A DNA stretch of 63,326 nt, the filler included, from Aduncisulcus paluster (lineage: Eukaryota), in NCBI GenBank assembly GCA_024181965.1. It is 5 parts of 5 records of this genome, joined end to end, with 100 filler letters (N's around TTAATTAATTAA, not from the genome) between each part and the next. Parts side by side here need not be neighbours in the genome. Positions count along the whole stretch, not along the records: positions 1 to 24,997 come from BQXS01010121.1; 4 more parts are not named here. One strand, given 5' to 3'. The notes beneath the pieces were generated by a model. The model was not told where the DNA came from. It worked only from the letters and a program-made list of their open reading frames with translations, and searched no databases. The stretch's first letter is position 1. The number at the start of each line of letters is the position of its first letter. This document shows positions 1-63,326 of the stretch, piece after piece. A program made the translations under genes and the position numbers.

Positions 1-1
1 G

Positions 2-1432
2 GCAGACAGCCTTGCTGAGGCATCATCCAGAGGCGATAAAGAATCACATTTGGCCAAGGATGAAGAGGAAGGTACAGATGCCGAAGAAGAAGAAGAGGAG
101 GAAGAGGAGGAGAGTGGAGCAGCACAGATGTGGGCTCATGCCGATGAGGAGGAAGAAGAGGAAGAGGAAGAGGAAGAACAACATCACGAGGGAGTCCATG
201 GAAATGAGAAGGAAGAAGATGAGAAGGAAGAAGATGAGAAGGAAGAATCGTCCAAAAATAGTGAAGACATGATCACGGAGGCAGCTTCCAAGTTTGGGGC
301 TCTGTTTGGTATCTCTGCAGACGAGGAAGACGAGGAGGATGAAGATTTCAATGGTATGGAAATGATGGAAGATGGTATGGGTGGGCATAACGGAGAAGAA
401 GAGGACGAGGAAGAAGATGACCTCGGCGAAAATAGTTTTGATTTTGTCGAAGAGCCTGAATATTTCAATCCTTCTTTCTGCCCTCCTCTTGGGACCTGGG
501 AACTCCATTGTACAGCTTATTTGATTCCTGATGACATTGCATCCTTATCCATTGTTTCTCATTCTTCTTCCGGCAAACTATTCCCTCAACATAGAGAGAT
601 TGAAGGTGAGGCCGATGAAGCATGTGCCACTGAAGAACATGATATCACTGAGCCCGAAGAACCCCCAGTTCTTCCAGCCTTACCCCTTTCCGCGTCTTCT
701 ATTATTCCAAGGAAGAGTATAGTCAGAGCCGTTGTAAGTTGCGCCAAATATTCTTTTGTGATGCCTTGTATTGAACAATCACTGGAATCTGTTCATTCGA
801 CCTCGTCTTCTAACAAAACTGTTGCCGTGAAGCAAGAGGAAGAAGAAGATGTGAAGCAAGAAGGAGGAGAGAAGGAGAGATGCATTGGTCATATCGACAA
901 AGGGATTGACTCCATTGTATCATATGTTCCTCGTTTGTTTAAGTCTATCAGAGCTTCAGTATCATTCTCCATGGACCAGTACATTGCTCTATTAATTGCA
1001 AAGATGGTACAAGGTGCCAAAGTAACCCTTGAGGATCTTGTCAGTCGAAGAAGTGATTCTGACTCATCGAGAGTTTCTCAGTATACCTCTGACGACAAGA
1101 AGAGAGAGAGAGATGAAAGGGAGATGGAAGAAGGAACGATTGATCCCTCTAGGGCAATGGAAAAGCAAGTAGAGAGAGATATGCTTAAGAGATTGACAGG
1201 TGGTGATGATCTCGAAGAAAAAGTTGAAGATGAGAATTGTCCCTTCGTTTCCATTGAAAGGTGTGACATATCGCCTGGAAATATGTGCGCAAATCTAACA
1301 TTGTACTTAAATATTACCAAACCAGTCGGGTCACATCTATCAATTTCAGCAGTCGCAAATAAGATTGCCATTATAATTTTGCAAATGGAAGCTCAATGTG
1401 CGATGCGAATGACAAATTATTCTGTTATATAA
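2..1432 (+). CDS. Hypothetical protein with very acidic low-complexity region, 5'-truncated by the window edge
   Basis: Frame is open from base 2 to TAA at 1430-1432; poly-Glu/Asp tracts; no family recognised. Confidence 0.75.
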   Translation, partial: ADSLAEASSRGDKESHLAKDEEEGTDAEEEEEEEEEESGAAQMWAHADEEEEEEEEEEEQHHEGVHGNEKEEDEKEEDEKEESSKNSEDMITEAASKFGALFGISADEEDEEDEDFNGMEMMEDGMGGHNGEEEDEEEDDLGENSFDFVEEPEYFNPSFCPPLGTWELHCTAYLIPDDIASLSIVSHSSSGKLFPQHREIEGEADEACATEEHDITEPEEPPVLPALPLSASSIIPRKSIVRAVVSCAKYSFVMPCIEQSLESVHSTSSSNKTVAVKQEEEEDVKQEGGEKERCIGHIDKGIDSIVSYVPRLFKSIRASVSFSMDQYIALLIAKMVQGAKVTLEDLVSRRSDSDSSRVSQYTSDDKKRERDEREMEEGTIDPSRAMEKQVERDMLKRLTGGDDLEEKVEDENCPFVSIERCDISPGNMCANLTLYLNITKPVGSHLSISAVANKIAIIILQMEAQCAMRMTNYSVI

Positions 1433-1815
1433 AACGCTTTGTGAGATTATAAATCACGATAGAGGACTCCTATGAGTTCGAAAAAACTCAAATTATTTTT
1501 CTCTTGGAGACTCCAAGTTGGAGTATCACAATAAAATTGCTATTTTATAATTTAAATCAAATATTCAAATCTTATAATTATATGACCAGTCCTTAATATC
1601 CACGTAGCTTTATAAATGATGGTTGGAAAAAATGTTGTCAGTTGCCAGCGATGGTTATTATTGAAAATCAATTTAGATATTTTTTATTACTTTGACAAGG
1701 GTCATGGATAATTTGTAAGGAATATTGTTTATTTTCATCTTAAGTATCGAAATAGAATAATTCTATAGAATTCCTTCAAAGAATTCAATTCAAGTTGTAT
1801 TTCGTGGGCTAATTA

Positions 1816-2529
1816 TGTCATATCCTCTGAATTCCTTTAGAATACTATATAGTTGATACAGAATCATCTACGTCAATGCTTATTGATATTTTCATAAAAT
1901 TCGTATCCTCAACCAAATTCATCTGCCAGGATTCATATAAATTCTTTGAAGTTATAGAGCAATTTACTATTTTAAATGCCGAATTGAAATGAAAAACATG
2001 ATAAAAAATGAGAATATTTCCAAAACTAACGAAATGACAGGACAAACTACGATCAAGTCAGATCTTAAGGATGAATGTTGACAAAAAAAGACATATATAT
2101 AAGATATTAAGAGTTAAACAAAGGCCTGAATGAATGATATAAACAAATATTGGTCTTTGGATNNNNNNNNNNNNNNNNNNNNTGTCATATCCTCTGAATT
2201 CCTTTAGAATACTATATAGTTGATACAGAATCATCTACGTCAATGCTTATTGATATTTTCATAAAATTCGTATCCTCAACCAAATTCATCTGCCAGGATT
2301 CATATAAATTCTTTGAAGTTATAGAGCAATTTACTATTTTAAATGCCGAATTGAAATGAAAAACATGATAAACAATGAGAATATTTCCAAAACTAACGAA
2401 ATGACAGGACAAACTACGATCAAGTCAGATCTTAAGGATGAATGTTGACAAAAAAAGACATATATATAAGATATTAAGAGTTAAACAAAGGCCTGAATGA
2501 ATGATATAAACAAATATTGGTCTTTGGAT
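1816..2529. repeat. Duplicated overlap around a 20-N gap (assembly artefact or haplotype pair)
   Basis: 1816-2162 recurs at 2183-2529 with one substitution; N20 at 2163-2182. Confidence 0.9.
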
Positions 2530-2602
2530 GGAACTTATACAAAATCATAAAAAAGAAGAGAACAAAGAAATACAAAATCAGTAGATCTAGTCAAGACTAC
2601 GA

Positions 2603-4789
2603 TTAACACTTAATCATGGTAAATTGAGTGAGAGAAGACTTTCCGATACGTTGTGTGTGCATGACGGTGAATCCGTGAGTTTTGTAGAAACTGACAGCTG
2701 ATTCGTTGTATGCACAAACACATACTGGCATGGACAATGATGCGGCCATAGAAGTAAGCTTATTAAGAAGACTAGAACGTAAGAGAGAAGCATTGGAACT
2801 ACTGGAATCAACGTGGAGACAGTTAATGGAGATATAAGAACGGGATCCAAGAATGTTTTTACGGATTTTCCTCTCGTATTTAAGAGTCTTACGGAGACGC
2901 ATATGAACTGCGGGAGAAGTCTTGAATGGAAGAGAGACAGCTCTACGAGATAATCTCTTCTTGATACGCTTCCTTGTGACTTCAGTGTCAAACAATAACA
3001 CTCCTTCACATTTGAAGTAAGAAGGATCATTAGGTGTTCTGTAGCACTGCTGAGAGATACTTGAAGGGGCTGGCTGGAGTAAAAGTTGTGGAGAATCACA
3101 TGGACACACGGAGGAACTATCTTCTTCATCTCCATGATTAAGATCATCACTGAATGTCACCTTGGACTCACGCTTTCCTCTAGGCTTAGTATCGATCATA
3201 CGAGCAGTAAAGACACCACATCCATCGCTATAGGCACCAACACAGACATTCACATACTTCCCACATCTAACTGAACGTTTAAGAGCAGTTCCAGGTGCGA
3301 CAGTGATGGCAGAACTCTTGGAGATACCTGTGGCTTGGTCAGTTTGATAGCGAACACATGCATCTGAGGAAGTCGTACGTTCAATTCCAACAGTGGCCCA
3401 AGTGTCATACTCGGAACCTTCCTTTCCCTTCTTACACAACCTTGCACTGCTACAAACAGGAAGATCCTTTAAGCCAAGAAGGGTAGGATCAGCCATCGAT
3501 CCTTGAGAGATACGTCTGGTTGAGATCTTCTTCAGGGGTTGTTCAATGGTCATATGCACAGCCTTTGAGGGTTTACGGGCAAAGAGGCCAGGCTTGGCAC
3601 TCTCGACATGAGTATAATCGCTGATACTCTTTGGAATTGTGAATTGAGATGCAGCTTGAGCAGTAAGGGCGTAAACAAGCATGTTTCCAGGAAGGATATG
3701 AGAAGAAGACACAGAAGACAAAGCGACAACATCGAGAAGACGCTCGGAGGGATTCTTACTAAGTGCCTTGGATTCCAAACGATCATATCCATAGTATTTG
3801 GATAACATGGAGGCTTGTTTCTGTGCTCCAGATGTGGCTCCACACGAACAGATTGCAGTGTCATGGGACACACAGACTTCGGGCTGAGGAGTTGTGGTTG
3901 GGTGAGGATGAGCGTAGAGGGAATAATGTTGTCTGGAGAGATCAGTGGCAGAACTCTGGGGAGCAGATGACAAAACATCAGCACGGGACAACCCACCACA
4001 CTCGGTACAGACACCAGCACCCGGGGAGAGATGAAGAAAGACGACATCACGACCTCCATAGGCTCTGAGGATATTCCGGGTAGTGTTGGCAACAGCAGCA
4101 CTCACAACATCGGGGTTGGAGATAGATTTCCTTCCGAAGGTGAAGAGCAAGATCTGTTCCGCAGATGATGGAGCGTGGAGAACTTTAGCCAAACGACGAA
4201 GGTTAAGACTGAATCTCTTGAGCAAACCTTTAACAGAACCAGTGAGTTTGTATCCACCAAGAGCTGCACGGACGGTACTTTTCCAATGATCCATCAGAAG
4301 AGAACGAGGGATACCAAGACACATGCACTCGACGACTCCATTGGGGTTAACAACAACAGAATGGAAGTTGGTAGTCATTGCAGACATCTTTGAGAAGAGA
4401 AGTTTATAAATACGGCGAGAGATTCTGCGGAGGAATGAAAAATTCATGGAAACGTGAGGAGGTGATTGGCGGAAGGGAAGACTGAGAATAGGAGAGTGGG
4501 GTGATGGATTGGGAGATAATGGAGCACGTAGAGGAGTCTTAAAAAGATGCTGAGAGGCAGCAGCAAGGAAAGCAATGAATGGGCAATCAAAGAAAGATTG
4601 GAGGGAATTACGAAGAACATTTTTGGGGAGAACAAAAGCTGGTAAAACTTTTGTTTGGCCACATTCAGGTGATTTGCTTTGGCCTTTTGGAGTGGGGGCT
4701 GAAACTCCATAAATACCAGTGGTAGAGTTTGAAGGGTTAAGAGGATCCATTTCGGTTAAAATAGGTTGAGATTGAGTTTCGACAGACAT
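2603..4789 (-). CDS. 728-aa protein with C-terminal GNAT acetyltransferase-like motif
   Basis: Long ATG-started ORF; C-terminal CAYNESAVSFYKTHGF matches the GNAT N..A..FY...GF motif. Confidence 0.65.
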   Translation of the reverse strand: MSVETQSQPILTEMDPLNPSNSTTGIYGVSAPTPKGQSKSPECGQTKVLPAFVLPKNVLRNSLQSFFDCPFIAFLAAASQHLFKTPLRAPLSPNPSPHSPILSLPFRQSPPHVSMNFSFLRRISRRIYKLLFSKMSAMTTNFHSVVVNPNGVVECMCLGIPRSLLMDHWKSTVRAALGGYKLTGSVKGLLKRFSLNLRRLAKVLHAPSSAEQILLFTFGRKSISNPDVVSAAVANTTRNILRAYGGRDVVFLHLSPGAGVCTECGGLSRADVLSSAPQSSATDLSRQHYSLYAHPHPTTTPQPEVCVSHDTAICSCGATSGAQKQASMLSKYYGYDRLESKALSKNPSERLLDVVALSSVSSSHILPGNMLVYALTAQAASQFTIPKSISDYTHVESAKPGLFARKPSKAVHMTIEQPLKKISTRRISQGSMADPTLLGLKDLPVCSSARLCKKGKEGSEYDTWATVGIERTTSSDACVRYQTDQATGISKSSAITVAPGTALKRSVRCGKYVNVCVGAYSDGCGVFTARMIDTKPRGKRESKVTFSDDLNHGDEEDSSSVCPCDSPQLLLQPAPSSISQQCYRTPNDPSYFKCEGVLLFDTEVTRKRIKKRLSRRAVSLPFKTSPAVHMRLRKTLKYERKIRKNILGSRSYISINCLHVDSSSSNASLLRSSLLNKLTSMAASLSMPVCVCAYNESAVSFYKTHGFTVMHTQRIGKSSLTQFTMIKC

Positions 4790-5402
4790 ATTATAAACAA
4801 TTATTGTTCAGATAGCAATTAGGTGAACAAAAAAAGAAAATAATTTGGAGAGATCCACATTGCCCTGAAAAATACTCCCTGCAACCGATTTCATAAATAA
4901 AAAGAAATTAAGTGATAAAAAATCAATTTAACGAATGAAAAAAAGTTACTTTCAATTCTATCCATTCTTCAATATTGCCATGGCAATCAAAAACAAAAAA
5001 TTTGCCTGATTTTTTTGTGGACCGAATTATAATTTTATTAATTAATTATGGGTTTAACCACTAATGTTTGTTAGTGTTGACAATAAAAATGAAAAAATCA
5101 AATTAATAACATCTTCCTAAAAGGAGATATCACAAAAAGGGCGATCAACAACTTGAAGCGATCGTAAATAGATAAAAATAAATGACAATAGAATAATCAT
5201 GCCATGATCTTCATGACAGAGGGAAATTGAGGAAAAACGAAATTCAAAAACTAAAAATGAAATATAATAGATAATATAATATAAAAATGGACCAATGAAT
5301 TGAATACACATATTTATATGAACATCTTTTCCACAAGAAAAAGAAGAAATAACTCATGTAAATTCGAAAAAGACTAAGAATTGGAAACTTTGATTTCTTC
5401 AG

Positions 5403-6020
5403 TTACTCTTTTTCATCGGGAAGAGACCGATCTTTGGGAGCAATATCTGCCCTTGGTTCCTTGGCCCAAGGTTTGCCCTCAAAAGCCCCCAATGAGAAAT
5501 ATGAAGGGCCTGAGAAAGAAAATAACAACGGATTCACTTTCCTCATATCCAGATGAGTTTTTTCAGGATCAAGAACTGACTCATCAGCAAGGGATGATTC
5601 TAATTTTCCTATAACAGCTGAACTTGTAGGATAATCATGGATATCAACAAGGGAAAATGACATGCAGATTGGAAGATTCCCAGCCATCGGACACAGCCTT
5701 TCGGAATCTTCTTCATGATAAAATGTTTCAAATTTCCCATTTTTAATTGGATCTTTGGTAATTCCTGCAAAATTAACTTCATCTAGAGTTTCTATGCTCC
5801 CAATATTCACGCTGAATTGTTTTTCCCTTCTAATATTTTTCAGAGTATTATGACCTTTGTTCATTCCAATGCATATCATCAAAGGTTGAATATTAATCCA
5901 AGTTATAAAAGCGAAAGTCCCATAATTTGGAGATCCATCGAGATTGCGAGTTCCGACAGCTGTGACAGTGGAAACAAGAGATCCATGTAGTTTTGAGTGA
6001 TGAAGTTCAACTTTACCCAT
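5403..6020 (-). CDS. Flavin reductase-like FMN-binding protein (flavoredoxin type)
   Basis: ATG at 6020; VGTRNLDGSPN, PLMICIG, HNTLKNIRREKQFSVNI and terminal Y..LG...G..W motifs. Confidence 0.85.
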   Translation of the reverse strand: MGKVELHHSKLHGSLVSTVTAVGTRNLDGSPNYGTFAFITWINIQPLMICIGMNKGHNTLKNIRREKQFSVNIGSIETLDEVNFAGITKDPIKNGKFETFYHEEDSERLCPMAGNLPICMSFSLVDIHDYPTSSAVIGKLESSLADESVLDPEKTHLDMRKVNPLLFSFSGPSYFSLGAFEGKPWAKEPRADIAPKDRSLPDEKE

Positions 6021-6336
6021 AACGTAAATATCTTGATTATTTGAAAGGCAGAGATAATGAAGGATTTCACTCAATCAGAAGAAAATTGGAATTTCCAATT
6101 TGGAATCATTGCAAAATCACTGATTTTAATCCATTTCCCCCAAAGCCCCCAATAAAAACACTTTACTATCTATTAATTTTAAATATTAAAATTTAATATT
6201 TATAAAATCTTAACAAAAAAAAAAAAATTACGTTGACTTGACGTTGTTGAGGTTCTCGCTAAATGGTGAGGCTCAAATAGTGAGGAAATATTATTCATTG
6301 TTTTCCTTTTTTTTCAAGAATTGCAAGTCATAATCA

Positions 6337-6978
6337 TCAATCATCAAATTGATCCCAACTGTCTTCCTGATCCTCGACAATAATACTTTCAAAGAGATCT
6401 TCAAGACCCAGTAGACCCAAAACATCAGGTTTAACAGGAATAGCATCAGGTAGACAAAGTGGGTATGAACATTCATGTTGGGCTAAGGGAAGTATTCCAA
6501 GCGAGATAACAGGAGATAGGCTGGATGAATGAAACATTCTAATCGAGGGGCGATCAAGATGTGGAATAAATCTGCCCAAGCTTTTCTGGGAAAATAATAC
6601 GGAAGAAGAATAAGATTCAGCAAATTTGGATTTCATTTTCAAAAGATCTCTTAAAAACTCGATTTCTTCATTTGATAGTGAAATATCACCCAATTCATCA
6701 ACCAATTCATCAAATTTGGAATACATTGATGCAAATAATATTGCAGAAGTAAAATTTATGGGAGAACTGAAAGAATTAGGCTTACGTTTGTGATGGAAAT
6801 TTTGGGGGAGTTTTTCCACAGTATCGAATTTATCTTCCTTTGGACGAGATTTTAGCATGTCAACTTCCTTTTTACATTTTGAATTCGCGATGAGAGCCCG
6901 GATTGAACGGTATCCACGAGATCTTCTTAAAGATATTAAAGAAGCCTGTCGTTTGTTCAATAATTCAAGGGGATACAT
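6337..6978 (-). CDS. Hypothetical protein (213 aa)
   Basis: ATG-started ORF between AT-rich intergenic regions; no family recognised. Confidence 0.55.
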   Translation of the reverse strand: MYPLELLNKRQASLISLRRSRGYRSIRALIANSKCKKEVDMLKSRPKEDKFDTVEKLPQNFHHKRKPNSFSSPINFTSAILFASMYSKFDELVDELGDISLSNEEIEFLRDLLKMKSKFAESYSSSVLFSQKSLGRFIPHLDRPSIRMFHSSSLSPVISLGILPLAQHECSYPLCLPDAIPVKPDVLGLLGLEDLFESIIVEDQEDSWDQFDD

Positions 6979-7257
6979 TGAATTTTCATGATAACAGCTT
7001 GATTAATAATTTGGATAGCGAGAAAAACGATATCGAGGGAATATATCACTTATAGAACCATAATGGACAATATTTTCACATTCCCAATCTAATTTTCAAC
7101 CATATTTATCCTTTATTTTCTTTCCTTAAGCTTACTTTCCACTAAACAAAGAAATTGATGGAATACTATTTTTAGAAAGTACAATCTCACTCCACCAACC
7201 CTATGCAATCCTTTACCCCTCCTCCTTTTCCGAAGGTTAATATATAGAACTGCAATA

Positions 7258-8121
7258 ATGGTTAATTTCTTCAACTCTCTCCCTAAGGACGGTCGCGTAT
7301 CTTCTGCTGCTAAATCATCTCCCGCCAAGATCACTCAACCCAAGAAAAAGGTCCCTAAGAAGAAGCCTGTTGATCGTATGTATTTATAATTTTTATTTTT
7401 TTCTCTGCTCCGATTTGTTTTTATTGATAATTTTTTCTTTTACTTCGCTTCTTAAGGTGTCGGAAAATCCAGCACTGCTCTCGGTGAGGATTGGATCAAG
7501 AAACAAGAAAGCCTTGAAAAGGATACCAAGAAAAAGGTAGAGACTAAACGTCCCCCACACAAGAAGGAAGATACCAAGCGTCCTAAGCGTGAAAAGGATC
7601 ACCATGTCTCTGGAACTGGCCTCACCAAAGCTAACAAGAAGGGTGGCCGTGGAAAGGGAAACTGGGGTGATGCTACTGCTAAAGTTGATATTGTTGAAGC
7701 TAAGAAGGAGGCCAAGGGTGAGAAGGTTGAAGTTGTCGAGGAGGTCAAGCCTGAGGTTGTCGAGAAGAAGGAAGAGGCCAAACCTGAGCCCAAGATCCGT
7801 TCTCTTGACGAGTTCGAGCAAGCCCAACGTACCATTAAGCCCAAACACAAGAAACGTAAGGTCGAATCTTCTTTGACCGTTTCCGCCGCCACCAAGAAGG
7901 AGACTGGAAACGAGTTCGCTTCTTTGATGAAGAAGAAGAAGGCTCCCAAGAGCAAGACCTCTCAACCTAAGGTTGCTGATATCACTGCTCATGTTCTTGA
8001 CGTTGACGCTCAACCTAGACGTGGTCCTAAGAAACCTTCCCGTAAGGATGGTGGAAAGAAGTTCCAGGGCCCTCGTAAGGATCAGCCCAAGAAGCCCCGT
8101 ACTCCTCCCAAGAAGGAGTAA
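7258..8121 (+). CDS. SERBP1: SERBP1/HABP4/Stm1-family RNA- and ribosome-binding protein, 2 exons (7258-7375, 7457-8121), 260 aa
   Basis: Spliced translation contains KREKDHHVSGTG...KKGGRGKGNWG and RSLDEF motifs; Lys-rich. Confidence 0.85.
7376..7456 (+). other. Spliceosomal intron (81 nt)
   Basis: GTATGT...TAAG, T-rich, contains an in-frame TAA; removal restores the ORF. Confidence 0.85.
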
Positions 8122-8885
8122 CTTTTCAAAACAACATTTGGAGTGAATTGAAAAGTTGTTCTCATTATGCAGTAAACATATTTCCCCTCCAGAATCATTC
8201 AATGATTGAGAAGTTCTCGAATGCTTTTTGACACAAAACTATGTGATATTTGTTTTAAATCTCAATGCTAAAATTTGACAACGAGTTGTTGATAACATTG
8301 ATCCTGTGCTCTATTCTTCATCCACTGTTTCAGGAAGTTTTTTGGAACCGTTCAGAAGAACGGTCCATAAATGTGACATTTAATTATGAAAATTGGCTTT
8401 TGACAAGATAACCACATAATCAATGATCAAAACCATGTTTATATGGTTTTATTGACTCAAATTGAGCGATCGTACTTAGTATTCTATGCATTCTGGGCAT
8501 TTGGAAGAATCTTCAGGTGTGACACTTGAAACAATGGGAGATTAAGGTTTATATCAAGTTGGAAAAGAACAAAAACTTATTATTTACTTTAGAAATTGAG
8601 AAAAATATAAGATCAAAACACATAAGAAACATTATTGAGCGAGATAACAAAATCTGCTTTGAAATTATGGATGATTTTGAAGGAGGGTTTTGAAATCCAG
8701 TACTAAACTGTACGATCCGTTTGTTAACAAGAATGGGTTCTAAAGAGAATCCGAATTAAAAAAAAATTGAAAAATAAAGTTCCAGACTTTCAACACTCCA
8801 GAAAAGATATTATATATAGATAGATAGATATTGTTTCATTAACATTAATTCCGATGAATCAATCAATAAAAACACTGGAAATATA

Positions 8886-11800
8886 TCATTTTTGGTAATG
8901 AACTGGTTTGACACGAGGGAAAAGATCAGCAACCTCCACAAGAGTTTTAGGATTGCCACCATGCCACACTGCTGGTGTACATTGGCACATTTCTTTGAGA
9001 ATATCTCCAAAATCTGGCTCACACCCTCGTAGATGAGCGCATAGGGAATGTGATACACCAATTGTCCTCACTCCACACTCGTAGAAGAAACTCGGCATCG
9101 GGGAGGATTGTTCTGATGCCTTACTGATCGGAATTGAGGAAAGAATATCCTTGGGAGATGAGGATGAAGGCGATGAAGATGAAGAAGTGATAAGAGCTGC
9201 GAAAGTAGCATCCTCAGTGGAAACCTTTTCACCAAGACGAATCATTCGTACCAGAGTACCAATCAAAGTCTTGAGTTCACGAACACTTCGATACATACAC
9301 CCAAAGCCCAAATCCTCATGATTCTCGTCATCCACGGCACTTGAATCCTTCCTTCTGACCTTCGCAGACGAATCACGAGCCATTCTCTTATCCCTGTATT
9401 TCTCAGTAAATAGCATCGATTGTGTCAGCAACCGGAGACCTGCCTCGCAAAGGTCAAGCATGGAACGCACTGTTTTGGGACTGAAAGGGATTCCACATCC
9501 ATTCGACACAGTAAGAGCAGACTCGTAGATTGAAGGTCTTCGATCAGAACCCTTTTTCTCAAGTTCAGCCCGGACATTATCCCATAATAAATCTTCAAAG
9601 ATACTAACACTATTCGAACCCTCAATAGTGGAAGTTTGGCGGAATAACTCTATTTTTTGGGCAATGACAGATGCATACAGTCCACACAGATATTCAACGC
9701 TCATTGAATCCGACACTGATGTTGACCAATGTGACAACACCGAATTCATCCAATCTCTATATTTAGTACTTGAGAGAACAATTAATACAAATATACTCCC
9801 TTCTCTTAGCAACGAATGAATGAGGATAAGAAGATGTAAAGTCTTTTCGGGATGCAAAAGGTTCATTTGTTTGTGCATAATCGTGTTAAGGATTGTCACA
9901 GCAGCCTCTTTTCCATCCTGCCAGGTGTGTGTGATTAATTTATATATATACTTACTCTTGACATCAGCTTTTGTTTTCAGTATCTTGTTAATAACATGAG
10001 AAATCGAACGAATTTTAATACATGGAGTTTCACCGAGACGAAGGNNNNNNNNNNNNNNNNNNNNTCTTAGCAACGAATGAATGAGGATAAGAAGATGTAA
10101 AGTCTTTTCGGGATGCAAAAGGTTCATTTGTTTGTGCATAATCGTGTTAAGGATTGTCACAGCAGCCTCTTTTCCATCCTGCCAGGTGTGTGTGATTAAT
10201 TTATATATATACTTACTCTTGACATCAGCTTTTGTTTTCAGTATCTTGTTAATAACATGAGAAATCGAACGAATTTTAATACATGGAGTTTCACCGAGAC
10301 GAAGGGTGTAGAGCGAGGAGAATCTTGAAGGGATAATCATTGAATACTCGAGGGAAGGAGAGGGATACAGGGGACCGTGATGAGACATATGCATTGATTC
10401 GGACACAAGAGAAGAGGAAGAAGAAGAGGAAGAAGAATTACGTTTTGATTGTTTCAGAGAAGGACCAATAATGATTCGAGAGGAAGATGAAGAGTAGGAA
10501 TCCGTATCTGAAGAAGAGATAGGGGTAGATATTGTGATAGTGTCTTGTGAATGAGAGTCTCCTTGAGTGCTTGAGGTGGCATCTGACCACATGAGAAGGG
10601 AAGAAAGATTACTATCTAAAGACTTAGGACCAACTGGATGAAGTGTGGAGGGTTTTGTCTGAGAAATAGGTTTTAAAGGCTTTGAGGATTTCGATATCAT
10701 TTGAGGTTTATCAACTTTTTGAGGATTTTTCTTGACTGAAGTAGTATCTTGACTTGGATTATCTTGCATTTGGAAGGCCTTATCCCAATCGCTATCTCCA
10801 CCTTTCCCATCTGTGACAGTCTGAGTGTCTCTAGGAGAAGTAAAATCGTCAAAGAAATGTTCAAGAGAAAAATCAGAGGTTGGACCACTCTGAGCTTGTT
10901 TGGGTTGTGCTGTGGATTGTGGTTTAGGTAGGTCCTTTTCAAGCTGTTTTGGATTCGATACAATAATAGAGGGAACACTTGAGTCTGGTCCAATATCAAA
11001 TGCATCTCCAAATACATCGCCAGAAGCGAATGTATCATCTGGAATGGCAGCAGTAAAATCACTTGGAATGCTCTTATCTGCATTTGTACTCCAAAATGCA
11101 TCAAATGAATCATCTACCATACCTTGTTTGGGGTTATCTCCCTGCTGTTCTTCCTCCTCTTCCTCTCCTTCCCTTCCAAACAATAATCCTTGCTTTTCCT
11201 CAGAGTTAAGGTCAGAATCATCATTTGAGCCATCAAATGGGATAGGATTAGCACCATCAGTATCCATTCTAGCAGATGATACCTTTATATCTTTTTCTTT
11301 TCCTCCACTTTTGTCGGCCGATGTATCAAATCCATCATCAAAATCATCCCATTCTTGTCCAAAACCATCTTTGTCAGTGCTTTCAAACCCATCATGACCA
11401 GGACGATTATGACCACTTGTTGAATCCAAATCAAACCCGTCGAGAGCACCACTATTGGAAGTATCCTTTAGTTCAATGAATCCATTCGATTGAGTTTCAC
11501 CACCGTCACCTTTTTCGTCCTTATCCTTACAACAATCTGCATCAACAGGACCAGTTAACTCACTGGAACTTTCTGAGCTACTCGATTCCTCGTCGGCATT
11601 TTTACCGGTGCCATCACCTGTATTGTTATTATGATCGATGTATTTATCATCTTTGTTATGATGTTGATCCATATCCGTCGATTCTGATCGAAGAACAGGT
11701 CTGGAAGTATCAGCGATTTCTTTCACATCTGGCACAGTAGACAAAGACGGAGCTTGTGTAAAGGATAACATATCAAAAATATCATCCGTAGATTGGGGAG

Positions 11801-12902
11801 TCTTCCTTATTTCCTTTGATTTTGTTTTCTTATGCTTGGTCTTAGCTTGAGCGAGGGAAGCACTTTTTGCCTCCTCCTCTTCTTTCTTTCGAAGTTGTTC
11901 CTTGAGTACATCTATTTGTTGGCCCCTATCAATGTCACAGACTGATTCACACTCAGCTACCACACCTGACATGACCCCCAATTTCTCACATTCTTCGAGA
12001 ACTTCCCAAATCGTGGGACGGTAGATAGGGTTCTTAACAAGCATGAAATCAATCATATGATACAAGGAGGAACTATAAGAGCGAGTTTTTTCAGTCTCTT
12101 CACCCTTGGGATAAGAGAACTTACCAGTTCTGATGGCTAAGTTTGTCATTTCCTTATCATATGGAGTGCAAAAGAAAGCTAGTTTATACAAAAGAATTCC
12201 AAGCGCCCATATATCTGTCTTTTCAGTTATTGGGAAACCACTGAACAAATCACACATCTCGGGTGCTCGATAAAACAATGTTGTGGTCTTGCTAATACTT
12301 GATTCGACTTCAGAACGAAGACGAGAATCACGACGGAGTGCTTGACCATCAAAGAAACGTTGAGTGGTACATGAACCAAAATCACACAAACGGACGGCAA
12401 TATCGGCAACCCGAGGAGATACTTCGGCCAAATTGCGAACCTTTCGCTTTGTACACATCAAGATATTCTCCACTTTTATGTCTCTATGTATAATTGGTTT
12501 TGGAGAATTGGAATGCATCGGGCAAATGGCCTTCAAAACAGCAGCAAACATGTGCCAGATAGTGGGTTCAGAGAAACGAGAATCAGAAAAATCAATCATT
12601 AATTCAGCAAGGCTTCCACCAATACACAATTCCATAGCCATATAGAATATAATAGAGCCGGAAGAACCCTTTTTAAATTCACAACTATCAAGAAGAGTTG
12701 GCACACTTCTAATCCCACGAAACTTATTCATAATCGCTATTTCTTTTCTACATTCAGAAACAGCTTTGGAGGACTGGGCTATCACTTTCTTTAGAGCGAC
12801 AGGACTTCCATTACATAGAGCATAATAGACATAGGCATATCCACCTTCCCCTATCAATTTTTGGGGTGAGTAAGTATTCTTTCCAATGATAATATCTTCC
12901 AT
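8886..12902 (-). CDS. NAK-family (AAK1/Ark1-Prk1-like) Ser/Thr kinase with C-terminal ANTH-like domain
   Basis: IGEGGYAYVY, PIIHRDIKVENIL, LCDFGS, TTLFYRAPEM.DL, KTDIWALG; C-terminal KTLHLLILIHSLLREG. About 80 aa are artefactually duplicated at the gap. Confidence 0.9.
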   Translation of the reverse strand: MEDIIIGKNTYSPQKLIGEGGYAYVYYALCNGSPVALKKVIAQSSKAVSECRKEIAIMNKFRGIRSVPTLLDSCEFKKGSSGSIIFYMAMELCIGGSLAELMIDFSDSRFSEPTIWHMFAAVLKAICPMHSNSPKPIIHRDIKVENILMCTKRKVRNLAEVSPRVADIAVRLCDFGSCTTQRFFDGQALRRDSRLRSEVESSISKTTTLFYRAPEMCDLFSGFPITEKTDIWALGILLYKLAFFCTPYDKEMTNLAIRTGKFSYPKGEETEKTRSYSSSLYHMIDFMLVKNPIYRPTIWEVLEECEKLGVMSGVVAECESVCDIDRGQQIDVLKEQLRKKEEEEAKSASLAQAKTKHKKTKSKEIRKTPQSTDDIFDMLSFTQAPSLSTVPDVKEIADTSRPVLRSESTDMDQHHNKDDKYIDHNNNTGDGTGKNADEESSSSESSSELTGPVDADCCKDKDEKGDGGETQSNGFIELKDTSNSGALDGFDLDSTSGHNRPGHDGFESTDKDGFGQEWDDFDDGFDTSADKSGGKEKDIKVSSARMDTDGANPIPFDGSNDDSDLNSEEKQGLLFGREGEEEEEEQQGDNPKQGMVDDSFDAFWSTNADKSIPSDFTAAIPDDTFASGDVFGDAFDIGPDSSVPSIIVSNPKQLEKDLPKPQSTAQPKQAQSGPTSDFSLEHFFDDFTSPRDTQTVTDGKGGDSDWDKAFQMQDNPSQDTTSVKKNPQKVDKPQMISKSSKPLKPISQTKPSTLHPVGPKSLDSNLSSLLMWSDATSSTQGDSHSQDTITISTPISSSDTDSYSSSSSRIIIGPSLKQSKRNSSSSSSSSSLVSESMHMSHHGPLYPSPSLEYSMIIPSRFSSLYTLRLGETPCIKIRSISHVINKILKTKADVKSKYIYKLITHTWQDGKEAAVTILNTIMHKQMNLLHPEKTLHLLILIHSLLRXXXXXXXLRLGETPCIKIRSISHVINKILKTKADVKSKYIYKLITHTWQDGKEAAVTILNTIMHKQMNLLHPEKTLHLLILIHSLLREGSIFVLIVLSSTKYRDWMNSVLSHWSTSVSDSMSVEYLCGLYASVIAQKIELFRQTSTIEGSNSVSIFEDLLWDNVRAELEKKGSDRRPSIYESALTVSNGCGIPFSPKTVRSMLDLCEAGLRLLTQSMLFTEKYRDKRMARDSSAKVRRKDSSAVDDENHEDLGFGCMYRSVRELKTLIGTLVRMIRLGEKVSTEDATFAALITSSSSSPSSSSPKDILSSIPISKASEQSSPMPSFFYECGVRTIGVSHSLCAHLRGCEPDFGDILKEMCQCTPAVWHGGNPKTLVEVADLFPRVKPVHYQK
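9804..10305. repeat. Duplicated overlap around a 20-N gap
   Basis: 9804-10044 is repeated at 10065-10305. Confidence 0.9.
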
Positions 12903-13135
12903 TATAACAAATAATGATGGAAGATAGCCAATAGTGTTTGCAAAACAGCCTGGCCAAGATGTCTAATTCTTTCCCTGACTCGGAGTGGGGCATAACCTGA
13001 AAAGAACAAACAATGAAGAATTAAATATTGTTTATTGTGAATTATTTCTAAAAAGTAGTTATCAACATTATCAGAAAAACAAAGGGGTTGTGAGAAAAAT
13101 ACGAATCAATGATGACATGCTAAAATGGATTAATA

Positions 13136-13831
13136 TTATGATGAATCGTAAGAATACTGTTCATCAGGTCCCTCAAACTCTTTAAAAGAACTTGATTGAA
13201 GTTGAGCATCCTCTTGTGAGTATTCTTGAGCTTCATCGATTCTGCCTTCGGTTAAATCTTTCGATTCATCAATATCGAGTCTTGCATCTTCAATAACAGA
13301 TTCAACAGTATCAAGATCTCTCACATTTTCTCTGAGAATTTCTTTCTGTTGTCTGTGTTCACTCGTGGATCGACATTCTTCTTCGCTACTCGGGTCTTGA
13401 TTTTTCTTTGGGGCGAAATGTTCATACGAAGAGTGGTCATATTCGCGGGAATATTCGTCATCCCTGGGAGATTCATCTTCATCGTCATCTTCAATGACTG
13501 GAGGGGGCCACTTTGCAGGTCCACCACAAACAACACCAACAGAGTTTCCACTGCTCATAAGAGCAATGTAATCCTTTCCATTGCTTGATGGGGCGGTTGA
13601 AACATATCGTGATTCAATGTATCCTTCTTCCTGCATATAACCATCTTCATCTTCGCCCTGATCATCACGGGCATATTCAAAATAAATTGGAACACGATGT
13701 ACATGCCCACAAAAGGCAAGATTACTGATGCGTTTAAAAGGTTGGGCTCTTTGGGGTACAACGTTATGTATATCCATATCATCAACAGAAACAACATCAC
13801 CAGCTCCTGATTTAGATGCTCCGGCTCCCAT
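13136..13831 (-). CDS. Hypothetical acidic protein with N-myristoylation-like start
   Basis: 231-aa ORF beginning MGAGAS (MGxxxS). Confidence 0.7.
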   Translation of the reverse strand: MGAGASKSGAGDVVSVDDMDIHNVVPQRAQPFKRISNLAFCGHVHRVPIYFEYARDDQGEDEDGYMQEEGYIESRYVSTAPSSNGKDYIALMSSGNSVGVVCGGPAKWPPPVIEDDDEDESPRDDEYSREYDHSSYEHFAPKKNQDPSSEEECRSTSEHRQQKEILRENVRDLDTVESVIEDARLDIDESKDLTEGRIDEAQEYSQEDAQLQSSSFKEFEGPDEQYSYDSS

Positions 13832-14155
13832 ATTTTATGTTATTAGTATTAATTCTATATAAATATTTATAAATCAACAGATGTAATCACTCGGATTGGA
13901 AATTCAACGAGAATACTTGTTTATCAGAATATAAGAAACAAATATTATTAATGAAAGTAAAAAATGCTGGAATTTAATTCCAATAGGGAGGAATATGTGT
14001 CAAAATCAAGTGTGAATTGAAAAACATTTCTAAATTCTGTATAAGACCCTTTATTTTGGTATTAGCAAATAAAAGTTGAATAAAAATAACGTATCCATTT
14101 TACTATTTGATAGATGGAGGAGGTTGAAAAGAGCAATAGCTCAGAGTAAAAATCA

Positions 14156-15193
14156 TTAGCGCCAACCTCCCCACAATCGCCTAAAAAACCGTGACACGGC
14201 ATTTCCACCTTCACCTCCGGAGCTTCGTCCATCATCATGTGATGATCTCCCTGAACCAGAATCTCTTGGTCCCCTTCCTCGGTGTCTTGGAGGAGGTTCA
14301 TCACTGACGGCATAATAATCGGTTGGCCTTCTATAAGTTGGTAAAAGATGTTTGAAATACTCAACTGGTTCAAATGTTGCATCAGGATGTTGGGTTCCAT
14401 TGAATAATCCTTTTATATAAACACGCTCACATGTTTCTTTCTCCAGAACATGAACAAAAGTCATATGTTCACCATTGGTAAGTTCAACGGCAGCAACAAC
14501 ACGCACGTGATTTGAACATAACTTTAATACGAGATTGAATGGAGGATGAGTGAGTGAAAATCGCGATTTGTTAAAAGCAGGATGAAATACCCATTGAATT
14601 TTCTTAATTGAGGGCACAGGTGCGCCAAGAACTGAACTAACGGGTGGAGGAACAACCTGAAGCTGAATATTGAACCATCCAGTTGCACGCAATCCGAGAG
14701 ACAAAACTTCAGGTGATGGCTCTGAGGGAACAGCGATATTCTTGATCTTCCATAATCTTGTACTAAATTGATCCATTGAAATTGTTCTTTTACAAATGGG
14801 ACATAAATCGTGATTGTAATGAAGCCATTCAAGCAAGCAGTGACTGTGGAATTGATGTTTGCATGGCATTGTGATTATCGAAGAGGCAGGAATATCCCTT
14901 TTTGGATTAATATTATCAAGGCATACAGCACATTGCTCAAGTTCATCACTATCTTCCTCTTCATGGCCATCTTCTTCGTCTTTCACAGCTTCTTCTCTGA
15001 CTTCATCACCGGATAGTTTCAACCCACCAATTCCAGCTCCAACTACTGGCGGTCTAACTTTTGATTCTTCGTCTTCTTCTGATTTGATTGAGATTGTGTC
15101 GGTTGGAGGGTGGGGAACCGGATGAGAGGAGGGGAGAGGAATATGGGTAGGAGCTGATGGAATATCATCATGAATTTCTTCTTCACTTTCCAT
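14156..15193 (-). CDS. RING-H2 protein with YEATS-like domain
   Basis: CAVC...CKHQFHSHC...CPIC (RING-H2); IKKIQWVFHPAF....LTHPPFNL resembles the YEATS core. Confidence 0.8.
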   Translation of the reverse strand: MESEEEIHDDIPSAPTHIPLPSSHPVPHPPTDTISIKSEEDEESKVRPPVVGAGIGGLKLSGDEVREEAVKDEEDGHEEEDSDELEQCAVCLDNINPKRDIPASSIITMPCKHQFHSHCLLEWLHYNHDLCPICKRTISMDQFSTRLWKIKNIAVPSEPSPEVLSLGLRATGWFNIQLQVVPPPVSSVLGAPVPSIKKIQWVFHPAFNKSRFSLTHPPFNLVLKLCSNHVRVVAAVELTNGEHMTFVHVLEKETCERVYIKGLFNGTQHPDATFEPVEYFKHLLPTYRRPTDYYAVSDEPPPRHRGRGPRDSGSGRSSHDDGRSSGGEGGNAVSRFFRRLWGGWR

Positions 15194-15837
15194 TTTGGGC
15201 TTTGAAAATTGTTATGGTTTTAAAATTAAAAAAATAATATGAATTTAGATGTTGGTTAACGGGGATGTCAATGAGAAAAATAGACTTCGTCGATCCTTTA
15301 TGGAAATAAACGAAAATAAAACAAGAAGGTCTAAGCTATAACTAACGCAAACAAAAGGGAAATGTAGTATTTGCCGGGAAGAATTAATAGTTAGTACTTC
15401 GAACGAACAAACGAACCTTAAAGGTCCCATTATAATAGTTATGTAATTACTCTCTTTTTTTCAAAGCGATATGAAATAAGAGAAATGGAAAAACGGTCTG
15501 ATGACAATGATAGTCATCAATTTTGTTCCATTTCAATAAAACTTTAATAAGTCAAGAAATCCCAATAAATTCAGAGATTAAACTCAAGAAATCATAAGAA
15601 AAATGTATCAGTAAAAGTGAAAAATAGGGAAAAATTATGGATCAGACCTTTACAGCGCAGCAAAAGCCAATTTTCACTTAGAGGGAGAATTTTTAATGCT
15701 GAAAAAAATACAACGGTTTATTATTTTGATATCATTGGTTTTATAAAAACTTTATAATTTTAATTTCCAAATACTGTCAAAACAGGGATAGTTGGAAAAA
15801 AAAAAGAAATACTGTTCGATTTTCTTTGCTTTCACAC

Positions 15838-16035
15838 ATGTGCCACTGCTACTGTAGACTTTGTATGTTAATATTTGTTTTGGTTTTTGTCGTTCCATGA
15901 AATTTTTTGCTTTACATCCATACTTTCATCAATCATTGTTTCCTTATAGTCATTGCATTAAGTTTTCTCATATCTTTTGGTTTGGCTACCCTCTTCGGTA
16001 TTGGGTGGTTACTCTTGGGGGATGGTTTTGATTAA
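15838..16035 (+). CDS. Putative 36-aa single-TM microprotein, 2 exons (15838-15862, 15950-16035)
   Basis: Intron GTATGT...ATAG at 15863-15949; spliced product MCHCYCRLFIALSFLISFGLATLFGIGWLLLGDGFD. Confidence 0.55.
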
Positions 16036-16188
16036 TGTTTACTATTATGACATCTGCCACTACCGTAGTGTACAAGTGACTAGGATATAAATTTCCAACT
16101 AAACAGTCCATATTCTCCTTTTTTATTCTCAATATTTAATAAATAACGTAAATTGTTGCCATATTTTGACAATATTTAGTTCGAATTC

Positions 16189-16914
16189 CTACCACACCAA
16201 TTCATCGCCGTCAACAGCACATTCTATTGAATAGGATGCTGTTTTCTTCGTTGATCTCGATTCAATTCCCTTAATATCTTGTTGAGTTCCCTTTTTAATT
16301 CCCTTATCAAGTAATTTCACAGGATCTGGATGGTGGGGGATCGATTGAAGAATCCTATCGAATACGTCAGAAAATACCTGATAAAGATTATATTCTGTCT
16401 TCGCACTAACTGGAAAAAATGGCATATGACGTCCAGCTGCCCATTCTTGGGCAGATGCCTCAGGAACAATCCAATCAAGATCAGATTTCATTCCAACAAG
16501 AACAAAACGACGTTGGCTTGGATGAGGGATTAAATGAAGTAATTTCTTGTAAATAGTGGTTAAATATGTTAGAGATTCTTGATTTGAAACATCATAACAC
16601 AGGATAAATCCTGCACATCCAGAACAAAGACTCAGTATCATATCCTCATATTTTTCTAATCCATTTACATCCCAATATTGAACACGAAACAGACGTCCAA
16701 GAAGCGGATAGATCTTTGTTTTGAAAGTAATGCCTGGCTCATGAACAGGAAAATCATATTGGAATTTTTCAAGGGTGGGATCAGCATCTTTGTCAGGGCC
16801 TTCCGTTAATGTAATATATCCTTTTAATAACGATGTTTTACCAGATCTGGACGCTCCTAATATTGCAATCTTTAAAGAATGAGCGTATTTGGCGTTATCT
16901 GGGTAGAGATCCAT
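16189..16914 (-). CDS. Divergent Rab-like small GTPase
   Basis: G1 GASRSGKT, G3 WDVNGLE, G4 GMKSD, G5 VSAK; no C-terminal prenylation motif. Confidence 0.85.
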   Translation of the reverse strand: MDLYPDNAKYAHSLKIAILGASRSGKTSLLKGYITLTEGPDKDADPTLEKFQYDFPVHEPGITFKTKIYPLLGRLFRVQYWDVNGLEKYEDMILSLCSGCAGFILCYDVSNQESLTYLTTIYKKLLHLIPHPSQRRFVLVGMKSDLDWIVPEASAQEWAAGRHMPFFPVSAKTEYNLYQVFSDVFDRILQSIPHHPDPVKLLDKGIKKGTQQDIKGIESRSTKKTASYSIECAVDGDELVW

Positions 16915-17141
16915 CTAAAATGAGTAAAAAAATAATTAACAATGTATGAAGTTATTTTGTTGAGGCAATTTAATAATGATTACCAAAAAAAAAGGTATTT
17001 TTATCGTTTGATATGTCGAGAAAACCGGATTTCGGCTTCCAAGCACCAAGAACTCGTGCTTGAACTAGTATGAGAGTCTCATGATTAATAATTGGGTTGT
17101 ATCCATGCAGTTTATATTTATTTATATATAATGAATATTTA

Positions 17142-17855
17142 TTATTCAGCTATTATACTGGCAAGGTCATAGACCATTCCAATGCACAGTTTTTCCAATT
17201 CTGCCCATAAATAATGAGAGGCTTCATCATACACACCAATTACCTTCATTCCACATGCAATGGCTGCCTTGGCTCCAGTAACGGTGTCCTCAATAGCAAC
17301 AGCATCTTTCCCATCAATTCCAAGGGAAGAGAGACATGCTTCATATACATCGGGATGAGGTTTAGGATGAGCGACTTCGAATGAAGAGAATGCGGCTTTG
17401 AAATACTTTCTCATTCCTCTTTCATCAAGAACAACCTTAGTTAGTTCCTTGGTAAGGTTAGTGGCTAATCCAACCAATTTCTCTGATTTTTCCAAATAAT
17501 CGATCAATTTTTCGAATCCGGGGCGAATGGGAGTGTGAGATTCGGATAAATAAAGATCTCTAGCAATCTCATTCCACTTATCAATGATTTGTTCTGGAGT
17601 TAAGGGAATTGAATATCTACTCTGGGTATATGATGCAGATTCGTGGCAAGACGACATACTACGAACAACTCTGGTATAATCATCTGTCAATTCAATGCCA
17701 TATAATCCAAGAAAGCGAGTATTGATAATATTCCAAATCTTCATACTAAACAAGATTGTACCATCAAGATCAAATATAGTAGCAGATGAGGATTTAATTG
17801 TTTCTCTAATAATATCTAGATTTTTATCATCAGGGATGGAAACAGTGAAGGTCAT
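17142..17855 (-). CDS. HAD-superfamily phosphatase (subfamily IA, beta-PGM-like)
   Basis: IFDLDGT, LATN, KPHPDVY, IEDT..G..AA..CGM motifs I-IV. Confidence 0.9.
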   Translation of the reverse strand: MTFTVSIPDDKNLDIIRETIKSSSATIFDLDGTILFSMKIWNIINTRFLGLYGIELTDDYTRVVRSMSSCHESASYTQSRYSIPLTPEQIIDKWNEIARDLYLSESHTPIRPGFEKLIDYLEKSEKLVGLATNLTKELTKVVLDERGMRKYFKAAFSSFEVAHPKPHPDVYEACLSSLGIDGKDAVAIEDTVTGAKAAIACGMKVIGVYDEASHYLWAELEKLCIGMVYDLASIIAE

Positions 17856-18100
17856 TGTTATTTATCTTTGAATTAAATATGAGGGAGAATAAGATAAGAT
17901 TTAATAAGATTGATAATAATTAATTATTATTTCAACCAGAAAAAATTGTCTTACGGACCAAAAGTCAGTTTTCTGACATCTGATTGCTCACCTGCACAAG
18001 AAAATTCGAAAAATGGGCTGGTTAGCTTTATTGAGCAAAATAAGAATCAAAAATCGGGTGTAATAAATTAGAAATTCACAAAAAAAAGTTAACTATGAAA

Positions 18101-18535
18101 TTACTTGCCAAGACCAGTCATCTTCTTGAAGGCATAGTTGGTGGCCATTTTGGTACCCTTCTGGATCATTTGCTCTCCTTGTTCAAACAGATCATCAATC
18201 TCTCCTTCATAACGTCTATACAAAGGCAATAAATACTGGCAAATGATTTGAGCACCGGTCTTTCCTCCGCTAACTGGGAGTTGCATCCAACAGAAGAATC
18301 CGATTTTACACAGGTAGTAAGTTCCACCGAGGATGGAGCCGAAGATAACATCAAGAATAGATTCAACCAAATAGAAAAGTCCATAGCAGATCCAGTAAAT
18401 CAACCACTGAACATCATCAGCTTTGGAAACAGTGGCGACAGCCTTGAAGGAGGCAATTGCTGGGTAGGCAATACCGACGACAAGACAAATGGGCTTGAGA
18501 AGCCAAACGTTCTTTCCGATGTCTAAAATGGGCAT
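18101..18535 (-). CDS. REEP/YOP1/HVA22 family ER-shaping protein
   Basis: GIAYPAIASFKA, DDVQWLIYW, YYLCKIGFFCWMQLP, GAQII. Confidence 0.9.
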   Translation of the reverse strand: MPILDIGKNVWLLKPICLVVGIAYPAIASFKAVATVSKADDVQWLIYWICYGLFYLVESILDVIFGSILGGTYYLCKIGFFCWMQLPVSGGKTGAQIICQYLLPLYRRYEGEIDDLFEQGEQMIQKGTKMATNYAFKKMTGLGK

Positions 18536-19625
18536 ATTAATAAATGGATGAGTTGCAAAAAAATATGTCGCCAGAATCCGAGCAGGGTATAATATGGTTC
18601 CGAGAAGAATTCAAATAGAATTCGTATATAATCCAGAAATAGCATCCTTATTTTAATTTTTTACTGTATGAATAATGTTGATTGGCTCGGGAACTGCTCT
18701 CTCCTCTAAAAGACCAATTTGTCATATAAAAATATAGATTTCAATGCCATTAAATTTCAATCATGGGTGAACATACAATAATTCTATAAAAAATGGAATT
18801 TATGCATAAGAAATTGGTATCAACACCGACACTCATTGCTCGACCCTAAGATGTAAACTTCCGAAAAAGAAAGGTCAAGATTTTATTAAACAAACATATT
18901 GAAATTGATAGAGAGAATATGTGAAGGTTATTTCCGTGACTCACTTACATTTGAAATGTCAAAAAAATTCCAAGTCAAAAAAATTGGTTTTGACTCCATG
19001 ATAAGAGCCATCAAATAACAAAAATGTTAATCCATTCTTTGTATATTCATCAATGAGGGTTTATGGACGAATATTGAATCCCTTTCAAAGGGATTTCAAG
19101 TTGATATAGATAAACCCTCTTTTCAATTCTATTCTCTGACTATCACCAAATATTAGAAAGAGTTTATCCATTTTCTGGCGATTGTGTTTTTATATTAATT
19201 GGATTTGACCAGGATTTATAACACTTTCTTATCGGCATTCCAGGAGGGAAATTTCCCATTTTATTAATGATTTTTTCTCTATCTCTCTAAATCAAAATAT
19301 ATTTGTCGCTTTAAGGGACAATTATCCTCTTGTGGATAGTCTGACTGGATGTCAACCTAAAGTACCTCTATTCAACAATGGCTTGATCTTTTTATTCTAA
19401 TTGTATTAATATTAATGGCAATTTATATTATAAAAAAAAAATTCATTTTTAATTTTTTGATGATTCAATCGGGATTATTTATTGTTGATTATCTTTCAAC
19501 GATCAGATTTTGTATGTGACGTCTGTCTCTTTTTTGTTTGCATTTGTCACATTTTTGGAAAGTAGAAGTTTATTTCTTGCCATATTTTCCTCTGAAAGCA
19601 TTATTAAATCGATATATTAATCTAA

Positions 19626-21341
19626 ATGCCCGAAACTACATCAACCAAATCAATGGATGAAATTCCATCTCAGGATTTCAAAGATGATTCTGAGTCATCT
19701 GAAACTGACCAAAAAGATGGTTCTTTGCTTTCTTATGATCTTCTTAAACGTCTTCAACACTCTGCTAAACATGCTCGTCAACGTGGAATTGTCCTTCCAA
19801 CTCTTGAGCAACAACAAAATCCATCATTGATTCCTGATGAAATTCGTTCATCTTTGAAATCTATTAATCCTGAAGCTCTTGATCCTCTGAATTTGTTTCG
19901 AATCAACTGGTATAATGATGGAAAAGGTGGGTTTTCTGATATTCCTGCCCATATCGTTCTTCCTCCTTCCCTTACTGGACTTAAGTGTAAGGTTGCTGTC
20001 ATGCTTGGAGCCTTTTTCCCAACTGGAGCCCACAAGGTTGGAGCTACGTATTCTGTTCTCTCTGACAAACTTGTCACTGGAGCGTTCGATCCATCAAAGC
20101 ATACAGCCGTGTTTCCATCAACTGGAAATTATGCTCGTGGAGGAGCTTTCAATAGTAGCCTCCTCGGTTGTAAAAGTGTAAGCATTTTGCCCAAGCGGAT
20201 GTCACGGGAGCGGTTTGAAGACTTAGCCAAATTGGGAAGTTCGATTATCAAAACTCCCGGTATTGAATCTTCTATCAAGGAAGTATTTGACACTGCTGAT
20301 CGTCTCGTTCGTGAGGATCCCGAGAATGTCGTTGTTCTGAATCAGTTTACTGCTCTTGAGAACAGCATGTGGCATTACAACTGTACTGGACCTGCATTGG
20401 AAAGTGTCTTCGAGGCCGTTCGTGGTGAACGTGATGAGCTTAGTGGTGTATTCATGTGTGCTGGAAGTGCTGGAACTCTTGGTGGTGGTACTTACCTCGT
20501 TGACAAGTATCCTGGCGTCAAGTGTGGTGTTGGTGAAGCTATTCAATGTCCTACTATGATGTCCAACGGGTTTGGGGAGCATAGAATTGAAGGAATCGGT
20601 GATAAGCACGTTCCATGGATATTCAAGGCCCGTACACCCTCTCTCATTGCCGGAATTGATGATAACCATGTTATGCGTGTGTTCAGACTCTTTAATGAGC
20701 CCGCTGGAAGAGCCTATCTGCGTAAGACATGCCCTGATATCGATGAGGCCTTCATTGAATCATTATCCTTGCTTGGTATCAGCTCTGTTGCTAATATTCT
20801 CGGTGCCCTGAGTATGAGTCGTTATTACGAGTATGGACCCGGTGATGTTGTGGTCACTGTTGCCACAGATACGTCCAGACTCTACCACAGTCGTCTTGAA
20901 ACATTGAGGATGACACAGAGAACAACTGAACACATTGCCACCGCTGACAAAGCTGACGATGAGCTTTACTCGGAAATACATGCCTCTTATGATGCCAAAC
21001 TTCTTCGTGGAGAGGCTCCTCTTGTTGTCAAGGAACTCCTGTTCTCTGACAAGAAGCGTATCCACAACCAAAAATACACTGGTTGGGTTGAGCCTGGAAA
21101 GAAAACTATTTCTGAGTTGAAACAGCAGTGGTCTGATAAGTCGTACTGGCAGAAATCATATGCCAAATTCGATGTATTGAATGAACGTATTCAGATGTTC
21201 AATCGTCTCATCTTCGAGGATGCTTGTAAAGAAGGCGATATTGACATGGTTCAGAGAAGTGCCAGTGTATGTGGTATCCTCAATCCTGAGTGTTTGTTGC
21301 ACTCCCATTCTGAGGGTTTGAGCAGCGAAGAGGAGGAATGA
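19626..21341 (+). CDS. Fold-type II PLP-dependent enzyme (cysteine-synthase-like, bacterial type)
   Basis: FPTGAHKVG (PLP lysine), PSTGNY, LNQF, AGSAGT, HRIEGIGDKHVPWI, GISSVAN, TVATD. Confidence 0.85.
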   Translation: MPETTSTKSMDEIPSQDFKDDSESSETDQKDGSLLSYDLLKRLQHSAKHARQRGIVLPTLEQQQNPSLIPDEIRSSLKSINPEALDPLNLFRINWYNDGKGGFSDIPAHIVLPPSLTGLKCKVAVMLGAFFPTGAHKVGATYSVLSDKLVTGAFDPSKHTAVFPSTGNYARGGAFNSSLLGCKSVSILPKRMSRERFEDLAKLGSSIIKTPGIESSIKEVFDTADRLVREDPENVVVLNQFTALENSMWHYNCTGPALESVFEAVRGERDELSGVFMCAGSAGTLGGGTYLVDKYPGVKCGVGEAIQCPTMMSNGFGEHRIEGIGDKHVPWIFKARTPSLIAGIDDNHVMRVFRLFNEPAGRAYLRKTCPDIDEAFIESLSLLGISSVANILGALSMSRYYEYGPGDVVVTVATDTSRLYHSRLETLRMTQRTTEHIATADKADDELYSEIHASYDAKLLRGEAPLVVKELLFSDKKRIHNQKYTGWVEPGKKTISELKQQWSDKSYWQKSYAKFDVLNERIQMFNRLIFEDACKEGDIDMVQRSASVCGILNPECLLHSHSEGLSSEEEE

Positions 21342-22001
21342 ATAATTTTCGAGTTTTGATATGATTATTTGAACCCTCATTGATATTGGTCAGATTTTTG
21401 TCATGTTTCTTTTTTCTTGACAAGATTGCAGTGCAAGTCATTGCCAATGATTTTTTTTTCTTGAAATCTTAATTTTTCCCCCCTTTTATGCCATAACAGT
21501 GTTATTAATAATATTAATAAATTCATGTGTCACAGCGTTTGAAAAATCTGATTCTCAGAGATTCAACAATATTTTTATATTGATTTATATCTGAACCACG
21601 GGAGTGAACATAAATGTATCCATGCTGGTGTTGTTAAGCTGAATAAAATGCTCAGTTTCGAAATATGAAAATCTTGGGTTTTCTTCCGGTTCTATTATGG
21701 TCTATTCTTTAAAATTTGGTGAAAGGATATATTTTTACAACGAATTTGAGTGATAATTGATTTATATATATATTTTAACATTTTCAAATCCAGGATCGTT
21801 GTTTTGTTTGTCACACCTCTTTTCATGCGAATTAGGAGCCAATTTTCAATCATATTACATATTTAAAACAATATAGTGATTTTACTCGCATGAATTTATG
21901 TTTATTTCTTCTGCAAATCAAATAGTATGGTGGAATATAAAATGTTTCAATAAGATCAGAAGTTGTTTTACCCATTTTGCAAAATAATTTATGATATAGA
22001 T

Positions 22002-24737
22002 ATGGAATCTTTCAATTTTTTAAAGCAAAGTATGCATATTAATTCGTCAACCATTTTTCAATATAATCTTTTCTTAGATCTATTTATACTCTTTCTAATT
22101 TTCCATGTATTCTTCAAATTCACCAATTTACTCTCGAAAGATTTAGTTCTTAATGGATATTCTGATTCTTTTAATTCCTTGCTTGTTTCTTTTCGTGAAC
22201 TTATCGAAAACTCGATGGATTCCTTCACCGAAACCTCAAAAACAATATTTTCTCCAAATGCGAATGTTTTTATTCGCCAACAAAGTGTTGATATTGAGCT
22301 ACCATTCGGATATCCACGATATTCTTCACTTCGCGGATTTCATTTTGATAGGGTGAATGACTCGATATTTTCCTTGTTATGTGTTGATAATGGTTGTGGA
22401 ATTTGTGCGGAAAGAATTAAATCTTGTTTAAGCAAACCTTTTCATACGGATAAATCTGCTGAACCTGGAAAAGCTGGTCGATATGGGGTTGGGCTAAAAA
22501 CAGTTATAATTGCAAGTCAGATCCTCTTTGGAATCCCTTGTTTAGTCTTAACAAAGACTATTGAGGATGAATGTGTTCGTGTATATTCAATTCACCTCGG
22601 AGAGCGGCATCTGAAAGTTCGTGAGCATGAAACACTTCAATTCGCCTCAAAACTCCAAGCCTTGCAAAAATCGCAACAAATTTCGAGCATTGAGCTGTCT
22701 TCCATTCGCATCCAGCCCTTCTTACGGCATTGTTTCCAAGATCAATATAATCTTAGTTCTGTTCTTGAATTTATTAGTTCCCATAGGTGTAATCCTGATA
22801 TTTCTCCCTCTGATTGTCCTAGAACACAAGGAACTTTGGTTTATATTCCTTCTATGAGCGGTTGTGCCAGAGCGAGTAGACGCATTCTGAGTATTGGCAG
22901 AGTTCTCCAAGTATTTTGTCAAAATGCCTCCGTAAATGTCAATGTTGGGTCTGAATGTACCATTATAAAGGATAGTATTTGTCCTATGACCGAAGTAGAT
23001 TCAATTCTTCATGATGGAAATGAACAAAAAGAGGATACAGTTGAGGCTGAAGATGAGGAAGAGGAAGAGGAAGAGGAAGAGGAAGAGTTAGCAACAAATC
23101 AGCTGGGCTTTACGAACATGGATGATTCATTTGCTCGATTCTTGCGGCGTGAACTGTGTCCTGATCGGTTATTGTCGAGCAGATTGACAGATTCTGAATG
23201 GATATCGGTGTCAGAGGCTGACCGAAGAGTTCAAGGAAGTCGGGCAAGGAGATCTATGACAAACTTGATACGTAGTCTCTCTGATTCTGTTGACACTGGC
23301 AAGGAAGAGAAAACGGGGAAGAGGGAAAATCATTCAGAAAAGGATAAAGATTCAGCTATTTTGACAGATAGACAAGGCAAAGAAGATGGATCATCCAAAA
23401 TAATATCCAATACTTCTAATTCACCAGTGTGTGTACTTGATGGCCAAACAACTGAGAAGAAAACTGAAAAGACGTCTGATTTTGTTAGCGTCCGGAGCCA
23501 TATTGGTCTTGTATTCCATCCTCCAGATTCCTACTCTCCCCCAGTATCTGTTGATCCTACGGTACTCATTCCCTTGTATTCTGTGTCATTGGCAATCGTT
23601 CGAGTTGTCAATGGGGTCGTTCTTCCCCCTAATAATACCTATGAGCACTCGAAGCAACACCTTAGGCTTAAAGTAACTTATGGAGGGAAAGAAAGAGAAA
23701 GATCCCGTGAAAGCTCAAGAGATTATGTTTCTCCACCGACAGATCCTCTATTGTGTGCAACTATCTCCACCTTAAAGACTGAAGGGATGATTTCCTTCGG
23801 TAGTTTGTGTGAAGAATCTGATAAAAGTGCTCAAAAAGAGATCAAACAAGAGTCTGAATCTGGCATCTATTCTGGTGACCCCTTGAAGTCCTTTGAATGT
23901 TCAGATACCCTTAATCAGTGTGCCTCCGTGTTCAAAGTTCGTTCAAATGCACCCTATTTGAAAGCAATCGTTGTATTTTGTTGTGTTAAGGGTGGAGAAG
24001 ATGTTGTTTTTGATAATTGGACAAAGTCTTCACTCTCTCCTTCAAATATAATCCATTCTCTCTGTCTCTCTTGCTCTTCCATGGCCATTCGAAGGATTAT
24101 CAGAGGTCACAAACACATGATCTCTTCTGCTTCTTCTCTTTCTCATGTCAACAAACGACACCATTTGGTTAACATTGCTTCTTTGAGACCCATCCATCAC
24201 CCTGACATGTCCCATCTCGTTTCACTGTTGCTTCCATCCCCTGTGGACCTTGCTCGCATTAAGAATATTCAAATGGGGTGTATTTTAGTCGATAGTTGTC
24301 TTCAGGAGCTTATATACAGTGAATGGCCGAGTGTACGGGAGAGAATGGTTCTTTTATGGAAAAGAGTGGAGGGAAAAGGAAAGAAACTGAGAATGAGAGA
24401 AGAGGAGAGAGAAGAGGAAGAGGAAGAAGAGGAAGAAGAGGAAGTTGGAAATTCTTCTATTTTGGAATCTGATGTTTCACAGTCTTCACAGTCGTCTTCT
24501 TCATCTTCCTTTCAGAGGGTTGAAGATGAAAGATCACATAAACACGAAGGTTCTATTTTTAGAAATGTTGAGAAAGAGATAGAAACGACTGGGCGAATAA
24601 TGTGGACGGAGAGAAAGGTTTCAATCCTATCTGAAGTATTGTGTTGTTGTATTAAACGGGCAGTTCACTCCAAGGTCTGTGTTGGAGATATTGATGTCAA
24701 TAATTATGAAAGAAAGCCAAGGAAAAAATCAAAATAG
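22002..24737 (+). CDS. TOP6B: DNA topoisomerase VI subunit B-like GHKL ATPase, 2 exons (22002-22029, 22141-24737)
   Basis: Spliced N-terminus FLKQNLVLNGYS..NSLLVSFRELIENSMDS; DNGCGI; GRYGVGLK; later F...TK transducer-like segment. Confidence 0.75.
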   Translation: MESFNFLKQSMHINSSTIFQYNLFLDLFILFLIFHVFFKFTNLLSKDLVLNGYSDSFNSLLVSFRELIENSMDSFTETSKTIFSPNANVFIRQQSVDIELPFGYPRYSSLRGFHFDRVNDSIFSLLCVDNGCGICAERIKSCLSKPFHTDKSAEPGKAGRYGVGLKTVIIASQILFGIPCLVLTKTIEDECVRVYSIHLGERHLKVREHETLQFASKLQALQKSQQISSIELSSIRIQPFLRHCFQDQYNLSSVLEFISSHRCNPDISPSDCPRTQGTLVYIPSMSGCARASRRILSIGRVLQVFCQNASVNVNVGSECTIIKDSICPMTEVDSILHDGNEQKEDTVEAEDEEEEEEEEEEELATNQLGFTNMDDSFARFLRRELCPDRLLSSRLTDSEWISVSEADRRVQGSRARRSMTNLIRSLSDSVDTGKEEKTGKRENHSEKDKDSAILTDRQGKEDGSSKIISNTSNSPVCVLDGQTTEKKTEKTSDFVSVRSHIGLVFHPPDSYSPPVSVDPTVLIPLYSVSLAIVRVVNGVVLPPNNTYEHSKQHLRLKVTYGGKERERSRESSRDYVSPPTDPLLCATISTLKTEGMISFGSLCEESDKSAQKEIKQESESGIYSGDPLKSFECSDTLNQCASVFKVRSNAPYLKAIVVFCCVKGGEDVVFDNWTKSSLSPSNIIHSLCLSCSSMAIRRIIRGHKHMISSASSLSHVNKRHHLVNIASLRPIHHPDMSHLVSLLLPSPVDLARIKNIQMGCILVDSCLQELIYSEWPSVRERMVLLWKRVEGKGKKLRMREEEREEEEEEEEEEEVGNSSILESDVSQSSQSSSSSSFQRVEDERSHKHEGSIFRNVEKEIETTGRIMWTERKVSILSEVLCCCIKRAVHSKVCVGDIDVNNYERKPRKKSK
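22030..22140 (+). other. In-frame, stop-free intron (111 nt)
   Basis: GTATGC...AAAG, T-rich, internal CTAAT; removal restores the Topo VI-B N-terminal motif. Confidence 0.7.
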
Positions 24738-24997
24738 AAATTTTTTCTCTTAGAAGTTCTAAAAATTGCTTTGGATGATGTTTTACCGATCGCAAGGAGG
24801 GAGCTTCCTTCAGCGATCATTTTAAAGTTACAAACAACTCCGCCACTCGTGCTGTTCGCTCTGCCTTTGATAGTAAGTTGGACACTTACAAGAAAGCCAG
24901 AAATGAGCTTCTCAAAGATCGTGAGCGACAGCGAAATCGAGATCGATCGCCCAACTCGGTTTCTCTGCAACAAGAGGCTGAAAGGATATTCTGTGAT

Positions 24998-25097
24998 NNN
25001 NNNNNNNNNNNNNNNNNNNNNNNNNNNNNNNNNNNNNNNNNTTAATTAATTAANNNNNNNNNNNNNNNNNNNNNNNNNNNNNNNNNNNNNNNNNNNN
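24998..25097. other. Artificial scaffold spacer
   Basis: N44-TTAATTAATTAA-N44, giving stops in all six frames. Confidence 0.95.
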
Positions 25098-25098
25098 G

Positions 25099-26406
25099 AA
25101 ACATAAGGATAAAAAGAAACATAACCCCAAGGATGGCAAGTCCAAGTATAACCCCAAGCACGACTCGCTAACCCTGACATCTGCAGCCACGCTGACTTCA
25201 CAGTGCATCATTGGCAGTGGTGGGTTCGGAGAGGTTCTTCTTGTTCTTATTGATGGCATTCCTTTCCCATGTGTTCTGAAGAAGATGCTTCGGATTGCGG
25301 ACAAAACTGTTGTGAAAGGGTGTCGGAAGGAGTTTAAAGTGCAACTCAAGTTGTTCACGAATCCCAAATGTTTCAACCGTATCCCACGTCCTCTGTATAT
25401 CCTTGACCTGCTTGATTGCGATATGAAAGGTGTGTATGGCTTCCTGATGGAGTTCTGTGTTGGAGGCAGTGTGAGTGCGTTTGCCAAGCGTTGGTGTGTT
25501 GATGGCAAGTATGTGAGTGTTGATGATACTGCTGATGATAGTGAACCCTCAGACTCTAGTTCTGCTTCTGAAAGTGATGATCATGATCGCTTTGATCCCA
25601 TGACACTGAACCCTGTGAAAGTGTGTTCATTATGTGTTGGAATGATCGAGTGTCTTGATGATGTGTTTGTTGCAAAGAAATCCCTTATTCATCGAGACAT
25701 TAAACCTGACAACTTCCTTGTCCGATTTGATACAAAAAGCAAGGAATGTACAATTGTTCTTGCTGATCTGGGTTTAGTTCAAATCCAGGAATCCGTTTCC
25801 TCTTCCTCTTCTTCAAAGAGTTTTCTTACTTCCAAGAGAGATCAGAAGAAGAGTACTCCCGATCATTCATTATGTGGAACTCTTGTGTATAACTCATTTG
25901 AAGCGCTACAAGCGGGCATTCATTCCCAAGAGAGTGATGGGCATTCTTTGGGCATGTCAATTCTTTCTCTTTTCTTATGTGATGATCCATTTATGAATAT
26001 GACCATTATAAGGGGAATTGACGATCCTATTATGATTATGAAACAAATAATGAAGCTCATGCAAAAAGGGTTGAATCCCAAACTCTCAGCTTCTCCTCTC
26101 TTCAAATCGCTCAAATCAATTGAAGGAGGGAAATATAAGCCCATTTGTAAGGTTTTGAATGATATTTATATTGGTCTTACACAACTTGATGTTGACAAAC
26201 GCATGAGTGTGCATGAAGCTCGTGTGAAAGTCCAATGCATCAAACCTTTCCTTCCCACGATTGGCGAAGACTATGACTGTCCAAGCATTGACGCCATTAT
26301 CCGTGAGCAACGCAAGAAGTATGGTGGCTCTGTTGGAACCATTGAAGGAATGAGATGTGGTGTCGCTGGTGTTGAGCATGAGGAAGGTTGGGATCAGAGT
26401 CAGTGA
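25099..26406 (+). CDS. Ser/Thr protein kinase of an expanded lineage-specific family, 5'-truncated
   Basis: Upstream in-frame IIGSGGFGEV and CVLKK; HRDIKPDN, LADLG, CGTLVYNSFE. Confidence 0.9.
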   Translation, partial: KHKDKKKHNPKDGKSKYNPKHDSLTLTSAATLTSQCIIGSGGFGEVLLVLIDGIPFPCVLKKMLRIADKTVVKGCRKEFKVQLKLFTNPKCFNRIPRPLYILDLLDCDMKGVYGFLMEFCVGGSVSAFAKRWCVDGKYVSVDDTADDSEPSDSSSASESDDHDRFDPMTLNPVKVCSLCVGMIECLDDVFVAKKSLIHRDIKPDNFLVRFDTKSKECTIVLADLGLVQIQESVSSSSSSKSFLTSKRDQKKSTPDHSLCGTLVYNSFEALQAGIHSQESDGHSLGMSILSLFLCDDPFMNMTIIRGIDDPIMIMKQIMKLMQKGLNPKLSASPLFKSLKSIEGGKYKPICKVLNDIYIGLTQLDVDKRMSVHEARVKVQCIKPFLPTIGEDYDCPSIDAIIREQRKKYGGSVGTIEGMRCGVAGVEHEEGWDQSQ

Positions 26407-28111
26407 GTGATGTGGAAAGATTCTGATCTTAAGATGGATGCAAGGATAAGTCATCGAAATGTGATCCCCATGATAAAAGAGGGTGAGAATGTAAGAATTT
26501 GTGAATAAAATGAGGTTTTTCTAAAATGTCAACTTGAGACTGTGGTAGAAATAAATCATCCATATCTGATACATGGGAAAGGAGAAAAGGAGGTGATTAA
26601 GTTCAACCAGAGTTAATGACATCAATAACGACAATCATCCTCATTTCAGACATCATTATGCTTCCAAATTATCTCATTTGTTAACCCTGTTTAGGGTGGC
26701 TAGCAAATTTATTATCGAGAATTAGAGCCGGTACATGCCGGTAACTACCGGTTATACATCAACACATTCATGCTCAACATTTATTAAACAACAGAATCTC
26801 CTCCAATATCATCAAAATCAGGGAGAATAGTATAATCTTTCAATAGTGCAAAAGGTGTTTTTACACCTACAAAAAGGTAGAAATAATCATCAAACAGCCC
26901 CAATAGAACAAAAATACACGATAAAACAACGAAAAAATCATCATTTGAAAAGGCCATTTCTATAAATAGAAATTCTATTTTTAGAACAACACATCAGAAC
27001 TTTGACATTATGAGTCCAAATTATGGTCAAAATGGACATAATCATTTTTGGAGCATGGGATGATCAAGTAAATCATAGCGAACTGATAGAAACAAAAGTT
27101 AAATTGAACAAGAAACATGTGAAATAAACATTAACAGCAAAAATCAAACAAATAGATAAAATTAAACAACATATTAATCTCGAAATTGACAATAATATCA
27201 ATCGTAGGAAAGTCACAAATATGTTAGGAAACAACAAAATAACTATCGTCCAAGTTGGCATAGCAACTCAGTGACAACTANNNNNNNNNNNNNNNNNNNN
27301 ATGTGGTGTCGCTGGTGTTGAGCATGAGGAAGGTTGGGATCAGAGTCAGTGAGTGATGTGGAAAGATTCTGATCTTAAGATGGATGCAAGGATAAGTCAT
27401 CGAAATGTGATCCCCATGATAAAAGAGGGTGAGAATGTAAGAATTTGTGAATAAAATGAGGTTTTTCTAAAATGTCAACTTGAGACTGTGGTAGAAATAA
27501 ATCATCCATATCTGATACATGGGAAAGGAGAAAAGGAGGTGATTAAGTTCAACCAGAGTTAATGACATCAATAACGACAATCATCCTCATTTCAGACATC
27601 ATTATGCTTCCAAATTATCTCATTCATGCTCAACGTTTATTAAACAACAGAATCTCCTCCAATATCGTCAAAATCAGGGAGAATAGTGCAAAAACACCTA
27701 CAAAAAGGAAGAAATAATCATCAAACAGCCCCAATAGAACAAAAATACACGATAAAACAACGAAAAAATCATCATTTGAAAAGGCCATTTCTATAAATAG
27801 AAATTCTATTTTTAGAACAACACATCAGAACTTTGACATTATGAGTCCAAATTATGGTCAAAATGGACATAATCATTTTTGGAGCATGGGATGATCAAGT
27901 AAATCATAGCGAACTGATAGAAACAAAAGTTAAATTGAACAAGAAACATGTGAAATAAACATTAACAGCAAAAATCAAACAAATAGATAAAATTAAACAA
28001 CATATTAATCTCGAAATTGACAATAATATCAATCGTAGGAAAGTCACAAATATGTTAGGAAACAACAAAATAACTATCGTCCAAGTTGGCATAGCAACTC
28101 AGTGACAACTA
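26355..28111. repeat. Two divergent copies (probable haplotypes) around a 20-N gap
   Basis: 26355-27280 vs 27301-28111; the first has 90-, 16- and 9-bp extra segments plus SNPs. Confidence 0.9.
26679..26764. mobile_element. 86-bp non-autonomous element with TGTT..AACA ends and a 4-bp CATT target duplication
   Basis: CATT flanks both sides (26675-26678, 26765-26768); the second copy has an empty site with a single CATT at 27621-27624. Confidence 0.75.
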
Positions 28112-28118
28112 ACGATAT

Positions 28119-28937
28119 TCACCCTTGTTTCCATGCTTCTAAAGGTGTAGATGCAACAAGAACACTTGATCCCATCATAGACACAGCAGGAATATCGATA
28201 TAAAACACATTCATGCAGAATCTGACAAATTGTAAGAGATCGGTGACAACCAACCCAATAAGTAGAAACAGTTCAACATCTGCAAAAAGCATGCAAAGAA
28301 GACCAATAATAACAATGGGAAGACATGTTATATTTCCAGTTATTACAAACTTCCTCGCAAAAGTAGTCATATGAGTTTCATCCAAATCAGAGGTATATTG
28401 TCCATTTTTCAAGTATATTGATCGACAATAGTGGCATGAAATGAAACAAAGAAGATTTGAAACAAAGTAACCAATACCAACCATCACAGTTCCGACAGAG
28501 GCACTAAAAAGTATGACAAATGGACAAATTGAAATGATGGATGATAAAAGCATGTTCTTGAATGGACCTTTTTCTGCATTCATTTCAGTTTCTTGTGCAA
28601 AATATCCATATTTAAAGACACGATAAACATGATAGGCGAAATAGGTTGGAGAAAACAGCTGGGGTATCATTTTTAGACATAATAATACCAGAAAAGCATC
28701 ATCAAGTGCCGTTGAATGAATCATCGTTACAATAGAAAGGATCAAAATGATGAGAAAGATAAAGTTCGTCACAAGAGAAGCGAAATCAACATAAATTATG
28801 GATCTAACTCGCCAGAATGATTGACGATCCTTAGCAAGAGGGAATGCTTTGTAAGCCTTTCTCCACTTAAGGAAAATTATCAAAGAAGAAACACTTATGA
28901 TTAGACTGATTAGTCCGATGAGACTTGTAATATCCAT
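28119..28937 (-). CDS. Multi-pass (about 7 TM) membrane protein
   Basis: 272-aa ORF with about seven hydrophobic segments. Confidence 0.75.
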   Translation of the reverse strand: MDITSLIGLISLIISVSSLIIFLKWRKAYKAFPLAKDRQSFWRVRSIIYVDFASLVTNFIFLIILILSIVTMIHSTALDDAFLVLLCLKMIPQLFSPTYFAYHVYRVFKYGYFAQETEMNAEKGPFKNMLLSSIISICPFVILFSASVGTVMVGIGYFVSNLLCFISCHYCRSIYLKNGQYTSDLDETHMTTFARKFVITGNITCLPIVIIGLLCMLFADVELFLLIGLVVTDLLQFVRFCMNVFYIDIPAVSMMGSSVLVASTPLEAWKQG

Positions 28938-29307
28938 ATTATCAAGGATGTGATAGATTCAATTCAAAGCAATAAGCAAATTAAATGTCAAAATGAGCCA
29001 AAAATCGAACAATATTTTCCTTTTTGTTGACAAAAACAGTAGCTGACAAGAGAATATGTTATCTCTAAGTCTGAAGAATATCAGAATAATCTGAAGTAAT
29101 ATTTCTAATAATCATATAATGATACATAATTTTTTTGCTTCATTTTCATTGAAACCATTTCACAGTGGCTGCCAAAACTTTTGGCCCAAAATCTGTTACT
29201 AATAGTGGTTAGTAGCCAAAGTATTCTTCCGATATATCCACAAAATTAATGAATTTACTCAAAAGACCCGATATTTTTACAATAAACGAATCAATATTTC
29301 AATACAT

Positions 29308-32167
29308 TTACTTTGGATTATCAACCATTCTATCGCCTTCAATATCCATCCCGACTCCCTCAATTTCAGCCTCAAGCTCAAGCATTTCCTCCCCACTAAT
29401 TCCGATACCAGCAAGCTCTCCTCGTCTCTCTGATCTTTCCCTTCCTTGACGCATGGCCACGTTAAAGCCTCCAGCAACATGAATAGCTGTCTGAGGCCCA
29501 AGATGTTGCAGAGGATAGCGAGCCTCCACGACTCCCAAACGCTTCTTCTCCTCCTCTTCCATGAGTTTCTGAACTTCAAGGATTCGCTGCTCTCGTCTAC
29601 GGGTATCGAAATACTTCTGCTTGACATTATGGAGTTCAGCGGTCAAACGCTCAATCTCGACTTTATAATCCTGCACCTGAGTCTGGTACATTGTGAGCTC
29701 GGCAGCAAGAGTTTTAAGCTGACGAGTCTTCTCTCGGACAATCTTCTGATAGCTTGATACCTGCTCAACAATCTCGGGACCAGGCTGTCTCGCAAGAATC
29801 CGTTTCAACTCTAAATATAGCTTTTCTTTCTCTTCTATTAATAGATCTTTCTCAGCAACTTCTTCAGTTTTTGAAATGAGTCGTTTTTGTAATTGTTGTA
29901 TTTTCTGAATCATTTCGTACGAAGCAGGATCACTTCCCTCGAGTCTCCGCCAACGATGCACATTCATGGGGTTCTCAAGCTCGTCCGAGAGTGCCTTTGT
30001 TCTCGCCTTCTCTGTGATAAGATCCGATTGAAGCTTTATAACCTCTCGTTTAAAAGCGGTCATGTCTTGAGTAGCCCTTCGAAGAGCTGAAGTCTCCCGT
30101 TCCAAGTTCTGCATCCTATTTCTTAAATGTCTGATATCTTGAACACGAGCAGCGTATTCTTTCTCTCCGCGTTTCAAAGTGGCTTGTTGGATTCTGATCT
30201 TTTCATATAGCAACTCAAGCTCGTCGTTTCTTCTAATTAACTGGGTGCCAAGAATATCTCTTTCATTCATCATCACCTGAAGATCTTTCTGTTGTCTTTC
30301 ACGTTCACTGTCGGCCTCAGCAATGATGGCATTGAGCTTGCTAATATCTGCTCGTTGTTTGGATATTATAGACTCAGCACGTTCGATATCTCTCTTAAGA
30401 GTCTGAAGTTCAGACTTGTGTTGCTCTTTTTCCTTCTCAATCTTCCTCTTCTCTCCGGTTTCTCTAACAAGAGCAACATCCTTCGTCTCAATCTCTTCTC
30501 TCAATTGGTCAATAGAATGACTCATAATCTTGAATTTCCTCTTCATTTCTGTAATCTCATCCTGCGATTGGATAAGATTCTTTGAGTAAATATTACGATC
30601 AGCACGAACAGCCTCATAGAGCTGCTGTTGCTGTTTCAATCTTGACTCACTTTCGGTGACTTTCTTTTGAAGGTCAGAGATAGTCACATCTCTCATCTTC
30701 ACAATTTGAACAGTCTGAAGGTACTGTTGATTGGATTTAACAGCGGCAGATGCGTGTTGTTCTCTCTCTCTTTCCAGCGTGAAAATGATACGTCGTTGTT
30801 TCTGAGCCTCTTCTTTGAAGGACAGCACTTCTTGTTCAAGGTTCTTCTTTTCCATCTCAGCAACATCTAGAGTATCCTGAACATCCTTTGTACCACCACT
30901 GGCATCCCTTAACTTCCTCATTAAAAGAGATTTCTCTTGTTTGAAATGCTCCATCATTCGTCTGTCACTCTCGACTCCTCGACGCAACGTGTCAATATCA
31001 GCATTTAAATGGAGCACCTCTTCTTTCAATTTGTCTCTACGAGTCGTTATCTCACTCTGTTGACGTCTCAGCTGTTCAATCTGGGCCACATGTTGAGAGA
31101 CCTGACGCTTTGATTTCTGAAGCTCATCACGACTCTTAGTGATCTCTACATCTTTTTGAGCAATGACCTGGCGTACTTCAGAGGTCTGAGCAGCACTCTG
31201 AGCAGCCAACTGGGTCTGGTCATGAAGTTCTTGTTTCAATTTGGCTATCCTACTTTCCAATCGAGATACTTCAGTGTCTGTCTTCTCTTTGCCTCGGCGG
31301 GAGTCGACAATCTCACTTTTCAAGGTCGTAATTTGGGATTTTAGGGATTCTATTTCTTCATCTTTCTTCACGGAATCTTTCTCTTGGTTTTCCAAAAGCT
31401 GGCGTTGTTTCTGGATCTCTTCCTCGAGTCGTTCTTTCCTCTTCGACTCGGTTTCAACCTCGCTATGGCTTTGGAGAACCATATCACGAAGCGCTCTAAC
31501 TTTTCTATCGGCTTCCAGTTTCTCTTTCTCCAATCCACGAGCACGAGTGACGAGATCCACGGCTTCTGATCTCAATGTTGTAATTTGGTCGTTAAGAACA
31601 TCCCGTTCCCTGATGAGAGTGTCGCGTTCTCTTTGAAGCTCCTCAATTCTGGCTCCACCCTCAACAGATACAGCAGATCCACGCTCGGCTAGCTTAGTAA
31701 GAGCGGCAATTTCTCCTTTTAGTTGTTCAATAACATCTTTTGATTGGGCTTCTTGTGCCCTTGTCCGAGCCAAAAGAGAGTAGGCTTTATCAAGCTCAGC
31801 TTTGAGGGTAAAGACTGTTTCATTCTCACCATCTGTAAAATCTCTGACCTTTGTAACTGTATCACTACTGGCAGCAATTTTTTCCCTTAATTTCTTAACT
31901 TGAGCGATGAGAACTTTTTCATTTTCATGAGATTTCTTCAGAGCTGTAAAAACTCTTAAAAATTCTGTAGCAATAACTTCAGTTTCTGCACCACTACCTA
32001 ACTCATTCAAGAGCTACAATAAAATAAGATAAAAACGTAAAAAACACATTAAAATATACACGTTTTCATTCGAAGCAAAAAATCATAAATTCATATGTAT
32101 TACATACCTCGGTAAACTCCCTTTCCATCTGTTCTAAATCAAGAGAGTCCTTTTTCTTATCATCCAT
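29308..32167 (-). CDS. CFAP58: Cilia- and flagella-associated protein 58, 2 exons (32167-32108, 32013-29308)
   Basis: Long coiled coil; LYEAVRADRNIYSKNL, ERDILGTQLIRRNDEL, ELENPMNVHRWRRLEGSDP; intron GTATGT..GTAG at 32107-32014. Confidence 0.93.
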
Positions 32168-32340
32168 CTTGTGTAGTGCACGAAAAGAGAGTGTTTGCCC
32201 TAATTCGAGTGCAATGAAATAAATACATAATTCAAATGCGTTTCCTTTGATTTAATTCTTAGTAAAAGACATATATTAGTTCATATTATATTTTAAATCA
32301 GGATATAAAATTATAGTTATAAACCAGGTTTTGGAGACTA

Positions 32341-32775
32341 ATGTCCAAACCTTCAACGGAACCCAAGGATACATTTCCCCAGAGAATATGTAATAGAATT
32401 GATTTGACTGAATTGATTCATGAAAAAGAACCATTTACAACTATGGATGATACAGCCATGAATGTACGTTGATTTTTGATGTTACTGTTATTTATATTTA
32501 TTTAAATATACATTTTACATAATTTTTTATTCCTAGGCAACAATTACAAGTATGGAACTTTTTATTCATAGTGTAATTGAGAGAAGCCGTGATCTTGCAA
32601 TGGAAAGGGATACGTATGGCGATGTTTCGCTAAGTGAGGTTGATATTAAAAGAGTTTTAGGTATGTTTGATTTGAAATATATATATTTTATTCAAAAATG
32701 CTCGTTTACCTAATGTTTTTTTCTATTGTTTTAGTGGATGATTGGGGAATGGATGATTTTGAGGAGGTTAAATAG
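32341..32775 (+). CDS. TAF12: TAF12-like histone-fold protein, 3 exons (32341-32463, 32537-32660, 32735-32775), 95 aa
   Basis: Introns GTACGT..CTAG and GTATGT..TTAG; product LTELIHEKEP...MDD...ELFIHSVIERSRDLAMER...DIKRVLVDDWGM aligns by eye with TAF12. Confidence 0.72.
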
Positions 32776-32896
32776 ATATCTTCCCAATCACAGTTATTAT
32801 ATTTCAATAATTTTAGGATCCTTTGAACTAATTCGAAAATTAGTTGATAGATCTATCTATATCAACAATTAATAAATTTACTCATCGAAATCACAC

Positions 32897-33892
32897 TTAC
32901 ATGACAACAACAATTTGTTCTTTATCTCTTTCCATTCTAATCTTTTGATAAGCTAGGACCTGAGCATCTGTAAGAGCAGGTCCATCTACAGTATCTTTAA
33001 AGACCGAAATAACTTCAAGCTCAGCAGTGGTGCGAGTGGCAATAGCATCTCCATATCCATCCGAGACAGTCTGGTTTCCATTCACATAATACCCTGGTGT
33101 GATAGAATCATCGTCTTCCACTTTGGCATACAGAATTTGAGCGACAAGAAGATCTGTTTCAGAGTAAACTGCCTGAAGATTTTGCTCTCGAACAGCAATA
33201 TCTTGTCTAATGGTCTCATTGTTTTGTTCCTGAATAAGAACCTGCTGAGTAATGATATTTTCCTCAACATCGTCTGAGAAATAGATACGACGAAGCTGAA
33301 CACTCTTGATCTCACAATAAAGACCTTCATCATCTACAGATCCTTCGCACGTATTCTGGAATTCTTCATAAAACGCTTTTTTCACACATGTTTTTTCATC
33401 TCCTTCAGAATCATAGCATAGATCATCGACAGAGTCATAAGGAGGGTTTCTTAAGGTATAAAATTCATTGTATTTGTAATTTCCAACGACTTCGAGGATA
33501 CCATCTCTGATTTGAGCTTTCAAACGATTCTCGTAAATGTCAAACTCGAGATACTTGGAATAAATAGTGGCTACATATTCTTTATCCAAGGTATATTGGA
33601 ATGAGATATCAAATTTAGTGAATGTAGATTCTTGGGGAATGGCAACGACGTTTAGAAGTTCCATTGAAAGGTAAGTGGCGGGCCAAGTCCTATATTTCTT
33701 AAACCAACCAGCATATTGTCTTCCAGAATCAGCAATTTTATCTTCAACAATTCTTTTAGTTACAGTATTGTAGAGAATTCCATACTCTCCAATTTCAACC
33801 TTATCCAACCCAATAAGCCACCAAATTCCACCAAAGGCAGCAATAATCACGATTACAAGATAGGATACTGTAATTACCTCGCAGGCATCCAT
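32897..33892 (-). CDS. SPFH/Band-7 domain membrane protein
   Basis: N-terminal TM, VEIGEYGILYN, FDISFQY, IKSVQLRRI, followed by a coiled coil. Confidence 0.8.
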   Translation of the reverse strand: MDACEVITVSYLVIVIIAAFGGIWWLIGLDKVEIGEYGILYNTVTKRIVEDKIADSGRQYAGWFKKYRTWPATYLSMELLNVVAIPQESTFTKFDISFQYTLDKEYVATIYSKYLEFDIYENRLKAQIRDGILEVVGNYKYNEFYTLRNPPYDSVDDLCYDSEGDEKTCVKKAFYEEFQNTCEGSVDDEGLYCEIKSVQLRRIYFSDDVEENIITQQVLIQEQNNETIRQDIAVREQNLQAVYSETDLLVAQILYAKVEDDDSITPGYYVNGNQTVSDGYGDAIATRTTAELEVISVFKDTVDGPALTDAQVLAYQKIRMERDKEQIVVVM

Positions 33893-34026
33893 GATATTAT
33901 TTCCTTTGTATCAGGAAAAGAGAACGATTTTGAGCCAGAGTCGGGCTACAATCAAATTTCATCCATAATGCATAGTTCTTGCAAGTAAAATTAGATTAAA
34001 ATAGCCATTCATTGCAATAATATAGT

Positions 34027-35427
<1,401 letters not shown>

Positions 35428-36072
35428 TCAAGTGATCAGAAAACATATGTTCACCAGTTATTCTAGAAAGTATACTCTATAGTTATTATATTGATGAAAA
35501 ATTGATTTTATTTATTTCAAATCAAACTCCAATCCACAGTAAAGACAAGAGTAAATTCCACAGCCTGAGTATGGCATTATCCGTTATTGAATTTGGAGAT
35601 TTTACTTTCAAAACAACAAATTAATCAATGTGCAGTTGTTTATACTTCAATAACATCTCAATAGCGTCCTATAATTGAAAAGTCTAATATGACATTACAT
35701 CACGCATATATAAGTCGATTAATTTAAGTAATTTGTTATTTTTTGGGTTTCAACACCGATAAATTCCTGGTATTATTTTCCCTTCAATGAATTCTTCGAC
35801 GAAGAATCTTCGTTCCACTTGAAGTAAGAAGATTGATACTGAGCGAACGAGTAAATTGTAGAAATAAGTTCCAGCAATGCCCGTTGAAGGAATTTATGTT
35901 TTTGGATCAAGCTGTACTTCGAGATAATTTCAAATTTGATCTCCACCTTGATATGATCAATATAAAAAATTAATTATGAATAATAATAAATAGGGCAAAC
36001 ATTACAATTTCTAGAATTATTAAAAAAAATTGATATATTATCTTTGCCAGGTACTACGGTGTTTTGTCAAAT

Positions 36073-37048
36073 ATGTTCCAATATCCAGCAGGTATATCAC
36101 CAGGATGGGATCATCCCACCCTTCCAACAATATCACCACCACAATGCAGAGTTTCTGACCCTATTTCATCCATCCTAGGGTCTGGTGTGACATCTCAACT
36201 GAAAAGTATTGATAATAGGCTTGATGATGTTGGTAGGGGACTGTTTATGTGTTCGAATTTATTAAAAAAATGGGAAAAACATCAAATTGATAAGGATAAA
36301 GGTGATATTTTTGTTCATTGTGCCAGTGAAGCAATTCATTTTATGCAGGAGAAAATGTCGGAGCATGGATTATTGACCACGGATAAACCATCAAATATTG
36401 AAGAAAAAATTGAAGATAAAGAAGATAAAATTGAGGAAAAGGATCAAGAAGAGGAAGAAGTCACAAACAGTGATATTAGTATTATTGGCAAAAGAAGAAC
36501 ATCACAAGTGCACCCACCGAGCCATCCTATTGCTGGTGAAACAATTGAAAAAAGTTCTTCCTCCGTTTCTTCTCCAACTACCCTCCCAACACCCACCATC
36601 GATATATATTCTGTCTTGGCATCAAATGTTTCTTCGGTAAGCAACGCCTGTCTCGAGACAGCAAAATCTGCGGCCAGTATTGCTGCAACTTGTGAAACTT
36701 TGCAGCGTGAGATCAAACAACGTGTGACAGAGGTTCTCGAAGCCAAAAGAAAAGAAGATGAGAGGCATGATCAGAGTTATTCGGTCAAATATTCATTACC
36801 GCCTGATTCCCATGTTGTAGGCAGTACCACTGAGCCTGAAGTTCCAGATCCTTCTCTCCACGTGGCTCTGGTGACCTCTTCTGCTTCTCCCATTCCGACC
36901 TGCATCCCTTTCGATGGGATTCATGCGGATTTGAGTGGAAAAAAAGAAGTCCAATACGAATCAAAAGCATACATCAATCGCAGAATGTTGAGAGATGAGT
37001 TGGAGAAGAAATTACATCTGCGCTTGAAATTGAACTTCCCAGGTGCTC
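36073..37048 (+). CDS. Hypothetical protein, 3'-truncated at scaffold end
   Basis: Open frame of more than 320 codons running into the spacer. Confidence 0.65.
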
Positions 37049-37148
37049 NNNNNNNNNNNNNNNNNNNNNNNNNNNNNNNNNNNNNNNNNNNNTTAATTAA
37101 TTAANNNNNNNNNNNNNNNNNNNNNNNNNNNNNNNNNNNNNNNNNNNN
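37049..37148. other. Artificial scaffold spacer
   Basis: N44-TTAATTAATTAA-N44. Confidence 0.95.
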
Positions 37149-37149
37149 A

Positions 37150-40100
37150 AAAATAGCCCCAAAAGAGTTATTTATGCACTGTTCTAGCGATGAAATTGGA
37201 GAACGAGAGGAACAAGAGATTAAGTCTGAGGCCAAGGGCAAAGATATCAAAGGCTCCAAGAAAGGTGGAAAACAAAGATCCGGGTCACCATCTGCTGTGA
37301 AGCAAGCTGAAAAACTTGAAGAGAAAGAAGAAAAGAAAGAAGACGAGAAAGAATCCAAAGATGTATCTGAGCTTCCAAAAGGATTCCCAGATCCATACCT
37401 TCCCTTCTCTCCCTCTATTCACGTGTGTGAGCTTGTATCCAAGGTTATTAAAGTGAAAGGAGCTGGAGTGATTGATGCTGCCTCAACCTCCAAGGGGAAG
37501 AAGAAAGAGAGTGGAAAGGACAAGCAGGGCGGAACAGATGAGTCATTCTCCATTGAATTCCTCCAATCTCTTCAAGAGGCTTCTCTTGGAACCCATGTTT
37601 CCCTTGCTTCTGAAGCAGAAGACTACCAGCAAGGACAAGACGTTGAACATGAAGATAAAGAGGAACAACATAAACTTCAAGTGCATTCCAATGTATATAC
37701 GTTTTCCCCACCTTCAGATGTGCCTCTCTCTGTTTCCATACCCATTGTCACAACTGTCCTAAGTGCTCATATATGCACTCAGCAATGGTGTAGACGTGTA
37801 TCAAAGCATTGGGAAAGAGATGATGTTCTCCTGAAACGAGAAAAGAAGAGAATAGGACAAGTTACTAAACAGCTCATGAAACTTCGTTCCAAAATGTCCC
37901 TTGTCCAAGGAATAATCCAAGACATGTCCTTGTGTTCTGACGAAAAGCGTGCCGAGCTTATCAAACGCAATAATGGGATCTCCATTGAACAACTTGAGGC
38001 CTCTCTGGCTGCTTTGAACAAACAATATGACTCTATCTTGGAATATCCTGATAATTTGGGACCCTTATCTCTCTGCTCTGTACTTGCTGACTTCTTTGAA
38101 CCCCCTCAACCGGAGTCTATTGCCTTATATTGTCCTGCGATAATCGAACGAACAGAGAAACTCATTGAAAAGTCAAGAAAAGTCAAGAAGAAATTTGAGG
38201 AAGCTCTTCTTCAGTACAATCGTTCCATCCGAGTCTGTAACAGACGTATGGAGCTCTTTTTGAATGAGTTAGTTTGTGAGTTTATTTCAACATATCTTCC
38301 ACATGTTACGTCTCATAACAACAATGGTGGAAAGAAGAAGAGAAGTCCTAAATCTCACTCCAAGTCTCAGTCTCATGGAGGTTTAGGTTCCACAGCATCC
38401 AAGAAGGACACCCATGGTCAATTGACAAGGTCTGGTGATGGTGATGATGGAATTGAACACAAGGGTAGCTCTGGTGAAAAGATTAGTCCCGGTGATGTTC
38501 TTCAGCACTCCTCCTCTTCTCTCTCATCTCGAGCTACAAGTGTAATCTCCACCGTTCAATCTCTGAGAGAGGCAGAAGAGGAACAGCTTCGACTTGAGGA
38601 AATGGAGAGGGAAAAAGAACTGCGCCTAACCACTTTAAGACATACAACAAGACGTTCAACCACTTCCGGCAAACTTCCAATGAAAACACAACGTACCATG
38701 AGTGAGATTGCTGCTGAGACTGCTGCTAACAATGCTCTGACTTCCTTTGCAGACATGACCAACTCTAGTTCTCTTTTCGATTATGCTGTACCTTTTGAAG
38801 AGTTTATCCACCGTATTGTTGCTCGCGGAAGATGTTTATTACCCGACGGGAAGAATAAGAGGAAAGGCGAGTCTTTGAGGAAAGCTTCCCTTGCGCAAGC
38901 TGATGGAAGGACTACGACTTTCGTTGATTCTAAACGGGGCAATTCTTCCACTTCTGCTACATCTGACCCCTCTTCTCCTTCCTCTGGTTCTTCTGCCAGT
39001 TTCTTTGCTGGACTTGGTTCATTCCTGTTTTCTTCATTCTCTGACTTGGCCGATAATGGCCGGCGGGAGCTTGAGAACGTTTGTGTCCGGGNNNNNNNNN
39101 NNNNNNNNNNNAGGACTACGACTTTCGTTGATTCTAAACGGGGCAATTCTTCCACTTCTGCTACATCTGACCCCTCTTCTCCTTCCTCTGGTTCTTCTGC
39201 CAGTTTCTTTGCTGGACTTGGTTCATTCCTGTTTTCTTCATTCTCTGACTTGGCCGATAATGGCCGGCGGGAGCTTGAGAACGTTTGTGTCCGGGTTGGA
39301 GAAGTGGTGGTTGGAGAAGGAATAGGAATGGACGCCATCTCTGACATTGAGGACCAGCTCGTAAACCCTTCACTCCACATTCAAGGGACTGATGAAGATC
39401 ATCTCACTCGTGATCCTGAATCCTTGATTCCTGTTGACCATGTTGACATGGGTGGAAATACAGCCACCTTGATTGGAAACCCTGATTCAGGAACCTATAA
39501 TCTGGCTGTGAGTGGCGATTATGCTGTATCTGGCCCTTCCAGAAAGCGTGGAGACAGTGTTTTCTCTGTACAAGATGGATGCATCCTGACAGTTACTCTC
39601 AATGAAGTTTTTTCTTCTTTTGTTGAACTCTTGCGTCAAATTCTGATCCATGTCCTTCCCTTCATGCTTGAGTGTCTCTCTATCTCTCTCACAGTTGAGT
39701 GTTGTCACTTGTGGATTCAAAGGGAGAAGGATGCAAGGAAAAAGGACCAAGATAACCAATTTGTCCGTTCTATGAGAAAATCTGAACCAGGATGGATGTT
39801 ATCGATCGTTGAAGAGAAAGAAAAGGAAAGAGAAGTGAAGAGAAGAGAGTTCATTGATGAATTGTTGAAGGAAAAGGCTGCTGAACTTGAGAGTGGGAAA
39901 GGAAAGGATGGCAAGAATGCCGGAAAAGGTAAGAGTGGGAAAAGCAGTGGGCCTGGGAATGGCAAAGGAAATAGTGGTGACTCCAAAGACAAAGGGAAAG
40001 GTGGAAAGAAAAAAGACTCTTCTGTGCCAGAATCTATTCTTGACTCCTTGCCCAAGACATCCCCATTCTCTCTGCTGTTATCTTCGTTATCAGTGGAGGA

Positions 40101-42940
40101 TAAGAGTGCTCATACCTTCTCATCCTTGGATCTTTCGCAATGTATGGACATTCTCTCCTCCATCGAAGGCGTATTGCAGCACTCAATGGAGAATCTCTAC
40201 ATTCGAGGCAAGAACAAGAACGATTCCACCTCTGTAGGCCAGGATGTGAAGAAAGAAAGGATGGTAAGAATGCCGGAAAACAAAGATCTCCATGAAGAAG
40301 AGGAGGAGGGAAGAAGAAGAAGAAGAAGACGAGGACAAATGCAAGGTTATTGTTGACAATGCAATTGTTGATGTGAATTCCATTCTTGATGAAATCGAAG
40401 CTCTCGTTACAGCCAAGGTCAACTCTCTTTTCGGAGATATGCAAGAACATCAAGAAGAAGGCGGAGGATCTATAATTAGTTTCAGTGAGAAACAAGAACT
40501 AGAAGATCAACATTCCACAGATTTTCAGATCCAAGCAGAAGGAGAAGAAGAAGAACCTGGATATAACCTTGACTTTTCGATTGAAAATCTTCAATCATAT
40601 TCCAGCCGTAGTGCCTTGTCAATTCCCTCTGGTTTTTCTTTTATTCAGGGTCTGTTATCGTCTCTATCTTCCCCATTTATCTCTCTTCTTTCCTCTGTTT
40701 CCTCTGACACTTCCACCCACCTAACTACTCTTACGGATATGACATCCGAAACTTTTACGACTCTCGATTCCATTGTTGTCAAGGCTTTCACTCAAACCAT
40801 TGNNNNNNNNNNNNNNNNNNNNCAATCATATTCCAGCCGTAGTGCCTTGTCAATTCCCTCTGGTTTTTCTTTTATTCAGGGTCTGTTATCGTCTCTATCT
40901 TCCCCATTTATCTCTCTTCTTTCCTCTGTTTCCTCTGACACTTCCACCCACCTAACTACTCTTACGGATATGACATCCGAAACTTTTACGACTCTCGATT
41001 CCATTGTTGTCAAGGCTTTCACTCAAACCATTGAGAAAGGCAGGGATCTTGAAACCAAAGTTAAGGAATGCTATGCTAACGGCATGAAAGATAGTGCGAA
41101 GAGAGCAAAGAATCATGCATCAGTGATGAGTGCAATTGCTATGTCTGTCGCTGCCTCCCATCATGCTGAGAATACAGCTAGAGCTGCAATGAAGGCACAG
41201 CAAAGTAGTACTATTCTTGTGAAAGAAGCTTTGGAAGCGAAGAAACGGGCTCAGAAAGAGAAAGGACGCAGACGTGTTGAGTTTGCTGCCATTTCGACAG
41301 CTGCACAAGCTGCTGCTCAAGAAGCTACTCAGATGGCTAAAATTAGAATGCGTCAAGCCAATGATGCTCAAAAGAATGCCGATAAGGCGGAGGAACGGAA
41401 ACGTATGATCCTAGAGAAAGCTGAAGATCTTTGGAGGATATGGGATGAGGATGACAGGAGACGTCATCAACAGAGCTATCTGGAACGATACAAAACAAAA
41501 GACAGCCACAAATTTCCCCCAATTGAATCACACTCCCTCTCTTCTCGAAGAAAACGGGAAAGAGTGAATAAGTCTGAAGTTGTGCTGCCATCAGGTCGAA
41601 GTGAAAGGGGAGCGCATGTGACGATTCCAGGGTTGGATGAAACTGTGGAGACTCCTGAGAGTTTACTGATGGAGACTGTATTGAAACATAAACCTGCGTC
41701 ATCAACAGATATTGTTGTTTCCCATCTGCTCCCTTTGACACCTCCAGAGGCTCTCTCTTTCCATAAAGAAATCACAGACGCGAAAAGTATCATGAATAAT
41801 GTGCTAGATCCTGTCAAAGAGGGACTCTCAAAGGAATTTAAAACTATTTTTGGAAATGTTGAGAAAGTCACTGGTCTGATCAATTCTATTCGTGAGAGAA
41901 CTATCAAATATATGGATCAGATTGAGCATGAACGGTCTGAACTTGTTCAATGGGAAGTTGATCATTATTCATCCCCTCCTTCTTTGGTTGCTCCCATTAC
42001 CAGTGAAGGTCGTTCGACACCGATTGAACAGAAATCAGGGAATGCCGGAAAAGGTTCAAAAGGAGGAAGTGGTTCAAGTTCTTCTTCTAAAAAAGACAAA
42101 GGTAGATCTACTCCCAGTCAAGAACATGCCGAAGATGTTACTGAAGGTGTTGAGACTTTGAGTATTGAACCAAATCCTCTTGTTTCTCAATATATTCCTC
42201 CCTCTAATTCGAATGAAATTGTATTCTCCCCTGCATTTGAGTCCGTTTCTCTTCCCAATGGCTCCAGACTTTCCACTCGTGTGGTGATGTCTGAGTTTTT
42301 AGTTTCTCTCTTCCAGAGAGGGTGGATCACTGAAGGGATGTGGGAGAGACTGTGTTCTGAATGTATTGATGTTGAGAAGAGTGTGGTCGTGGCCTCATTG
42401 TCTCTCCAAAATGAGGCATCCAGCGATGATAACGAGGATATCAATACTCAGTCTGTTCAACATTCTCCATCCTCTGAGGAAGTTGAGGATTCAACTCGCC
42501 CATCCCAACATGAGAGTCCTCGGAATCAACATGGCAAACAATATTTATCCGTACAATCTCCAGTGAGTGCTCAGAGTTTCTCATACTTGGGCACAGATAC
42601 TGTCCCCCACACAACTTCTTTCCCTGTTCAAGTGATTGGAAAGCTTAAGTGGACTGACGAGCAACGAGAAATTGAGGAAAAGGTGAGGAAAACAATGGAA
42701 GATGAGATGAAGAGAAAAGAAGATGATGGAGGTGCAAAGAAGAAAGGTGGGAAGAAACCAGGAAAGAAAGGAGAAGATGAAAGTGAAACCATTTCTCCCG
42801 TTTTTTTCCCTTCCTTCGTCCATTCTTGTAAGGTTTCAGACAAAGAAATCGATATGCAACAACAAGAAGAAGAAGGAGAAGAAGAAGGAGAAGAAGAAGA
42901 AGAGAAGACAGTGGTGAGCAAACCTGGTGTTTCTTCAAAG
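37150..42940 (+). CDS. Internal fragment of a very large low-complexity/coiled-coil protein
   Basis: The whole scaffold is coding-like; ORFs 37174-40356 and 40292-42988 join if one G at 40308-40310 is removed. Confidence 0.7.
38908..39295. repeat. Duplicated overlap around a 20-N gap
   Basis: 38908-39091 is repeated at 39112-39295. Confidence 0.9.
40592..41033. repeat. Duplicated overlap around a 20-N gap
   Basis: 40592-40802 is repeated at 40823-41033. Confidence 0.9.
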
Positions 42941-43040
42941 NNNNNNNNNNNNNNNNNNNNNNNNNNNNNNNNNNNNNNNNNNNNTTAATTAATTAANNNN
43001 NNNNNNNNNNNNNNNNNNNNNNNNNNNNNNNNNNNNNNNN
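42941..43040. other. Artificial scaffold spacer
   Basis: N44-TTAATTAATTAA-N44. Confidence 0.95.
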
Positions 43041-43400
43041 ATAATAAATTAATTAATTCCTTATTCAACAAAACGGTCAATAGGGAATTTTTTGGATGCT
43101 TGATCGAATCATCTGTATCTGAACAATTGACCGAGTTATTCCGACTTATTGGTTTGATTTATTTTAATCGCAAAACCAACTATTGGGGATATGATTTTTT
43201 TAACCATCAGCTATCCATATTCAATGTGGAAAAATCTTCATCATTCATATCAGCCTTAACATGATATGAGTCGTTAATATCTTGTATCATAATATCTAAT
43301 ATTGCAATATAACGAGTTGAAATAAATATTTATTAAGAATGGCGGGTTCTACAAAACGATCCAATCCAACCAAGCTTTTTCGATGATTTGAGAGCACAAA

Positions 43401-44179
43401 ATGTCCGACGATGAAATTTGGAGGGTTATAGGTTCGCATTTTTGTTCTTTTCGAGTTGGGTATGTTATTTAGATAAAGTTTAAGCCCTATATTTTTGATT
43501 GTTGTTATTTGTTCTAATCTCACCTTTTGTGTTGTTTTATGAAAAAATAATTTACTATTTTGGCATATTCTCTGGTTATTTGCATAGAGGAAAGCCAAAA
43601 GACTTCTGTAAGAATGAATATAATCTTACTGGTAGATGCCAACGTAAATTCTGTCCCTTGGCAAATGGTCAAATTGCCACTGTTCTTGATGATAAAGGAA
43701 AAATATATTTAGCTATTAAAACCGTTGAAAGGGCTCATTTCCCTTGTAGACAATGGGAAAAGATATTGCTTAAAAAAGATATGGTTGAGGCAACAAAACA
43801 GATTGATGATGAATTACAATACTGGCCTGATCACATTGTGACAGCTGTTAAAGATAGATTGGAAAGAATTCTTGAAATTCATGAGACTACAAGAAAATTA
43901 GAAAAGGAAAAGAAGAAACTATTGTCTGTGAACCAGAAATTTGAACGTAGGGAAAAGAAATTGTTGAAAGAAGCCAGAAGAAAAGCGAGGCTTGATAGAA
44001 CTGTTCAGAAAGAATTATTATTGCGTTTGTCATCCGGACAATATGCTGACTTATATCAGAGACATGGACAAGCATTTAAGAAGGCAATCGCAAAGAAAAC
44101 AAAGGATATAGAAGATATTTTGGAACCTGAAGTTGCCGAAGAAAAGGAGGTTGAACAGGAAATGGAGCTCGAAAAATAA
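43401..44179 (+). CDS. MAK16: MAK16 60S biogenesis factor, 2 exons (43401-43459, 43588-44179)
   Basis: MSDDEIWRVIGSHFCSFR..FCKNEYNLTGRCQRKFCPLAN, KTVERAHFP; intron GTATGT..ATAG. Confidence 0.92.
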
Positions 44180-44339
44180 AATAGTATTTTATGATCTTGA
44201 TTGATTTTTTTTGAGAAATTCTAAATAACTATATCTCTCAAAGATATTTAACTATTCACCATTGATGTTTCTCTCATGGATTCCAACATATTGCATAAAG
44301 AAGTTCTTTGTGTTGTTTTGGGAGCAATGAGAATAAGAA

Positions 44340-44732
44340 ATGGATCGAATTATATCTAGACTAGAACAAAAGAATTTAGTATTGCCATTTTCATCAGGTC
44401 CTCCTGATCCTATGGTTTTCTATGCTGGCCAAACCCATTCTCATTCTAAAAAGATCAAATACGAAAAACCTCCAAGATTAATGCCAAGTTCCACCACTGT
44501 CATTTCAAACGGAAGTAGTGAAATTCCTTCTACCACAATAATATCTGAATTTGAAGAGGAAAAGACACACTCTGATTCATCTCACCACAAGGGAGAGGAG
44601 TGTGATCAACTCCCTACATTTCGAGATGCTTTGGATATATCATTTATTTCTACTGAAAGAATTAAACCTAGAAATGAGCCTGAAGTTTTTACAATGCCTC
44701 ATTTCCAACATATTTCAGCACTTGATTTATGA
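44340..44732 (+). CDS. Hypothetical protein (130 aa)
   Basis: ATG-started ORF with coding-like composition; no family recognised. Confidence 0.4.
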   Translation: MDRIISRLEQKNLVLPFSSGPPDPMVFYAGQTHSHSKKIKYEKPPRLMPSSTTVISNGSSEIPSTTIISEFEEEKTHSDSSHHKGEECDQLPTFRDALDISFISTERIKPRNEPEVFTMPHFQHISALDL

Positions 44733-44891
44733 TTCAATTACATAATATATTTTTGCATTTTAGTATAAATAAACCGGAAAAATACCCTTCATTTTATTTA
44801 TTTTTGAAAGGTTGCTGAAGTAATCGAATTTCGATCGGAGGGCTTACAATACCAATAAAAAGTAAAATAATAATTTTATTACTGTCATTAA

Positions 44892-45789
44892 ATATCTTTT
44901 CGATCGATAAATATGAGTTTTGAAGCTTGAATGAAATTCTGGTCAAAAGCATGCTTTTTTGCAGGATGGTTGGCGATCACCCTATAGATTTTAACTGTCA
45001 CGACATAACCACTTGTGACGAATGCGTTGCTGTAAACAAATATGGTTACGTTGGGTGCGGATGGTGTAATGATGAAGATAACCAAGGATGTAAGTATGCC
45101 AATGAGTCTGACCCTACCCATTCTATTGATGATGGAGAAGGAACTTGTACTCATTGGGAAGCCCATGATATGTACGAAGGTGGTACCTATTGTTGCATCA
45201 CCGAAGATAATTGTAAAGATTGTGTTAGATCCTCGTGGTTTGGATGGTGTGTTGAAGATGAGAAATGTTATGATACGGCCGAGGATACTACTACTGAAAC
45301 ATGCGATGGTGTTACCGAAAAAGCTTCTTGNNNNNNNNNNNNNNNNNNNNATATCTTTTCGATCGATAAATATGAGTTTTGAAGCTTGAATGAAATTCTG
45401 GTCAAAAGCATGCTTTTTTGCAGGATGGTTGGCGATCACCCTATAGATTTTAACTGTCACGACATAACCACTTGTGACGAATGCGTTGCTGTAAACAAAT
45501 ATGGTTACGTTGGGTGCGGATGGTGTAATGATGAAGATAACCAAGGATGTAAGTATGCCAATGAGTCTGACCCTACCCATTCTATTGATGATGGAGAAGG
45601 AACTTGTACTCATTGGGAAGCCCATGATATGTACGAAGGTGGTACCTATTGTTGCATCACCGAAGATAATTGTAAAGATTGTGTTAGATCCTCGTGGTGT
45701 GGATGGTGTGTTGAAGATGAGAAATGATATGATACGGCCGAGGATACTACTACTGAAACATGCGATGGTGTTACCGAAAAAGCTTCTTG
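44892..45789. repeat. Duplicated overlap around a 20-N gap with coding differences
   Basis: 44892-45330 vs 45351-45789; TTT vs TGT and TGT vs TGA codon differences. Confidence 0.9.
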
Positions 45790-46618
45790 CTGTTCTGCCA
45801 ATGAAACTTGTGATGATTGTAAGGATAACGCAAGTTGTATCTGGTGTGTGAGTGATTCCGGATCTCAAAATTGTATTAAGCACGATCAATGTGGTGGTGA
45901 TGGCTCCACGGGACGTGCTTATTGTTGTAAAGATTTTGACGAGTGTGACGACTGCACCGACCCCTCTGCTTCCGTTATCGACATGCGTTGTGTGTGGTGT
46001 AAAGGTGGTGTTGATGGAGGAACTGACAATTACTGTGAATACGCTGATGTTGCCGAGGATTTTTGTGTGCAACCCTATCTCCTTGGTATTGGTTATTGTG
46101 AGGACCCCTGCTACGCTAAAGGAACTATGGAAGAATGTGTGGCCGACAAAGACTGTGTGTGGCTTGATAGCATTACTTATACTGATGATAGTCACCCTGA
46201 CCAGGATTCCAACTTTTGTATGCTTGGAAACATGTTTGGTCCTAAACATCAGGTTGTTTCCTTCGTATCAGGAACCTCAACCTTCAATTACCCTTTTAAC
46301 ACAAATGAATATCACTGGAGTGAAACTTGGATGACTAATTCTGCTATCCTCGGGATGTTCATCGCTCTCGCTATTACTATTCTTGGTATTATTATCGTTT
46401 CTTGTTGTATCGTGAAGAAAAGAAAGCTTAGGAAGTATAAGGAGCTTAGAAAGCTCGATGAGGAGGCCGCCATTAAGGCTGCTTTGGCCGAAGCTGAGAA
46501 CGGAGATACTCAAACATTCGATATGTCATTCTTGTACACTGAAGTTCCTTGGGAAAGTGAGGATGAAGAGTCATCTTTGGGAGACGATGAAGATGAAGAA
46601 GCTGATCTCGAGGACTAA
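44931..46618 (+). CDS. Cys-rich type I membrane protein with PSI/plexin-like repeats (frame-disrupted as assembled)
   Basis: Repeated C..C....CGWC/CVWC units, TM ILGMFIALAITILGIIIVSCC, basic stop-transfer, acidic tail. Confidence 0.75.
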
Positions 46619-47516
46619 TTAAAATAACCCTGTTTAGTAGTAAAGCATTTCTATATGGATTTTTTTTCCTGTCGAGATACTTGTTTGGCAGGATAATATT
46701 ATTCGAAAAATTAAATAATAGAACAGAATAAAACAAAATACATTACCTTTTGGCTTGAAAATATTTTGGATCAGAGAATATGCAAAATGTGTTTTTTTGT
46801 TGCTAAAATATAGGATTTTCGGAGGGGTTTATTCAATTGTGATTAAAATATTCTAATGAAGATTAAAATATAGGATTTGGTGTCCATTAATATTGTGTTT
46901 CCGCAATATGGTCACCTTATTATGGTGCATCATGCATCGATGATCGAAAGGAATATTGGAGAGGCGATATTACATTTTTACCTTGAATTCTTCAATTATA
47001 TAACATCATGGACTTCCCTTAACCTCCCATATTTCGAATGGAAGTAGTCCAATTATCCTTTCCTTTTAGAGGTATAATGTATGGCAACTACACAGAAAAT
47101 ACTGGAAATTTGGTTTAGGATCCCTATTCTATGAGATGTTGTAATATTACAAGTTCCGAACTACGTGAGTCACTTGCAAGTTGTAATACCACTTCAATTG
47201 GTGTTTGCAGCCCCACAAGTGGCTCCTTTTGTTTGGATTTTCAGGTTTCTTTGTTTTTTTATTATTATTTCAAAGACCACCGTGCACCTTGTAGTAAATT
47301 CTGGGTGGAAATTCATTATTAATAATATGATGGGTATTAATGATTCATTAATTATTTTAAATTACGTGATTAAAATATTATAAATTATAATATTTAATTT
47401 AATATTTTATTTTAGTGAACACAAGAAAATATGTGAGTAGGGATTATTCCCCTAATTTATCTTAACACCTCATTTTTTTTCTCATCTATTTTCTGGATTT
47501 TTGTAACATAAACATC

Positions 47517-47766
47517 ATGGCAATCGAGATTTTCGTCAAAACGTTAACAGGAAAGGTTGAAAAGGTCAATTTTCCGCCAACTAAGACAGTTTTAGAGTTT
47601 AATTAAACTTTTTCTACAAAAGGCCACACCAATCCCAGTTCCGCTTAATACTTCTGGTCGGAAGTTATGCCTTTCAATTCAGGGCCATGAACTTCACGAC
47701 AAAGAAATAATCGGCGTTGTTCACAAGAAACGTGATTTGGTTGTAATGACATATCCCAAGAAGTAG
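47517..47766 (+). pseudogene. Ubiquitin-like protein gene disrupted by a 4-bp TTAA duplication
   Basis: Starts MAIEIFVKTLTGK; removing one TTAA at 47599-47606 gives an 81-aa UBL. Confidence 0.65.
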
Positions 47767-48175
47767 TTTGCACTGCAATCATGGGCATTATGTGACATAA
47801 TAGTATTATATCCCATGAAATACTATTTGATGAAAATTTAGTAAAATATTTCATTGACATTATGCAAATTTACTCAGCAAGTCACTTGATTTGAAATGCA
47901 AGAAGGACTCACTTCGTAAGTTGAGAAATGAAGGGAGAACAATGGAAGGTTACAAGAAGTAAAACCTCGCTGAAAGAACAATAAATAAATTGATGAAAAT
48001 TCCAAAATAAATCATGGTGAATTCCATAATTAAGTACCGATGAGAATATGAGGTTCATACCCGTGTGACAAAGTAGCATAAACTGTACAACTAATACTGT
48101 TCCCTGTTATGCAATACAAACTGAGGACTTAGAATCTATTTATGGATATGGGATGACTATTTTTAGACTACCGGA

Positions 48176-49305
48176 CTAGAAAAAAAAGGAAGACATTTTG
48201 TTGACGATTGTGGACATCAACTTCTGTACAGGTTGTATAGTACCCTCCTTACTAAGGAAAAGGAGAGAAGAAATGCAAGAACGCCGGGAAAACTTCATCT
48301 TTTCCGTGCCTACTTGAAGCTGAACGTCAACAGACACAACGTCATCAAGCTCAATCGAAATACGATGCCATTCATACTCATTCTTTAGTGGAGTGAACCG
48401 ATATTTCCTGTAATATGGCACACCTTCACGATCAAAAATGGTAGCTTTTATCGACAATGGGTGAAAATCTTTGTGAAGACAGATATAAGCACACTCAAGG
48501 TTGCTAGGAATTCTAAATGGAACATAAATATGAGATAGAGATACTTCACTCTGTCCTCTCAACATTTTACGGGCCCAGGCACTCTTGTCGTACCACTTGG
48601 AAAAGGTATGCAATGAATTATCACCGGCAGACACCTTGAAAAAAGAGGGTGCTCGAACTCGGGGATCATCTCTGGGAATAGGACATGAAAATCTATCTCC
48701 CGTTCTCAAAAAAGTTGAAACCGTTTCTTCGAACTTCTCAGTAAGTTCTCTTCCTTGACGCATCTCTGCCTCCACGGCTGTTTCGTCACGAACAAATATA
48801 AGAGAATTGAGAGCAAAAGAATCATTTCCTGAAGAATCATATCCTCTGATGAAACACTTTGTAACAGATCTCAGACGATCGTTATCAATGGGAAGAAGAA
48901 ACCAAGAACCTTGTTCGACAGAGGGCAGAGAAAATTGGTAGCGGTGAATTGCGTCTCTTTCATGAAAATAAATTCGTAGTAATTTGGCATCATTTGGCAC
49001 TTTAGAGACACAAACATAAATTCCCGAGATTTTAGAGGCACCAGAATGTTCCGAGAAAGGAATAGAAATATCTGAATATTTTTTACCACAGTGAGAGCTC
49101 TCTCCTAAGATCATGGATTTAGCCGAAGAACTAACAACTTTGCCATAGATAGTGGATTCAATAGTAGTGAAATTGGGAATGATTATCCTCGGATCATCCC
49201 GAGATAAAGGAGGGAAGTTAAATTCCCAAAATGAATGAATTTGGCCTTAGTTGACTCTTTTATGTCGGATGATAGCTGAGTTGCTTTTGAACTAGAGCAT
49301 CCCAT
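48176..49305 (-). CDS. Dual-acylation-motif protein with two copies of a lineage-specific beta-rich domain (1-nt frameshift near 49212)
   Basis: MGCSSSK at 49305; repeats PLSRDDPR/PIPRDDPR...SIPF...YVC..W..LPI. Confidence 0.7.
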
Positions 49306-49649
49306 AAGCTTTTATATAGAAAATAAAACGAAAAGGTTAAAATTCATAATACTCAAAGTAAGGATAATTCTAATGAGAAAATTAAAATGAAAAAGGGGGG
49401 TATATATTGAAATATGAACATACACTGCCGAATAAGCTTCGCACGAATATTATCCAAGGAAATCAAACTGGTTTATGTTTATTTTCAATTTGCTTGTACT
49501 TCAGTTGAAAAGATATTGAATATATAAAATAAAACATAAATACTTTAATAATATTGTATTTATTCTATTTCTATTTTCCATTGTCAAAAGATAAAACATG
49601 AGGATCAATCCTTCAAGAATGCAAGTTGCGATATATATAAAAACAATAA

Positions 49650-51236
49650 TTATTTCAGAAAAGTGATAAAATCTTCACAGAAAAGATCACCCCTCTTCTT
49701 CTCAATCCAATGATATAGGGAAAGGACAATCTTCCTGGCTTCGTCTTCAGGCAGGTCCCCATCCAGCACACATATTAAAATAATTCTACTTGCAAATATT
49801 GAGAAGAACAATTCTCTGCCGGTCTTGTGCATTGCTGTTCTGGTTGTATGAGTCAAAGATAGATAAGGAGCATCTTTGAGGATTAATATGTTCTTATATA
49901 TGTCAATAATTCTTTCAGTCTCTTTTTGAGATGTACAATATGCCGGAACACACATCTGTGGGACTTCTGTCGAGGAGGAGGGTTGGAGAAGCACGACAAA
50001 ATGGCGAATAATAGCCTGACCAGTATCCTTGGGCATAATAAATGGAAGTAACGTTGTCAACCCAAGCAAACGAACGGCAGAAAACGGACACTCTTGTTGT
50101 TGATCAATGGGTTCACTTGGAATGAGATCAGCAGTAATCAAGGAAGCATCAGACATTCCTTCAAGCTCATCCTTCAAACTCACTTCTCTCTCTTCTCCCT
50201 CTTCTCTCTCTTCTCTTCCTTCTTTCTCTTCTCTTCCTTCTTTCTCTTCTCTTCCTTCTTTCTCTCCCTCATCTTTGTCAGATAGATCCCTATCCTTCTT
50301 TTCCACCATAGATTTGTAGCGATCGTGTTCTCTGAGAAGTTCTTTGACAGAATCATCCTCCGTGATGCCATGTTGAGTGAATTTATCATACATGGAGTCC
50401 ACAATGGGCTGGTATATCGACTTTACGTTCTTGGGATCTTTTAAATATAACAATACCTTCTTGACATACCCGCTCTTCTGAACCACTTGCATTTGATTAT
50501 AGTCGTGTGTGAGAATGGTACAAAACACATTCTCGGCCAATTTAAACAGATGAAAATAATAAGATTGTTGATGAGAGGGGAAACCAATCGCTAACCACAT
50601 ATTTTGTTCGACATCTTTCTCATACATCTCACGACTTACAACATGGGTAACGCAGATGATATCGTTTGTCGTCACAGAGAAGTCTCTCTGTCTCCACAGA
50701 CCAATCAAATACTGGCCACTTGTTACCATCACCATATTAATGTTGGGGACAGCATACTTCTTAATAGCCGTCGAAAGAACGGACCGAAGGGAATGTGGAA
50801 CACACGCAGTACGAATGGCAGGAAGAAACAAAGAAATATCGGTCTTGGCTCGGCGAATAAGCATATCTAAACGAGGGGCCATCTTAGGGAAACTCAATTC
50901 AGAACGAATATCAGCACCGGGATTATCACGGAGTTTTTTGTGGCAGTTATCCCCAAAATATATCCAGATACTATAATTCAGTAATGTAAGAAAATTGGAG
51001 AGCAAATGTGGAGGAGAGGAAGAATATGCCCCAAAAAAGAATGGTTTGAAATATTTCCAAACGAAATACTTGTTTCCCATTCGTATATACTCTAATTGAT
51101 TATCTAAAGCATCAGCAGTTGAAAAAAGTGCCAGCATCACACCAACATCGGCTGACAGATCTTCTTGTGTCTTAATAAAGGAAAATACTGGTTTTCCTCC
51201 ATCTGTAAAAATAAAAAAATCATCTTCTTCCATCAT
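49650..51236 (-). CDS. MON1: Mon1/SAND family Rab7-GEF subunit
   Basis: FFIFTDGGKPVFS, GVMLALFS and NPGADIRSEL longin motifs; internal EEKEGR tandem repeats. Confidence 0.8.
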   Translation of the reverse strand: MMEEDDFFIFTDGGKPVFSFIKTQEDLSADVGVMLALFSTADALDNQLEYIRMGNKYFVWKYFKPFFFGAYSSSPPHLLSNFLTLLNYSIWIYFGDNCHKKLRDNPGADIRSELSFPKMAPRLDMLIRRAKTDISLFLPAIRTACVPHSLRSVLSTAIKKYAVPNINMVMVTSGQYLIGLWRQRDFSVTTNDIICVTHVVSREMYEKDVEQNMWLAIGFPSHQQSYYFHLFKLAENVFCTILTHDYNQMQVVQKSGYVKKVLLYLKDPKNVKSIYQPIVDSMYDKFTQHGITEDDSVKELLREHDRYKSMVEKKDRDLSDKDEGEKEGREEKEGREEKEGREEREEGEEREVSLKDELEGMSDASLITADLIPSEPIDQQQECPFSAVRLLGLTTLLPFIMPKDTGQAIIRHFVVLLQPSSSTEVPQMCVPAYCTSQKETERIIDIYKNILILKDAPYLSLTHTTRTAMHKTGRELFFSIFASRIILICVLDGDLPEDEARKIVLSLYHWIEKKRGDLFCEDFITFLK

Positions 51237-51596
51237 AATAGCTGTCTAGTTAACTAATTTGACGTAAATGAGTAAATGATTAAAAACGATTAATATAATT
51301 GCGTAAGTTCTGGTAGAAAAATCAATTAACGGATATTACGTCTGCAAAATGAACGATTGTGCGGGCCAAACACTGGATTTGAAAATAAAGTTCTAGGAGA
51401 GGGAAATTGTGACCTAAAAGGATCATGTTTAGTATAACCATATTTGTATCGATAAGTTAAATTTATTGAATAATACTATTCGGGAGTTTTTTTTTTATTT
51501 CATATTGAATTTTCAAAAATCTATTCAAAGTTTGAATAGTGATAGGAGGAGGCCATTTGATTGCTCCTTGATGCTGAAATTCAAGTCACACGTTGT

Positions 51597-52624
51597 TTAC
51601 ACAACAGTGCATGAAGAAAAATGACTCAAAAATGATTTCTTCTTTAACTTAGTTGGGCTCTCATCATCGCATGTTTTTTGGAATTCTTCTTTTTCCATTT
51701 CTCGGTCTAATTTACGGAGTCTCTTTTCTTCTTCAAGAGTCTTAGCAAGAGGGTTCATTTCCTCCTCATCTTCAGAGATGATCTCCACTTGTGGTTTATC
51801 TTCGTGCTCTTCCTCCGAAATTATTTCCACGGGCTTCTCTTCTCCTTCAACTTCGGGAATTGATTTTTGAAGGAAACGGATGGCAGCAATGGAAACAACG
51901 TTATCTTCCTCGTCAGGGGAGTAGAGTTCACCACACTTAATGGAACATGAAACAACATTAGAAACAGCAACAGGAAGCTCATGCCATTCAAAAGCATGCT
52001 CTGGACGACATATAGCATAATCCTTCTTCACAGAGTCACCGTTGGAAGTGACAAATTCAATAGGAAGCGTTTTAGGGCCATCAACTTCACCAACGCAAAT
52101 AAAAATAGAGGAAATGTTGTAAGGTTTAACAAAAGGAATGGAGATTGAAGAAAAAACAGCACCACCAGTTCCATCTAAGAGCTCTTGCACACCTCCACTT
52201 CCAGCAGGAACATCCTCCTCTTTAGCGGAATCAATATCAGCTTGGCATGAATTTTTATGTTTAATGGAGATTGGGGGCTGAAACAATTCTGGCTCAGACT
52301 CAATAAGTTCACACTCTTTGATAAATTTNNNNNNNNNNNNNNNNNNNNCGTTTTAGGGCCATCAACTTCACCAACGCAAATAAAAATAGAGGAAATGTTG
52401 TAAGGTTTAACAAAAGGAATGGAGATTGAAGAAAAAACAGCACTACCAGTTCCATCTAAGAGCTCTTGCACACCTCCACTTCCAGCAGGAACATCCTCCT
52501 CTTTAGCGGAATCAATATCAGCTTGGCATGAATTTTTATGTTTAATGGAGATTGGGGGCTGAAACAATTCTGGCTCAGACTCAATAAGTTCACACTCTTT
52601 GATAAATTTGCTTTCAATGGACAT
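51597..52624 (-). CDS. Protein with the same lineage-specific domain as 48176-49305 (5' part duplicated at gap)
   Basis: FSSISIPF..P.NISSIFICV...GPK, FEWHELPV..NVVSC. Confidence 0.7.
52068..52609. repeat. Duplicated overlap around a 20-N gap
   Basis: 52068-52328 is repeated at 52349-52609 with few SNPs. Confidence 0.9.
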
Positions 52625-53170
52625 TCTATAATAAAATAAAGATAATGTTAATAAAATTTGATGAAAAAGGGATATATATGAAAAAAATAGTTAGAAATAT
52701 GTATTGAACTCTATAAGAAAACACAATACGGATGTTCATTGTTTGAACGATGAAGAAAGTGTTAAAACATACTTAAGTTTATAAAATTGAATTGACAGAT
52801 TGTGTTATACAGTAAAACACAAATATAAAAATATTATGGAATCAAGAACGGTAATATTAAGACACACAAAACGCACTTCCGTATCTTCTAGATTAGATAT
52901 TAAAATGATCAAACAATAATAAAATATTTTATTGTAATATATTTTAATGGATAGGTCTCCAATGTTTTAGTAATTTCCCTCTATTTCGCAAGCAATCACA
53001 AAATTTTACGAAAATATTGACAACCGTATAAACAGATTTTATATCCAACAAAATATATTAAATTGGCATAATTTAATCTATTTTTTGGGTCAAAAATACA
53101 AGGAGGGTTGTTAAACATTCAGAAGAGGTTTCAATGCCTCAAAGGGAAAAATACAAAACAATAATTTGTT

Positions 53171-53478
53171 TCATTTAATAAATTGGTATTCTACTCTCCC
53201 TTTACACGCGAAATCTCGAGCTAACTTGGCACAAATATCACACATGTAAGCCCATTTGTGATCAGAACAAACATCATTGATCACAAGGGAAACTGAGTTT
53301 CTCAAATGACAAATATAGCATATTGGAGAAGGACATCCCAAGATATTATGGTAGAATGGCGAATGGCCATGTTTCCCTCCTTGACCAATATCCTTATGAT
53401 GCCACACGATTCCCTCAACATATAACCATCCAACACATGCTGGAGTGATAATTATCAATTTTCGGCAAACATTAATGA
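53171..53478 (-). CDS. SNAPC3: C-terminal fragment of SNAPc subunit 3 (SNAP50)-like zinc finger protein
   Basis: CYIC-x10-ND-x10-CDIC has the spacing of the SNAP50 C-terminal finger; 5' end lost at the spacer. Confidence 0.6.
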
Positions 53479-53578
53479 NNNNNNNNNNNNNNNNNNNNNN
53501 NNNNNNNNNNNNNNNNNNNNNNTTAATTAATTAANNNNNNNNNNNNNNNNNNNNNNNNNNNNNNNNNNNNNNNNNNNN
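53479..53578. other. Artificial scaffold spacer
   Basis: N44-TTAATTAATTAA-N44. Confidence 0.95.
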
Positions 53579-53579
53579 C

Positions 53580-53669
53580 AACGAAGATTCTGAGGAACTG
53601 TTGTGTACTGTTATTAGCGCTCTTGGCAAGGAACGCATTGTAGCTTATCGTGTTGGAAGAGAAGGGTGA
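53580..53669 (+). CDS. EIF5A: C-terminal fragment of eIF5A
   Basis: NEDSEELLCTVISALGKERIVAYR resembles the eIF5A C-terminus (TV.SAMG.E.I). Confidence 0.6.
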   Translation, partial: NEDSEELLCTVISALGKERIVAYRVGREG

Positions 53670-54408
53670 AAAGAAGGTCGATAAGAAGGTCGTTGGTGTA
53701 ACTTATTGATTGTCATTGATAACTGTTCTAGACCCACGTCCTCTTAGCTGTTTGTTTTTGTTTCTTGACTACCTATCTGTTATCTTCTTTAACTAATTGA
53801 TGATGTTGTTTTTCTCTACTATTTCTGACTATTTTGATGGCCATGTTTCTTATTGGTCATTCTCTCTTCGATCTCTACTTTCTATATTCACCCCTTGATA
53901 AATCTTTTTATTTTGTATTAGCACTCTTGCTGATGATCTTCTTACCGTGTGATCCTGGATCTGTCTCCCTTTGTCCCTTTTCTCCCTTCTCTAAGGTGTG
54001 TTTGACATGACAGCTCTTTGCGATTCCTCCTTTCTATCTTTCTATCGTCTTTTTATTGATTTCTTGATACAGTAAAAAACTGCTTGAAAATGTATTTTCC
54101 GAATTTTTAATTTATTATTATGAATATCATACAATAATATCTTGATGATAATTTTGTATGATATTAATCATCTTGGAACAATACTGGGTTCGAAACTTGT
54201 ATCCATCGAAATTAGATAAGAACAAGGACATAATAATTCAAAAAGTTAATTAATACGGATTTATCTGTGAAATATATGACAGATGACTTTGACCACTAAT
54301 AAACTAAAGTGCCAAGTCCAAATCAAGAGGTTTTGGCCAAAAATAACAATAGTTGGTGGGAATTAATAGAGTCATTTGATTAACATAATATTTTATTAAT
54401 TCATTATA

Positions 54409-57400
54409 ATGCAACTTGGCAATATTATTGTGTGTAGTCTCGGATCATTGTTTATCGCTGCTGTTGTGATTGTATTGGTTTCAATATTTTCATACCTTTT
54501 TAAAAATGTTTCAAAATATGCAAAATCTGATTCGATAAGAAGTGAATCGTTGACATTTCGTGAAAAATGGAAGCTTTTTAAGAATCCTTTCAAATTGCAA
54601 CGAACAGTTCCCCCTTTGATAATTCCTGATAATTCCAAGGTTGAATCGGTCTTATTGACACATCAAGGAGAATGGTTTTTGAAGATGTATTCATTTCGCC
54701 GGTCATTTTTCAATATGGCTCTAATCATCTCTGGAATTCACCTCCTTTTCAGTCTTCTTCGATATGTTAACGATGGAAGTAATTTTTTCAGCACTTTATT
54801 TATGGGAGTTCAGATAATTGAAACGTATGATGTAGAATCACAGGATTATATCCTCGATACATCTACTACTACAGCTTACGAGAATCTTCTTATTGTTCTT
54901 GTAATATCGATCTGGATGTTTCAGCTCTCTTGGTGGGCTCAAAATGCACGCAAAGAGAATATTTTATCACGGAATATCACTCCGACGTACATGTTGCAAG
55001 AAAGACTGCGAGAAGTCGTCCTTGAAGAGCAAAAAACTAAGAGATTAAAGGCAGAAAAGGCTAAACAAGAAGAGATCAGACAATCATTCTCTCATTCGGC
55101 GAAATCTAAGAAAGAAGAAGAAGATTTTTCTTCAGAAGCTGGTGAGGAAAGGGAAATCTATTTCAAAATGGATGACGATAAGGTTTTTGAGGATTTCAAT
55201 AATGATCACACGGAAGGATCTCCCTCTCAAGACATCCAAAGAACTCTAACGTACCGTAATATAATCAGACGCTCCATCCTGATTCCAAACGTCGCCAAAG
55301 ATACCAAAAGAAATCGCACCCTCATGCGAGTTGTCCTGAAACATGCTGCCAAAATGGGTTGTGTGAGTGTCGTGACTATCTTGCCTATCTGGAAGAATGA
55401 AAAGGGTGGTGGCTTTGCAGGGAAGCGAGATATTGATAAGGAACGTGAAGATGGTGAGAGGAGAGCGGAAGGAGGAAGAGAGGAAGCTTCCTTGGAACGA
55501 GGTGATAGTGTTCATTTGGAACATAGTTCTCCTGATAGTTTGTTCAAGGCAAGCAAAAAGAAAGAAGGAGATGCAGTGTGCGTTCCAAGTCCTGAGAAAC
55601 TTCCTGTTCTATCTTTGGGTTCTGAAGAANNNNNNNNNNNNNNNNNNNNACTATCTTGCCTATCTGGAAGAATGAAAAGGGTGGTGGCTTTGCAGGGAAG
55701 CGAGATATTGATAAGGAACGTGAAGATGGTGAGAGGAGAGCGGAAGGAGGAAGAGAGGAAGCTTCCTTGGAACGAGGTGATAGTGTTCATTTGGAACATA
55801 GTTCTCCTGATAGTTTGTTCAAGGCAAGCAAAAAGAAAGAAGGAGATGCAGTGTGCGTTCCAAGTCCTGAGAAACTTCCTGTTCTATCTTTGGGTTCTGA
55901 AGAAGTTGATGGTTCTTCAGCCACTGAATTGGTTCCGGTTGAACTCCATGATGGTGGTGAAGAGAAGGAAGGTGATGAGGATCCAAAATTGGACTCACCC
56001 TCTGAATCGAATGGAAAGAAGAAAGAGAAGAAGAAAGCTATCGTTGTAATAACAGACACTGCCAATGCCATTGTTGTCCCCGTGAAGAAGTTCTTTACAA
56101 ACTTGTTCTCATCCCATCATTCGTGTGATTTATCGTACAATATGGTGATTACCATGACTGACCATTTCTCAGTTGAACGTGTAAAGACCCTGATCGATGA
56201 TAGTCAAGCTTATATCATAATGTTGTATGCTTTCATTCTCGGAGATGTTTTTCCTTCACTGTTGACCATTCCAACTATGAAAGATTGTCCTTCTGATTAT
56301 GATATTGAATGGAAGAACGTAAATAATTCGGTGACAAGTGTGAGTTCTATTTTTAGCACTATTGGAAGTGTATTGTTATGTTTCCTTGTTATGTGCCTGT
56401 GTTTTGTCGTGATTTGTGTGTTTGTCTGCTTGAATGCTCTTAACGATGATATCTTCAATGGATACGCACATGCTTGTTTGAATGTAATTATAGCCCTTTG
56501 TGTTAGTGCAGTGTTATTATTCAGTCTCAGAGCTTTCAGAAAGATCATGTTTGAAAAGATGCTCTCATCTATCTCACGAGCAACAAACAGATCTATTTTT
56601 ATCCTATTCCAGACAACTGGTTTGATTGTGTCTCTGGCTGGATGCTTTATGTTGATGAATATCATTGTATCTCATATTAATTTCGTTGATTTGAACCCTA
56701 CTAGGGCTGCCTTGTGCACAATTAAGGTTCTACAAGATGGCACCATCGCTCTCGTTGTCGTGGAGTCTTTCTTTAGGGTTGTTGATAAACGAGCGAGATA
56801 TGTCAAGATGATGAAAGAAAGGGAAGCAATGCAGCAAAAAGAACAGCGTGAGGAGACAGATCCTCTCTTACACGATGAAAAGGACGATGATATGTCAACA
56901 ACAACTTCTTGCCACTCTTCATCCATGGATAGTTCGTTGCAAAGCAAGCCCAGGTTACTCCCATCTGCTGCACCAGAGACCATAGCTGCCGATATTTTCT
57001 CTGTTCTTCTCCCTCTCTCTATGGGTCTTTTAGTTCCATCTACATGGATATATGTGGCTATTTTTGGATTATTCTCAATCACTACTGAGGTTCATGATCA
57101 TATTATGATGGAAGGAATATCGCAAGATGAAGAACAGGATCCCGTTACAGGAGATCGTCCCAATGCTTGGAGTACGCCGGAATTTGCCAGTATCTTTTCC
57201 GTTATCGCCCCTCTTTGTTCTCTTTCGGCTGCTATCTTTGCATTGATTCCATTGGCCATGTACCATATCAATGATTCTGGTGGAGTTTGGGGGAATGCTT
57301 CCCTCCTTGTTGGTGCTACGTTATTGATTACGTCCACATCAGCAGAGTCTAACTGGATTCTTGGAGTTTCTCGAAATGCTCTTGCTTTTGCAACATTCGG

Positions 57401-57821
57401 AATCAGTGATTTGATCTATATTTGGATCAAGAAGTTCTTTGGAGGAGTTGTGGGATCTTTCAGTGGACGAAGGGAGGAAGAAGAAGCTGTTGATCTTGAG
57501 GGATTTGATGAGAATGAAATCAAAAGTTGCTGTTCCCGAATGTTTTCATGCTGTTGCTCTTCTCGCGATGGTCTTGATGGTGAACACTCTGATCATCAAT
57601 CTTCTGTGCCACATGGATACGACAAGCTTGATAAATCCTCAAGAAATCGCTTAAGTACTGCAACAGGCTCCAAATCAACAGTGCGGATTCATGAAGACGA
57701 TGAAAATGTGATGAAAAGAATGTTTTCAACACCTGGCTCAGAACCTTTATGTATGACTCTTCAAGAAGCCTTAAAATGGTCTGTTGAAAAGAGGCCTAAG
57801 GGTGATGATATCCTAGAATGA
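54409..57821 (+). CDS. Divergent OSCA/TMEM63 (CSC1)-like multi-pass channel
   Basis: N-terminal TMs, RRSILIPNV, CPSDYDIEWKNV (cf. AP.P.DI.W.N), then a multi-TM C-terminal half; split by the gap duplication. Confidence 0.6.
55375..55904. repeat. Duplicated overlap around a 20-N gap
   Basis: 55375-55629 is repeated at 55650-55904. Confidence 0.9.
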
Positions 57822-58278
57822 ATAATAATATATTGATAACATTGTCAAAAAATGATGAAAAGATCTGGCCACATTCTGGTTAAAATGTAATAAGACGCAA
57901 GAAGCTGAATAAATATGTAAACTCCTCTGAAGTCTCGTAAGAATTTTTTGAATTGTCAACCACTTGGATTTTTAATTGATAGATATATTTTATTCATGTT
58001 AATCTGCCTCCTCTCCCCTTTTTGAATCGATCAAGCTATAATTGAACTCAATTGACGTGATTTTGAAAGTGCAAATCTATTTTTAGAAAATCTATTTTTA
58101 GAAATGTACTTTTCCATTTCTCTTTGTTTTTGATATTTGAGCGTTTTTAGGTTTGATACCTGTCAAAAAATGGGTTGTATTGTTGTGATTCCTAGCATTA
58201 ACAACAAATTATAGATCGTGTAAGCATAAATTGATGTTGTTACAGAAAGCAACCTAGTACCAGCTGAGTATATACAAT

Positions 58279-61200
58279 CTAATCGAAAAATCGACACCAC
58301 TCACATAGATGTGATTTAGCTTTTCCTTGGAGAGATAGAATTTGCGGATGGATTGAGAATTCTCGAGCACACCGAGAACATACTTTCCTTTCTTTATCAC
58401 TCAATAACTCATTTGCACAAGCATGGCATGTCAATCCACATCCTAACACATAATGACAAAGCGGAATTGGAACTTTGGTTTTACATTTGACGCATCTTAT
58501 AGATCTTTTGACAGATTCTTTAAGCTTTGGCGCCATCAAATCGACACATTCTGAAAATGGTGGGAATTGTATCGGGGGGAAAGAGTCAGCAAAATCTCTA
58601 ATTTCACGTTCAGAGTGTTTTTTCGGATCCTTTTCAATATATTTCTTTGAAGAAGGAAATGACATCATGGAACAAATATAATTGCATTTATGAGTGCTAT
58701 GCCACTCTGCAATTCCAATTTTGTGTCTATTTTTAGAAGAATGAGAAAGATAAGCTTTTGATGATGAATACAATTCTGGGGTAGAGAGAATAATATGAGA
58801 CTGGAATGACCATCCTTTCAAGTCACTCACGAGTAAACCTCCCAAACTAACATTGTAGACATGGTGTTGAAAAGCAGAGAGAGTCAAAGAAGAAGGAAAA
58901 GGTTTGTCAATTGATGATTCAGGATGCTTTTGAGACTCTTCTGCCAATTCTAACGATTTCCAAACTTCATAATGTATCTTCTTCTTTTCTGGGGTAAGGC
59001 TCTCAAACCTCCTCACCGGATTACCTTCTGAATCAAGGATATTTGACTCTATTGTTTCTCTTAATTGCACTATTAAAGCGTTTTGCGTCATATCTCGACC
59101 CACTTTCTTTGGATTTGTCACCATCCATTTCTCCCACTCTTCTTTCCTTCTTTTCTCTTCCTTTTCAGCATTTTCGATATCGATAAAAGAATATTTTCTC
59201 CGAGTATTCCCACTTTGACCACCAATTCCCAAGCCAAGACGATGCTGTTNNNNNNNNNNNNNNNNNNNNTTTCCAAACTTCATAATGTATCTTCTTCTTT
59301 TCTGGGGTAAGGCTCTCAAACCTCCTCACCGGATTACCTTCTGAATCAAGGATATTTGACTCTATTGTTTCTCTTAATTGCACTATTAAAGCGTTTTGCG
59401 TCATATCTCGACCCACTTTCTTTGGATTTGTCACCATCCATTTCTCCCACTCTTCTTTCCTTCTTTTCTCTTCCTTTTCAGCATTTTCGATATCGATAAA
59501 AGAATATTTTCTCCGAGTATTCCCACTTTGACCACCAATTCCCAAGCCAAGACGATGCTGTTCCTCCACTTCTGCACGCTCATATTCATCGAGGGGAGTC
59601 GTGCAATAAGACATCAGCCGAGCTTTATCCAGTTGGTTCTTTCTTGTCATACAACTCTCATTTTCATGTCGAGATGAAACATCCCAATCGAAAAACGGTT
59701 CTACGAATAGGAAAGGAAAGTCACAATGCCCTGTGCATATCAAATAGCAAGGAAGAACAGAAACAGACTTCATGCCGAGATGTTGTGATGCTTGTCGGCT
59801 AAAGAGTTGGGCAAGACATCCAGAAATAGATTGAGAAACAATACGATTCACAAAATAAGAGGGAATAATCCTTAAAGATGGATCTGAAGGAACATGAACA
59901 ATGACATTGCTCTTTGTACATTTGTGCTCTTCCCTCGCAAAAGCTACCTTCTTCATTATTCCTCGAAATAGATATTCAGAGTCTGATTTTTGCATTGGGC
60001 GCTTCTCTATTTCAATTGATACTGGGAAATAGGTTGAGAAAGGAGATGCCTGAAGATCATACAAGGGTTGCCAAGAGGATGGAATGCACTTTCTGGAGAT
60101 AGATAACAACGAACGAACGTCATCAATAGATCTGAGAAACTTATTAGGCCTATTTTTAGCTAGCAAATCCCCCATTCTTGGATTGAACGGTATCGCGAAA
60201 GAATGGCATCCAATTTCATTTGTCCAGGCTTCTTTTGTAGAGTGTGGTCCTGGAAAAGCTGATAAATATGAAAATTCTGCACCTGCAGCAATATCCATTC
60301 CGTGTGGCAATGATAGACCGATTCTGCGGGTTCCGAAAAGAAGTGTGGCAGGGGATAGAACTTCTTTAGGGGATAAAATAAAGTCATGCTCAAGAAGGCT
60401 GCGAGAAGATGACCATTCTGCCTTCTTTTTCCACAATGAATCGAACAAAATATCATATATTTGTGGATCTGATTGTTCATATTGTTCAACAACCTCAGCT
60501 TCGAGTGATGATGTCTGAATGTGAACATGGGAAGTGATTGTCGCCCTTTTCCACAGATTATCAACTGTTGTCGAGTCAATCTGGGGGAATTGACTAAGGA
60601 ATCCCAGCACATCAAGAAAAGATAGAGTCTCTGGGGAATCGTTTAGTCTGCTCCAAAGTGTTGAATCAATACACAACAAACTTAAACTATCAGCATCTGA
60701 AAATACACTCGTCTGTGAAGAAAAAGATTTAGAAAGAACATCAGAAATCATGTCAATTTGAGTGATTTTGGAAGGAATCTCATAAATTTCATCGTCTTTC
60801 CGTAATCTTATTTCATCCTTTTCCTTCACTCTCTTTTCCTCTTCTTTTTCTTCCTGCCCAACTCCAAGACGCCAAGGAGATAGCTGGATACATTGAGAAT
60901 GAATTCCTTTAATAAATACAGAATTATCTTTTTGGAAATTCTGATTTTCTCGGAAATAATTAAAAACTTTTGAGAATTCTCGTTCTTTTAAACCAATATC
61001 CTCCTCCTCTTCCTTTTCTTCTTCTCGTGTTGACATCATCTTTGATGTTTCAGACTCATACTCCTTATAAAGACTGAACTTATCTACTATCAACGAACAA
61101 ACTGAATGATTGTCACCAATTCGAGATATTGAATCTGTTTGTTCTTCTTCTTCTTCTTGTTCTTCTTCTCCTTTCTTCTCTTTAGATTCCTCTGATACTA

Positions 61201-62575
61201 ATTGCTTTGTTTCTGAAGGGATAAATAGGGGGAAATAAACATAATTAATTCTAAATTTTGCAAAACAGCGAAATAAATTGGACAATGAAATTCGAGGAGA
61301 GGATTGAGAACTCTTGTCTTCTATTGTTGAATTTGAAGGAGACGTAACAACAATCTCTTCCTTGGGAATAGTCCCATCAAAATGGCTATTGAAACGAGAT
61401 AAATGAATAATCATTCGAGAAAACATATTTGGATATTTAAATTGTTGATGGAAAGAAGGAATATCATCACTCTCCTTGTTGTCCTTGTGTTTCGTATTAC
61501 AAGCTTTCAATCGCTGGAGCTTTTCCGTTTGCCTTTCCAGCCTTAAACTCATAACATGTCTCTTATATTCATCATCTTTTTCAACGTCAGATTTTGATTT
61601 TGAGAGTGTTGATATAGGATTTCTATTCTCAGCAGAAATTGGCAACCATTCAAGTGATTCAAGGCACCAGGAAAAACCATAAATACATGAGGTTATCCAC
61701 GAAGAATAATCAAATGAAGTCCTAGAATGCGGAAGAAGGGAAGATTTATCCCTATTTTGCCGTATTTTGGCCAAAATTTTAGATTTTGAATAGAGAGAAT
61801 GAATAAAACGAGAAATATCTTCCAAATCAGCAGTAAAACCGAGATATTTCAATGGATATTTCCCATATTTATCATCTTTTTGTTCAAATTGATCATCATT
61901 ATGTGCAATAACAATGGAAAATCTGAATTTCGTGGTAGGGTGGTGAGATATAATACCCTCTATCAATCGCATTCCTTCAGCTTGTAATATATTTGCCCAT
62001 TCATAAATGCTAAATGATGAATCAAGAAAGAGAACAACATCAGAATGGCATGAAAAACAAGATACTGGAAGAGAAAATCTTCTCGAAACAATTTCAAACT
62101 TTCGAAGCACTTCGATAAGTCTAAAAACATTGAAATACCGCTTAATCTTTTTTGAACGCGATTGGTGAACTTCTTTTACAGATTCATTGTATGAAATACG
62201 TTTTCGTTTTATGGTTTCTTTCAGTGTTTTTTCAAGTGATGTTCTTTCTTCTAACAGAGTTGACAATTGTTTCTTTTTTAACTGAACTTCATATTGAACG
62301 GTTGGGATGATTTCAGGGTCAATTCCACAACGCCTGGCAACATAAAACTCCTCGAGAGCTTGTGAGATCTTTTGAAAAGTATAAAAAAGGCTTAATAAGT
62401 TCTGTTCTTTTTGATATGCATATTGATTAATATGTTGAGCAAATTCTTGTAGGTCATTTTCCCTTTTTTGAATGGATATTGAGACATTATCAATTTTTGT
62501 TCTGTAGAGCTCAAGAAGCTTTGTGAATGAGGAAATTAGGTCTTTTCTGGAAATAAATTCATGTTTAATATTCAT
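58279..62575 (-). CDS. Coiled-coil + vWA + alpha-kinase-like + Cys-rich protein
   Basis: DVVLFLDSSFS (vWA); FVEPFF, SAFQHHVY..S.G.LLVSDLKG, THKCNYIC (alpha-kinase); terminal CxxC pairs. Confidence 0.75.
58957..59562. repeat. Duplicated overlap around a 20-N gap
   Basis: 58957-59249 is repeated at 59270-59562. Confidence 0.9.
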
Positions 62576-63101
62576 TTTTATCAATATTTTTATCCTATTT
62601 GTTCTCCAAAGGAAATCTTCATGAGTTTTGAGTCGGCAGTAGTCAGTTTTGCCGGTACCGGCAACTGCCGGTACCTAAGATATCTTTAGCTACACCCATT
62701 ACAGAAATAAAAACCCATAAATCTTTCATAATTTCAACAAATTTAATAGAAAATAGAAAAAATAGTTGAAAATTCCCTTCGCGCAGGCGAGAACATTTTG
62801 CCGGTATTGTTCATATCGCCAATTTCGGTCAAAAATACCGTTAAAATGTTATCGCCTTGAATATAGATTAAATTCATAATAAAACCTCTAAATTCTTTAT
62901 AACTTTTGTATATTTATGGCTAAAACTTCATTAAAAATGAAAATAATAGGTCAAGAAGCCAGCAAAAACAAAACTTTCAAAAAAATACAAAAATAACCAA
63001 TAAAAGCAGATTTTATTATAATAATTTTGTATATTAATCATATTTATATCCGAGAATAACGATTATTAAAAAATATTATTGATTGGTGCGCAAGATAGAT
63101 A

Positions 63102-63326
63102 ATGGATGAAGACAAACTAGCTAAACATCATGGAATCACAATTGAAAACGTTCCAGGAGATGGATATTGCTTATATCATGCCTTTTTAAAGGCAACTCAA
63201 CAGCATATAAAGTTCCATTCGCTCCGAGACATGGTGCATGAGGAAAAAGCGTTGAAGAAAGAACTTGAGGAAGAAGGAGACGTTGATCAAGGTACAAAAA
63301 TCATTCAAGGAGCAATTGAATCCCTT
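63102..63326 (+). CDS. OTU-domain deubiquitinase, 3'-truncated by the window edge
   Basis: MDEDKLAKHHGITIENVPGDGYCLYHAF contains the OTU D-G-x-C catalytic loop. Confidence 0.8.
   Translation, partial: MDEDKLAKHHGITIENVPGDGYCLYHAFLKATQQHIKFHSLRDMVHEEKALKKELEEEGDVDQGTKIIQGAIESL

Follow-up and report, generated by a model that had tools for sequence, protein, structure and literature searches.

No component of the meiotic break machinery is harder to find than the B-like subunit, and the known systems with which the protein described here was compared are the B subunit of topoisomerase VI (Top6B, or TopoVIB) and the TOPOVIBL/MTOPVIB proteins. The available portion of Brinkmeier et al. 2022 (PMC9665070) describes TOPOVIBL as fast-evolving and without H2TH, some members having conserved GHKL boxes, and its transducers as undetectable by sequence in many lineages; the same portion lists TopoVI only in Archaeplastida, some opisthokonts, and SAR, and reports no BIN4/RHL1 in excavates. 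Figure legends of the preprint 10.1101/2022.05.08.491100 place Giardia intestinalis among TOPOVIBL and give Carpediemonas membranifera as TOPOVIBL with conserved GHKL boxes. According to the available text of Allen and Maxwell 2024, H2TH is missing from all topo VIB-like proteins, and Giardia alone is named in the available part of the PMC11302465 supplement. No paper combining Aduncisulcus and Spo11 was found in the literature searched.

The gene is located at 22002-24737 on the plus strand of the window (the whole stretch of DNA that was analysed, 63,326 nucleotides), and all features given below lie on that strand. Its host, Aduncisulcus paluster, is a metamonad of the Fornicata and a free-living relative of Giardia, in agreement with the initial annotation, which had taken the organism for a probable metamonad; its draft assembly and proteome are announced in PMC9933649. 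Two exons encode a product of 874 aa that is identical to the 874-aa NCBI model (P0002; NCBI protein ADUPG1_007074, "hypothetical protein"). The frame 21954-24737 is open from stop to stop, with the ATG at 22002 and the in-frame upstream stop at 21951-21953, and the 875-codon reading frame is uninterrupted once the intron is removed. Exon 1 (22002..22029) holds 9 1/3 codons (MESFNFLKQ-) and was placed using the sequence, the start of the NCBI model, and a contig that joins 22029 to 22141. The intron (22030..22140) is 111 nt long, begins with GT and ends with AG, is in frame, and contains no stop; the evidence for it includes the 37-residue difference between P0001 and P0002. Exon 2 (22141..24737) includes the TAG stop and was taken from the sequence and the NCBI model, and the contigs are collinear with the window. 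After splicing, the N-terminus of the product reads MESFNFLKQNLVLNGYS...

Contigs from sequencing run X1 were used to examine splicing. One contig splices 22029 to 22141 at a depth of 52.3, while a second (record 2, 22000-22170) keeps the intron at a similar depth of 39.4, and no further splice joints were present in X1 contigs within the gene. A contig with a loose end at 22177-22222 hints that a second copy may exist. The splice drawn in the initial annotation thus agrees with both the NCBI model and a spliced contig. Run X1 is culture-derived and only guessed to be RNA, and none of the listed runs is recorded as RNA; transcription is indicated solely by the spliced contig, and the gene is apparently transcribed. 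No paralogue of the gene was found within the window, and no Spo11-like gene was found among the 28 large ORFs scanned in the window.

Residues 1 to approximately 300 of P0002 (22002..23012, intron excluded) constitute a Top6B-type GHKL ATPase domain, and the likeness is far beyond chance. The N-terminus had already been described as resembling Top6B, and this was borne out by NCBIfam, PDB, hhalign, and Atlas matches. The NCBIfam Top6B models NF003218 and TIGR01052 matched with E-values of 1.1e-14 and 1.4e-11, at scores far under their equivalog cut-offs (53.9 vs 274 bits and 43.6 vs 380.7, respectively). The top four PDB sequence matches were all S. shibatae Top6B, and hhalign against 25 eukaryotic TopoVIB proteins gave a probability of 96.3% (E 1.9e-9) over residues 5-144. 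All ten structure matches listed for the Atlas's own MSA-free model were GHKL clusters (TM 0.63-0.66); nine of the ten bear the name topo VI-B, and the TopoVIB transducer family is present in eight. Profile alignment of the head to Top6B gave a z-score of 17.6, with none of 200 shuffles scoring as high, and residues 1-300 were matched by every one of the 121 Top6B proteins compared. The head keeps 29 of 94 strongly conserved TopoVIB columns and about one third of the invariant columns.

A best match to MutL or MORC had been named in advance as a refutation of the Top6B assignment; by profile, PDB, and fold, the best match was Top6B. The next NCBIfam family after Top6B was sacsin (E 0.0028), and no MutL, MORC, or Hsp90 model was among the NCBIfam matches listed for P0002 or among the PDB sequence matches. 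Foldseek gave 1.6e-5 for Top6B compared with 2e-3 for GRP94, 2e-2 for MORC2, and 4e-2 for MLH1, and MutL, MORC, and Hsp90 ranked beneath 12 Top6B chains, a ranking that was counted as weak because the query model was built from a TopoVIB alignment. The head is of Top6B type and not a MutL, MORC, or Hsp90 domain, these families scoring far lower than Top6B.

The GHKL signature boxes N, G1, and G2 are all present and align with those of S. shibatae and of eukaryotic TopoVIB. The N box RELIENSMDS (residues 28-37; 22194..22223) was located by PDB alignment, and its R28, E29, E32, N33, and D36 are invariant in the TopoVIB alignment. Glu29 and Asn33 correspond in the alignment to the Glu and Asn in the S. 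shibatae segment RELIENSLDA, residues that have catalytic roles in the Top6B N box. The G1 box VDNGCGI (residues 91-97; 22383..22403) was found in both the PDB and hhalign alignments, with D92, G94, C95, and G96 invariant. The ATP-lid Lys114 and the G2 box GRYGVGLK (residues 122-129) occupy 22452..22499, where K114, G122, G125, G127, and K129 are kept. The initial annotation had called the ATP-binding motifs intact, and this holds for the three boxes and for Lys114 but not for the rest of the lid. Within the TopoVIB lid motif SGSK..RQTRG, SGS is changed to HTD and RQTR, which is conserved in at least 23 of 25 TopoVIB proteins, is replaced by PGKA (R>P118, Q>G119, T>K120, and R>A121). The N-terminal strap also appears very short: the protein begins one to two residues ahead of the segment aligned with SPAEFF, where every one of the 25 TopoVIB proteins has at least nine. 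With the Glu and Asn of the N box, the Asp and glycines of G1, the lid Lys, and the glycines of G2 all kept, the head can plausibly still bind ATP. The replaced RQTR and the apparently very short strap suggest a change, compared with a genuine topo VI, in how ATP is turned over or drives dimerisation.

The approximately 570 residues behind the head gave no family match and no confident fold. The middle region (residues ~301-454; 23013..23474) occupies the position of the TopoVIB H2TH, is enriched for charged residues and Ser, contains no assignable domain, and was modelled at pLDDT <50. Two glutamate runs were identified. The first (E315-E325; 23049..23087) immediately follows the GHKL domain, and the second, with glutamates at 767-777 in an acidic run of residues 763-777 (24399..24443), is near the C-terminus; both were skipped as repeats in the contig comparison. 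The long acidic inserts noted earlier do exist, but they lie outside the ATP-binding fold. Residues ~455-745 (23475..24347) form a C-terminal region that is a candidate diverged transducer with helices, for which family and fold searches gave no assignment and shuffle tests were at chance level. The C-terminal tail (residues 778-874; 24444..24734) comprises a Ser-rich stretch, a Cys-rich segment, and a basic end, and showed low-confidence helices only and no family match.

Searches for H2TH and transducer sequences were performed using family models, our own HMMs, and shuffled controls. Our TopoVIB H2TH HMM matched only 14 residues (337-350, E 0.5), and the corresponding shuffle test did not rise above chance (z 1.3; as high a score in 17 of 200 shuffles). 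Because the region was modelled poorly (pLDDT <50), a remnant of H2TH may have been missed. The transducer family PF09239 gave no match at E<=10, our TopoVIB transducer HMM gave none, and hhalign of residues 440-760 against TopoVIB returned a probability of 0.16%. Profile Smith-Waterman comparisons against 200 shuffles behind the head gave z-scores of 0.36, 1.3, -0.3, and 0.66, of which 0.36 and -0.3 belong to the transducer region. Using MAFFT --add, 24 conserved transducer columns were identical, compared with 19.0 +/- 2.9 (maximum 24) in 40 shuffles, and the score was 46 vs 52 for shuffles; in this unreliable placement, the transducer columns show the substitutions N>P542, W>Q579, Y>E582, and K>E629. 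Motifs picked out by eye (FLxxEL, LxPL..Y, GGK, PLL, PDxS, and a 'switch Lys') were rejected as equal to shuffled controls. These results are a caution that collinear C-terminal 'motifs' taken from a global alignment are here no better than chance.

Structure prediction gave a similar picture. AlphaFold2 with the single sequence reached pLDDT 33.5, and with a TopoVIB alignment 43.3, the transducer region remaining near 30. Helices at 643-674, 678-689, 700-706, and 710-720 appeared only in the low-confidence TopoVIB-guided model, where their pLDDT reached the 60s at most. For residues 455-770, the Atlas model matched unrelated clusters only (TM 0.18-0.29); one weak lead, with an Atlas feature score of 0.88, was a Morc6 domain of the S5 fold, the fold class of GHKL transducers. 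The three-helix Spo11-binding part and the WKxY tryptophan were not found behind the head by sequence or model searches. The initial annotation had set a missing transducer fold against its own reading and, on a formal view, the result counts against it, as no such fold was predicted by the Atlas model or by either AlphaFold2 model. Low confidence follows, however, from a protein without alignable relatives, and the transducer is accordingly unseen, its absence not having been demonstrated.

Relatives of the protein were sought in several collections. An exhaustive phmmer search of 1.84 billion representative proteins (E<=0.001) returned two matches, the protein itself and a 223-aa TopoVIB fragment, and thus no orthologue. 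Word-indexed searches queried with residues 40-340 of the unspliced form, or with residues 1-300 of P0002, returned only the protein itself, the P0002 query even at E<=10. No orthologue was found in the JGI metagenome scan, and the scan of prokaryote genomes gave no match, the patterns used there being too eukaryote-specific. None of these searches yielded an orthologue tying the protein to the TOPOVIBL of Carpediemonas or Giardia, and its orphan status is consistent with fast evolution.

The reading to which we incline, with modest confidence, is that the protein is a very divergent candidate Spo11 partner of the TOPOVIBL type, as reported for Carpediemonas and Giardia. The C-terminal ~570 residues would then contain a transducer too diverged to be recognised, whose helices would dock on the N-terminal helix of Spo11; ATP binding by the head may modulate dimerisation, and the complex with Spo11 would make programmed double-strand breaks in the manner of meiotic TopoVI-like complexes. 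An unseen transducer is expected under this Spo11-partner reading too, because TOPOVIBL transducers are often undetectable by sequence. The link to Spo11 and to cryptic meiosis, which the initial annotation had also drawn, is one that we infer.

The same region, two thirds of the protein and unmatched by sequence or predicted fold, can also be read as unrelated to any transducer. The protein would in that case be a lineage-specific ATPase with a Top6B-derived head, acting independently of Spo11; it might, for instance, clamp chromatin or some other substrate in an ATP-dependent manner. The lack of relatives among the 1.84 billion representative proteins and the coverage of the gene by contigs in a culture-derived run fit such a protein. 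Undetectable transducers are nevertheless known in many TOPOVIBL lineages, no alternative domain was found, and the weak Morc6 lead falls in the GHKL-transducer fold class, so that this explanation is regarded as doubtful. A related proposal, in which an ATP-competent Top6B-derived head with a minimal strap is joined to an unseen domain of ~570 residues as a new architecture, and not as a transducer-bearing Spo11 partner, is considered unlikely; if true, a fornicate lineage would have recruited the topo VI ATPase module outside strand passage or meiotic breakage.

If the protein were the very diverged B subunit of a true topoisomerase VI driven by ATP, working with Top6A/SPO11-3 in decatenation or endoreduplication, this would account for the intact N, G1, and G2 boxes and lid Lys, for archaeal-type Top6B HMMs being the best match, and for the faint 14-residue H2TH match at the expected place. 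That match is at chance level, however, and only 29 of the 94 strongly conserved GHKL columns are kept. Of 120 listed TopoVIB proteins, 108 carry PF09239, and the 12 lacking it are all truncated (<=474 aa); here it is missing even at E<=10. The distribution of TopoVI given in the available portion of PMC9665070 (Archaeplastida, some opisthokonts, and SAR only, with no BIN4/RHL1 in excavates) also argues against a genuine topo VI, which we consider very improbable. With PF09239 absent, no detectable H2TH, and RQTR lost, the protein is, as judged from its sequence, not a canonical TopoVIB. A decaying or functionless remnant, or an artefact of the gene model, could be argued from the extreme divergence, the long low-complexity runs, the lack of orthologues, and the intron-retaining contig of depth similar to the spliced one, but is most unlikely given an uninterrupted frame after splicing, the existence of a spliced contig, and the retention of all tested ATP-binding box residues despite strong divergence elsewhere.

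An entry labelled 'hypothetical protein' in this free-living relative of Giardia can now be annotated as a Top6B-like ATPase with its ATP-binding boxes in place. To our knowledge, sexual processes have yet to be observed in most fornicates. If the protein is paired with Spo11, it would provide a data point on the use of ATP by early-branching TopoVI-like complexes and another on the retention of the meiotic toolkit in Carpediemonas-like organisms. The gain is incremental, since TOPOVIBL with conserved GHKL boxes has been reported from Carpediemonas membranifera and other protists.

Compared with known systems, the protein shares the Bergerat fold with MutL/MLH1/PMS2, MORC, Hsp90/GRP94, and sacsin, and a weak match to Pfam HATPase_c_3 was obtained (E 0.002), but all of these score far lower than Top6B. 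Unlike Top6B (S. shibatae 1mx0/1z59/2zbk; M. mazei 2q2e and 9o0g; NF003218 and TIGR01052), it has no detectable H2TH or PF09239 transducer and extends to 874 aa, of which ~570 are unassigned, and contains two poly-Glu runs; Top6B is nonetheless its best GHKL match by sequence and fold, and the Top6B-specific segment ahead of and into the N box (..F.L..N..L.GY....SL..S.RELIENS.D) is common to both. It differs from TOPOVIBL/MTOPVIB in that the three-helix Spo11-binding part and the WKxY Trp were not found, hardly any strap is apparent, and other residues stand in place of the lid RQTR. With these proteins it shares a Top6B-type head in which the N, G1, and G2 boxes are kept, a fast-evolving remainder, and a metamonad host; the failure to detect H2TH would fit them as well, and this kind of protein is already known in metamonads as the TOPOVIBL of Carpediemonas membranifera and Giardia.

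The gene lies in a stop-to-stop open frame at 21954-24737 (+), the earliest ATG of which is at 22002, and the unspliced reading from this ATG comprises 911 residues (P0001). The sole protein returned by a word-indexed search was the 874-aa "hypothetical protein ADUPG1_007074 [Aduncisulcus paluster]" (99% identity; P0002, whose numbering is used for residues), which differs from P0001 only by 37 residues missing after MESFNFLKQ. This model places exon 1 at 22002-22029 (+), a GT..AG intron of 111 nt at 22030-22140 (+), and exon 2 at 22141-24737 (+), exactly as spliced in the initial annotation, which had also correctly guessed the organism to be a metamonad (A. paluster is a free-living fornicate, Metamonada). 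One public sequencing run covering the gene (X1), the kind of which was guessed to be RNA and which is stored as contigs, was aligned to the window. A contig of depth 52.3 joins 22029 to 22141, a second of depth 39.4 retains the intron, and the remaining gene is covered collinearly with zero further joints. These contigs thus uphold the gene model and show that there is a spliced molecule. The intron-keeping contig could be pre-mRNA, DNA in X1, or a second isoform. The intron is in frame and lacks stops; if retained, it would add 37 residues, hydrophobic for the most part, after the short N-terminal segment and ahead of the N box.

The N-terminal third of P0002 is a Top6B-type GHKL domain, as initially annotated. 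Pfam returned a weak HATPase_c_3 match alone (E 0.002, under its cut-off). The NCBIfam Top6B equivalogs NF003218 (E 1.1e-14, 53.9 bits) and TIGR01052 (E 1.4e-11) both matched residues 5-161, with bit scores far under their respective cut-offs of 274 and 380.7 bits; the next family was sacsin (E 0.0028), and neither MutL nor Hsp90 models were among the NCBIfam matches listed. A search of all PDB sequences gave S. shibatae Top6B as the best four matches (E 0.006-0.007), the remaining six being noise. Exhaustive phmmer against 1.84 billion representatives (E<=0.001) recovered two proteins, P0002 itself and P0003, a 223-aa TopoVIB fragment (NF003218 at E 3.4e-51); word-indexed searches found no relatives beyond P0002 itself, and a metagenome scan found none. 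With P0003 as query, 1245 relatives were collected; the 120 best of them underlie the TopoVIB counts and supplied 25 eukaryotic sequences for an alignment (A1). A1 was matched to P0002 residues 5-144 by hhalign (probability 96.3%, E 1.9e-9), residues 1-300 were matched in phmmer by 121 of the 121 Top6B proteins collected here, and our own profile alignment of the head scored z 17.6 against 200 shuffles. Residues 1-300 of the alignment-free ESM Atlas model matched ten GHKL clusters (TM 0.63-0.66), nine being named topo VI-B and eight also having PF09239, the transducer family of TopoVIB. Foldseek on an alignment-guided AlphaFold model placed 12 Top6B chains on top (E 1.6e-5 to 1.6e-3) and GRP94/Hsp90, MORC2, and MLH1/PMS2 below, a ranking biased toward TopoVIB since the model was built from TopoVIB rows. 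MutL and MORC, named initially as possible better matches, were not among the NCBIfam matches listed and came behind Top6B in Foldseek.

Alignment with Top6B/TopoVIB showed that Glu29 and Asn33 are retained in the N box (RELIENSMDS), Asp92, Gly94, and Gly96 in the G1 box, Lys114 in the ATP lid, and Gly122, Gly125, Gly127, and Lys129 in the G2 box. From the S. shibatae literature, we presume their predicted roles in P0002 to include general base, Mg ligand, and adenine contact. Of the 94 GHKL columns that are strongly conserved in TopoVIB, 29 are identical in P0002. It starts just one to two residues ahead of the conserved SPAEFF-like segment, so the N-terminal strap is almost absent. The initial description of intact N, G1, and G2 boxes holds for the key residues; neither the strap nor the lid, where RQTR is replaced by PGKA, is intact. 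The long acidic inserts reported initially exist as two Glu runs (residues 315-325 and 767-777), but both are outside the ATP-binding fold.

TopoVIB combines an H2TH domain with a transducer that is well conserved (PF09239). The latter was found in 108 of the 120 TopoVIB that ranked best among the 1245 relatives, the 12 without it all being <=474 aa. In P0002, Pfam gave no PF09239 match at E<=10, a transducer HMM from A1 gave zero matches, and an H2TH HMM from A1 gave a 14-residue match alone (E 0.5). The hhalign probability for residues 440-760 against TopoVIB was 0.16%, and local profile alignments, each compared with 200 shuffles, reached z 0.36 for the transducer plus helices, 1.3 for H2TH, and -0.3 and 0.66 in two further alignments. 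Apparent collinear C-terminal TopoVIB motifs in a MAFFT alignment were dismissed because shuffled controls match as well. With MAFFT --add, 24 conserved transducer columns were identical in P0002 (40 shuffled C-termini, mean 19.0 +/- 2.9, maximum 24), and the substitution score of the real C-terminus was below the shuffle mean. AlphaFold2 gave pLDDT 33.5 from the single sequence and 43.3 with the TopoVIB alignment, the latter falling to about 30 over residues 470-640 and rising to the 50s-60s just in some helices at 643-720; residues 455-770 of the Atlas model gave a best TM of 0.29. That no transducer fold was predicted formally counts against the initial interpretation, by the standard set there, but the models behind this result are uninformative and offered no confident alternative fold.

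No paralogue of the gene was found elsewhere in the window, and no Spo11-like gene among its other large ORFs, which include ordinary eukaryotic genes (kinases, PLP enzyme, RuvBL/TIP49, CFAP58, Ras, RING, Mak16). An X1 contig shares just 46 nt encoding the N box (22177-22222), with similar but not identical flanks, and may represent a second copy or allele that has diverged and lies elsewhere in the genome. The upstream neighbour at 19626-21341 (+) codes for a PLP-dependent enzyme of 571 aa (PALP, E 1.7e-15). It is extended N-terminally by an acidic, Ser-rich stretch of ~115 residues and C-terminally by ~150 residues without a family match. Directly downstream, a small open frame at 24779-24997 (+) ends at the contig edge and has an X1 contig word depth of about 6,000-17,000, versus 225-380 on the Top6B-like gene. 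Positions 24998-25097 hold a TTAATTAATTAA linker between two N runs, and the NCBI contig with the gene measures 24,997 nt; adjacency across the linker is meaningless because the window is stitched from separate contigs. Very long open frames at 37105-42985 (+), 54400-57818 (+), and 59168-62674 (-) encode 700-1170 aa without a Pfam match at E<=1e-5.

As a whole, P0002 is best read, at somewhat better than even confidence, as a TOPOVIBL-type Spo11 partner. That a Top6B-derived ATPase was joined to an unrelated tail is doubtful; chance-level tail searches accord with it, and no confident foreign fold emerged. A true TopoVIB, consistent with the retained ATP-binding residues, is improbable given the replaced lid motif and the missing transducer match, and a functionless remnant, which the extreme divergence might suggest, is just as improbable beside those residues and the spliced molecule. 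ADUPG1_007074 is a previously unannotated protein of an already known kind, chiefly useful as a starting point for tests of the meiotic toolkit in Carpediemonas-like organisms; the literature search found no paper naming both Aduncisulcus and Spo11. The lid motif RQTR is present in at least 23 of the 25 aligned TopoVIB and in S. shibatae, whereas P0002 has PGKA. In Brinkmeier et al. (2022, PMC9665070), TopoVIB is defined by the N-strap, N/G1/G2 boxes, H2TH, anchoring Asn, WKxY, switch Lys, and A-binding helices, whereas TOPOVIBL is defined as having lost H2TH but kept the helices, with a GHKL domain that varies; some protist TOPOVIBL are stated there to keep the N-strap and all three boxes. 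Figure legends of the Brinkmeier et al. preprint include Carpediemonas membranifera in TOPOVIBL GHKL alignments and Giardia intestinalis among TOPOVIBL, and Allen and Maxwell (2024, PMC11302465) describe H2TH as absent from all topo VIB-like proteins and metamonad GHKL-like folds as considerably diverged.
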